Source: a virus
Taxonomy: Duplodnaviria; Heunggongvirae; Uroviricota; Caudoviricetes
Virus record (IMG/VR): IMGVR_UViG_3300010401_000032
Span: 1 to 26,144 of that record
Length of the DNA: 26,144 nucleotides
Reading direction: 5' to 3' (one strand)
In this document: one piece after another, positions 1-26,144 of the stretch
Numbering within the stretch: the stretch's first letter is position 1
Layout of the letters: the number at the start of each line of letters is the position of its first letter
Translations under genes and position numbers: made by a program
The notes under the pieces: model-generated
The model's input: the letters and a program-made list of their open reading frames with translations, nothing else
Database searches by the model: none
Told to the model about the DNA's origin: nothing

Positions 1-490
1 CAAAAACTTGTGCAATATTTGTACGAGGATAAAAGATTTTTGTATCGGCACAATGAGTCCACCACTTAGCATTAAATCCATTTTGATTATACCAGTTTGT
101 ACATCTTAAATCTGGTGAAAGTAATAGATGTACTCTAGGAGCGGCAACTTTATGATACTTAAAAGCTTGTGGTTCGTCGCCACACTCTTTAATAAGAATA
201 GAGTTAGGAAAATATTGCTTGTCAAATGCTACTGCGTCCCAAGGACCATAATCCATGCAAAAGATTACGTCCGGAATATATTGGCCACGATTATACAACG
301 TGAAAAGCTCATTGATACCCTGATTAGAATACTTACGCATCTTGTCGCGTGGCAACATTCCATCATCGTGATATAAATTAAAATGAGTTACTTCATGTCC
401 ACGAGACATTAGTTCGGCTTTGAATCCCATTGGGGTACTCCAGGATTCCCCAAACTTTTCCCAGGATGCATATAGCATAGCAATCTTCAT
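1..490 (-). CDS. Glycosyltransferase, GT-B fold, CgeB/YkvP-like (3' end beyond window edge)
   Basis: Not in ORF track. ATG at 490 overlaps the upstream TGA (ATGA); frame open to the edge: MKIAMLYASWEK...SRGHEVTHF...PDVIFCMD...WWTHCADTKIFYP. MKI(A), GHEV and H/A-D-xx-I-F-x-P patterns are typical of GT4/CgeB-like enzymes. Confidence 0.7.
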   Translation of the reverse strand, partial: MKIAMLYASWEKFGESWSTPMGFKAELMSRGHEVTHFNLYHDDGMLPRDKMRKYSNQGINELFTLYNRGQYIPDVIFCMDYGPWDAVAFDKQYFPNSILIKECGDEPQAFKYHKVAAPRVHLLLSPDLRCTNWYNQNGFNAKWWTHCADTKIFYPRTNIAQVF

Positions 491-1260
491 TCGAAATCCT
501 CGAATACTCCATGTAGATATCCAGAATCTACCAAGCGTTTTAGTTCTTCGTCTTTGAGCTTAGAAAGTCTTTCGACTTCTACGGCAACTTCCGTCTGAGC
601 ACTCTTTGAAGACATAACGTCAGCTAAATCGACCAAGCTTTGTTTCTGAGAACGCACTTCGTGTAGTCTATCTTTTCTAGACATTTTAAGTTGTTCCATG
701 CCCTTTTGATACAATTTCATGTGCTGATCATATTCTTCTTGGTATTTTTTATCGACGTGCCGTCGATATCTAGGATCAGTTTCTTGTATTTCACCAGATA
801 GGCTTTGATCTCTCCACTGTTCTTCTTTTTCTTTACGGTTTAAGGCTTGAAAAGCAAGAATATATTCCAGTATGGAAGCAAACAATGCCTGTTCTTCAAC
901 CTCCGTCAAAGTCTCCGTTGCCCGCATAGCATTCAAATATTCATCTATAAACACGCTTTTGTCTTCAAGCGTGAAATTCCTGAGGGCCATGCGAAATCGC
1001 GGCGTGGTCTCAAGCCGTGCGGTTATATATTTTAATCGTTCTTCACGGGTCATTTCGTCAAGTGTTTTGGAAACCACTTGATTTTTAGATAATTCTTCTC
1101 TTTTGCTTAAAATGTTTGCTACTGTTCGGTGTGCGTTTTTCGCTGACCAATCCGCTGGAAACTTTTCCGCCATCAGAGAAGCGATCTCTACATTTGATTT
1201 GCCCTGTTGAGCAAATTCGTAGATCATGATCTTTTGTTCCTCAGGAAATATCTTCGGCAT
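487..1260 (-). CDS. Hypothetical protein, N-terminal HTH-like segment and coiled coils
   Basis: 257-aa ORF tightly packed with neighbours; N-term EQKIMIYEFAQQGKSNVEIASLM resembles an HTH. Confidence 0.75.
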   Translation of the reverse strand: MPKIFPEEQKIMIYEFAQQGKSNVEIASLMAEKFPADWSAKNAHRTVANILSKREELSKNQVVSKTLDEMTREERLKYITARLETTPRFRMALRNFTLEDKSVFIDEYLNAMRATETLTEVEEQALFASILEYILAFQALNRKEKEEQWRDQSLSGEIQETDPRYRRHVDKKYQEEYDQHMKLYQKGMEQLKMSRKDRLHEVRSQKQSLVDLADVMSSKSAQTEVAVEVERLSKLKDEELKRLVDSGYLHGVFEDFE

Positions 1261-1831
1261 TATTAATGATCTCCGTTGCTATTTCTCTAATTTGTTTTTT
1301 GATACGAGGAGGAATGTTATCTCCATTCAGTAACTTATCGTAATATGCGTGCAGATGTTTTGGCAATGCATTACGTATACTGGTATCTAACATCATTGCG
1401 TCGACTTCTTCTTCGTGAATGTTGTCGGTGATATCAACCTCCAAAGAATTAGGTTGCTTTAAAGCTGCTTTTGTCGACATGTTTTCGCGATATTTCACGA
1501 TCTTATCACATCCTACTTCATTTATAGTACAAGTCTTGCGTATTCGATCCCATAGTGGACAACGAACGCATGGCGGATTATTTGGAACCCAAATGCCGCG
1601 ACTTTGATTGTATAAGAAATTTTTAATACATACTTGAAGATATTTATAAGGAGAGGGACCTATACGAGTTGAATCATAAAATCGTAATACTCTAATGCAT
1701 TCCATCCTAATTTCCTGTGCAATGTCTTCAAAATCCATCCCAGGAATTGGATACTTTCGCCCCTCTGTATTTATCAAAGCTTCGATGACATCAGAGACTT
1801 CGATATATTCTAACACGCCGCTGGCTGTCAT
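1241..1831 (-). CDS. Sigma-70 region-2-like protein with Cys cluster
   Basis: DFEDIAQEIRMECIRVLRFYD...YKYLQVCIKNFLYN resembles sigma region 2; CVRC..C..C may bind Zn. Confidence 0.6.
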   Translation of the reverse strand: MTASGVLEYIEVSDVIEALINTEGRKYPIPGMDFEDIAQEIRMECIRVLRFYDSTRIGPSPYKYLQVCIKNFLYNQSRGIWVPNNPPCVRCPLWDRIRKTCTINEVGCDKIVKYRENMSTKAALKQPNSLEVDITDNIHEEEVDAMMLDTSIRNALPKHLHAYYDKLLNGDNIPPRIKKQIREIATEIINNAEDIS

Positions 1832-1834
1832 ATA

Positions 1835-2110
1835 TCAATTTGTCTCGTCTTCGTCATTCTCTTGTTCTGGCTCTTCTTTTGATTCAGCAATAATTTGCTT
1901 TTCTTCTGCTTTTGTTTTTGGTTTTTCTTTTACGACTTCTACGGGCTTGAAATTTGGAGAAGCCTTTGCAAGACCAACTATTTTCTCAGCAGGGATATCG
2001 CCGGTAGCTTTTTGAGGCGGCGTTTTAACAATAGGATCTTCGCCTCTTGAATGATCAGCAACGTGACCACCATTATTAACTGTCACTCGATCGATGTTAT
2101 TTTTGTTCAT
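1835..2110 (-). CDS. Hypothetical protein, low-complexity acidic tail
   Basis: 91-aa ORF packed between co-oriented genes. Confidence 0.65.
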   Translation of the reverse strand: MNKNNIDRVTVNNGGHVADHSRGEDPIVKTPPQKATGDIPAEKIVGLAKASPNFKPVEVVKEKPKTKAEEKQIIAESKEEPEQENDEDETN

Positions 2111-2366
2111 TTATTTTCTCCTGTGAATCACAAAAACGATTTACTAAATCATGCATGGTTTCTCTTAGTCCGGCACCGCCGTTACTTAAGATAAAGTAAC
2201 CAGTCTGATCTCGTACCGTTTCACAAATCTTAATTCCAGAATACTCTGCTTTAGCTAAAGTCTGTGGACCAACTCCAACCATCTTAAAATAAATCATAAC
2301 GACATCATTCGGTATGGGTTTATTAAACTCTATTAGATTTTGTTCTGAAGATACGATTGTTTCCAT
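2097..2366 (-). CDS. Hypothetical protein
   Basis: 89-aa ORF, first gene of the minus-strand block. Confidence 0.65.
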   Translation of the reverse strand: METIVSSEQNLIEFNKPIPNDVVMIYFKMVGVGPQTLAKAEYSGIKICETVRDQTGYFILSNGGAGLRETMHDLVNRFCDSQEKINEQK

Positions 2367-2572
2367 AAAGTGGGTGACAACTATGCTGTTTTATGTCATA
2401 ATAGCCCATAGCTATTGGGGCAATTAGAGAGCGGAGCGACCTTGGATTAAGAAGTAACGTCGACTTAAAGTTTAGTCGACTACTATAGATAGTACGGTAT
2501 ATTGTCTTTTTTCCCTTTTTAAGCTGTTACTTTCATTTTTAGAGTATTTTTGATATATATTATCTATAGCTC

Positions 2573-2601
2573 TTGTACGGTCTTTGGACTGTACTTAAAA
2601 T
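2573..2601 (+). promoter_or_regulatory. Sigma-70-type promoter
   Basis: TTGTAC-17-TAAAAT upstream of ATG 2615; imperfect palindrome GTACGGTC-TTTG-GACTGTAC in the spacer. Confidence 0.45.
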
Positions 2602-2614
2602 GAAAGAAGGGTAT

Positions 2615-3322
2615 ATGAAGACGAAACTTGTTTTGGTCTGTCTTGTTGTGTTGGCCCTGGGTTCCGTTTTGACTGGACAACACTTTATGGAGAATGCCGG
2701 CGTTAAGAAGATTGTTAATGCCCCGCAAGAAGACTATACGGTTTCAATAGAGTTTGTTATAGATCAGCGTCAAGTTAATCAATATCCCGTGGTTACTGAT
2801 GCTTTTATGAGAGCGGTAGAGACTTGGGCCGGTGCCGTTCCGATTCGTGCGACGGTGTATATCGAAAATCCAGTCGGATTTATCTGGCACATTGAAACGC
2901 ACTGGCGAGATCGTCCCGGAGTGATCGAAGTCCTTTTAGACGATTTACAATCGCCACCTTATTCTGCTGGTGAAGAACTTATAGGCTTATGGAAGCCGGA
3001 AGTAGATAGACTTCTATTAGACGCTGACAGGCTTGAAAAAGATCCGGCTTTAGCATACGCCGTTGCTTTGCACGAACTCGGTCATGCTTTCGGAGTCCCT
3101 CATATCGTTGGCGAGGATAAGTCTGCATTAACTGGATATATCGTTGTACCGATTCCAGACGACAAAGCACAGGAATACGTCATGTACCCTTTCAAGAGTA
3201 ATGACAAGAAGCAAGATACTTTATCGCCAGTGGAGATAGACATAGCACGTTGGCACATTATGCATGTCCTGACAGACCCCACAAACAAAAGTGTGGGTTG
3301 TAGCCTGACAAGAACGCCGTAA
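2615..3322 (+). CDS. Secreted/membrane-anchored zinc metalloprotease (metzincin, matrixin-like)
   Basis: HELGHAFGVPH (HExxHxxGxxH) and Met-turn VMYP; hydrophobic N-terminus MKTKLVLVCLVVLALG. Start moved to ATG 2615 (GAAGGG upstream). Confidence 0.85.
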   Translation: MKTKLVLVCLVVLALGSVLTGQHFMENAGVKKIVNAPQEDYTVSIEFVIDQRQVNQYPVVTDAFMRAVETWAGAVPIRATVYIENPVGFIWHIETHWRDRPGVIEVLLDDLQSPPYSAGEELIGLWKPEVDRLLLDADRLEKDPALAYAVALHELGHAFGVPHIVGEDKSALTGYIVVPIPDDKAQEYVMYPFKSNDKKQDTLSPVEIDIARWHIMHVLTDPTNKSVGCSLTRTP

Positions 3323-3332
3323 TACGTATAAT
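3305..3332 (+). promoter_or_regulatory. Sigma-70-type promoter
   Basis: CTGACA-16-TATAAT; GAGG RBS before ATG 3349. Confidence 0.6.
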
Positions 3333-3348
3333 ACCGAAGAGGTATCAT

Positions 3349-3597
3349 ATGTACAGAATGCGTTACGCATACGAAGTTAGCGTTAAAAAGGGTGTCGTAT
3401 CTATTTCCGAGCCGCTTGGAATTGAAAAACCCGAACAGCTTAAGATTGCTGGACTTACAAAGTCGGCCCTTAGGCACTGGGTCAAAGAAAAAGTTAAACA
3501 AAATCCTACTTTAGTCGATTCTTCTTTGATTGTTCGTTCTAAGTATACTGAGACGTCTCACGGCATCGCCTTAGAGTTTAAAATCGCCAATGGATGA
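3349..3597 (+). CDS. Hypothetical protein
   Basis: 82-aa ORF with promoter and RBS. Confidence 0.7.
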   Translation: MYRMRYAYEVSVKKGVVSISEPLGIEKPEQLKIAGLTKSALRHWVKEKVKQNPTLVDSSLIVRSKYTETSHGIALEFKIANG

Positions 3598-3862
3598 AAT
3601 CAGCAGAGCTATAAATAATCCTGCCGTTAAAGCCGGCTTGATGCTAGTTGCACCAGAAATAGTCTTTGGTGTCCAGGCTGTCGTAGGATTGTTTAGCGTT
3701 TGGACAAAACATAAGCCCGATGCCCACGACATCCTATCTATCATTGATAGACAAGTAGCGTCTATGATAGAAGAACTATCTACATCAAAATCTAAATTAA
3801 GAAGAGAAGAATTAGAAATACGCATTCATACTTTGCTGGGCGTCTTGACCAAAGTTAAATAA
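3590..3862 (+). CDS. Hypothetical protein (hydrophobic helix plus coiled coil)
   Basis: 90-aa ORF overlapping both neighbours. Confidence 0.7.
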   Translation: MDEISRAINNPAVKAGLMLVAPEIVFGVQAVVGLFSVWTKHKPDAHDILSIIDRQVASMIEELSTSKSKLRREELEIRIHTLLGVLTKVK

Positions 3863-4302
3863 TGCAGTATAAAATCGGTAATATTTGGGATCGCTCGGAC
3901 GGCTGGATTGTCGTCACGACAAATATGATGATTAAGAATAACAATACTGCCGTGATGGGAGCAGGGATCGCAAAAGAAGCTGCTACTCGCAATAAAGAAT
4001 TGCCAGCTAAGTTAGCAACACATATTCATCGTCGGGGAACGGCACTCTTCTATTGTAAGCCCTATATTTGCTTACCGACTAAGATAGACTGGAAGGATAA
4101 TTCGATTATCGAACTTATCGAAGATGGCTGTAAAGAGTTAGCTGATTTTGGCGAACTTCTCACGCAATTAAACTGCCGAGATCAAATCTATCTGCCACAA
4201 CTAGGATGCGGTCTTGGCGGACTAAACTGGGAACGCGAAGTTAGACCAATTGTTGATTCAATACTCGACTCTGATCGTTTTGTGTTAGTGAGTAGAGAAT
4301 GA
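3862..4302 (+). CDS. Macro domain protein, TARG1/DarG-like ADP-ribosyl hydrolase
   Basis: GNIW...IVVTTN...VMGAGIAK...LPTKIDWK...LPQLGCGLGGLNW match the phage Macro/TARG1 pattern. Confidence 0.85.
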   Translation: MQYKIGNIWDRSDGWIVVTTNMMIKNNNTAVMGAGIAKEAATRNKELPAKLATHIHRRGTALFYCKPYICLPTKIDWKDNSIIELIEDGCKELADFGELLTQLNCRDQIYLPQLGCGLGGLNWEREVRPIVDSILDSDRFVLVSRE

Positions 4303-4742
4303 CACTATACTACATATATAATGTCAAGACCGATAATGGTGAACGAGTACATGCCATGGTTGAAGATCCATTGGCCTTTGCTAGAACCGAATTTAATGCT
4401 AATACAATGGAATTCAGTGGTGTTTCTATAGAGGCAGAGACACCGCAAATAGCACAACAGATTTATCTACATCCTACTGATGGTCAAATGTGTGCCTGCG
4501 AAGAACCACTTCCAACACAACTAAAAAGAATACTTGGTTCAAGTGAAAATTTAGAAAAAATAACGCTTCTAACGAAGCAGATAATAATGAACTTGATCCA
4601 CATCAGCGATCAGCTTTCAACGCTTTCTCGCTGTCTAAATGAAATAGAGCCCGACATTCTACCGCAAGAATTTTATGCCCAACTCAAACAACAATACATC
4701 GCCGAATTCTTTAGACTACACTACCGATCTCATGATGGCTAG
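4299..4742 (+). CDS. Hypothetical protein
   Basis: 147-aa ORF, ATGA-coupled to the Macro gene. Confidence 0.7.
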   Translation: MTLYYIYNVKTDNGERVHAMVEDPLAFARTEFNANTMEFSGVSIEAETPQIAQQIYLHPTDGQMCACEEPLPTQLKRILGSSENLEKITLLTKQIIMNLIHISDQLSTLSRCLNEIEPDILPQEFYAQLKQQYIAEFFRLHYRSHDG

Positions 4743-4962
4743 ACTGAACGGACGTCACGCCGTTCAGCAAAATCTTGGTGCATTACGCTCGCACGCCTCA
4801 ATAGCCGCTCACGACAACAAAGATATTAACGAAGAAACTTTTTTCAACGATCTGTCGGCGAAGTGGCTTGATGGCGTTAAATATGAACTTGGTCTAATTT
4901 TCGGCGTAGAAAAAGCAACAGAATTATTGGATGTGCTTTATGGCAAAACAAGAGTCACTTGA
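4732..4962 (+). CDS. Hypothetical protein
   Basis: ORF-track frame 4675; start moved to ATG 4732 to minimise overlap. Confidence 0.6.
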   Translation: MMARLNGRHAVQQNLGALRSHASIAAHDNKDINEETFFNDLSAKWLDGVKYELGLIFGVEKATELLDVLYGKTRVT

Positions 4963-5473
4963 CAGGGCGTACATAGGATGTGCCGCCCTAATTGGCGAAC
5001 TTTCACATGCCGTACGTAAGAAGGTCGGATGTATCATAGTTTCCGCTAAGGGCAATCATATCATTGCCGAAGGGTTTAATGGTACGCCCAGTGGATTTGA
5101 CAATTGTTGTGAAATCTTTGTAGCACACGATTACCAAGATAGTGATGGCTCTCATAAGATTTGTACAAAATGCTTTAGGAGTTGGCAGCTAAATGATATA
5201 ATCTGTTACTCAAAAACTAAAGATGAAGTTATTCACGCAGAAGCTAACGCACTTGCAAAAATTGCCAGATCTAATAATAGCTCCGAAGGGGCTACCTTAT
5301 ATTGTACGCTCATGCCTTGCTTTGAATGTGCGAAGCAAATTATACAAGCCGGCATTAAGAGAGTCGTCTATTTAGAGCACTATCCATATCCTGGACACAC
5401 GGGCATAGTTAGGACGCCCGGCTTAGAATTATTATTAAAAGCTCAGATACAGGTTGACAAGCTTACCGATTAG
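4940..5473 (+). CDS. dCMP deaminase family protein
   Basis: KKVGCII, GFNGTPSG, HAEANA and PCFEC zinc-deaminase motifs. Confidence 0.92.
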   Translation: MAKQESLDRAYIGCAALIGELSHAVRKKVGCIIVSAKGNHIIAEGFNGTPSGFDNCCEIFVAHDYQDSDGSHKICTKCFRSWQLNDIICYSKTKDEVIHAEANALAKIARSNNSSEGATLYCTLMPCFECAKQIIQAGIKRVVYLEHYPYPGHTGIVRTPGLELLLKAQIQVDKLTD

Positions 5474-5490
5474 AGCGATAACGTAGTATT

Positions 5491-5943
5491 ATGCTCGAAC
5501 GTATAGCCGAATGGCTAAAAAGGCATGGTCGATATCGTATGATCCCCCGAGATCATAACGAAAAATACTTAGAACGTTTCTACCTCCTATCCACGAAGTG
5601 GCTAGGGGTATATCTACACTGCTTTTGGGCAGACGACGACGATGGATTACACGATCATCCATGGTATTCGATGAGCCTGCCACTTCGTGGAGGATTCTTG
5701 GAAGAAATGCCCGAGCGTCAAAGTGTTCCGTGTGGACCTACAGTCACTAAGTTTCGCAGACCTCTTGTTCCTGTATTACGCAGTAAGTATGCGGCACACC
5801 GTATTACGTTGCCCGCCGGCAAAGCCGGTAATGTTTGGAGCTTATTTATAAGATTTGGTCTGAAACGCCGCACGTGGGGATTCTATAGAAATGGTACATG
5901 GGAACCGGCAGCGTTTCAATCAAGAAAAGAAATGACTTCGTAA
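5491..5943 (+). CDS. Phage cupin-like protein with HDHPW motif
   Basis: YLERFYL...VYLHCF...DDDGLHDHPWYSMSL.LRGG.LE...HRI is a recurrent phage family; cupin fold inferred. Confidence 0.6.
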   Translation: MLERIAEWLKRHGRYRMIPRDHNEKYLERFYLLSTKWLGVYLHCFWADDDDGLHDHPWYSMSLPLRGGFLEEMPERQSVPCGPTVTKFRRPLVPVLRSKYAAHRITLPAGKAGNVWSLFIRFGLKRRTWGFYRNGTWEPAAFQSRKEMTS

Positions 5944-6413
5944 TGAAGGTGTATGCATTAGTACGTAAACACTTTGATTGGTGGCACCTGATAGGTATCT
6001 ATGAAACGGCACAATTAGCTCATGTTGATCTAGAGTATATTAAAAAAGAAATGATGAAGCGGCCCAATTATCAAACGGCTTTTCTTGCTGGATCGGACGA
6101 ACACGGTAGCCCTTATCAAAGATATTATCAATGTACAGAAATAGAAAAATTCGGCGACGATGAAGAGTGGCATAATGTAGCCATATGGTATATAGAAGAA
6201 AGAAATCTTGAAAATATTGCTGTAGAAGAAAAGATATCTAGAATTAAAAAATGGCAAAAAACTAAAGAAGGTAAGTCGCGACCGCATCTTTCAGGAAAGC
6301 CAGAAATAGATTATCTGGAAAATTTAGTTCTCAGGTGTTCAAAATGCATGCATACTCAGCATGTGCCGGAAATGACCTATGAAGATAGCAGTAACGGGCC
6401 ACCGCCCCAATAA
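5943..6413 (+). CDS. Hypothetical protein
   Basis: TAATG coupling at 5941-5945; C-terminal CSKC. Confidence 0.7.
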   Translation: MKVYALVRKHFDWWHLIGIYETAQLAHVDLEYIKKEMMKRPNYQTAFLAGSDEHGSPYQRYYQCTEIEKFGDDEEWHNVAIWYIEERNLENIAVEEKISRIKKWQKTKEGKSRPHLSGKPEIDYLENLVLRCSKCMHTQHVPEMTYEDSSNGPPPQ

Positions 6414-6852
6414 ACTAGGCGGCTTTGACGCCCAGGAAGCTCACCGTGCTATCCGCAGGCACATGCGGGATCTTTTACAGAAACATGACAACCCGGAATT
6501 AATTTCCGGCGGTGCCCTTGGAATAGATCAAATGTGGATCCAAGTGGGACTTTATCTCGACCTAAAGATAACAGCAGTTCTTCCTTTTAAAGGCTACAAC
6601 GAAAAATGGCCACTGCGTTCGCAGATAGAATATCAAGAATTACTTGACCAATGTAAGGAAGTAAGATATATTGCTGATGAATTCAGTATGGCCGCCTACC
6701 AGAAACGCAATGAATGGATGGTAGACAATAGCGATCTTCTGATTGCTTACTGGAATGGGTCTAATGGTGGAACCGCAAATTGTGTACAATATGCCCGCAA
6801 TACAAACCGCAATATTCTAATTTTCAATACAGATGCATTTCTTAAAATATAG
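6379..6852 (+). CDS. YspA/DUF1273-like SLOG family protein
   Basis: IAVTGHRP, ISGGALGIDQ, RNEWMVDNSD, WNGSNGGTANCV. Confidence 0.88.
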   Translation: MKIAVTGHRPNKLGGFDAQEAHRAIRRHMRDLLQKHDNPELISGGALGIDQMWIQVGLYLDLKITAVLPFKGYNEKWPLRSQIEYQELLDQCKEVRYIADEFSMAAYQKRNEWMVDNSDLLIAYWNGSNGGTANCVQYARNTNRNILIFNTDAFLKI

Positions 6853-7396
6853 TTTTCTGATTTTCCTAGGTGCTTGTGCCGCACCTCACGTTGACCTAAT
6901 GGCCGGCGTGAGAAATTTTGATGGTGCCTGGGAACAGATGGACGTACAACCCGCAGTAGCCGCACAGGTGAATACCGCTTCGCCAAACGGATTTGGTGCA
7001 GAATGTGGTTTTATAGCCAGTTCTGATACATCATATGATGGAACATATGTCAATCGACAAGCTAATCATGCTAGCTCGTCCGTACACGAGATATTTATTG
7101 GAGCAAGAAAGAACTTTCTACTGAGTGAAAAGCTACAATTTTTCCTAAGTGCCGGAGAGTCTTATGCTTCATTAAATACGAGTGTGGATCTTGCGTATAA
7201 TGACAATACCGTTTCGCGTAAAACTGAATCGCTATCGCCTTATGCACAAGCAGGATTAAACTTGTTCGTTGGTCATAATTATACTATCGGTATTCTAGTA
7301 CGACGCGATTTTTGGTCAGAAGGTCACAATATGTTCGAAATCGAACCTCTTGCCGATAGTACTTCTGGCTTCTTAACATTTGGATATAGCTTTTAA
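6833..7396 (+). CDS. Outer-membrane beta-barrel protein (about 8 strands) with lipobox-like signal
   Basis: Signal LIFLGAC; alternating amphipathic strands; C-terminal FLTFGYSF with terminal Phe (Bam signal). Confidence 0.7.
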   Translation: MHFLKYSFLIFLGACAAPHVDLMAGVRNFDGAWEQMDVQPAVAAQVNTASPNGFGAECGFIASSDTSYDGTYVNRQANHASSSVHEIFIGARKNFLLSEKLQFFLSAGESYASLNTSVDLAYNDNTVSRKTESLSPYAQAGLNLFVGHNYTIGILVRRDFWSEGHNMFEIEPLADSTSGFLTFGYSF

Positions 7397-7397
7397 T

Positions 7398-7682
7398 ATG
7401 AAAACACTTGCAATAGTTTTAGTGGCGGCTCTCGCGTTAGCAGGCTCTTTCGGAGCAGGCATGACGACGGGAAAACGCATGTCTCACGTTCCGGAACAGA
7501 AGATCCCGATTGGCTTCACTTTCAATATGCCCTGTGAAGAGCACGGCAGCCATGTCGGTAAAGTCCTGGATTCCTCTTTGGTCAGAATTTACAAACTCAA
7601 TAGGGATGACGGCGAAGAAGCCTCATTTCCGGAATCAGATCTACTTGATTTCTTCAACGCTATTGGCGTGACAGTAAAGTAG
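7398..7682 (+). CDS. Membrane-anchored/secreted hypothetical protein
   Basis: MKTLAIVLVAALALAG signal-like N-terminus; start at ATG 7398. Confidence 0.7.
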   Translation: MKTLAIVLVAALALAGSFGAGMTTGKRMSHVPEQKIPIGFTFNMPCEEHGSHVGKVLDSSLVRIYKLNRDDGEEASFPESDLLDFFNAIGVTVK

Positions 7683-7827
7683 TGTGACAAGAGACCGGAT
7701 GTTATATATAACGCTTGTACCCGCAAGCGTGATCCGGATTTTAGCCCCACCATACACGTGGGATAATAAGAGACGCTTACTTAAAAAAGAAAAGAGATTC
7801 GTTTTCTCAAGAAACGGAATAGATATA

Positions 7828-8784
7828 GTGTCAAAACCAAAACAAATGATTTGCCAAATAAAATTTGGCAGCCACCTATACGGGACAGCAACCGAGAAGT
7901 CTGATATAGACTTTAAGGGTATATTTCTACCTACGGTAGAGGAAATCTTCTTAGGTAGAATTCCAAAAACTTTTGCCGACGGAACGAGTGATGACTCTCG
8001 CAAGAATCTTCCCGGCGAGGAAGATAGCCAATTCTATTCATTACACCACTTCTTGAGATTGGCCGCTCAGGGACAGACTGTCGCCATCGATATGTTGTTT
8101 GCTCCCGAAAATTGCATTTTTAAAGATCCACAATTTGGTTGGATTTGGGACGAGATAGTAAAGAATCGCCAAAAACTGCTTTCAAAAGATATGAATGCGT
8201 TTATTGGCTATGCTCGGGGACAAGCTTTTAAGTATTCATTAAAAGGCGAACGTCTTACGAAGCTTCACGATTTTGTTACGGTTTTACAAGGCGTAACTGA
8301 TGGTCCACTATCTAAAGTTTGGATAACACTACCGAAGGATGCGGAACGTATTAATCCGCAAGGAATCCGCGAATTACAAATTGGTGGAAAATGGTTCGGT
8401 GAGTCTACTGCTAGTCGCTTAGTGCTAGACGCTATAAATAAACAAATTGCACGGTACGGAGTACGAGCCAACGCCACTGCTGACGCGGGCGGAATCGACT
8501 GGAAGGCTTTGTCGCACGCGGTGCGTGTGACAAAAGAACTCGTGGAACTGATTTCATTTAAGACCATCACATTTCCATTAAAAGACGCGGAACTAATTCT
8601 CGCAATTAAAAAAGGCGAAGTACCTTTAGAAAAAGTTCAACAGATACTAGACGCTGATTTTGCATTTGTTGAATTTCAAGCACATCAATCAACATTACCA
8701 GATTCAGTAGATATGAAATGGTGCGATCAGTTCCTTTTCGATATAGTGCAAAGAAGCGTACATGACAATATTCTTCACGTCTGA
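7828..8784 (+). CDS. nrdC.11: Pol-beta superfamily nucleotidyltransferase (RlaP / T4 NrdC.11-like)
   Basis: FGSHLYGTATEKSDIDFKGIF, YSLHHFLRLAAQGQTVAIDMLF, IDWKALSHAVR recall T4 NrdC.11. Start probably GTG 7828 or ATG 7846, not 7684. Confidence 0.85.
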   Translation: MSKPKQMICQIKFGSHLYGTATEKSDIDFKGIFLPTVEEIFLGRIPKTFADGTSDDSRKNLPGEEDSQFYSLHHFLRLAAQGQTVAIDMLFAPENCIFKDPQFGWIWDEIVKNRQKLLSKDMNAFIGYARGQAFKYSLKGERLTKLHDFVTVLQGVTDGPLSKVWITLPKDAERINPQGIRELQIGGKWFGESTASRLVLDAINKQIARYGVRANATADAGGIDWKALSHAVRVTKELVELISFKTITFPLKDAELILAIKKGEVPLEKVQQILDADFAFVEFQAHQSTLPDSVDMKWCDQFLFDIVQRSVHDNILHV

Positions 8785-9295
8785 TACCCACTTCGGGCAT
8801 ACCAATATTATCCGCTACTGTTCGCGACCTTTTGCGAATGTAGCGGAGATGAATGAGGGGCTCATCGAAAGATGGAATTCTCGTGTCACTAAGGGTGACA
8901 CGGTGTTTCACTTGGGCGACTTCTTTTATTCTATGAAAAAGGATGAAGCGATTGAAGTATTGCATCGTTTGAATGGACAGGTACGTATAGTGCCGGGCAA
9001 TCACGATAAACTCATCCATAGGATGTGGGAATCGTGGCAACTGTGCGAAGTTCGAAGATCAGAATTATTTGTACTTGAGCAACCTATAATAGAAATTCAT
9101 CACGAGCACAAGATGTTGGTATTATGCCACTTTCCTATTGAATCGTGGCATCAAAAGGAACGAGGGTCAATCCACTTACATGGACATAGCCACGGCAACT
9201 CTACGCCCACAATTAATAGATACGATGTAGGCGTAGATGTCTATGGTGGTCCAGTTACATTAGAAGAGCTAGAAAATAGAAAAGGATGGGCATGA
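8762..9295 (+). CDS. Calcineurin-like metallophosphoesterase
   Basis: SDTHFGH, HLGDF, GNHD, CHFP, HLHGHSH motifs. Confidence 0.92.
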   Translation: MTIFFTSDTHFGHTNIIRYCSRPFANVAEMNEGLIERWNSRVTKGDTVFHLGDFFYSMKKDEAIEVLHRLNGQVRIVPGNHDKLIHRMWESWQLCEVRRSELFVLEQPIIEIHHEHKMLVLCHFPIESWHQKERGSIHLHGHSHGNSTPTINRYDVGVDVYGGPVTLEELENRKGWA

Positions 9296-10401
9296 GATAC
9301 GATATAGCTACGGCAGAACTAGATCCCGCAACAAAAGTATTTATTCTGAATGCTTATAAAAAGGGATTAGAATTCCTGTCGTCCAATTATTTTATCATTC
9401 CCGATAAAGTTGAAGAGCTATTTGCTCTAATTCGTGCTCGTAAAGATTATACCGGCGAAGTGTCTTCTTCGTCATATATGTACTTTGAAACTGATGGCTA
9501 TCACATAGCTATCAATAAGGTTTCTAACATTTTATTGTTCGCCTGTCCAAATATCGCATGGTGCCAAGATTTTGTTAAAGGATTAGACGGATTCTCTAAA
9601 ACAAAAGAAAATGGCAGTATCAATATCGACTACTTCTTTCTTGCCAGCCATGGTGTTAGCAGAAATATCATCGAAGTTAATATTGATACCATGGAACAGA
9701 TTCACCCCGGATTGTATCCCGATGTTGACATTGATATTTTAAGCAGTGAATACATGAATGATAAGGATTCCATCCTTTTCTTAGCGGGAATCCCCGGAGT
9801 CGGTAAAACGACCTTCATGCGGTATCTTTTGCAGCGATTTGCAAAAAGGCAACTAAATCCCGATCTATTAGAATTACTTACCGGTGAATCTATTGCCTAC
9901 GTCAAAGACATGTCAGTAATGTCACAGAGTCAGTTCTGGTGTGAGCTTGTTAGTTCTAAATACAACATCATTATCTTTGACGATCTGGACTTCGGGCTTG
10001 CAACAAGAGACAACCCTGGCAATAACATCGTAAGCAATCTACTATCTTACAGCGATGGTATATTCGGCTCTAAAGCTAAGATCGTTATTACGACTAATAT
10101 GGCCATCACCGATATCGATAAGGCTTTACTACGCCCTGGAAGATGCTTCGATTTCCTCGTCTTAAATCCGCTAACTCGGAGCGACGCTTTAAATGCTTGG
10201 ATAACTATTCTTAATTTACCAAAAGAAGATTTTGAAGCACAGTGGCCAGATGCAAAAGAAATTACTCAATCAGATCTCATGAGTGTATCTTATCGTATTC
10301 GCGAAAGCAGAAAGCAACGCACATACGTTAAGAAAGGTAAGAATATTTATAATGTTGAAGATAAGATGAAACAAATGCTATCACCGGTAGGCTTTAAATG
10401 A
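9286..10401 (+). CDS. AAA+ ATPase
   Basis: Walker A GIPGVGKT, Walker B IIIFDDLD, TTN...IDKALLRPGRCF second region of homology. Confidence 0.9.
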   Translation: MGMRYDIATAELDPATKVFILNAYKKGLEFLSSNYFIIPDKVEELFALIRARKDYTGEVSSSSYMYFETDGYHIAINKVSNILLFACPNIAWCQDFVKGLDGFSKTKENGSINIDYFFLASHGVSRNIIEVNIDTMEQIHPGLYPDVDIDILSSEYMNDKDSILFLAGIPGVGKTTFMRYLLQRFAKRQLNPDLLELLTGESIAYVKDMSVMSQSQFWCELVSSKYNIIIFDDLDFGLATRDNPGNNIVSNLLSYSDGIFGSKAKIVITTNMAITDIDKALLRPGRCFDFLVLNPLTRSDALNAWITILNLPKEDFEAQWPDAKEITQSDLMSVSYRIRESRKQRTYVKKGKNIYNVEDKMKQMLSPVGFK

Positions 10402-10712
10402 AAACATTGATTGCAACTATTATTCTAAGCAGTTTGTCCTTTGGACAGACAAAAGTACCGCCGCCAAAAATCGACTATAGTAAGTACGGCTCCCTCTCTG
10501 GACAAATGATTGTATATCAAAATGTACAAAGACAGATAGACGTTTTAGAGCTTGAAAAATATAGGGCGTTTAGGGAAGAAATACGCCGCCAAACACCTAC
10601 AGTTGTGACTACCTATTACGTTTCGGAACGCCGCTCTTATTACGACCGTTGCCCAGTATCAAATGATTGCGTTAGACAGCGTAACTCCTGGCGATCATCG
10701 TCCAGGAAATAG
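10398..10712 (+). CDS. Secreted hypothetical protein
   Basis: Signal peptide MKTLIATIILSSLSFG; ATGA-coupled; last gene of the plus block. Confidence 0.7.
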   Translation: MKTLIATIILSSLSFGQTKVPPPKIDYSKYGSLSGQMIVYQNVQRQIDVLELEKYRAFREEIRRQTPTVVTTYYVSERRSYYDRCPVSNDCVRQRNSWRSSSRK

Positions 10713-10815
10713 CTGCCGCGTGTTTGTGGACCCCGGGCCGCCTTTGTAAAAACCTGCCATTCCGGCAGATTGAAAAAACTACCCTACCGTCGATGCAATA
10801 GGGTATTCTTTTCTA

Positions 10816-10902
10816 TCAATGCGAAAGGTAGGCTGAAACGATCCACGCGACGCAGAAGCATACGCCTAGTGCAAGGAACCTTTCCGAAATGTCAAGCTTC
10901 AT
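10816..10902 (-). CDS. 28-aa hydrophobic microprotein MKLDISERFLALGVCFCVAWIVSAYLSH
   Basis: Below ORF-track cutoff; strong SD AAGGAAAGGA upstream; one TM-like segment. Confidence 0.55.
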   Translation of the reverse strand: MKLDISERFLALGVCFCVAWIVSAYLSH

Positions 10903-10965
10903 GCTGATATGATCCTTTCCTTATGGTGTTCTGTTGCATGCTCAAGCTTCGAATAGTAGAAGACA

Positions 10966-11017
10966 AGGGGCCGAGCATGCTCGGCCCCTAGTGTATCCTA
11001 CGCTGCCCTATGGGCAA
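10966..11017 (-). promoter_or_regulatory. Promoter with perfect 24-bp palindrome abutting the -10
   Basis: TTGCCC(11017-11012)-16-TACACT(10995-10990), then AGGGGCCGAGCATGCTCGGCCCCT. Confidence 0.55.
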
Positions 11018-11023
11018 GCTAGC

Positions 11024-11098
11024 TTACATACATGCTTCGATGATGTAGCACAGTAGCACGCCACCGATTTGAAGGATGTCGAGTTTGGAGAGTTTCAT
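11024..11098 (-). CDS. 24-aa hydrophobic microprotein MKLSKLDILQIGGVLLCYIIEACM
   Basis: SD AAAGGA upstream; follows the stop of the 11118 gene. Confidence 0.5.
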   Translation of the reverse strand: MKLSKLDILQIGGVLLCYIIEACM

Positions 11099-11117
11099 AG
11101 CTGGATGTTTCCTTTGA

Positions 11118-11396
11118 TTAGCTGAAAAGGTTGCACAATTCTTGGAGGGTCGCGGGGCGATCTACTTCGGGCGATCCGCACAGATGGCAAGCTTCATCCG
11201 ATGCGAGTACCGTGGAGCGGACGCTCGCATCCGAGTACGTTTCGGCATGCTCGATACGGCACGCTTCGCAGAGTAGATCGGTATGCAGATTCCCGAGATT
11301 ATCCCGCCACTCCGCAGCGTAGAACGCTCCGGATTCCTTCGCGGGATCACGGTAGACCAAGTGGAGCATATGCTTTGAATCTGTGTAGGTTCGCAT
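11118..11396 (-). CDS. Hypothetical protein, possible Zn binder (CEAC, CHLC)
   Basis: 92-aa ORF, AGGA RBS. Confidence 0.65.
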   Translation of the reverse strand: MRTYTDSKHMLHLVYRDPAKESGAFYAAEWRDNLGNLHTDLLCEACRIEHAETYSDASVRSTVLASDEACHLCGSPEVDRPATLQELCNLFS

Positions 11397-11406
11397 GGTG
11401 GTCGTC

Positions 11407-11508
11407 CTAGTGCGGAACGGTGACAGTGTGAAGGATGGCGATCGCCTTCGAAATGATGATTCCGGCGAAGATGAAGGCGACCACTGCGGCTACTGCGTAG
11501 GACTTCAT
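11407..11508 (-). CDS. 33-aa membrane microprotein MKSYAVAAVVAFIFAGIIISKAIAILHTVTVPH
   Basis: AAAGGG upstream; long hydrophobic segment. Confidence 0.55.
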   Translation of the reverse strand: MKSYAVAAVVAFIFAGIIISKAIAILHTVTVPH

Positions 11509-11590
11509 GTTTGGGCTTCCCTTTGGGTTTCTCGTCTCTGCCCTACCTATCGGCAGGCTGGCAATGGACCTGAAACACAATCCGGAAAAT

Positions 11591-11625
11591 CTGAGGGCCG
11601 GACCTAAGTTAGGTCCGGCCCTCAG
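11591..11625 (-). terminator. 35-bp near-perfect inverted repeat, probable terminator
   Basis: CTGAGGGCCGGACCTAA-G-TTAGGTCCGGCCCTCAG downstream of the DUF932 stop; ATTTT follows on the minus strand. Confidence 0.6.
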
Positions 11626-11654
11626 GATACGTACCCCGCCCCGCTAGGCTTCGC

Positions 11655-12554
11655 TTAGGTGATACCCGCAAGCTTGTCGAGCATGGTCACCGTTTGCCCC
11701 TCGAACACCTGCCGCGTGCCGTTCAAAGCGTAGAGACTGGCCAAACGCTTCTCCTCGTTTTCCTTCGCCTTTTCGGGGAGATACCGGGTATTCGTCGACG
11801 TTACGGCATTGTAAACGTCGGCGAGACTCCGGCCGAACGTGCCGCGTTCCGGTCGGTTGAATTCGGAAAGTGCAAATTCGTACTCGTTCAAGGTTCGGGC
11901 CGAAACGTCTTCCAGATCCTTTCCCTTGAAACCGTAAAGGTCCGAGAGAATGACTGCCGCATCGGTTGCCGAAACGCTGGCCGAATTCCAGATCGTAACG
12001 CGATCGGAAATGCGGCGGATTTGCGTTTTGAGATCATTCCAAGTGGAAACCGCAAGGTCCAGATTTTCGCCAACCTTGCCAGAGTGCGGGATTGCGAAAC
12101 TCGCCATCCTAGCCGCCATCATAGCGGTATTCTGGCAAACGATCCTATGCGAATGGATCGAACCTCGGATTTTCCCGCCGCCGCCCTGGTGATTGTGGAG
12201 ACTCAGGAAATGCGTCCAATCTTCTCCCGCGACCTTGCCTTGTTCGGCCAGACTCCCGCCGTCGATTCGGAACGAGAGAACCTCATAACTCCCGCGATGG
12301 AAAAGGAAGCCTCGTTCCGGAGTGATCCAACCTTCCGCCATGAAGTGGTCGACACGCGACGCAACCTCGGCGGGAGAGATCGCCCGATATTCCGTCGAAA
12401 CCGTTTTCGGCGAGATGACTTCGCCATCGGTGGAGCGGACGATATGAAACTGCCCCCGGATGTTCTCGTCGCGGCGGATCGGATGGGGAGCGGGTTCCAA
12501 GGAAACGGAATAGTCCATTCCTTGCGATTTGAGAAACTCGGACATGCTGACCAT
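11655..12554 (-). CDS. DUF932-family (phage/plasmid-like) protein
   Basis: HIVRSTDGEVI..VSTEYR, LHNHQGGGG..RG....HRIVCQNT, SLADVYNAVT; SD AGAAAGG. Confidence 0.78.
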   Translation of the reverse strand: MVSMSEFLKSQGMDYSVSLEPAPHPIRRDENIRGQFHIVRSTDGEVISPKTVSTEYRAISPAEVASRVDHFMAEGWITPERGFLFHRGSYEVLSFRIDGGSLAEQGKVAGEDWTHFLSLHNHQGGGGKIRGSIHSHRIVCQNTAMMAARMASFAIPHSGKVGENLDLAVSTWNDLKTQIRRISDRVTIWNSASVSATDAAVILSDLYGFKGKDLEDVSARTLNEYEFALSEFNRPERGTFGRSLADVYNAVTSTNTRYLPEKAKENEEKRLASLYALNGTRQVFEGQTVTMLDKLAGIT

Positions 12555-12577
12555 GACTTGAACCTTTCTTTTGGAGC

Positions 12578-12618
12578 CTAGGGGCGGCGGGAACCTTTCC
12601 CGTCGCCCCTAGTGTATC
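12578..12618 (-). promoter_or_regulatory. 16-bp-arm inverted repeat next to a TACACT -10-like box, upstream of DUF932
   Basis: CTAGGGGCGGCGGGAA-CCT-TTCCCGTCGCCCCTAG then TGTATC; no clear -35. Confidence 0.45.
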
Positions 12619-12631
12619 GTCCGATTCTACT

Positions 12632-12784
12632 TCATGCCGTAGGATTCTCTAGTTTTTCTTTCGATCGGATCCGATCGGCCATTTCCTTATATACAGGAAG
12701 TCCAGCCTTCGCCGATCGAATGATCATTCCCAATTTTTTCGCCACGTGAACTAGTGTAACTTTTTCCACGCTCTTTTTTTCCAC
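12632..12784 (-). CDS. 50-aa basic hypothetical protein
   Basis: GTG 12784 with SD GAGAAAGGA; downstream of promoter 12821-12848. Confidence 0.6.
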   Translation of the reverse strand: MEKKSVEKVTLVHVAKKLGMIIRSAKAGLPVYKEMADRIRSKEKLENPTA

Positions 12785-12820
12785 GGGTAATCCTTTCTCG
12801 TTTTCACCCTCGATTCCACA

Positions 12821-12848
12821 AGTATACCACGATGGCATGTAAAGTCAA
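12821..12848 (-). promoter_or_regulatory. Sigma-70 promoter
   Basis: TTGACT-16-TATACT with extended TG. Confidence 0.75.
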
Positions 12849-12892
12849 GCATTTTTCGCAAAGCTTACAATGTATGCGTTATGTAAAATATC

Positions 12893-12920
12893 TTGTTTCC
12901 CGTTCGGGATATGATAGACT
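12893..12920 (+). promoter_or_regulatory. Divergent sigma-70 promoter into a non-coding region
   Basis: TTGTTT-16-TAGACT, extended TG; TCCCG-TT-CGGGA palindrome in the spacer. Confidence 0.55.
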
Positions 12921-12924
12921 CTAA

Positions 12925-12985
12925 GTTACGATAGCGTAACATCCACCTCAAGCTGTCAAAACGGCGGAATCTGTCGTTTTGGCAG
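12925..12985 (+). ncRNA. Candidate structured small RNA (3' end uncertain)
   Basis: Hairpins GUUACG-AUAG-CGUAAC and a 13-bp stem 12953-12965/12973-12985 with two G-U pairs that close only on the plus strand. Confidence 0.4.
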
Positions 12986-13153
12986 ATTGTGTTACGTTTT
13001 CGTGCCTTTACAATTCCTTTACGTTACGGTCGCGTAATATTACACAAGTTTTACATGAATTGGCGGCCGGCGAGGAGGGGAAGGTCCAGAGCCCGCAGTA
13101 ATGTACTTTTGCGGTGCCACCCGAAATTTTGTGGTCTACGACCACAAAGCCAT

Positions 13154-13193
13154 AAAATTCTGGAATCCGAAATGGCGGTTTCGGATTCCAGAA
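13154..13193 (-). terminator. Intrinsic terminator
   Basis: 15-bp stem TTCTGGAATCCGAAA/TTTCGGATTCCAGAA followed by TTTT on the minus strand. Confidence 0.7.
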
Positions 13194-13241
13194 GGGGACA
13201 TCGAGCTACTAATGGGGTTGAGAATTACCCCCGGTATTGTT

Positions 13242-13472
13242 TTACCAGTATCGATCCAGTGTTTCTTTTGCGATTTTCAACGTATAGCCAGTGATGTATC
13301 GGTGCAGCTTGATTGCCGCAAGCTTGTCTCCCTTGGTGACTCGTGCCAATTCCTGAGCCACTTCTTCATTAGTCCAGGTAGGACGCACCGGTTGTTCCGG
13401 CTTGATAGGGCCAAGGCGAACATGGGCCACGAATTCCAAGATCTCTTCAAGGCTGTCAAATTCAAGCTTCAT
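13242..13472 (-). CDS. Small protein with ribosomal L7/L12 C-terminal-like motif
   Basis: GDKLAAIKLHRYITGYTLKIAKETLD resembles the L12 CTD KIxxIKxVRxxTGLGLKEAKxxV; leaderless ATG 13472. Confidence 0.65.
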   Translation of the reverse strand: MKLEFDSLEEILEFVAHVRLGPIKPEQPVRPTWTNEEVAQELARVTKGDKLAAIKLHRYITGYTLKIAKETLDRYW

Positions 13473-13478
13473 AGTATC

Positions 13479-13507
13479 AGTATATCCAATAAACGTAACA
13501 GACGCAA
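13479..13507 (-). promoter_or_regulatory. Leaderless sigma-70 promoter
   Basis: TTGCGT-17-TATACT-6nt-ATG. Confidence 0.75.
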
Positions 13508-13572
13508 GCAAGAAGTGTTGGAAATAGTAATATTACAAAGAATAGAAGAAGCTTGGAAATGAGATATTTCAT

Positions 13573-13646
13573 AAAAAAGGGGACCTATCCTTTGTGCGTG
13601 GGCAGTTTAGATAGGTCCCCGATGCGGCTTCACGCCAACTTCTCTC
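13573..13646 (-). ncRNA. Candidate ~75-nt sRNA
   Basis: Own promoter TTGACT(13680)-16-TATACT(13653); ends in an 11-bp GC stem with 20-nt loop plus U6; no ORF. Confidence 0.55.
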
Positions 13647-13668
13647 GATGACAGTATATACTATCCTG

Positions 13669-14010
13669 TCATCGAGTCAAGAATCTCTTCATTTGTTCCA
13701 TCGAAGCTTGGATGTTTTTGCATCCAACGGGATTCGCAGAATGAATCGACCACTTTAGAGGATACAGAATAATACCTGGACCAGAGCCATGGCGATCAAC
13801 GAAAGCCATCATTTCCAGGAACTTTGCGACATCGTATCCCGTGCCTCGATCTTCGCCGAGATCATGATCGAAGCTAATCCATTCGATCGACTCACGATTG
13901 AGCCAGAGAAGACCGATACACTCTTTCGCCGTTCGGCAAATGGTCCAACCCTCATCCTTCTCGCCTTCGAGGTAGGACGGATTACGGATATCGTCGAGCC
14001 AAATCTTCAT
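13669..14010 (-). CDS. Cyclic-phosphate processing receiver-domain protein
   Basis: MKIWLDDIR.P, ISFDHDLG..RGTGYDV, IHSANPVG..NI signature; TAATG-coupled start 14010. Confidence 0.85.
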   Translation of the reverse strand: MKIWLDDIRNPSYLEGEKDEGWTICRTAKECIGLLWLNRESIEWISFDHDLGEDRGTGYDVAKFLEMMAFVDRHGSGPGIILYPLKWSIHSANPVGCKNIQASMEQMKRFLTR

Positions 14011-14177
14011 TATGCAGTCCCCAGATTTTGTCCTGTCAGTTTCTTCCAATTGAAAGCAATCCACCTACGGCAGCCACGATGAATGACATTGCCGTCCTTT
14101 AGGATTACAAACTCAGAACCAAATCTATTGAGGCCAATCCAATCGGCCCGCAGATTGTTGAACTCGGAAACGATCAT
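14010..14177 (-). CDS. 55-aa hypothetical protein MIVSEFNNLRADW...
   Basis: Not in track; promoter TTGGAA(14213)-16-TATAAT(14186) ends 8 nt before ATG; coupled to the receiver gene. Confidence 0.65.
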   Translation of the reverse strand: MIVSEFNNLRADWIGLNRFGSEFVILKDGNVIHRGCRRWIAFNWKKLTGQNLGTA

Positions 14178-14202
14178 AGTATTTCATTATACTATTTCCA
14201 GC

Positions 14203-14475
14203 CTACTTTCCAAATTCTCTTACAATCTCCTTACATGTCTGAATGTCCTCGATTTCGAGGGGTCCGGACAGATCGGCGAGCTTGGAAATGAAGAGCTTAG
14301 AAATGGCGTGTTTGTTCTTCCATTCCGTGTCTTGACCTAGAACGTGCGAAAGGTCGCAGATCGTTCTCATGTGTTCACAGAACTGAAACACGATGCCTGA
14401 CAGGTTGCACCCGTTTTGGACGAGTAGTGCATCCCGTGCGGCATCGGCATACCGCTTCTTCATGGCCGTATCCAT
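14203..14475 (-). CDS. 90-aa hypothetical protein MDTAMKKRYADAARDALLVQNGCNLSG...
   Basis: C-terminal part of track ORF 14203..14994; true start fixed by the leaderless promoter. Confidence 0.7.
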   Translation of the reverse strand: MDTAMKKRYADAARDALLVQNGCNLSGIVFQFCEHMRTICDLSHVLGQDTEWKNKHAISKLFISKLADLSGPLEIEDIQTCKEIVREFGK

Positions 14476-14481
14476 GGCTGG

Positions 14482-14510
14482 ATTGTAACACAGTGCGATA
14501 GCTCTGTCAA
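14482..14510 (-). promoter_or_regulatory. Leaderless sigma-70 promoter
   Basis: TTGACA-17-TACAAT-6nt-ATG. Confidence 0.8.
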
Positions 14511-14524
14511 TTCGGAAACGTAAT

Positions 14525-14553
14525 TTGCCGTGCAAGAGTTTATGCACTATTCT
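14525..14553 (+). promoter_or_regulatory. Divergent sigma-70 promoter
   Basis: TTGCCG-17-TATTCT; GTGCA-N8-TGCAC in the spacer. Confidence 0.65.
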
Positions 14554-14601
14554 AGGGCACCTTAGGCAATGGAGCCTAAAAACCACAATCAGGAGTGCAT
14601 C

Positions 14602-14745
14602 ATGGTCAACACCCTCAAGATTCAAGCGATCGAGCAAGGTACGACCCTCCAGGAACTCGTGTCCGAGATCCTCGGACGGGCTGGCATCGCTCGCCCGCGT
14701 GGACGCCCGAGGGGCCGCCGGCCCGCGACCGAGCAAGCTCAGTAG
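14602..14745 (+). CDS. 47-aa ribbon-helix-helix-like protein with C-terminal AT-hook
   Basis: MVNTLKIQAIEQGTTLQELVSEILGRAGIARPRGRPRGRRPATEQAQ; AGGAG RBS; not in track. Confidence 0.7.
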   Translation: MVNTLKIQAIEQGTTLQELVSEILGRAGIARPRGRPRGRRPATEQAQ

Positions 14746-14789
14746 TCGTCCCGGGTTCGGGAATTCGAAGGGCAAGCCAAGGAATTGGC

Positions 14790-14817
14790 TTGCTCTTTCG
14801 TCACTACCTACTATTAT
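14790..14817 (+). promoter_or_regulatory. Leaderless sigma-70 promoter
   Basis: TTGCTC-16-TATTAT-6nt-ATG; CCTAC/GTAGG arms flank the -10. Confidence 0.65.
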
Positions 14818-14823
14818 GTAGGC

Positions 14824-15009
14824 ATGGCACACAAGCTCGCTCACTTCTTCCCCTCCATCCTTACAGACCACAAAAATAGGAGCTATCTTGTAATTCAATT
14901 TACGGATGGTAGGGGCGAGCTTCAAATGGATATGAGAATTCCACTGTACCAAAACGATCCGGGGGCCGTCAAAGACGACCCCCGAGATCAGCAAACGAGC
15001 GTAACCTAG
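14824..15009 (+). CDS. 61-aa hypothetical protein MAHKLAHFFPSILT...
   Basis: Track frame 14785; start fixed by the leaderless promoter. Confidence 0.55.
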   Translation: MAHKLAHFFPSILTDHKNRSYLVIQFTDGRGELQMDMRIPLYQNDPGAVKDDPRDQQTSVT

Positions 15010-15011
15010 CG

Positions 15012-15176
15012 TTACGCAACGAGCCGCAGAATAGCCTTATGCACCGCCTCGTTGAGGTTGATGCCTTGGGCCGCTGCGAACTTCTTGACCAAATTCTTGG
15101 TCGAAGTGGGGATCCGAACGCCAAGAACGGACGTTTGGATGTTGAACGTGGACGGACGACCGAGCTTAGTAGCCAT
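15012..15176 (-). CDS. Ribbon-helix-helix DNA-binding protein with N-terminal GRP motif
   Basis: LGVRIPTSTKNLVKKFAAAQGINLNEAVHKAI RHH pattern; AAGGAG RBS. Confidence 0.78.
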   Translation of the reverse strand: MATKLGRPSTFNIQTSVLGVRIPTSTKNLVKKFAAAQGINLNEAVHKAILRLVA

Positions 15177-15197
15177 TTGCGATTCTCCTTTAGTAAT

Positions 15198-15250
15198 ACT
15201 AGAAACCATATCTAGTGGGAGGAGTATAGCACGGCCGGACCCGTTTACAA
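15198..15250 (-). promoter_or_regulatory. Promoter and 5' hairpin for the RHH gene
   Basis: TTGTAA-16-TATACT (extended TG); ACTAGA-N7-TCTAGT starts at the predicted +1. Confidence 0.65.
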
Positions 15251-15262
15251 GTTACGGGACAG

Positions 15263-15514
15263 TCATTTTGCGAACGGCAAGGAAGAATACGTCCATTCTT
15301 GACTTACCGTCCGGCCGTAGCCGTTCCAGTGCTCCAGGAGCCTATAAAGACTTCGCTCATCGAAGACTTGGACGTAACTCGTGCCCGTACGACCTGTCTT
15401 GTGATGCTTCCAATAGTACGGCACGCTGACCATACCCTTGGGGATGTCCTGCTGTCGAGTAGCCCGAGCGTAGTTCACTCCGGCCTCGTACAGGATGGGC
15501 TCTTCGTAATTCAA
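15263..15514 (-). CDS. Hypothetical protein
   Basis: Track start 15547; TTG 15514 (TTGA overlap, SD AAGGA upstream) preferred. Confidence 0.6.
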   Translation of the reverse strand: MNYEEPILYEAGVNYARATRQQDIPKGMVSVPYYWKHHKTGRTGTSYVQVFDERSLYRLLEHWNGYGRTVSQEWTYSSLPFAK

Positions 15515-15960
15515 TTGCCGCCCTTTTCCTTTTGTGAAAGGATCCATTCTCTAACTTGAGCCGGCGGACCCTTGACGAGGCTATTCCAACCAAAGTCAAG
15601 AATCTCAATCGAGAGAGAACAAGCCTCGTCAACGCTCACGATATAGACGTACTCTTCGCCAACATCCTTTGTGCCAGCCGGCTCAAGGTAGAAGTTCCCC
15701 ACCGATGTCCGGGCCGCCGTGTGCTTAGTCTTCGGATGGCTTCGCTTCAAACGTGCAACGATTTGAGCCGCGAGACACCCGGCTCCATTTGCCACGTTTT
15801 TATCTTCGTAGGAACTAATACCGTTTGTGATTCTGAAAGGCAGAAGGAAATCCACAAGTTCCAATCCGTGACCCTCGGGATAACCGTCCATTTGACGATA
15901 GAGGGTGAGGATATCTGCCCCACTTTCATTACGCACAATTGTAAGCGATCGAGTATCCAT
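15511..15960 (-). CDS. Conserved phage protein (YRxxDGYP motif)
   Basis: LYRQMDGYPEGHG...GCLAAQ...EEYVY is a recurrent phage hypothetical family. Confidence 0.75.
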   Translation of the reverse strand: MDTRSLTIVRNESGADILTLYRQMDGYPEGHGLELVDFLLPFRITNGISSYEDKNVANGAGCLAAQIVARLKRSHPKTKHTAARTSVGNFYLEPAGTKDVGEEYVYIVSVDEACSLSIEILDFGWNSLVKGPPAQVREWILSQKEKGGN

Positions 15961-15962
15961 GA

Positions 15963-16190
15963 TTATGTCTTTCTAAATCGTGGTAGTTGACGGATCCAGG
16001 AATTGTCGCCTTCTTCATATCGGATATCAGCATACAGCCGCAGAAATGCGGGAGCGTCGATATCTTGCTCTAAATAGAGATACTTGCCCGATTGCCGGCT
16101 GTACGGCGAAATCTTTAGCCCTACCCGCTTGGCTTCTGATAGCGGGACCTCAAGCCATGCACGGCCCGAGTCTGCGAGGAGGCGGAACAT
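15963..16190 (-). CDS. Conserved phage/plasmid small protein (DPGHGWL-like)
   Basis: ADSGRAWLEVP...ISPYS...YLYLEQDIDA. Confidence 0.7.
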   Translation of the reverse strand: MFRLLADSGRAWLEVPLSEAKRVGLKISPYSRQSGKYLYLEQDIDAPAFLRLYADIRYEEGDNSWIRQLPRFRKT

Positions 16191-16192
16191 GG

Positions 16193-16345
16193 CTATTCGC
16201 CAAAATAGCGAGCCATCGCCTCAAGCTCTTCGCCGCTAGGCGGCGGGACCCCGGGAATGTCCTCCCAAGCGTCCGCAGGAGCTTCCACGCTGGCCCAAAG
16301 GTCCGCCTTGATGATCGCTGCCTCGCCTTGTTCGGTGTTCTTCAT
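16193..16345 (-). CDS. 50-aa acidic hypothetical protein MKNTEQGEAAII...
   Basis: Not in track; leaderless start. Confidence 0.65.
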   Translation of the reverse strand: MKNTEQGEAAIIKADLWASVEAPADAWEDIPGVPPPSGEELEAMARYFGE

Positions 16346-16351
16346 GAATGT

Positions 16352-16379
16352 ATTATACATCATGCGGCCGAATAGGCAA
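16352..16379 (-). promoter_or_regulatory. Leaderless sigma-70 promoter
   Basis: TTGCCT-16-TATAAT-6nt-ATG. Confidence 0.8.
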
Positions 16380-16387
16380 GTAATATT

Positions 16388-16540
16388 CTAGATAAATCTC
16401 ACCCACCAACATTTACACGCTCTTCGTGTGCATCGAAAATACCACGCTACATTTCCAAGCCATATAATAGGATCACCGAAAGATGTCTTTCTCTCGTGCT
16501 TGGCAAAACGATGCTGGCATTTAGGACAAGTGGATATCAT
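16388..16540 (-). CDS. 50-aa Zn-ribbon-like protein
   Basis: CPKC...CTRRAC; ATGA-coupled start 16540. Confidence 0.6.
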   Translation of the reverse strand: MISTCPKCQHRFAKHERKTSFGDPIIWLGNVAWYFRCTRRACKCWWVRFI

Positions 16541-16824
16541 ACTGGCAACTTCGGAAATACACCGAATGCCTGAAAGCACCGAACGTGTGCATTTATCATG
16601 CTTGGAAAAGGACCCAGGAGATCCTCGTCATTGCTTCGAATGAACCAGTTATCTCCACGCCTAGCAATCTGATATTCGGGGCCGTGCGAATGCAGTATGG
16701 TAACAACGTCGATATCAGAAAGCTTCATATGATTACAGTCTCCGCAAGAATCGGGCTGCCCACAATCGGGACAAAGCTCATCTTCGGGATAATCCCACTT
16801 GCGTCCGTATCGATCGGTGCTCAC
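16537..16824 (-). CDS. Cys-rich hypothetical protein
   Basis: CPDCGQPDSCGDCNH; ATGA-coupled. Confidence 0.7.
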   Translation of the reverse strand: MSTDRYGRKWDYPEDELCPDCGQPDSCGDCNHMKLSDIDVVTILHSHGPEYQIARRGDNWFIRSNDEDLLGPFPSMINAHVRCFQAFGVFPKLPV

Positions 16825-17177
16825 AATTGCTCTTCGATGATGTCGGCAATCTTTTCGAATGGGATGCCGTTGTCATTGAGATCTGAAAGAGTACCAGCCC
16901 AAGATTCTTCCATTTCGTAATCGATACTTGGATCACAATCAACTAGGCCGGCCCAAGCTTGGACTTCCTCGGGTAGATAATCCCCTTCCTCTAAATAAGT
17001 GCATGGGGAACCATCTACTTCGAACATCCGCCACTTATTGCCAGTTTCCTCAGCATGCAATGCACAAAGGACGCCGAGACAGCAATATCCATTGGCATTC
17101 TTTAGGGCACGATCGGTCTGCTGAAACATGCCACTTCGAAGTGCGGCCGTCCATCTAGACTTGACTTGCAGCTTCAA
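16821..17177 (-). CDS. Conserved phage protein (YCCLGV motif)
   Basis: WTAALRSG.FQQ...YCCLGVLC...LSDLNDNG.PF.KIADIIE; TTG 17177 with GAGG preferred over 17201. Confidence 0.75.
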   Translation of the reverse strand: MKLQVKSRWTAALRSGMFQQTDRALKNANGYCCLGVLCALHAEETGNKWRMFEVDGSPCTYLEEGDYLPEEVQAWAGLVDCDPSIDYEMEESWAGTLSDLNDNGIPFEKIADIIEEQL

Positions 17178-17377
17178 ATTATGATTCCTCGGATTTCCCA
17201 CTTGTTACTGGGGAAGAACTCATGATCCTCATACAGACCCTTGTAGAATCGAGCCTTGTCCGCTGAATCCCACAGTTTCACTACATTGGGATTAGAAGTA
17301 GTATACCATTCCTTAGTTCTCTCGTCAACTGCGATATACTGATCTTTTCCAGCTTTGAAATAGAAAAGTTCTTTCAC
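17174..17377 (-). CDS. Hypothetical protein
   Basis: GTGA-coupled 67-aa ORF. Confidence 0.65.
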   Translation of the reverse strand: MKELFYFKAGKDQYIAVDERTKEWYTTSNPNVVKLWDSADKARFYKGLYEDHEFFPSNKWEIRGIII

Positions 17378-17547
17378 GAGAACATCCCCAATTGTTGGAC
17401 GGCAGAAACTTGGATGCGAGCCTTGTTGCCCGGCTTAGCCCGATTGTACTTGGCGAGCCACACTACGCAATCGCCGTAGTTCGCCTTGTCGTCGGTTTCG
17501 GTGGACCGGTAGAGGAGCAGGCCGTTCTCGACAACCTCGTAGCTCAT
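17374..17547 (-). CDS. 57-aa hypothetical protein MSYEVVENGLLLYRS...
   Basis: Not in track; leaderless start; coupled to the next gene. Confidence 0.7.
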   Translation of the reverse strand: MSYEVVENGLLLYRSTETDDKANYGDCVVWLAKYNRAKPGNKARIQVSAVQQLGMFS

Positions 17548-17553
17548 GACTCC

Positions 17554-17581
17554 ATTATAGCATGTATTGCATGCTAGTCAA
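17554..17581 (-). promoter_or_regulatory. Leaderless sigma-70 promoter with palindromic spacer
   Basis: TTGACT-16-TATAAT-6nt-ATG; TAGCATG-N5-CATGCTA. Confidence 0.85.
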
Positions 17582-17584
17582 ATA

Positions 17585-18139
17585 CTATCCAGGAAACTCG
17601 GCCTCTTGCTTTACCTTTACCGCCATCGTTTCGGGCAGATCGTGGAGGAGCAGATAGACCTCGCCCCCGAATGAGAGACTCCGGATCGAGTCCAGTGCGT
17701 AATCCCGAACGAGAATTTCCTTCTCCGTTTCCTGCCGGCTGGACTTGCTCCGGGCCGGGAGATACGGGGCGACTTGCTCTTCCGTCAACATGGTGCCATC
17801 GGCCGCGAAATAGGTATGATTGAGACTCTTCTCAACCTTCGTTTCCAAATACAGTTTGTCATTATGTTCAACAAACATCGTGCCCGGAACTCGCCGGCCC
17901 CACTGGCGGGGATCCGCTTCGAAGTCACCTTCCGAACCTTCCCGCAAACGCTGCCGATTGACCGCGTTCTCATACTGGAATCCGAGGCAAACATTGACGC
18001 GAGACAACTTGCGGACTTGGCCGTAAGGATTGCCAGTCTTCTTGAGTCTGGCGTCCGTGTCCGTGCAAATCGTGGCGAACGTCGCTCCCTTGATGCTGAG
18101 GAGCAGGGTGACGAGATTGTCTTTGGAGATGACCTTCAT
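17585..18139 (-). CDS. Conserved phage hypothetical protein
   Basis: 184 aa; GATFATI...KKTGNPY...YENAVN...WG..V...FVEH..KLYLE; AAGGA RBS. Confidence 0.78.
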   Translation of the reverse strand: MKVISKDNLVTLLLSIKGATFATICTDTDARLKKTGNPYGQVRKLSRVNVCLGFQYENAVNRQRLREGSEGDFEADPRQWGRRVPGTMFVEHNDKLYLETKVEKSLNHTYFAADGTMLTEEQVAPYLPARSKSSRQETEKEILVRDYALDSIRSLSFGGEVYLLLHDLPETMAVKVKQEAEFPG

Positions 18140-18155
18140 AGCTCTTCGCTTTCCT

Positions 18156-18202
18156 TATGGCGTCTGAACGCCATAGTATACCATATCGCTCTTCGCTGTC
18201 AA
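18156..18202 (-). promoter_or_regulatory. Sigma-70 promoter with palindrome across +1
   Basis: TTGACA-16-TATACT (extended TG), then TATGGCGT-N4-ACGCCATA. Confidence 0.8.
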
Positions 18203-18208
18203 GTCAAT

Positions 18209-18718
18209 CTAGGGGCATTTATTGTGTCGATACCCACGGCCGCCCAACGCCAGATTCTCATTGTGCCTTTTGAGTCTAATCGGACTCAACATGATCGATT
18301 GGCCACACGTGCCACACGCGGCGGGAGTCATTACCACCTTTCGCTTGAAAGCTTCGGCGACCTCCAGAGTATGGCACCGCTCGCCATTGCCACCTAGGCG
18401 AATATGCATTGCTTGCCACGCTTCGCCGTGATCGATTTTGCGACCCGTAGGACCCCGGAAGGGCGGGGCCAGAATATGGGCAAATTCGTGCGTGACGGTA
18501 TTGTAGAAATCGTCCGCAAAGTTAGTTTCATCGGCGTAGAATGGCAGTGAAAGCTTTACGATTTTACTTAGGCACTTGGCTTTACCAGCGGCCTCAGTCA
18601 TCCGAGTAGAAATCTCTATCCGAATTTGACGAAGTACCGGCCCCAAATCAGGGTGTTTGATAGCGAGTACGTCACGAATACAATAGGCTTCGTGGAGTAA
18701 ATCTTGTGCGGACTTCAT
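18209..18718 (-). CDS. SprT-like zinc metalloprotease
   Basis: AAGKA, TVTHEFAHI, HGEAWQ, CH, CGTC motifs. Confidence 0.85.
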   Translation of the reverse strand: MKSAQDLLHEAYCIRDVLAIKHPDLGPVLRQIRIEISTRMTEAAGKAKCLSKIVKLSLPFYADETNFADDFYNTVTHEFAHILAPPFRGPTGRKIDHGEAWQAMHIRLGGNGERCHTLEVAEAFKRKVVMTPAACGTCGQSIMLSPIRLKRHNENLALGGRGYRHNKCP

Positions 18719-18720
18719 GG

Positions 18721-18930
18721 CTATTTGCTACACTTACAGTCTTCGAAAGCACCTTCTGAATGGCCAGCAGATTCAATAGATGCATAGAATATCTTGCCAT
18801 CGAATCGATACGGTCTGACGTAACGAAGTCCACCTTCGGGGTCCGGTTGCTTGGGCTTCGGATTCCCGCATGCGACGTATGCGTCACGCACGGCCCTTTC
18901 GTGGGCCAATCGCTTTTGCCATTCTTCCAT
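18721..18930 (-). CDS. 69-aa hypothetical protein
   Basis: Leaderless start. Confidence 0.7.
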   Translation of the reverse strand: MEEWQKRLAHERAVRDAYVACGNPKPKQPDPEGGLRYVRPYRFDGKIFYASIESAGHSEGAFEDCKCSK

Positions 18931-18936
18931 GGTTTC

Positions 18937-18965
18937 ATTATAGCATATTACTATATGCTAGTCAA
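18937..18965 (-). promoter_or_regulatory. Leaderless sigma-70 promoter with palindromic spacer
   Basis: TTGACT-17-TATAAT-6nt-ATG; TAGCATAT-N4-ATATGCTA. Confidence 0.85.
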
Positions 18966-18981
18966 GACCCTTACATAAGTA

Positions 18982-19269
18982 TTACTTTACGTAAAGTGCA
19001 ATTGTTCTCTTTACGTTTTCCAGCGTTCGAACCATCGCTGCCGTATCTTCCGATTTGAGCCGAATGTAAATCGCTGGACCAAACATCCCATCATAATTTA
19101 CTTCACAAACTCCATCAATTCTAGAAAGAATAGAAGTCAATGTTGCGGGATAAGCGTATGTCCCAGTCGTAGTCTTGTATAGATCGACGGAATCCCTATC
19201 TAGTATTTTGAAGAACTGTTCTTTAGCAATCTCGATGCAGTAGGAGCGTTCGGTTTCGGTTACTTTCAT
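18982..19269 (-). CDS. Hypothetical protein
   Basis: 95 aa; start preceded by the GAAGA hairpin. Confidence 0.7.
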   Translation of the reverse strand: MKVTETERSYCIEIAKEQFFKILDRDSVDLYKTTTGTYAYPATLTSILSRIDGVCEVNYDGMFGPAIYIRLKSEDTAAMVRTLENVKRTIALYVK

Positions 19270-19278
19270 AGCTCTTCG

Positions 19279-19539
19279 CTAGGGGATCCATTGAGTTAGA
19301 CAAATTCTATTTCCAGGCTGAACCGTATACAGGAATCCAGCATAGCGGCTTCCGCGATTGTATTCGTCTACCCAAGGACGCGGGGTAAAGTAATTTGCAG
19401 AGCTACAGGACTCACCCTTTGCGAAGGCAGGCACCGCACGACTATTCCACAAATTCCAAATGTCGGAAGTCCAGATAGCTTCCTTGGAATTGATGCACGT
19501 TCGCATGGCCACTCGCCTAATTTTTACAAGGCTTGCCAT
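19279..19539 (-). CDS. Hypothetical protein
   Basis: 86-aa ORF; start may be ATG 19506. Confidence 0.55.
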   Translation of the reverse strand: MASLVKIRRVAMRTCINSKEAIWTSDIWNLWNSRAVPAFAKGESCSSANYFTPRPWVDEYNRGSRYAGFLYTVQPGNRICLTQWIP

Positions 19540-19601
19540 GATATCGATTCCGCCCGCAGTCGGGGCAAAAACTGAATCGTCTACTCCAGGCTTCTAGGAC
19601 G

Positions 19602-20036
19602 CTAGCTAGCCACTGGAGAAGAATCGCTATCGGCTCCAGCGTCCGAGCTTTCATCTTCCACATACGAGCTACGACCTTTCTTGCCACTGGTCACAGTATA
19701 CCCTCGCTGTTGCAATACTCCAATAAGAAAGTCGTCCTTTTGTGACTGCAACAGCGAAGTTACATGATCCTTTACTTGTTGGCAAGCTCCTTCAATTGCA
19801 ACGATCATGGCTTCGACCGCAATTCCTTCCCCCATGGGAATCGGATCGCCGATAGCCTCATCGAGGTAAGCCTTGGCCGCGTCCGTGAGCGTAGGATAAT
19901 GCTTCTCGGGATTACGCCACTTGGATTGTTTTGCCTGTCCGGCAAACCTCCCGCGTTCGATGGTCTCGCCGCCTTCTTGCCACTCTTGGATGGACCAATT
20001 GTAGGCATCGGATCTGATAATTCGCCTCTTCGGCAT
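19602..20036 (-). CDS. Hypothetical protein
   Basis: 144 aa; AAGGA RBS and GAAUA hairpin at the start. Confidence 0.75.
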   Translation of the reverse strand: MPKRRIIRSDAYNWSIQEWQEGGETIERGRFAGQAKQSKWRNPEKHYPTLTDAAKAYLDEAIGDPIPMGEGIAVEAMIVAIEGACQQVKDHVTSLLQSQKDDFLIGVLQQRGYTVTSGKKGRSSYVEDESSDAGADSDSSPVAS

Positions 20037-20038
20037 AG

Positions 20039-20209
20039 CTATTCGCTTTCCTTGATTTCGATTGAATCTTGTTCAACTTCACAAAAATCAGTAGCTTCGC
20101 AAGTGCCCATATCGCCATCATCGAACATTTCTAGGGCTTCTTCCTTGCTTGCAGCTTCGATAATTGTGTAATATCCCTGGATTTCTGTCCAGTCAATTCG
20201 GTATTTCAT
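20039..20209 (-). CDS. 56-aa acidic protein MKYRIDWTEIQGYYTIIEAASKEEA... (DpnD/PcfM-like pattern)
   Basis: Not in track; ATGA-coupled. Confidence 0.7.
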   Translation of the reverse strand: MKYRIDWTEIQGYYTIIEAASKEEALEMFDDGDMGTCEATDFCEVEQDSIEIKESE

Positions 20210-20367
20210 AGCTCTTCGCTATTCCCTTCAAGGACTACCGACAGTATACTACGAAACGTCCGCAAGTCAATTTGATTCTGCTTTATCCACATCCATACTA
20301 AATTCATACGTTCGTATGGACCGGGCTCTTCTCTGAGCCTTTGAATGCATTCGGGCAGAGTCTTCAC
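20206..20367 (-). CDS. 53-aa hypothetical protein
   Basis: Track frame 20442; GTG 20367 immediately after the upstream stop preferred. Confidence 0.55.
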   Translation of the reverse strand: MKTLPECIQRLREEPGPYERMNLVWMWIKQNQIDLRTFRSILSVVLEGNSEEL

Positions 20368-20368
20368 A

Positions 20369-20641
20369 CTAGCGGTAGTCGTTATCTTCCCAGTTGTCCG
20401 GATCGTCCGCGTCCGTAAACTCCTCGAACCGTACCGGTTCAAGGATGACGGGGGCAGCTACTTCTCTACGTTCGCCGTTTCTTACTTCCACTAACGACAA
20501 TCTATAATTGCCGCTATTACGTCGTTCGTATTCTAGGACTTGGAATGGATCGCCTTCGCTTGGCATGACCGCCGAGTGATAGTGCCGGCCGTCCATGATC
20601 TCATGTAGGATAAAGTTTTCGTGCTCTTTAGGTTTACTCAT
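20369..20641 (-). CDS. Acidic hypothetical protein
   Basis: 90 aa; promoter 9 nt upstream. Confidence 0.7.
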   Translation of the reverse strand: MSKPKEHENFILHEIMDGRHYHSAVMPSEGDPFQVLEYERRNSGNYRLSLVEVRNGERREVAAPVILEPVRFEEFTDADDPDNWEDNDYR

Positions 20642-20643
20642 TT

Positions 20644-20679
20644 ACGCTACATTATAGCGTCAGTCCATTTGCCAGTCAA
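20644..20679 (-). promoter_or_regulatory. Sigma-70 promoter, -10 inside a palindrome
   Basis: TTGACT-17-TATAAT; ACGCTA-N5-TAGCGT around the -10. Confidence 0.8.
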
Positions 20680-20944
20680 TCTTTTTCTCGGAACTTTCAT
20701 TTCCAAGGTCAGAATCTTCAACTACATAGAGTTTATTTTTGATTCTAACGTAGCATGTTCCCGCGTTACTAATTTGATAGGTTAGCATCCGTCGCCATCG
20801 CCCGAGCACATAGAGCATTCTGTGCGACCGAAACATCCCGTATTCCTTTGGGTTCCTTCCTAGGTACGTGTCCCACTTCCAGGGTACGGGCTTTCCCGTG
20901 ATGCTTCGAAGTGTTAGCATTTGAATTAGTTTGCCAGCTTCCAA
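20660..20944 (-). CDS. Hypothetical protein
   Basis: 94 aa, TTG start. Confidence 0.55.
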   Translation of the reverse strand: MEAGKLIQMLTLRSITGKPVPWKWDTYLGRNPKEYGMFRSHRMLYVLGRWRRMLTYQISNAGTCYVRIKNKLYVVEDSDLGNESSEKKIDWQMD

Positions 20945-21111
20945 TAGGATTTAGGAACGTCGTTTTTGGCAATATGTATCATTAGTGCCAATTCGATACA
21001 ACGCCTACAGTCCTCAGGCGTATGCAATCCTCGCTTTTTCAATTCTTGCCATTCCGAGCACAATTGCAGAAAGCGGCGTTTTGCGAATTGCTTTAGGGTC
21101 ATGCCTTCCAT
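20926..21111 (-). CDS. 61-aa hypothetical protein
   Basis: Promoter TTGACT(21146)-16-TATAAT(21119), 7 nt before ATG. Confidence 0.65.
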   Translation of the reverse strand: MEGMTLKQFAKRRFLQLCSEWQELKKRGLHTPEDCRRCIELALMIHIAKNDVPKSYWKLAN

Positions 21112-21126
21112 ACGTTTTATTATACC

Positions 21127-21477
21127 CTAATGGAGGGGATAGTCAACCGTTTTCACAGACTTATCCCAGCACGCTCTACAATCCTGGCAGTTATTATTTT
21201 GTTGACGGGCGGGGCATTTGAAGTGAATGATTTTCGCCATGCCGTTTGCCCATTCCCGAACGTCGAATTGGACAATCGCCAATCGCCGGTATTGAGCTTT
21301 CTGTACGCACGGGAATACATACATTCCTTTCAAAGCGTAACACTTACTGCAAACGCTTCCGATTTTCTTTCTCAGGATTGCCCCGATGATACAAGCCTTT
21401 GCCGGTAGCCCATAGGCAAATCCCGGCATTTTAGAAGGCTTGGAAAGGCCGCCAACCAGTACGTCTAATCTTCCCAT
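21127..21477 (-). CDS. Gp88-like (mycobacteriophage gene 88 family) Cys-rich protein, apparently internally shortened
   Basis: GGLSKPSKMPG.AYGLPA..C..G..L....GSVCSKCYALKG.Y and CPA..Q...CQDCRACWD..V..V.Y.LH; start ATG 21477. Confidence 0.7.
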   Translation of the reverse strand: MGRLDVLVGGLSKPSKMPGFAYGLPAKACIIGAILRKKIGSVCSKCYALKGMYVFPCVQKAQYRRLAIVQFDVREWANGMAKIIHFKCPARQQNNNCQDCRACWDKSVKTVDYPLH

Positions 21478-21572
21478 TTTACCAGCACATAAACGTAACA
21501 AAGGAAAATAATGACGACTAGGAAAACAAGGCACTGCCCAATTTGACGGAAGAAACGTATGATTGGACGCAT
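21465..21572 (-). CDS. 35-aa membrane microprotein MRPIIRFFRQIGQCLVFLVVIIFLCYVYVLVKWED
   Basis: C-terminal part of track ORF 21465..21680; basic then hydrophobic. Confidence 0.5.
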   Translation of the reverse strand: MRPIIRFFRQIGQCLVFLVVIIFLCYVYVLVKWED

Positions 21573-21624
21573 TGCGTCAATCAAATCATCTTCTCTACCG
21601 TACTGAGCAAAGGGGACGTAAACG

Positions 21625-21658
21625 CTAGGCGGGGCACCGCGAACGCTGCCCCGCCTAG
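21625..21658 (-). terminator. GC-rich hairpin, probable terminator
   Basis: CTAGGCGGGGCA-N10-TGCCCCGCCTAG downstream of the RHH gene. Confidence 0.55.
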
Positions 21659-21721
21659 AGCCAACCGTATTTGAGGACATGGAGACAGTCTACCCTATAC
21701 TGGGTATCCCGTCAACCGTTC

Positions 21722-21940
21722 TCAGCGAGTAGCTTCCTTGAATCCACGCTGAATCAGTTGATCCAGGGCTTGATTGATGTTGATCTCGCGGTCGGTCGCA
21801 AACTTGCGAACCATTTGCCGGGTCGAACGCGGAACGTGAGCCTGGAACGGCACCGTTTCGACATTGCCGAACGAAGACGGGCGACCGGGGCCGGCGGCGG
21901 GAGCGGACTTGACTTTGCGGGTAGCGGTAGCATTGCTCAT
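21722..21940 (-). CDS. Ribbon-helix-helix protein with GRP motif (paralog of 15012-15176)
   Basis: GRPSSF...FQAHVPRSTRQMVRKFATDREININQALDQLI; GGAG RBS. Confidence 0.78.
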   Translation of the reverse strand: MSNATATRKVKSAPAAGPGRPSSFGNVETVPFQAHVPRSTRQMVRKFATDREININQALDQLIQRGFKEATR

Positions 21941-21981
21941 ATGTTTCTCCAGATTGTTTGTTGGGCGGAATTGCCCGAAGT

Positions 21982-22009
21982 AATATAGCCTATTCTGCTA
22001 GGCTGTCAA
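21982..22009 (-). promoter_or_regulatory. Sigma-70 promoter with palindromic spacer
   Basis: TTGACA-16-TATATT; AGCCTA-N6-TAGGCT. Confidence 0.75.
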
Positions 22010-22333
22010 GGGAAAAAGAATCTTCTCAATCTCAGGCTTCAAAGCAGCTTCTACGTCCGATCGAGTCCACGCGGGATCCCCGTAGATCGGACGCGAAAGG
22101 CAATACCTGAGAAACTCAGTACGCTTTTCAGCATCCGAGAAATGATTTTCGTAGAACGTATCACGATTGTATTCGGCGATGTTACCGAACATGTTCGAAA
22201 GGTCCACGTAAAACCACTTGTAGAAAAGTGTCTTCGGGCATCCCTTCCTGTAGAATTGCAGGAAGTGCTTGAAAAGCTTTTCCTTGTGTTCTACAGAATA
22301 GAATTGCGTTGCCGTGAATTGAGGGGCATTCAT
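21998..22333 (-). CDS. Conserved hypothetical protein (FGxIAxYN motif)
   Basis: 111 aa, leaderless start. Confidence 0.75.
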   Translation of the reverse strand: MNAPQFTATQFYSVEHKEKLFKHFLQFYRKGCPKTLFYKWFYVDLSNMFGNIAEYNRDTFYENHFSDAEKRTEFLRYCLSRPIYGDPAWTRSDVEAALKPEIEKILFPLTA

Positions 22334-22339
22334 GGAAAC

Positions 22340-22367
22340 ATTATAGCCTATTCGGCAGGGGTTGCAA
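22340..22367 (-). promoter_or_regulatory. Leaderless sigma-70 promoter
   Basis: TTGCAA-16-TATAAT-6nt-ATG. Confidence 0.8.
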
Positions 22368-22401
22368 TGGGAAAACGAAAAAACTTTTTGAAGCTCTTCG
22401 C

Positions 22402-22429
22402 TTGACTAGCACGCAAGGCGTGCTATAAT
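22402..22429 (+). promoter_or_regulatory. Divergent sigma-70 promoter with palindromic spacer
   Basis: TTGACT-16-TATAAT; TAGCACGC-AAG-GCGTGCTA. Confidence 0.85.
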
Positions 22430-22435
22430 AAGGGC

Positions 22436-22585
22436 GTTCTTTGGTGCGAAAGCGTGTGCCATGGGAGGACGTCTCCAAGTCTGTGCCTCTATATGGGGCT
22501 AAGGACTAACATGGATTCGGGTTTACCGAGCCACCTAGCTGTAGGGTCATTGGCAGGAGTAACGAGCCAACATACAGTCAAAGAA
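22436..22585 (+). ncRNA. Candidate 150-nt structured RNA or structured 5' leader
   Basis: Predicted +1 starts a terminal helix GUUCUU/AAGAAC; several internal hairpins including a GAAA tetraloop; no ORF. Confidence 0.55.
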
Positions 22586-22598
22586 CACTAATACAATC

Positions 22599-22817
22599 AT
22601 GGAAACCACCGATCCTACAAAGTACCGCGTCACTTATATTTGTAAGTGTTCAGCGGATTATGCAGAAGGCTACGGGAATACTCCCGAGGAAGCCGAAGGT
22701 AAAGTAAAGGAATTCTGGAAAATCGGCGGACATAAGATTGCCGATATCGCCAGTCGAATTGTTGAGATTGCCGTTATGCATGGAAATGGCGGATCACATT
22801 ACGAGGAAGTTACTTGA
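22599..22817 (+). CDS. 72-aa hypothetical protein
   Basis: ORF track; protein-like composition; no SD. Confidence 0.65.
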   Translation: METTDPTKYRVTYICKCSADYAEGYGNTPEEAEGKVKEFWKIGGHKIADIASRIVEIAVMHGNGGSHYEEVT

Positions 22818-22841
22818 CTTCCAAGCTCAATGTGATATAGT
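22814..22841 (+). promoter_or_regulatory. Sigma-70 promoter into a non-coding region
   Basis: TTGACT-16-TATAGT, extended TG. Confidence 0.75.
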
Positions 22842-22847
22842 ATACCG

Positions 22848-23050
22848 TCCTAGCAAGAGAATCCGCGATTGGGACCTACCGTGTGGGTAGGATGGCCCCG
22901 CCCAATCCCGAGTAGCCGCCTTGAGCGGCGGGGCCGCTCCCGCCAGCCCGCATGGTCGCCCCGCCGTCACAGTAAGGCGAACTTGGATGAACCTGTGATT
23001 TTATTTTAGAAATTACAGTAAGGCGTATGCGGAGCCACCTGTAATTTGAA
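22848..23050 (+). ncRNA. Candidate ~200-nt GC-rich structured RNA with tandem 3' motif
   Basis: Nested stems 22864-22910, alternative GGCGGGG/CCCCGCC pairings, and two ACAG-TAAGGCG-N12-CCTGT stem-loops. Confidence 0.6.
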
Positions 23051-23114
23051 ATTTCACTTTGCTTGGAATGGTAAAATTCTAGATTCTGATTTCTAGATTT
23101 GACCCGGTATCTAT

Positions 23115-23154
23115 TTAAAGCAAAGAAGCCGGCGATTCTGGCAATCTGCCGGCT
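23115..23154 (-). terminator. Intrinsic terminator
   Basis: AGCCGGC...GCCGGCT hairpin followed by TCTTTGCTTT on the minus strand. Confidence 0.65.
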
Positions 23155-23169
23155 CCTCAAGTGTGGCGA

Positions 23170-23300
23170 AAGTCCAATGTTATTCTTCCGCTTCCTACCG
23201 TCAATACTCAGGCTGCGATTTTATCAACTGACCGGAATATCAACGGTCGTCAGTTGCGTTGTTCGCTCTTTCAAAGCACACTACGGCAGGCGTTCGACTG
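23170..23300 (-). ncRNA. Candidate structured RNA 3' of the HNH gene
   Basis: Multibranch fold whose G-U pairs and GAAA tetraloop form only on the minus strand. Confidence 0.45.
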
Positions 23301-23306
23301 TCGGGC

Positions 23307-23777
23307 TCATATTGGGTCAACCGAACGCCATGCTTTATAATTCACAATATCTGTAATTGTTGATTTGCCCACCCTGTAAAACTCGGCTATCGTTTTATGT
23401 TTTACTCCATTTGAAGCCATCTCACGTATTGATATAACTTTATCCCGCGAGAGTTTAGCAAACGGATTACTTTCTCCAAGATGTCTACCGTTTTTATGAC
23501 GACCTTTTCGCATCTTGTCACTTACATTATCTGCATTAGTGCCAAGAAACAAATGATCCGGTCGTACGCATGCACGATTGTCACACTTGTGGCAAACACA
23601 CATACCTTCTGGTATCGCACCAAAGTGTATAATCCATGCAATACGGTGGGCACGAACTGTTTTCTGATTGTAATAGAACTGGCCGTATCCCTTAGAATGT
23701 TTATTACCTATCCAATTCCAGCATTCGGCAGTTTTATCTACCCTTTCCCAGAATTTGTCGAGCGTAATTTGATCCAT
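23307..23777 (-). CDS. HNH (His-Me finger) homing endonuclease with C-terminal HTH
   Basis: CWNW.G....[29 protein letters not shown]; C-terminal NPFAKLS...HTH. Confidence 0.92.
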
Positions 23778-23790
23778 CAGACACGTTGAA

Positions 23791-23868
23791 TGGTGGCAGG
23801 GACGAGATTCGCACTCGTGGTCTCCTCCTTATGAGGGAGGCGTCGTAGCTAGACTGGACTACCCTGCT
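23791..23868 (-). tRNA. tRNA with CAU anticodon (Met/fMet/Ile2 unresolved), CCA encoded
   Basis: Full 78-nt cloverleaf: acceptor GCAGGG/CCCUGC, anticodon arm CCUCC-CUCAUAA-GGAGG, T arm ACGAG-UGCGAAU-CUCGU, 3' ACCA. Confidence 0.9.
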
Positions 23869-23874
23869 AATTAT

Positions 23875-23903
23875 ATTATATCTCAAAGAACAAGGAAAGT
23901 CAA
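23875..23903 (-). promoter_or_regulatory. Sigma-70 promoter for the tRNA
   Basis: TTGACT-17-TATAAT; predicted +1 equals tRNA nucleotide 1. Confidence 0.85.
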
Positions 23904-23939
23904 CACTATTCCAAGTTTTTGGCGATTAATCACAACTTT

Positions 23940-24007
23940 GCTTTAAAAAGCAGGCCGGCGACCACGGCCAGTCGTGACTAATTTGGGCTCGTCAATTCCC
24001 TTCCGCG
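23940..24007 (-). ncRNA. Candidate ~65-nt sRNA
   Basis: Promoter TTGACA(24042)-17-TACTAT(24014); GGCCG/CGGCC hairpin plus UGCUUUUU; no ORF. Confidence 0.45.
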
Positions 24008-24102
24008 ACCAGTATAGTACACCAAGACGCCTGAGTTGTCAAGATTTTTCTTTTTTAAGCTCCACACTTGACAAACTACTAAACCTACGCTATAGTAAGA
24101 GA

Positions 24103-24150
24103 CATCTTGTCGCACCTGAAACTTAGAGGCTAAGTAGCTGGCGACTTTTA
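24103..24150 (+). ncRNA. Candidate ~50-nt sRNA
   Basis: Promoter TTGACA(24068)-17-TATAGT(24096); GUCGC/GCGAC outer stem enclosing ACUUAG/CUAAGU, then UUUU. Confidence 0.45.
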
Positions 24151-24193
24151 CATTTCGCGAACCCAGATCTTACAACCATTCCAAGCAAAAAAG

Positions 24194-24221
24194 TTGCCCG
24201 TCCTTTAGGACGAGCTATAAT
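24194..24221 (+). promoter_or_regulatory. Sigma-70 promoter with palindromic spacer
   Basis: TTGCCC-16-TATAAT-8nt-ATG; CGTCCT-TT-AGGACG. Confidence 0.8.
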
Positions 24222-24229
24222 AAACACCC

Positions 24230-24400
24230 ATGAAGACATACATAGCCAGCATGATACGAGTGACCATTCTTTTTGCCCTTCTACGGGTATTTGGGGAGGC
24301 GACTGAGACGGCACTTATCATGGTGTTTGGATGGGAGATACTGAATAGGGCATGCGAGATAAAGGATATTGTGGCGGCGGCAAAAGAAAGTAAAGTTTAG
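24230..24400 (+). CDS. 56-aa membrane microprotein MKTYIASMIRVTILFALL...
   Basis: Not in track; promoter-proximal; paralog at 24615. Confidence 0.7.
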   Translation: MKTYIASMIRVTILFALLRVFGEATETALIMVFGWEILNRACEIKDIVAAAKESKV

Positions 24401-24432
24401 TGTGTGCGTAGCTGACTTATGTTTTAACTATT

Positions 24433-24612
24433 ATGTATAACGAAGCTGTCCACATTAAAGTTTATTCTGACCAAGACCTACAATCCTACGAGGATGATTG
24501 GGCTGTCGAGGGCTGTCCTATTTGCCTCTCTCGTAAGCCTCCCCTCTGGCATAAGAAGTCCATCAAATGTAGAGAGTGTTCTTATATGGAAGTTTTTGAG
24601 AAAGAGCTTTAA
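24433..24612 (+). CDS. 59-aa Zn-ribbon protein
   Basis: CPIC...CREC; not in track. Confidence 0.65.
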   Translation: MYNEAVHIKVYSDQDLQSYEDDWAVEGCPICLSRKPPLWHKKSIKCRECSYMEVFEKEL

Positions 24613-24614
24613 AT

Positions 24615-24752
24615 ATGAAAGACTACATAGTCTCTATCTTGGCAGTAATCGTCCTTTCATGGGTACTGCACCGGTTAGGAGCATCGGGAGAAGTTGCCTG
24701 GATCATGGGATTTGGATTGGTAGTATTGTGGAAGCTATGCGGCGGAAAATAG
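24615..24752 (+). CDS. 45-aa membrane microprotein MKDYIVSILAVIVLSWVL...
   Basis: Not in track; paralog of 24230. Confidence 0.7.
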   Translation: MKDYIVSILAVIVLSWVLHRLGASGEVAWIMGFGLVVLWKLCGGK

Positions 24753-24874
24753 AGTCTAAAATCCTGGACTTACAACAGGAGCTTGACTACATTACACACC
24801 CCGTCTCTCGTTCTATTCTTCTAAACAAGATTCGTATGTTACAGTGGGTTTTAGATGAGCTTGAAAAAGAATAG
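24737..24874 (+). CDS. 45-aa helical protein, LxWVL family
   Basis: C-terminal part of track ORF 24494..24874: MRRKIESKILDLQQEL...LQWVLDELEKE. Confidence 0.7.
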   Translation: MRRKIESKILDLQQELDYITHPVSRSILLNKIRMLQWVLDELEKE

Positions 24875-24884
24875 TCGCTATTAT

Positions 24885-25040
24885 ATGGCTAACTGGGAAT
24901 ACGTAGACTGCTACGGCGTCATTCGTACCCGTGGCTTCCGTATTGTCCGCCGCTTCAAAAACCGAGCATATAAGACCATCGCCTATTTCCCTCTACATCA
25001 GGCTAGATTGGCCAAACGCATTCTGAAAGGCTTAGAATAG
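24885..25040 (+). CDS. 51-aa basic hypothetical protein
   Basis: Track frame 24855; start ATG 24885. Confidence 0.6.
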   Translation: MANWEYVDCYGVIRTRGFRIVRRFKNRAYKTIAYFPLHQARLAKRILKGLE

Positions 25041-25041
25041 C

Positions 25042-25254
25042 ATGAAGTTTAAATATAAGTTACAGCATAAGATCCTCGAACTAGAAGAGGAATGGGAAGA
25101 ATTCACGAAGTCTGGCGACGAGCGAGCCGATTCCGTGAAAGTCCATATCCTTTGTGGTAGGTTGGATTCTTTAAGGTGGGCCGCAGAAGAGCTTAAAAAG
25201 GATAAGAATGTCATTGGCCCTATTACAGACGACGAACTCCGAGGAATTTATTAA
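25042..25254 (+). CDS. 70-aa helical protein, LxWVL family
   Basis: KLQHKILELEEE...LRWAAEELKK. Confidence 0.7.
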   Translation: MKFKYKLQHKILELEEEWEEFTKSGDERADSVKVHILCGRLDSLRWAAEELKKDKNVIGPITDDELRGIY

Positions 25255-25388
25255 TGAGCTTAAGATCTAAAATCGAAGCAGAAATCGCCCGAATAGACTC
25301 TATTCGAACCGACAACGAAGCCGCCCAGTTGATACATCGTGGTTCTCTCATTGGTCTTAGGTGGGTGCTTGAAAGGCTTGAAGAATGA
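25254..25388 (+). CDS. 44-aa helical protein, LxWVL family
   Basis: Not in track: MSLRSKIEAEIARID...LRWVLERLEE; TAATG/ATGA coupling. Confidence 0.72.
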   Translation: MSLRSKIEAEIARIDSIRTDNEAAQLIHRGSLIGLRWVLERLEE

Positions 25389-25771
25389 CTTTAAAGAATA
25401 AGATAAATAATAAGATTAATACTATTCTGGCTGACAAAGGCCGTGGCGGCCTCGTTGCTTATAGTAAAGAACAAATTGCCGTCGTTAGTGCTTTAAATTG
25501 GGTATTAGATGAACTTCTAGAGGAAGAGCATCCTTGTTCTAAGATTGACTTTAAGAGTGAATTAGAAGGCTTACAAAATGATTTAGTCTTTATCTTCCAA
25601 GATCTATGCGATAACAACTCTGAATTTAGAGCACAAGGCGAATGTAATCTTAATGGTCTAGTTGACCGAATTCAAATTCTATCGTTTTTAAAGCGTGGTA
25701 TTCCTATCTCAGAAATAGTGACTGATTCACCTCATGGGGGAGCCTTAATTGAAAGGCTTGAAAAGCAATGA
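25385..25771 (+). CDS. 128-aa protein with N-terminal LxWVL unit
   Basis: MTLKNKINNKI...LNWVLDELLEE plus a C-terminal extension. Confidence 0.72.
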   Translation: MTLKNKINNKINTILADKGRGGLVAYSKEQIAVVSALNWVLDELLEEEHPCSKIDFKSELEGLQNDLVFIFQDLCDNNSEFRAQGECNLNGLVDRIQILSFLKRGIPISEIVTDSPHGGALIERLEKQ

Positions 25772-25944
25772 ATTACGTTACACTCTATTTCCTTACGGGA
25801 CTTCTACTGGCCATCTACGCACGCTGGGATAGTGGTTGGCAAATGGCAATTGGTGAATATTTATTGATTATCGCATTTTGGCCAATAGGCGTTCTGGTAG
25901 TCATTGGCTCATACATTCAAGATTTTCTAAATATAGAGCTTTAA
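25768..25944 (+). CDS. 58-aa two-TM membrane protein
   Basis: Not in track: MNYVTLYFLTGLLLAIYARW...YLLIIAFWPIGVLVV. Confidence 0.7.
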   Translation: MNYVTLYFLTGLLLAIYARWDSGWQMAIGEYLLIIAFWPIGVLVVIGSYIQDFLNIEL

Positions 25945-26100
25945 ATGATAACTTATCTTTTAATCGGCATAGCTCTGACTATCCTCGAAAGACTCAGGTG
26001 GGGTCCTATACCGATCGCCATGTATGTTTTAATCACTGTCGCGTGGCCAGTTTTTCTTATCGTTGTATGTTTACACTGGTCCTTTAAATACAAGTTATGA
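25945..26100 (+). CDS. 51-aa two-TM membrane protein (paralog of 25768)
   Basis: Not in track: MITYLLIGIALTILERLRW...YVLITVAWPVFLIVV. Confidence 0.7.
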   Translation: MITYLLIGIALTILERLRWGPIPIAMYVLITVAWPVFLIVVCLHWSFKYKL

Positions 26101-26144
26101 TGACATAATTACATGCTTAAGTTACCAAAAATTGACGCAAAAGA

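Follow-up and report, generated by a model that had tools for sequence, protein, structure and literature searches.

The leaderless message of lambda cI comes from the PRM promoter, and in the Thermus phage P23-45 middle and late messages are leaderless as well. Several phages with leaderless genes have been described, namely lambda (cI), Thermus phage phiYS40 and cluster O mycobacteriophages (PMC9031893, PMC3594737, PMC4351075). Lambda cI is named as a leaderless mRNA (PMC9031893), middle and late messages of phiYS40 lack a leader (summarised in PMC3594737), and the cluster O phages (Corndog and relatives) carry the SigA-like promoters PL1, PR2 and PL2 (PMC4351075). In bacteria, leaderless genes are marked by a TANNNT motif that begins about 12 nt ahead of the start codon (Zheng et al. 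2011, PMC3160421; for mycobacteria PMC4633059), and measurements in Lactococcus cremoris place leaders of less than 5 nt in the leaderless mode (PMC10986495). The phage clade described here is a clear new example of this known design. It comprises an uncultured soil phage with a genome of 161 kb and four known relatives (terminase about 60% identical between the phage and these four), and host-type promoters lie exactly 6 nt before a gene's ATG about 20 times per genome.

The window is a stretch of 26,144 nucleotides of this phage (positions 1 to 26,144 of IMG/VR record IMGVR_UViG_3300010401_000032). Within an island at 13-24 kb, an earlier note had listed 11 starts that lack a Shine-Dalgarno (SD) site and follow a -10 hexamer at 6-9 nt. 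All 11 coordinates and spacings were reproduced by direct reading and by scripts (Table 1). Direct reading also confirmed the absence of SD sites, because the 5-9 nt between -10 box and ATG leave no space for one. At 17547, a GGAG stands 2 nt before the ATG, too near to work as SD. A -35 box with 0-2 mismatches to TTGACA, spaced 16-17 nt, is present in 9 of the 11 sites, the weakest being 13472 and 14824, where the -35 matches at just 3/6 positions. We found a twelfth site at 21680, which brings the window to 8 sites with a 6-nt gap and 4 with a gap of 7-9 nt.

Table 1. Predicted promoter-start units in the window and leadered genes for contrast (gap: nt between -10 box and ATG).
Unit (strand)	Promoter	-35, spacer, -10	Gap	ATG	ORF	Remarks
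13242..13507 (-)	13479-13507	TTGCGT-17-TATACT	6	13472	76 aa	-35 matches 3/6; frame best of six
14010..14213 (-)	14186-14213	TTGGAA-16-TATAAT	8	14177	55 aa	ATG is first possible start
14203..14510 (-)	14482-14510	TTGACA-17-TACAAT	6	14475	90 aa	Perfect -35; frame best of six
14602..14745 (+)				14602	Small gene, RHH-like by reading	Leadered; AGGAG 6 nt before ATG (direct reading)
14790..15009 (+)	14790-14817 (promoter-like)	TTGCTC-16-TATTAT	6	14824	61 aa	Weak -35; least certain site
15012..15250 (-)	15223-15250			15176	Small gene	Leadered; GGAG 8 nt before ATG; alternative start 15209
16193..16379 (-)	16352-16379	TTGCCT-16-TATAAT	6	16345	50 aa	
17374..17581 (-)	17554-17581	TTGACT-16-TATAAT	6	17547	57 aa	TGn; palindromic spacer
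18139..18202 (-)	18175-18202			18139		Leader length about 30 nt; AGCGAAGAGCU at its end adjoins the ATG
18721..18965 (-)	18937-18965	TTGACT-17-TATAAT	6	18930	69 aa	TGn; palindromic spacer
20209-20270						Design matches 18139..18202 (promoter, leader ending in AGCGAAGAGCU)
20369..20679 (-)	20651-20679	TTGACT-17-TATAAT	9	20641	90 aa	Predicted leader 2-3 nt
20926..21146 (-)	21119-21146	TTGACT-16-TATAAT	7	21111	61 aa	
21465..21715 (-)	21687-21715	TTGACG-17-TAGACT	6	21680	71 aa, hydrophobic tail	Twelfth site, missing from earlier note
21722..22009 (-)	21982-22009	TTGACA-16-TATATT	41	21940	72 aa	GGAG 6 nt before ATG
21998..22367 (-)	22340-22367	TTGCAA-16-TATAAT	6	22333	111 aa	
24194..24400 (+)	24194-24221	TTGCCC-16-TATAAT	8	24230	56 aa, hydrophobic	Weak coding-frame score

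The spacing itself is highly specific. Pooled over five genomes, 89 ATGs were observed at a gap of 6 nt against 15.3 expected per position (Poisson 5e-38), with counts of 42 at gap 5 and 34 at gap 8, and the peak falls at exactly 6 nt in each of the five. A point against leaderless starts at the gap-5 sites is that their A lies one position nearer to the -10 box than transcription usually begins. The pattern belongs to ATG only, as GTG, TTG and CTG show no spacing peak after a -10 box in the same pooled genomes. Within the window, TATAAT-N6-ATG occurs 4 times versus 0.44 in shuffles (0/100 shuffles reach 4), and the region holds 50 promoter-like sites versus 14.0 +/- 3.9 expected. The first 50 kb of T5, rich in sigma70 promoters and used as negative control, gave 0 sites at gaps 5-6, and phiYS40 gave a weak peak at gaps 6-7 in the same scan. 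Each genome contains 19-29 leaderless-type sites, about 5-8 of which are expected from background, and about 120 non-redundant sites across the five genomes make this a clade-wide trait. Thus, the geometry behind the "systematic leaderless architecture" of the earlier note stands, and the design extends beyond 13-24 kb: the sites are found genome-wide in the phage and in 4/4 relatives.

Given that the island ORFs are short orphans, one might suspect a chance or annotation artefact, namely AT-rich hexamers near the ATGs of spurious short ORFs. Pfam and PHROGs gave no family for the leaderless island ORFs, and among all 20 leaderless ORFs, compared by tblastn against the four relatives, five core genes are conserved but no island ORF. 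The 111-aa ORF (ATG 22333) has a 98% identical protein of the same length in a public collection, while the search of such a collection returned no homologue for the 90-aa ORF (ATG 14475). Since the island ORFs lack a family and a counterpart in the relatives, and the two ORFs searched gave one near-identical protein and no match, respectively, the case that they are coding depends on ORF structure and codon statistics. The latter favour coding: scored with a codon model that was trained on other island genes, the named frame outranks the five others in 10 of 12 ORFs (p 8e-7). Furthermore, the enrichment is extreme and confined to one position and to ATG, the pattern is repeated in four divergent genomes and absent from T5 (first 50 kb), and conserved core genes have the same design. 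Consequently, we consider an artefact hardly credible. In other searches, megablast of the region against isolate phages gave no match, the SprT-like protein found no relatives among viral contigs, and Rfam over 12.5-24.5 kb detected tRNA only.

The 5' ends of the putative messages share further features. Base -1 is C in 56/74 sites and T in 13/74 (93% pyrimidine), in line with the known preference of transcription starts for pyrimidine(-1)/purine(+1). On average, folding over the first 36 nt is weaker (-2.99 kcal/mol) than at SD-led starts (-4.21 kcal/mol; p 6.5e-5) or internal ATGs (-5.71; p 5e-12), and an unstructured 5' end is described to raise leaderless translation (PMC8459731). Codon 2 is Lys in 45% of leaderless-type sites versus 10%, and in most of the ORFs no possible start precedes the ATG. 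Spacing, ATG specificity, pyrimidine at -1 and A at +1, the unstructured 5' end and the ATG as first possible start together make the leaderless reading of these genes strongly supported in silico, and the messages of genes with a 6-nt gap should begin at the start codon.

The sites quite probably represent real transcription units that fuse a near-consensus host promoter of the sigma70/sigmaA type with the start codon. From the features above we infer start sites, ribosome loading, timing and insulation from read-through along the following lines. With a 6-nt discriminator and a C or T followed by A, RNA polymerase would start at the A of AUG, and with gaps of 7-9 nt it would start 1-3 nt before AUG, so that the leaders of less than 5 nt would still fall within the leaderless mode of Lactococcus cremoris (PMC10986495). 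The resulting mRNA would possess neither a 5' UTR nor an SD site, and a ribosome with fMet-tRNA would bind at its 5'-terminal AUG. Later cistrons would be reached via overlapping or closely abutting stop and start codons. For example, the stop of the 55-aa ORF (ATG 14177) overlaps the start of the cREC_REC gene 13669-14010 (TAATG), the next cistron begins 2 nt past the stop of the 50-aa ORF (ATG 16345) and with a GTGA overlap after the 57-aa ORF (ATG 17547), and the SprT-like gene 18209-18718 comes after the 69-aa ORF (ATG 18930). The leaderless mode would then be the clade's standard for the first gene of small accessory cassettes (probably early or middle; the label "early" is suggested by promoter type only) and of several core operons. 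These core operons would include those of the phage sigma factor, a GHKL ATPase and a kinase.

No enrichment of intrinsic terminators was seen between units (17 vs 11.5 +/- 3.7), making read-through likely. Many of these genes would thus probably also lie inside read-through transcripts, there without a ribosome-binding site, and each would be translated mainly from its own promoter. The same read-through fits a different reading, in which the TATAAT-like boxes act mainly in RNA: within long polycistronic transcripts, an A/U-rich box plus hairpin before AUG could serve as ribosome standby, S1 or processing site. Perfect inverted repeats of at least 5 bp, found in the spacers of 14% of strong leaderless-type promoters versus 3.9% in shuffles, would agree with this. 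However, TTGACA-like -35 elements at exactly 16-18 nt are needless for an RNA signal, and the pyrimidine rule at -1 as well as the single-nucleotide sharpness of spacing fit start-site choice by RNA polymerase. A role mainly in RNA is consequently very unlikely, although RNA and promoter roles of the boxes are compatible with each other. Spacer palindromes as a general part of the design were rejected, since just 14% of the strong promoters carry one.

Three RHH regulator genes within the island (14602+, 15176-, 21940-) have AGGAG or GGAG at 6-8 nt, an SD-like motif precedes 47% of structural genes versus 5.6% background (16-47% across phage genes), and many late genes have strong SD sites. 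In favour of the predicted starts, the alignments of five core genes with their orthologues begin at residues 1-5. Orthologues alternate between both forms, with SD-led versions of leaderless genes in sister phages. The earlier note had proposed a phage programme that stays translatable when canonical initiation is blocked. We found no support for this, given the SD-led RHH genes of the island, the SD-led structural genes, the SD-led orthologues in sister phages and the lack of phage IF1, IF3 and S21.

Read in this way, the leaderless set would be a counter-measure, keeping early phage proteins translatable when the phage or an abortive-infection toxin of the host shuts down SD-dependent initiation. 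The phage invests in translation upkeep with 21 tRNAs, a Map-Def pair is conserved in the clade, the phage has RNA-repair-type genes (RlaP, cREC_REC), and phiYS40 reportedly alters the IF2/IF3 levels of its host to the benefit of the phage's leaderless messages (PMC3594737). Against this, SD-led regulators share the island, many late genes have strong SD sites, and in sister phages the same genes have SD-led leaders. In addition, a phiYS40-like take-over through phage-encoded initiation components gains no support: homologues of IF1, IF3 and S21 were detected in none of the five genomes, and the sole tRNA with CAU anticodon is no canonical initiator. This tRNA (23791-23868) was rejected as phage initiator: despite an A1-C72 mismatch, the three G-C pairs by the anticodon loop are missing and U11:A24 is present. 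We thus regard a counter-measure as unlikely. Deliberate control, with the promoter as the only translation signal, appears rather unlikely as well. Accessory genes without ribosome-binding site would then be silent in read-through and made only when their own promoter fires, while the early set would be spared by host defences, or by changes which the phage induces, that target SD-dependent initiation or 5' UTRs. As a side observation, some promoters bear their own inverted repeat in the spacer.

Whether promoter-to-start-codon fusion is special to the phage depends on its host. We see a somewhat less than even chance that the architecture is real but mirrors a host from a leaderless-rich lineage (e.g. 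Actinobacteria, Deinococcus-Thermus, Acidobacteria or delta-Proteobacteria), without special strategy. In those groups 13-39% of genes are leaderless with the same -10 geometry (PMC3160421). The free switching of orthologues between modes and the moderate SD dependence (motif in only 16-47% of phage genes) agree with such a host, and promoter-rich islands 3-9 GC points above the rest in 5/5 phages hint at a host GC above that of the phage. When a genome collection was scanned with the Map alignment of the clade, the cellular proteins closest to the phage Map enzyme came from Acidimicrobiia and Acidobacteriota, distant at 31-36% identity and biased by the search patterns. However, the phage GC of 43-50% is well under that of typical leaderless-rich lineages, and the phage promoters have a strong -35, whereas leaderless genes of high-GC groups are described with a TAnnnT -10 signal only (PMC3160421). 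Two other host pointers were discarded: the terminase is uninformative (nearest isolate phages are Bacillus phages, 23% identity), and DnaE matches are scattered.

With about 120 sites in five genomes, the clade offers a statistically clean case of promoter-to-start-codon fusion in phages. Such sites correct gene-start calls and flag likely early genes in uncultured phages, and natural leaderless/SD-led pairs of the same gene allow tests of what a virus gains by each mode. If the host is poor in leaderless genes, the design points to a phage-specific expression strategy; if it is rich in them, to ordinary host mimicry.

Bacterial leaderless genes have exactly this geometry (-10 hexamer, 6 nt, start codon), likewise lack an SD site, and alternate with SD-led forms among related genomes as in the phage clade. 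At leaderless genes of high-GC groups -35 boxes are weak, and mycobacterial leaderless genes also use GTG. The phage sites differ by a GC of 43-50%, strong -35 boxes, frequent TGn and ATG-only starts. Like phiYS40, this is a large phage that would express a whole temporal gene class from leaderless messages. However, the leaderless genes of phiYS40 belong to the middle and late classes, its host lineage is leaderless-rich and its spacing peak in our scan is much weaker, whereas here host-type (probably early or middle) promoters appear leaderless and late genes are SD-led. Cluster O phages have three such promoters per genome, as opposed to roughly 12-20 in this clade, and they infect an actinobacterium, in which leaderless genes are usual. 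As in lambda cI, a phage transcript is predicted to begin at the A of AUG and to be translated without SD. Yet lambda cI is a single regulatory gene of a phage whose host rarely uses the leaderless mode, whereas the design described here is genome-wide.

All coordinates and spacings of the eleven leaderless-type sites (promoters with a gap of 5-9 nt between the -10 hexamer and an ATG) that an earlier note had listed for the window were reproduced by direct reading and by a script scan, and a twelfth site that it had overlooked was found on the minus strand (see table). Nine of the eleven carry a -35 box with at most two mismatches to TTGACA and a spacer of 16-17 nt. The -35 box is perfect at 14475, while 13472 and 14824 are the weakest sites with three mismatches each. 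An independent consensus scan counted 50 promoter-like sites between 12.5 and 24.6 kb, against 14.0 +/- 3.9 in shuffled sequences, and TATAAT-N6-ATG occurs four times in the window where 0.44 occurrences are expected.

The window represents the first 26 kb of a single-contig virus record of 161,114 bp with overlapping ends, classed in IMG/VR under direct terminal repeats (G000). This phage encodes a DnaE-type polymerase, a class II ribonucleotide reductase, a large terminase, a sigma-factor-like protein and 21 tRNAs. In addition, it possesses adjacent genes for methionine aminopeptidase (Map) and peptide deformylase (Def), two enzymes that process the N-terminal methionine. Megablast against isolate phages revealed no close relative of the G000 region, and among isolates its terminase matched Bacillus phages at 23% identity, while five IMG/VR contigs of 91-169 kb share about 60% terminase identity with it. 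Four of these contigs (G001, G002, G004 and G005) were compared whole; all four keep the Map-Def pair at 47-57% identity.

The leaderless-type architecture is a trait of the entire clade. Throughout G000, a gap of 6 nt is by far the commonest position of the first ATG past a promoter-like site, and all four relatives show this spike as well. When the 945 promoter-like sites of the five genomes are pooled, 89 ATGs fall at gap 6 (Poisson p = 5e-38), 42 at gap 5 (p = 1.5e-8) and 34 at gap 8 (p = 2.6e-5), compared to a mean background of 15.3 per gap; no peak was found in these pooled sites for GTG, TTG or CTG. A pattern search of the relatives delivered 33 matches, against none with the reversed control pattern. 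Once near-identical paralogous copies were taken out, 120 leaderless-type sites were counted; each genome has 19-29, and background should account for roughly 5-8 of these. Beyond the window, some of the G000 sites stand at the head of core operons. As controls, the first 50 kb of T5, packed with sigma70 promoters, contained no site at gaps 5 or 6, and in 100 kb of Thermus phage phiYS40 the peak, at gaps 6-7, was weak.

That messages begin at these ATGs, or almost so, is a well supported prediction. RNA polymerase prefers start sites with a pyrimidine at -1 and a purine at +1, and the base directly before the ATG matches this preference, being C in 56 and T in 13 of 74 gap-6 sites. At -2.99 kcal/mol, folding of the first 36 nt of 108 leaderless-type ORFs is weaker than in SD-led genes, i.e., genes with a Shine-Dalgarno site (-4.21 kcal/mol, p = 6.5e-5), and than at internal ATGs (-5.71 kcal/mol, p = 5e-12), despite a GC content not below that of the SD-led set. 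Lysine is the second codon at 45% of leaderless-type sites and in 10% of SD-led genes. At most sites the ATG is the earliest possible start past the upstream stop, orthologue alignments of five conserved genes begin at residues 1-5, and for 10 of 12 island ORFs the named frame ranks top of six under a codon model from other island genes (p = 8e-7). Leaderless genes of bacteria are recognised by the same geometry of -10 hexamer and start codon (PMC3160421). Where the gap is 7-9 nt, the leader should measure 1-3 nt, a length inside the leaderless mode of a Lactococcus cremoris experiment, where leaders of 4-14 nt were absent (PMC10986495).

Not every orthologue is leaderless. The GHKL ATPase gene of G000 has leaderless counterparts in G001 (gap 8) and G004 (gap 6), while in G002 and G005 some 30-40 nt of leader with an AAGGA-type SD precede it. 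Only in G000 are the sigma factor gene and the 151-aa gene leaderless; the other phages have them SD-led or leadered. Since orthologues switch mode, the hosts of the five phages must support both modes. The earlier note had regarded the design as a means of staying translatable under blocked canonical initiation, a view the data do not support: SD-led genes occur inside the island itself, 47% of structural genes have an SD-like motif upstream (background 5.6%), a search for phage IF1, IF3 and S21 found none, and the sole tRNA-CAU is not a canonical initiator. The main rival as to meaning is that the design may copy a leaderless-rich host. In several lineages relevant to soil, 13-39% of all genes are leaderless (PMC3160421), and the GC-rich islands may point to a host GC above that of the phage. 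Phage Map shares only 31-36% identity with cellular homologues, too little to point to a host.

Ten of the predicted leaderless units of the island (GC 50%, against 42% in the remaining genome) occupy the minus strand between 22367 and 13242, and two more lie on the plus strand. Three leadered SD-led genes, two further leadered units and promoters of candidate non-coding RNAs and a tRNA stand in between (see table). Downstream cistrons begin with a start codon that overlaps or abuts the preceding stop. Terminator-like sites are not enriched in the island region (17 versus 11.5 +/- 3.7), and thus read-through is likely; first cistrons carried in such RNA would be without a ribosome-binding site. 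Island ORFs lack counterparts in the four relatives and belong to no Pfam or PHROG family. Two were searched against a public protein collection: the sole match of one was a 98% identical protein of equal length, and the other had no match. Each relative has its own promoter-rich island, with a GC 3-9 points above its genome, and island gene content differs from phage to phage across all five. Thus, the architecture is conserved while the cargo is not.

Several further features were observed. The motif GCGAAGAGC / GCGAATAGC (AGC-GAAGA-GCU), a possible hairpin of 3-5 bp with a pentaloop, directly precedes several internal or leadered cistrons between 16190 and 22403 and also stands beside two promoters. 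With at most one mismatch it has 18 matches in the window where 6.2 are expected, and it may take the place of the SD site at non-leaderless genes. On the minus strand, an 11-bp GC-rich hairpin and a T run lie about 35 nt past a strong promoter (TTGACT-16-TATACT) without an intervening ORF, so that a small RNA of about 80 nt may be encoded here. Likewise, three consensus promoters precede long stretches without a plausible ORF, suggesting candidate non-coding RNAs, for which Rfam returned nothing. The tRNA-CAU has its own consensus promoter, an encoded CCA and an A1-C72 mismatch atop the acceptor stem, yet lacks initiator features; an HNH endonuclease gene follows. Three promoters share the frame TTGACT-AGCA...TGCT-ATAAT, their spacers filled by a palindrome of 6-7 bp that differs in each, while perfect spacer inverted repeats of at least 5 bp occur in only 14% of the clade's strong leaderless-type promoters (3.9% in shuffled ones). 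A receiver domain protein inside the island was grouped with a row of RNA-repair-type genes.

Positions of leaderless-type sites and other features in the window, in G000 and in its relatives
Feature	Position	Remarks
Leaderless-type ATG, window	13472, 14475, 14824, 16345, 17547, 18930, 22333	gap exactly 6
	21111	gap 7
	14177, 24230	gap 8
	20641	gap 9
	21680 (-)	TTGACG-17-TAGACT-6-ATG
Leaderless-type ATG, G000 beyond window	36101	gap 6
	36870	638-aa GHKL ATPase, gap 5
	48208	gap 6
	54200	gap 8
	58658	gap 9
	59513	AAA_33 kinase, gap 6
	109519	sigma factor, gap 6
	120214	151-aa gene, gap 6
Leadered SD-led genes	14602 (+), 15176 (-), 21940 (-)	small, RHH-like by reading; good SD sites
Leadered units	ATG 18139, 20209	leader ends in AGCGAAGAGCU directly before ATG
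Promoters of candidate non-coding RNAs and one tRNA	12821, 13653, 22429, 22841, 23875, 24096	
Stop/start overlaps	14010, 17377	TAATG and GTGA, direct reading
Stop/start gaps of 2-5 nt	16190, 18718, 20920	direct reading
Leaderless-promoter islands	G000 about 11-23 kb; G005 8-24 kb; G002 29-42 kb; G001 113-137 kb; G004 1-6.5 kb	
GCGAAGAGC / GCGAATAGC before ATG	16190, 18139, 18718, 19269, 20036, 20209	
GCGAAGAGC / GCGAATAGC beside promoters	18188-18196, 22393-22401	
Candidate small RNA	13560-13680 (-)	-10 end 13653
Candidate non-coding RNAs	22402-23160 (+), 24068-24190 (+)	-10 ends 22429, 22841, 24096
Palindromic-spacer promoters	17554-17581, 18937-18965, 22402-22429	
tRNA-CAU	23791-23868 (-), within 23307-23903	
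HNH endonuclease	23307-23777 (-)	
RNA-repair-type row	7684-10401 (+)	RlaP-family nucleotidyltransferase, metallophosphoesterase, AAA ATPase
Receiver domain protein	13669-14010 (-)	cREC_REC
Map-Def	G000 73445-74875 (+)	beyond window

Leaderless phage genes are already known, the classic single one being lambda cI (PMC9031893). Most middle and late messages of phiYS40 are leaderless, and this phage reportedly shifts host IF2/IF3 levels (PMC3594737), while for three SigA-like promoters of cluster O mycobacteriophages a start at the start codon is predicted (PMC4351075). In phiKZ, dRNA-seq detected no leaderless transcript (PMC8244752). The present phages add a large and statistically clean case. 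In contrast to the known leaderless phage cases, its promoters are of host type with a full -35/-10 consensus, in phages of mid-range GC.

What the first reader, a model, noticed from the sequence alone, without database searches (positions are those of the whole stretch)
16190..22403. Covarying boxB-like GAAGA/GAAUA pentaloop hairpins at start codons
Seen (minus strand): AGC-GAAGA-GCU-AUG (18139), UAGC-GAAGA-GCUA-UG (19269), AUAGC-GAAGA-GCUAU-G (20209), AGC-GAAUA-GCU-AUG (20036), UGGC-GAAUA-GCCA-UG (16190; compensatory pair). Further copies: AAGC-GAAGA-GCUU (22391) and plus-strand AUACC-GAAGA-GGUAU before ATG 3349. It persists in coding and non-coding contexts, and only loop position 4 varies. 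Established: lambda boxB is a GAAGA/GAAAA pentaloop with an extruded 4th base, bound by Arg-rich N. Inference: an undescribed protein-RNA switch for translation initiation or antitermination.
Basis: partly seen in the sequence, partly recalled or inferred. Interest (0 to 1): 0.78.

Follow-up and report, generated by a model that had tools for sequence, protein, structure and literature searches.

The report
Repeated start-codon motif in phage early genes
A 14-base word (AGCGAAGAGCUAUG) really does sit on the start codon of seven small early genes of this uncultured 161-kb soil phage, but it behaves as a strain-specific, swappable ribosome-start and gene-junction cassette, not as a conserved, covarying boxB-like protein switch.

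Summary
GCGAAKAGC occurs 8 times in the window against 0.4 expected, and 19 times in the 161-kb phage against 0 for the backwards control. Eighteen of the 19 copies are sense to transcription. Seven are followed, after one base, by the ATG of a real gene.

The boxB reading does not hold:
- **Structure class.** Outside the GC..GC word family, GAAGA and GAATA hairpins occur at chance frequency. The plus-strand copy at 3336 scores at chance level.
- **Covariation.** It rests on one pair (AU 10, GC 3, unpaired 2) among copies related by descent.
- **Loop position 4.** In the window it changes only where U creates the upstream gene's TAG stop.
- **nut-site features.** No sense-strand boxA, no excess of terminators and no plausible arginine-rich partner were found.
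- **Conservation.** Relatives at 59-76% protein identity lack the word and start the same genes leaderless. Strains at 90-95% DNA identity gain, lose or swap it, often together with the adjacent gene.

Best reading (about 0.5): a lineage-specific start-associated cassette (SD-like AAGGA, small hairpin, AUG). It supplies translation starts for early genes that are not leaderless, and it doubles as a recombination linker. It resembles the SAS motifs of cluster K mycobacteriophages, T4 split ribosome sites and PeSL cassettes.

This scan has reported start-linked hairpin repeats in other phages, but not this word.

The parts
18137..18150 (-). Canonical copy AGC-GAAGA-GCU-AUG at the start of the 184-aa gene 17585-18139. 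It lies in a roughly 35-nt leader behind promoter 18202-18175 and is preceded by AAGGA.
   Evidence: the 94%-identical strain L030 has the same gene leaderless, without leader or motif
19267..19281 (-). Canonical copy UAGC-GAAGA-GCUA-UG at the start of the 95-aa gene 18982-19269. The upstream TAG stop lies in the 5' stem.
   Evidence: present in L046, replaced by TAG-TG-ATG in L032
20034..20047 (-). AGC-GAAUA-GCU-AUG at the start of the 144-aa gene 19602-20036. The loop U makes the TAG stop of the upstream gene. It differs by one base from the 18139/40037 cassette.
   Evidence: in L032 the same cassette (GUU variant) heads an extra 49-aa gene; in L046 the junction is TAG-TAA-ATG
20207..20222 (-). 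AUAGC-GAAGA-GCUAU-G at the start of the 56-aa gene 20039-20209, preceded by GAAGGGA. The upstream ORF ends in an ATGA overlap.
   Evidence: L032 keeps it (A to G, still G.U); in L046 the variant GAAAA/GCC heads a different 51-aa gene
16188..16202 (-). Variant UGGC-GAAUA-GCCA-UG at the start of the 75-aa gene 15963-16190. The TAG stop lies in the loop.
   Evidence: same in L030; L047/L048 have GGC-GAGUA-GCC-AUG followed by an extra 64-aa gene, then a canonical UAGC-GAAGA-GCUA-UG before the orthologue
18716..18729 (-). Degenerate junction AGC-AAAUA-GCC-AUG at the start of the SprT-like gene 18209-18718. The third pair is A.C, unpaired.
   Evidence: L032 has GGC-AAAUA-GCC here behind a different upstream gene
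16224..16234 (-). In-coding copy GGC-GAAGA-GCU inside gene 16193-16363 (codes G-E-E-L); not at a start.
   Evidence: L030 has TAGC-GAAGA-GCTA and L047 has GGCGAAGAGT at the same place
18188..18196 (-). Copy of GCGAAGAGC inside the spacer of the sigma-70-type promoter 18202-18175; unexplained.
   Evidence: a second promoter with the word in its spacer lies at genome 27094
22391..22402 (-). AAGC-GAAGA-GCUU in the divergent promoter region, with no start codon after it. The 11-nt core is an indel between strains.
   Evidence: L046 has tcaag-GG-aaaaag here
3331..3351 (+). AUACC-GAAGA-GGUAU, then 3 nt, then ATG 3349. It is part of a longer hairpin that also pairs the AUG and is probably unrelated to the family.
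   Evidence: covariance model score 13.4 bits, E 1.6; non-family GAAGA hairpins are at chance frequency

Best explanation
The motif is a lineage-specific start-associated cassette, not a conserved structured RNA family. Its fullest form is AAGGA-A-AGC-GAAGA-GCU-AUG-AAA.

It is transcribed in the sense orientation. It is placed so that the upstream reading frame stops inside it (TAG in the 5' stem, TAG in the loop, or TGA overlapping the AUG), and the next gene starts immediately after it. In an early region where most operons begin with leaderless genes (-10 box, about 6 nt, ATG), it supplies the translation start for several genes that are not leaderless. These include two promoter-proximal genes with real leaders and several internal cistrons.

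Inferred mechanism: ribosomes that terminate in the cassette, or that bind the SD-like AAGGA just 5' of it, start at the adjacent AUG. The 3-5-bp hairpin (-2.6 to -5.7 kcal/mol) folds the 11-12 nt between AAGGA and AUG out of the way, as in the split ribosome sites of T4 genes 25 and 38.

Because 14-22-nt identical copies lie at many junctions, the cassette also acts as a recombination linker. It and the genes beside it are copied, lost and exchanged between sister strains.

Shown: placement, strand bias, nucleotide-level identity independent of frame, turnover between strains, and absence from more distant relatives. Inferred: the effect on initiation, the role of the hairpin, and the copying mechanism.
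For: - Enrichment and exact placement at ATG, and sense-strand bias of 18/19.
- The upstream stop falls in three different registers, and in two copies loop and 3' stem are non-coding. The conservation is therefore not due to a peptide.
- Copies fall into sub-families identical over 22 nt (18139/40037/20036 and 19269/55998), which indicates copying rather than convergence.
- An SD-like AAGGA, AAGGGA or GGAAGG lies 0-1 nt 5' of the stem in 4 of 7 genome copies and in the L047 copy. Late genes of the phage use canonical SD in about 37% of starts, so the host reads SD.
- The hairpin is predicted to form in most local contexts.
- Of three leadered early promoters, two use this cassette; about nine others are leaderless.
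- Interchangeability: orthologues of the 184-aa gene are leaderless in L030 (94% DNA identity over the gene) and in relatives at 59-70% protein identity. The 19269 copy is replaced by TAGTGATG in L032.
- Gene-sized swaps in L032, L046 and L047 begin or end exactly at the ATG behind the motif.
- Precedents read here: SAS motifs (PMC3203893), T4 split ribosome sites (PMC3014915) and PeSL cassettes (PMC2839356).
Against: - No expression data exist, so an effect on translation is inferred from position only.
- Three of seven copies have no SD-like stretch upstream.
- With the hairpin closed, only 0-1 nt plus the helix width separates AAGGA from the AUG, which may be too tight.
- Copies that cannot serve a start exist: two in promoter spacers (18196, 27094), 22401, and in-frame coding copies.
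- The genes do without the motif in sister strains, so any benefit is small or replaceable.
- L046 and the 18718 junction carry an unpaired A.C in the stem.
Confidence: 0.5

Rival explanations
1. RNA operator. The GNRNA-type pentaloop hairpin that abuts or includes the AUG is bound by a phage or host protein. That protein shuts off (or turns on) a small regulon of early genes together. This would be a RegA- or MS2-coat-like translational switch that uses a boxB-like structural key.
For: - Sense-strand bias and position on the AUG.
- All loops in the genome's start copies and most strain variants fit G-N-R-N-A (GAAGA, GAAUA, GAGUA, GAAAA), and position 4 is the most variable.
- Both single stem changes in L032 keep pairing through G.U.
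- One pair shows AU/GC alternation; 13/500 shuffles reach the observed value.
Against: - Stems are 3 bp in 4 of 7 copies.
- Copies are related by descent, so the pair statistics are inflated. Unpaired A.C variants exist, and one loop is AAAUA.
- In the window, variation at position 4 is explained by the need for a TAG stop.
- No candidate binder was found: no RegA family hit (control silent) and no arginine-rich motif in a credible gene.
- The word is missing from relatives that keep all the target genes, and it is lost at single genes between sister strains.
Confidence: 0.15
2. Neutral or selfish short repeat. The word spreads by short-patch gene conversion or template switching between junctions that share a few flanking bases. 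It is tolerated at gene boundaries and has no function of its own.
For: - The 9-11-nt core is a presence/absence polymorphism at 19270-19278 and at 22391-22401, the latter not at a start.
- A possible 12-nt in-frame insertion lies in gene 56156-57226.
- Copies occur in promoter spacers.
- The word is restricted to one strain cluster.
Against: - Seven of about 12 non-coding or boundary copies sit in one exact register with an ATG, and 5 of those 7 are followed by AAA or AAG. Pure drift does not predict this.
- The bias is sense-strand only.
- The alleles that lack the word are not simple deletions of it.
Confidence: 0.2
3. DNA-level site. GCGAAGAGC is the target of a DNA-binding protein (an operator within or near promoters), and the link to start codons arises because promoters and starts are only a few bases apart in this leaderless region.
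For: Two sigma-70-type promoters carry the word in their spacer (18188-18196; genome 27094, heading the Y-RNA/Ro60 locus), and one copy lies between divergent promoters (22391-22402). AGC-N5-GCT is a partial palindrome.
Against: - The start-linked copies are mostly internal to operons, far from promoters.
- The fixed register is with the ATG, not with -35/-10 boxes.
- A strict orientation bias (18/19) is unexpected for a near-palindromic operator.
Confidence: 0.07

Closest known systems
Start-associated sequences (SAS) of cluster K mycobacteriophages (Pope et al. 2011, PMC3203893)
   Same: Both are short asymmetric words with symmetric outer bases (GGG..CCC there, AGC..GCU here). Both are repeated in one orientation directly upstream of start codons, with a strong preference for ATG. 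Both occur in non-structural genes of unrelated families, and the upstream stop sometimes lies inside the word. The function is unproven in both, with translation initiation suspected.
   Different: SAS is GGGATAGGAGCCC. It contains the AGGAG Shine-Dalgarno core, lies 3-7 bp before the start, has roughly 15 copies per genome (93 sites across the genomes studied) and is conserved across three subclusters. The word here has no SD core inside it and abuts the ATG. It has 7 start copies and is confined to one strain cluster.
Split ribosome-binding sites of T4 genes 25 and 38 (Nivinskas et al. 1999; Malys and Nivinskas 2009; reviewed in PMC3014915)
   Same: A small hairpin between an SD and a distant AUG brings the two to a working distance. 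It is confined to close relatives and absent from more distant ones. Here AAGGA lies 12 nt from the AUG, with an 11-nt hairpin between, in 4 of 7 copies.
   Different: The T4 cases are single genes with longer stems and mutational proof. Here there is a repeated 3-5-bp hairpin, three copies have no SD-like stretch, and there are no experiments.
PeSL cassettes (promoter-early stem-loops) of T4-type phages (Arbiol et al. 2010, PMC2839356; Comeau et al. 2014, PMC4122927)
   Same: Both are short conserved regulatory words repeated among small non-essential early genes, and insertions, deletions and replacements between close relatives begin and end at them (here).
   Different: A PeSL is a sigma-70 promoter plus a terminator hairpin, a transcription unit boundary. 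This word is a translation-start and stop junction of 14-22 nt with no promoter of its own.
Lambda nut sites (boxA + boxB) with N protein
   Same: The loop sequence GAAGA equals that of lambda nutL boxB (my own knowledge), a G-N-R-N-A pentaloop on a GC-closed stem in early transcripts.
   Different: There is no sense-strand boxA. Stems are mostly 3 bp rather than 5. Seven copies sit on start codons rather than one per operon in a leader. Terminator-like sites are at chance level, and no N-like protein was found.
T4 RegA translational operators (PMC3014915)
   Same: One factor could act on many early messages through sites that overlap or abut the AUG.
   Different: RegA sites are A+U-rich and unstructured. 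No RegA family match was found in this phage (with a silent control).

Membership tests
lambda-type nut site (boxB/boxA with N) | GNRNA-type pentaloop on the hairpin | tested here: met
   The genome's start copies have GAAGA or GAAUA loops. The strain variants GAGUA and GAAAA also fit; AAAUA at 18718 does not.
lambda-type nut site (boxB/boxA with N) | stable stem of about 5 bp, kept by compensatory change | tested here: not met
   Stems are 3 bp in 4 of 7 copies, 4 bp in 2 and 5 bp in 1. Only one pair alternates AU/GC, and 2 of 15 variants are unpaired there.
lambda-type nut site (boxB/boxA with N) | boxA (YGCTCTTWA-like) a few bases upstream on the same RNA | tested here: not met
   There is one match in the window, on the opposite strand and at chance level.
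lambda-type nut site (boxB/boxA with N) | one site per early operon, in a leader ahead of terminators | tested here: not met
   Copies sit on start codons, three of them within 1 kb. Terminator-like sites number 19 against 16.8 expected.
lambda-type nut site (boxB/boxA with N) | arginine-rich N-type protein encoded nearby | tested here: inconclusive
   No window with 7 or more Arg in 18 residues lies in a credible early gene. The KRR N-terminus of the 144-aa protein is also present in relatives without the word.
Start-associated sequences (SAS) of cluster K mycobacteriophages | short asymmetric repeat, one orientation, directly before ATG of non-structural genes of different families | tested here: met
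Start-associated sequences (SAS) of cluster K mycobacteriophages | the word GGGATAGGAGCCC with an AGGAG core, 3-7 bp before the start | tested here: not met
   The word here is different, has no SD core inside it and has 0 nt spacing (paper read).
Start-associated sequences (SAS) of cluster K mycobacteriophages | conserved across the phage cluster at the same gene families | tested here: not met
   It is absent at orthologues and not enriched in five related genomes.
T4-type split ribosome-binding site | SD, then a hairpin, then AUG, with an SD-AUG distance too long unless the hairpin folds | tested here: inconclusive
   AAGGA-type stretch plus 11-12 nt plus AUG is present in 4 of 7 copies and in L047, and absent in 3. 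Folding is predicted.
PeSL cassettes | sigma-70 promoter plus terminator hairpin as one unit | tested here: not met
   The word carries no promoter or terminator.
PeSL cassettes | gene indels and replacements between close relatives bounded by the repeat | tested here: met
   L032, L046 and L047 compared with the window.
Host-derived REP-like palindromic repeat | many copies in bacterial chromosomes | tested here: not met
   The 20-mer has 0 matches and the 18-mer has 2 single matches in 596 Gb of prokaryote genomes.

The most novel reading that the evidence does not exclude
The small G-N-R-N-A pentaloop hairpin on the AUG is a true RNA operator. An unidentified phage or host protein reads the loop and, by closing or opening the start codon, switches seven early genes together. 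That would be a RegA-like regulon using a boxB-like structural key, recently spread through the genome by cassette copying.
Probability: 0.12. Interest if true: 0.6.

Novelty: new variant of a known kind. Interest (0 to 1): 0.3.

Why it matters
If the cassette works as proposed, it shows how a phage whose early genes are mostly leaderless equips the remaining genes with a portable start signal. It also shows the same short word serving as the seam along which early genes are exchanged between strains.

That adds a translation-level counterpart to the promoter-terminator cassettes (PeSLs) of T4-type phages, and a second, unrelated example of the unexplained start-associated sequences of mycobacteriophages.

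It is a modest, local feature. It is confined to one strain cluster of an uncultured phage, and its function is untested.

Tried and rejected
- **Rfam scan of the window** at E up to 1: only the tRNA matched.
- **Near-identical DNA in GenBank phages:** none.
- **Single-protein scans of viral contigs** with three proteins found no close relatives. An alignment-based scan was needed.
- **16-mer scan of IMG/VR:** 12 single matches. Most lie inside long ORFs, none is multi-copy, and the number is about what chance gives.
- **Host-derived repeat idea:** rejected.
- **Covariance model** built from 16 copies and variants. No match better than E 1.3 in 229 kb of related early regions, and the plus-strand copy at 3336 scored E 1.6.
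- **Phage promoter reading** (T7- or N4-type, starting at the ATG): no T7-like RNA polymerase family match, but the control was silent, so this is inconclusive. Two sigma-70-family genes exist, but the word lies too close to the ATG to hold their boxes.
- **Antisense RNA reading:** all near-matches of the reverse complement are the copies themselves.
- **Conserved C-terminal peptide of upstream genes:** rejected, because the stops fall in three registers.
- **Leaderless mini-ORF** (MAFRRHKESEEL) coupled to the 184-aa gene: considered unlikely. Its AUG lies at or before the expected transcript start and within a stem of about 8 bp.
- **Two further strain contigs** could not be fetched.


Full report
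**Setting.** The window is the first 26 kb of a complete 161,114-bp uncultured phage genome (IMG/VR record with terminal repeats). Bases 11-24 kb are a block of small minus-strand genes with about 50% G+C, against about 40% elsewhere. This block is full of near-consensus sigma-70-type promoters: 51 sites against 18.8 expected. In about nine of them the -10 box is followed by 6-9 nt and then ATG, so the first gene of most operons is leaderless. Almost all proteins here have no known family. One is SprT-like.

**Checking the observation.**
- All listed copies are present.
- GCGAAKAGC occurs 8 times in the window against 0.40 expected. It occurs 19 times in the genome against 0 for the backwards control. 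The 14-mer AGCGAAGAGCTATG occurs 5 times.
- Eighteen of 19 copies are sense to local transcription.
- Eight copies are followed by N-ATG, and seven of those ATGs open ORFs of 53-184 aa. They lie at 16190, 18139, 19269, 20036 and 20209 in the window, and at 40037 and 55998 further on. The eighth, at 101354, lies inside a long gene where the word codes Arg-Arg-Ala.
- Orthologues beginning at the same Met confirm five of the starts.

**Sequence family or structure class?**
- The copies form sub-families identical over 22 nt: AAGGAAAGCGAAGAGCTATGAA at 18139 and 40037 (20036 differs by one base), and CCCTAGCGAAGAGCTATGAAAG at 19269 and 55998. This is copying by descent.
- Once the GC..GC family is removed, hairpins with GAAGA or GAATA loops and three Watson-Crick pairs occur at chance frequency: 14 against 11.6 expected, and 12 against 11.0.
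- The plus-strand AUACC-GAAGA-GGUAU therefore needs no common explanation. A covariance model gives it 13.4 bits, E 1.6.
- On 16 copies and strain variants, the two inner pairs never vary except for one G.U. The third pair is AU 10, GC 3, unpaired 2. Thirteen of 500 shuffles reach the observed score, but the rows come from about three locus types, so this is weak.
- In the window, loop position 4 is U exactly where that U makes the TAG stop of the upstream gene (16190, 20036).
- The predicted hairpins are marginal, -2.6 to -5.7 kcal/mol, but they form in most local folds.

**What the word sits on.** In every start copy the upstream reading frame ends inside the word, in one of three registers: TAG in the 5' stem (19269, 55998), TAG in the loop (16190, 20036), or TGA overlapping the ATG (20209, 40037). 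At 18139 the only upstream frame is the doubtful 12-codon mini-ORF discussed under Tried and rejected. The conserved unit is therefore nucleotide sequence, not a peptide.

Two copies (18139, 20209) lie in real 33-35-nt leaders behind their own promoters. The others are internal junctions. An SD-like AAGGA or AAGGGA lies 0-1 nt before the stem in four of seven copies. Late genes of the phage use canonical SD in about 37% of starts against 5% in controls, so the host reads SD.

**Relatives.** The 184-aa protein has more than 120 metagenomic homologues.
- In relatives at 59-70% protein identity the gene is leaderless (-10 box, 6 nt, ATG), and more distant ones use GGAG.
- The word is not enriched in five related genomes, except perhaps mildly in one.
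- No model hit appears in 229 kb of their early regions.
- Orthologues of the 144-aa and 56-aa genes also have unrelated start regions, often leaderless.
- One relative (L009) has two copies of the 56-aa gene, each preceded by ACC-GAAGA-GGU six bases before the ATG. There the core again codes Glu-Glu of an overlapping upstream frame.

**Sister strains (88-95% DNA identity in the variable early stretch, up to 99.8% elsewhere) show rapid turnover.**
- *L030:* the 184-aa gene is leaderless, and the whole leader with the word is absent. The 16190 copy is kept.
- *L032:* the 19269 copy is replaced by TAG-TG-ATG. The 20209 copy is kept with A to G (still G.U). The 20036-type cassette (GCU to GUU) heads an extra 49-aa gene, while the 144-aa gene behind it uses GGGAG.
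- *L046:* a different 51-aa gene replaces the 56-aa gene. The swap starts at the ATG behind the word, which there reads AUAGC-GAAAA-GCCAU with an unpaired A.C, and ends at the next ATG. The 11-nt core at 22391-22401 is absent.
- *L047/L048:* an extra 64-aa gene follows GGC-GAGUA-GCC-AUG, and the orthologue of the 75-aa gene then carries a canonical UAGC-GAAGA-GCUA-UG behind GGAAGG.

The same gene can thus be served by the word, by a variant, by a plain stop-start junction or by a leaderless promoter. Gene-sized exchanges begin or end at the word.

**Interpretation.** The best reading is a portable start and junction cassette, as set out under Best explanation. It works like the SAS motifs of cluster K mycobacteriophages. 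In the copies with AAGGA it also works like the split ribosome sites of T4 genes 25 and 38. In its evolutionary behaviour it resembles PeSL cassettes. It is not a member of any of these families by sequence or composition.

The nut/boxB reading fails on boxA, stem length, copy number and position. No excess of terminators and no N-like protein were found. A RegA-like or coat-like operator cannot be excluded but has no positive support. No RegA family match was found, with a silent control.

**Left unexplained.** The word also occurs in the spacers of two promoters (18188-18196, and genome 27094 ahead of the Y-RNA/Ro60 locus). It is an indel at a site with no start codon (22391-22402). It may be a 12-nt in-frame insertion in gene 56156-57226. 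These fit short-patch copying of the word, or a second reader of it.

**Verdict.** This is a real and statistically solid repeat tied to translation starts. The covariation and boxB claims are not supported. It is a lineage-specific variant of known start-associated and regulatory-cassette phenomena, and its function is untested. Interest 0.3.

Noticed in passing
window 12800-24300, minus strand: About nine near-consensus sigma-70-type promoters have their -10 box 6-9 nt before an ATG (for example 22340/22333, 21687/21680, 18937/18930, 17554/17547, 16352/16345, 14482/14475). Most early operons therefore start leaderless. Orthologues in related phages keep this design.
   Followed up: partly
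window 23307-23777: An HNH endonuclease gene (PF13392) is missing from the 94%-identical strain contig L046, whose alignment jumps from window 23791 to 23323. It is probably a mobile homing-type gene.
   Followed up: no
window 23791-23868 (-) with promoter 23903-23875: A tRNA-Met (CAU) gene begins about 7 nt after a consensus -10 box, so it may be transcribed without a 5' leader.
   Followed up: no
window 18157-18174 (-): The leader of the 184-aa gene begins with a hairpin of about 8 bp (AUGGCGU..ACGCCAU) at the predicted 5' end of the mRNA, upstream of AAGGA and the motif. It could be a 5' stabiliser.
   Followed up: no
window 19537-19553 (-): Another junction of similar shape, TAG-GCGAGUGGCC-AUG (GGC-GAGUG-GCC directly before ATG 19539). 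L032 has GACCAGUGGCC there, which breaks that stem.
   Followed up: partly
L009 3740-3790 and 13430-13480: A related phage carries two copies of the 56-aa gene family (MRYRINWTE...). They share about 20 nt of upstream sequence, including ACC-GAAGA-GGU. One copy lies behind a leaderless ATG that is in frame with the gene.
   Followed up: partly
genome 56801-56809 (outside the window): The in-frame copy coding (E)KAKS in gene 56156-57226 coincides with a 4-residue gap in the 64%-identical orthologue of a related phage. The word may have been inserted into a coding sequence.
   Followed up: partly
genome 71335-71472 (+) and 109313-109504 (-): The phage has two sigma-70-family (region 2) genes, presumably for middle or late transcription.
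   Followed up: no
window 11000-24000 compared with the rest: The early block has about 50% G+C against about 40% for the rest of the genome. A codon model trained on the long genes scores the early genes poorly.
   Followed up: no
L047 compared with window 10007-16859: There is a sharp mosaic. The strain is 99.85% identical over window 10007-14619 but only 88-95% over 14611-16859, which indicates recent recombination between strains inside the early region.
   Followed up: no

What the first reader, a model, noticed from the sequence alone, without database searches (positions are those of the whole stretch)
22967..23047. Tandem stem-loop motif ACAG-UAAGGCG-nAnnnGGAnnnA-CCUGU with covarying stems
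Seen: two copies 46 nt apart with identical loop length, invariant UAAGGCG and GGA, but different fully paired outer stems (UCACAG/CUGUGA; AAAUUACAG/CUGUAAUUU). UAAGGCG can pair with CGCCUUG at 22918-22924, in and beside a hairpin loop (kissing/pseudoknot). Inference: an undescribed repeated aptamer or protein decoy. Precedents in kind are CsrA-binding GGA loops and phage pseudo-antitoxin repeats against type III TA; neither is matched directly.
Basis: partly seen in the sequence, partly recalled or inferred. Interest (0 to 1): 0.8.

Follow-up and report, generated by a model that had tools for sequence, protein, structure and literature searches.

The report
Tandem promoter-like modules beside phage ncRNA
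The two hairpins are this phage's copies of a 32-base two-part module (AGTAAGG, 15 bases, CTnnAATTT) repeated 2-4 times behind a structured RNA absent from Rfam in about 23 related uncultured phages; the sequence and its promoter-like spacing are conserved, not the hairpins, so it is more likely a protein recognition site than an aptamer.

Summary
Two similar hairpins lie at 22966-22999 and 23010-47, and they are the only copies in the 161-kb phage genome.

Homologues exist in 23 loci: nine related IMG/VR phages and 13 metagenome contigs. Each has a sigma70-type promoter, then a GC-rich pseudoknotted RNA domain with strong compensatory changes, then 2-4 modules, then a convergent tRNA-Met unit.

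- Stems like those in the window occur in 4 of 53 modules.
- The "invariant GGA" occurs in 2 of 53.
- UAAGGCG occurs in 4 of 53.
- The proposed kissing partner CGCCUUG varies without compensation and is deleted in one relative.

The module has the geometry of a promoter: a -35-position box, a 16-17 bp spacer, and a -10-like TAnAAT often preceded by TG. Its AGG-N18-GAAT spacing matches SigH-type promoters. The phage encodes two sigma70-family proteins.

My best reading is a tandem array of promoter-type sites for an alternative sigma factor or an activator (0.4). The main rival is that the modules are RNA-level binding sites in a multivalent ncRNA (0.3). CsrA-decoy and ToxI-like readings are not supported. 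There is no Rfam match and no cultured relative, and no transcript data could be obtained.

The parts
22814..22841 (+). sigma70-type promoter of the RNA locus (TTGACT, 16 nt, TG-n-TATAGT); start expected near 22847
   Evidence: The consensus scan scores it 10 of 12 with an extended -10. A TTGAC-type promoter stands at the same place in relatives, for example the G010 sequence TTGACTTCCACGCTCAG.
22857..22966 (+). GC-rich pseudoknotted 5' RNA domain. P1 is 22864-22873/22901-22910. A window-specific hairpin lies at 22874-22891. P2 is 22915-22919/22925-22929 with loop CUUGA. The pseudoknot pairs 22894-22899 with 22930-22935.
   Evidence: Eleven homologues were compared. P1 has compensatory changes at four pairs and a conserved C-C mismatch. 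P2 has changes at two pairs. The pseudoknot appears in four different complementary versions. There is no Rfam match.
22971..23001 (+). Module 1: AGTAAGG (22971-22977), 15-nt spacer, CTGTGATTT (22993-23001). In this phage it is folded as hairpin H1 (22966-22999), followed by TTTTATTTT.
23017..23047 (+). Module 2: AGTAAGG (23017-23023), 15-nt spacer, CTGTAATTT (23039-23047). In this phage it is folded as hairpin H2 (23010-23047).
23124..23157 (-). Terminator hairpin of the convergent minus-strand unit (tRNA-Met, HNH, element X). The T-rich tail is on the minus strand only.
   Evidence: Inverted repeat I9. Equivalent hairpins preceded by an A-run on the module strand occur in relatives.
23162..23290 (.). 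Conserved structured element X, lying between the terminator and the HNH/tRNA-Met genes. Its strand is not settled.
   Evidence: It is present next to tRNA-Met in at least 12 loci, and its closing stem changes in a compensatory way. The alifold result was inconclusive.
23307..23777 (-). Free-standing HNH endonuclease gene, an insertion that most relatives lack
   Evidence: Pfam HNH_3 at 2e-16 and several PHROG HNH families. It is absent at this place in G002, G010 and G011.
23791..23868 (-). tRNA-Met (CAU), convergent with the modules, with its own promoter at 23903-23875
   Evidence: ARAGORN and Rfam. The convergent tRNA-Met is found in every locus that is long enough to show it.
21722..21940 (-). 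Arc-like ribbon-helix-helix protein (72 aa) with a GRGRP motif, transcribed divergently from the RNA locus. It is a conserved neighbour.
   Evidence: Homologues lie next to the locus in 11 or more members. The model's best PDB matches are Arc, AmrZ, CopG and PutA ribbon-helix-helix proteins.

Best explanation
The two hairpins are this phage's copies of a conserved 32-nt bipartite module, a-Y-AGTAAGG-(15 nt)-C-T-R-N-R-A-T-T-T. I think the module works at the DNA level as a promoter-type recognition site. AGTAAGG(G) sits where a -35 element would, and 16-17 bp downstream lies a -10-like hexamer (TAGAAT, TACAAT or TAGGAT), often preceded by TG and followed by TTT and then purines. On this reading the 2-4 modules form a tandem array. 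It would be read by RNA polymerase carrying an alternative sigma factor, perhaps one of the phage's two sigma70-family proteins, or by host polymerase helped by an activator bound to the AGTAAGG box. The array would fire rightwards at the head of the long plus-strand gene block, behind an early sigma70 promoter and its structured RNA. What is shown: the module, its fixed spacing, its family-wide conservation, the lack of conserved RNA structure, the promoter-like geometry, and the presence of phage sigma genes. What is inferred: that polymerase initiates there, and with which factor. The hairpins in this window would then be a lineage-specific by-product. At most they are a local addition, for example a weak terminator after H1.
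For: (1) In 50-53 modules from 19 loci, the two blocks are always exactly 15 nt apart.
(2) Block 2 fits a -10 element: T 91%, A 84%, n, A 62%, A 72%, T 88%. It is preceded by T (82%) and G (39%), as in an extended -10, and followed by TT and then about 70% purines at the expected start.
(3) The distance from GTAAGG to the hexamer is 16 nt, the same as TTGACA-N16-TAGAAT in these phages' own early promoters.
(4) The spacing AGG-N18-[G/C]AAT equals that of mapped SigH promoters of C. difficile, where AGG-N18/19-GAA holds in 29 of 30 and many carry TAGAAT (PMC7438776 Table 3).
(5) In L118, two modules overlap, and the first keeps a -10-like TATAGT that is built from the next module's AGTAAGG.
(6) No RNA structure is conserved. 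There is no covarying column pair. MFE folds differ between members. The accessibility of block 1 equals background, 0.40 against 0.39. Hairpins around block 2 are not enriched over shuffled flanks.
(7) The phage and its relatives encode two sigma70-family proteins.
(8) In L081 and L085, a hairpin followed by a U-run separates the 5' RNA domain from the modules.
(9) Isolated copies occur outside the arrays. In G001 one lies upstream of the early promoter. In G002 there is one inverted copy.
(10) In every long locus, the arrays face a long co-oriented gene block beyond the tRNA unit.
Against: - The module is confined to this locus. A PWM scan of the whole genome finds only the two copies (scores 24.7 and 18.2; the next best are 11.1 and 7.6). 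AGG-N18-SAAT sites are not enriched upstream of genes. It is therefore not a general middle or late promoter class.
- The obvious late motif is different: TAGTGTAT, with 20 copies.
- The position equivalent to A-11 is G in 14% of modules, including both copies in this window (TGTGAT, TGTAAT). That would cripple a sigma70-like -10 element.
- In more distant relatives the invariant C and the T-A of block 2 drift, to CAGGAT, CACGAT or TGGAAA.
- Several spacer positions are conserved (G7, A9, A10, A16, C19), which is unusual for promoters.
- The arrays point at a convergent tRNA unit, not directly at a gene.
- The modules always lie inside a transcription unit, on the strand of a proven structured RNA. 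This fits an RNA role equally well.
Confidence: 0.4

Rival explanations
1. The modules act at the RNA level. They are single-stranded, sequence-specific binding sites, repeated 2-4 times in a multi-domain phage ncRNA made of the pseudoknotted 5' domain, the modules and 3' hairpins. The RNA would then serve as a multivalent sponge or scaffold for a host or phage factor. One candidate target is the 3' end of 16S rRNA, because AGUAAGGGG is Shine-Dalgarno-like. Another is an unidentified RNA-binding protein.
For: Within arrays, the modules always lie downstream of a sigma70 promoter and of a 5' domain whose RNA structure is proven by covariation. They are on the same strand, and in most members no terminator lies between. 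Copy number of 2-4 with variable linkers resembles sponge RNAs. The module is confined to this locus. The purine tolerance at block 2 position 3 (A or G in 98%) and the conserved spacer positions fit protein or RNA recognition better than a -10 element. The phage's late genes use AGGAG-type ribosome-binding sites, so UAAGGGG could pair with the host anti-SD sequence; that pairing is my inference.
Against: Block 1 shows no conserved presentation: it is no more accessible than background. No partner is known. The resemblance of block 2 and of the spacing to promoter geometry would have to be coincidence. Isolated copies lie outside the RNA, and one is inverted. L081 and L085 have a terminator-like hairpin before the modules.
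Confidence: 0.3
2. The modules are DNA sites for another protein. They could be an operator or iteron array, for example for the conserved Arc-like ribbon-helix-helix neighbour. They could be part of a replication origin of the T7 or T4 type, where tandem phage promoters or bound sites sit next to an AT-rich stretch. Or they could be loading sites for an antitermination factor, combined with sigma-dependent pause elements as at lambda PR'.
For: The conserved Arc-like DNA-binding protein is transcribed divergently next to the locus. An AT-rich stretch with TTCTAGATT repeats follows the modules in the window. The locus sits at the switch between leftward and rightward gene blocks. Short transcripts ending at nearby terminators, followed by a long operon, recall lambda PR'-6S RNA; that comparison is from general knowledge.
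Against: The commonest module spacing is 44-46 bp, which does not place successive sites on one face of the DNA helix. Each module is asymmetric, and its two blocks differ, unlike ribbon-helix-helix operators. AGTAAGG is invariant across phages whose terminase is only 52-62% identical, which is unusual for iterons that co-evolve with their initiator. The modules lie 130-300 nt from the start site, which is far for sigma-dependent pausing.
Confidence: 0.12
3. The two stem-loops are structured aptamers or protein decoys, CsrA-like with GGA loops or pseudo-ToxI against type III toxin-antitoxin systems, possibly kissing the CGCCUUG hairpin.
For: Both hairpins fold in this phage. The loops share UAAGGCG and GGA. 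Seven base pairs with 22918-22924 are possible.
Against: Stems, GGA and CG are specific to this phage (4, 2 and 4 of 53 modules). The partner loop varies without compensation and is absent in G005. The repeats are only 76% alike. Across the family the period ranges from 26 to 120 nt. The phage has no ToxN or CsrA gene. No Rfam family matches.
Confidence: 0.04
4. In this phage the hairpins serve as terminators or attenuators at the end of the short RNA. H1 is followed by UUUUAUUUU.
For: H1 is a 7-bp stem followed by a U-rich run. The plus-strand unit has no other obvious terminator before the convergent genes.
Against: A 20-nt loop and a weak stem make a poor intrinsic terminator, and the scan does not call it one. 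This reading does not explain the conserved blocks or their spacing in relatives that lack the hairpin.
Confidence: 0.08

Closest known systems
Alternative-sigma promoters of the SigH (Spo0H) type in Bacillota (RNAGGAWWW, 11-12 nt, RNNGAATWW; mapped set in PMC7438776)
   Same: AGG and [G/C]AAT are 18 nt apart. TA stands before GAAT and TT after it. About half of the modules read TAGAAT, as many SigH promoters do.
   Different: The invariant AGT before AAGG, and the G after it, are not part of the SigH consensus. In 41% of modules a C replaces the invariant G of GAAT. The host is unknown. The sites are confined to one locus and stand in tandem.
Phage-specific promoters with a replaced -35 element, such as T4 middle promoters (MotA box plus sigma70 -10) or SPO1 gp28 promoters, and tandem promoter clusters such as T7 A1-A3 or phi1.1A/B at the T7 origin. 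These comparisons are from general knowledge and were not tested here.
   Same: A normal-looking -10 element is combined with a phage-specific box at the -35 position. Tandem copies stand at the head of a transcription unit, next to an AT-rich stretch.
   Different: Those promoter classes occur many times per genome, whereas this module occurs only here. No MotA or AsiA homologue was looked for. The modules lie inside an early transcription unit, behind a structured RNA.
CsrB/RsmZ-type sponge RNAs
   Same: Several copies of a short motif lie in one small RNA behind a sigma70 promoter.
   Different: The defining GGA in hairpin loops is absent from the family. The motif here is 32 nt long, has two parts, and is not presented in loops.
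Type III antitoxin RNAs (ToxI, CptI, TenpI) and phage pseudo-ToxI
   Same: Tandem units of about 45 nt lie in a phage non-coding region.
   Different: The units are not near-identical and their period varies. There is no toxin gene, no Rfam match and no conserved pseudoknot within the unit.
Lambda PR'-6S RNA/Q and HK022 put RNAs (from general knowledge)
   Same: A short, structured, promoter-proximal RNA and -10-like elements lie ahead of terminators and a long operon.
   Different: No Q-binding architecture was demonstrated. The modules are far from the start site and repeated. No sequence similarity was found.

Membership tests
CsrA/RsmA-binding sponge RNA | Multiple GGA (ANGGA) motifs presented in hairpin loops | tested here: not met
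   GGA at the loop position is found in 2 of 53 modules, both in this window. Block 1 reads AAGGG or AAGGC, not AAGGA. Loop presentation is not conserved.
CsrA/RsmA-binding sponge RNA | A CsrA partner is available | not testable with these tools
   The phage has no CsrA gene and the host is unknown.
Type III toxin-antitoxin antitoxin RNA (ToxI-like) or phage pseudo-antitoxin | Near-identical direct repeats with a constant period | tested here: not met
   The two copies in the window are 76% identical. Module-to-module distances range from 26 to 120 nt across the family.
Type III toxin-antitoxin antitoxin RNA (ToxI-like) or phage pseudo-antitoxin | An adjacent ToxN/AbiQ-type toxin gene, or similarity to a host antitoxin | tested here: inconclusive
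   The phage has no ToxN_toxin match. What lies downstream is a convergent tRNA or HNH gene. The host is unknown, so mimicry of a host antitoxin cannot be tested. The module pattern was absent from 185,579 species genomes.
sigma70-family promoter (any sigma) | Two conserved blocks at a fixed 16-18 bp spacing | tested here: met
   Exactly 15 nt plus the C, that is 16 nt from GTAAGG to the hexamer, in all modules.
sigma70-family promoter (any sigma) | A -10 element with A at position 2 and T at position 6 | tested here: inconclusive
   A is present in 84% and T in 88% overall. However, both copies in this window have G at position 2, and distant relatives drift.
sigma70-family promoter (any sigma) | Transcripts start 6-9 nt downstream of the -10 element | not testable with these tools
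SigH-type promoter | RNAGGAWWW, 11-12 nt, RNNGAATWW | tested here: inconclusive
   The spacing and the AGG..TA-GAAT-TT pattern match. The bases flanking AGG do not match, and the G of GAAT is present in only 47% of modules.
Intrinsic terminator | A GC-rich stem with a short loop, followed by a U-run | tested here: not met
   The loops are 20 nt and the stems are AU-rich. The scan does not call either one. Only H1 has a U-run.
Any Rfam 15 family | A covariance-model match | tested here: not met
   Only tRNA was found in the window and in 12 homologous loci, even at permissive E-values.

The most novel reading that the evidence does not exclude
The whole locus could encode a new class of phage regulatory RNA. 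In this reading a pseudoknotted 5' domain, proven by covariation, is followed by 2-4 unstructured 32-nt modules that act on the RNA as multivalent binding sites. The modules might mimic a promoter or a Shine-Dalgarno sequence, and so titrate a sigma factor, RNA polymerase or the 30S subunit during takeover of the host.
Probability: 0.25. Interest if true: 0.8.

Novelty: new variant of a known kind. Interest (0 to 1): 0.55.

Why it matters
A whole lineage of large uncultured phages from soil and sediment, whose terminase is at most 28% identical to any cultured phage, keeps the same non-coding locus. That locus holds a structured RNA that matches no Rfam 15 family, an array of strictly spaced modules, and a second conserved element next to a tRNA-Met.

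If the modules are promoters for a phage sigma factor or activator, they would be a candidate switch point of the phage's transcription programme and would give a defined DNA target for those orphan sigma proteins. If they act on the RNA, the locus would be a new kind of multivalent phage RNA. Either way, the case shows that a convincing pair of 'covarying' hairpins in a single genome can be a local accident laid over a conserved linear signal.

Tried and rejected
- Rfam at gathering and permissive thresholds, on the window and on 12 homologous loci, found only tRNAs.
- GenBank phages searched by DNA gave nothing, or only the tRNA-Met. The terminase has no close cultured relative.
A two-copy TAAGGCG..GGA pattern gave 30 hits, all coding Lys/Ala-rich repeats.
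- Exact-protein look-ups of the neighbouring genes returned only identical copies of this phage, from several rhizosphere metagenomes, with no variation.
- The 72-aa upstream protein has one distant homologue, and no RNA lies next to it.
- The species-genome collection holds no true member. A Microcoleus repeat (AGTAAGG, palindrome, CTACGATTAG, three copies) fits the pattern but lacks the RNA domain and the tRNA, so I judged it unrelated.
- I considered small ORFs inside the modules (MNL*, MRSHL*). Most modules have no start codon, so I rejected this.
- I considered a tRNA minihelix, an anticodon-arm mimic, a k-turn and a loop-E motif. None is conserved.
- I looked for a conserved hairpin enclosing block 2, and for a GAAAU/AUUUC stem. 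Neither is enriched or stable.
- The module as a genome-wide promoter class is rejected.
- A literature search for the motif gave nothing relevant.
- Consensus folding of element X on both strands was inconclusive.

Full report
**The observation**

The window is the first 26 kb of a 161-kb IMG/VR phage record. The genome carries 21 tRNAs, rIIA, a Ro60 gene and a large terminase.

At 22966-22999 and 23010-23047 lie two hairpins with 20-nt loops. Both loops begin UAAGGCG and carry GGA at the same position, and the copies start 46 nt apart. The shared pattern occurs twice in the window against 0.03 expected, and nowhere else in the genome. Folded locally, H2 is well supported (pair probability 0.82). 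H1 is less so (0.45), because UAAGGCG can also pair with an upstream CGCC.

The hairpins lie in a 490-nt gap between a 72-aa gene and a convergent unit. A strong sigma70-type promoter stands at 22814-22841 on the plus strand. It is followed by a 110-nt stretch of about 70% G+C and then by the hairpins. The convergent minus-strand unit holds a promoter, tRNA-Met, an HNH endonuclease gene, a conserved element and a terminator at 23157-23124.

**Searches that found nothing**

- Rfam finds nothing but the tRNA.
- GenBank phages have no similar DNA.
- Copies of this phage in other metagenomes are identical, so they add no variation.

**Finding relatives**

The large terminase found ten IMG/VR relatives at 52-62% identity. 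A DNA search of those records hit the GC-rich stretch in two of them. Reading those loci showed the same promoter, a homologous GC-rich domain, and then three or four copies of (C)AGTAAGGG, each followed 15 nt later by CTAGGATTTT or CTACAATTT.

A two-module pattern then found two more IMG/VR members and 13 distinct metagenome contigs. A relaxed search found the locus in G004, G005, G006, G007 and G008. Together with the window this makes 23 loci. None is in a cultured phage or in any of 185,579 species genomes.

**What is conserved**

In 50-53 modules the consensus is a-Y-AGTAAGG-G-s-A-A-A-w-...-A-..-C-T-k-C-T-A-s-A-A-T-T-T. Exactly 15 nt separate AGTAAGG from the invariant C. The distance from one module to the next varies from 26 to 120 nt, with 44-46 the commonest value.

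- A closing stem of 4 bp or more in the window's register occurs in 4 of 53 modules.
- GGA at the loop position occurs in 2 of 53.
- UAAGGCG occurs in 4 of 53.

Other tests for conserved RNA structure were also negative:
- No pair of columns covaries.
- Predicted folds differ from member to member.
- Block 1 is no more accessible than background.
- Hairpins that would present block 2 in a loop are no commoner than with shuffled flanks.

The module is therefore a linear, two-part sequence signal, not a stem-loop.

**The GC-rich domain is a real structured RNA**

Across eleven homologues:
- Helix P1 (window 22864-22873 with 22901-22910) changes in a compensatory way at four pairs and keeps a C-C mismatch.
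- Hairpin P2 changes at two pairs.
- The P1 loop pairs with the stretch just 3' of P2 in four different complementary versions: GGCCCC/GGGGCC, GCGGCCC/GGGCCGC, GCCGCCC/GGGCGGC and GCGACUUC/GAAGUCGC.

One G-U pair (L102) fits the plus strand. The domain matches no Rfam family in any member.

The same comparison removes the proposed kissing interaction. The P2 loop reads CUUGA, CCCGA, CCAGA or CUAGA while UAAGG never changes. G005 has lost P2 altogether but keeps its modules.

**How the modules most likely work**

The strongest clue is their geometry. Block 2 reads T(91%) A(84%) n A A T(88%). It is preceded by T-G/T-C and followed by TT and then purines. It lies 16 nt from GTAAGG, exactly as TTGACA-N16-TAGAAT does in these phages' own early promoters.

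The spacing AGG-N18-[G/C]AAT, with TA before and TT after, is also that of mapped SigH promoters. Those show AGG-N18/19-GAA in 29 of 30 cases, many with TAGAAT (PMC7438776). Where two modules overlap in L118, the first keeps a good TATAGT.

The phage and its relatives encode two sigma70-family proteins of 172 and 201 aa. In every long locus the arrays face a long co-oriented gene block beyond the tRNA unit. I therefore put a tandem array of promoter-type sites, read with an alternative sigma factor or an activator bound to the AGTAAGG box, first, at 0.4.

**Why the promoter reading is not higher**

- The module is confined to this locus, whereas the evident late signal is TAGTGTAT, with 20 copies.
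- The base equivalent to A-11 is G in 14% of modules, including both copies in this window, and block 2 drifts in distant relatives.
- Several spacer positions are conserved.
- The arrays always sit in the transcribed region, on the strand of a proven RNA.

These points fit the main rival (0.3). In that reading the modules act on the RNA as repeated single-stranded binding sites, making the transcript a multivalent sponge or scaffold. AGUAAGGGG is Shine-Dalgarno-like, and the phage's late genes use AGGAG sites, so one speculative target is the ribosome.

Against the rival stand the promoter-like features, which would have to be coincidence. So do isolated copies outside the RNA, one of them inverted, and terminator-like hairpins before the modules in two members.

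**Minor rivals**

- The modules could be sites for another DNA-binding protein or part of an origin (0.12). A conserved Arc-like ribbon-helix-helix protein is encoded divergently next to the locus.
- H1 could have a local terminator role (0.08).
The phage has no ToxN or CsrA gene.

**What could not be done**

The host is unknown. The strand and fold of the second conserved element (23162-23290) remain open.

**Verdict**

The motif is real and conserved, and it matches no Rfam 15 family. What is conserved is a strictly spaced linear signal with promoter geometry, next to a structured phage RNA that also has no Rfam match. The pair of hairpins is not what is conserved. I rate the interest as moderate to good: the locus is lineage-wide and experimentally tractable, but its function is not settled.

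Noticed in passing
window 22857-22966: A GC-rich pseudoknotted RNA domain with strong compensatory changes in P1, P2 and the pseudoknot across 11 phages. It has no Rfam match. Other members carry a different 5' domain that still contains CCCAGUA and a hairpin.
   Followed up: yes
window 23162-23290: A conserved element of about 120 nt (GGGGGCGAU..CACCGCUUCC-hairpin-CUGUGGUUUUGU-hairpin-UUUGUCCnCUCUUU..CCCCUC) lies between the terminator and tRNA-Met in at least 12 loci. Its closing stem changes in a compensatory way. Its strand and function are unknown.
   Followed up: partly
window 21722-21940 (-): A 72-aa Arc-like ribbon-helix-helix protein with an N-terminal GRGRP (AT-hook-like) motif. It is a conserved neighbour, transcribed divergently from the RNA locus.
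   Followed up: yes
G000 genome, e.g. 148452, 145076, 132274, 131968 (-) and 70825, 74225 (+): TAGTGTAT occurs 20 times. It often stands just after terminator hairpins and before AGGAG ribosome-binding sites of structural genes. It is probably the late promoter.
   Followed up: partly
G000:71230-71748 (+) and G000:108917-109519 (-): Two sigma70-family proteins of 172 and 201 aa. The C-terminal part of the first also scores just above the Pfam cut-off for Phage_antitermQ. A weaker third candidate lies at window 1241-1831 (-).
   Followed up: partly
window 23307-23777 (-); L126 about 372-835: HNH endonuclease genes are inserted at different points of the same locus in this phage (between element X and tRNA-Met) and in G005 (between the modules and element X). 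This suggests repeated homing into the region.
   Followed up: partly
L088 (minus strand), just upstream of its first module: One member carries a tRNA-like 3' half (GGGUUCGAGUCCCGUCUCCCCGACCA, with a matching 5' acceptor strand) between the 5' domain and the modules.
   Followed up: no
L057:265-300 (+) = G002:132477-132512: An isolated copy, identical over 36 nt to module 2 of the G002 array. It is inverted, lies 1.1 kb away beyond the tRNA genes, and sits inside a small predicted ORF.
   Followed up: partly
G000:42285-42361 (+): ARAGORN calls a tRNA with anticodon CUA, an amber suppressor type, among the phage's 21 tRNAs.
   Followed up: no
L136:6087-6200 (Microcoleus contig): Three tandem units of AGTAAGG-TGCGCAGTGCGCACC-CTACGATTAG lie in a cyanobacterial intergenic region. 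They fit the module pattern but have no RNA domain or tRNA nearby. I judged them probably unrelated.
   Followed up: partly
window 21500-24500: There are 16 sigma70-like promoter matches where shuffles give 3.7. This marks a dense control region at the switch between leftward and rightward gene blocks.
   Followed up: no
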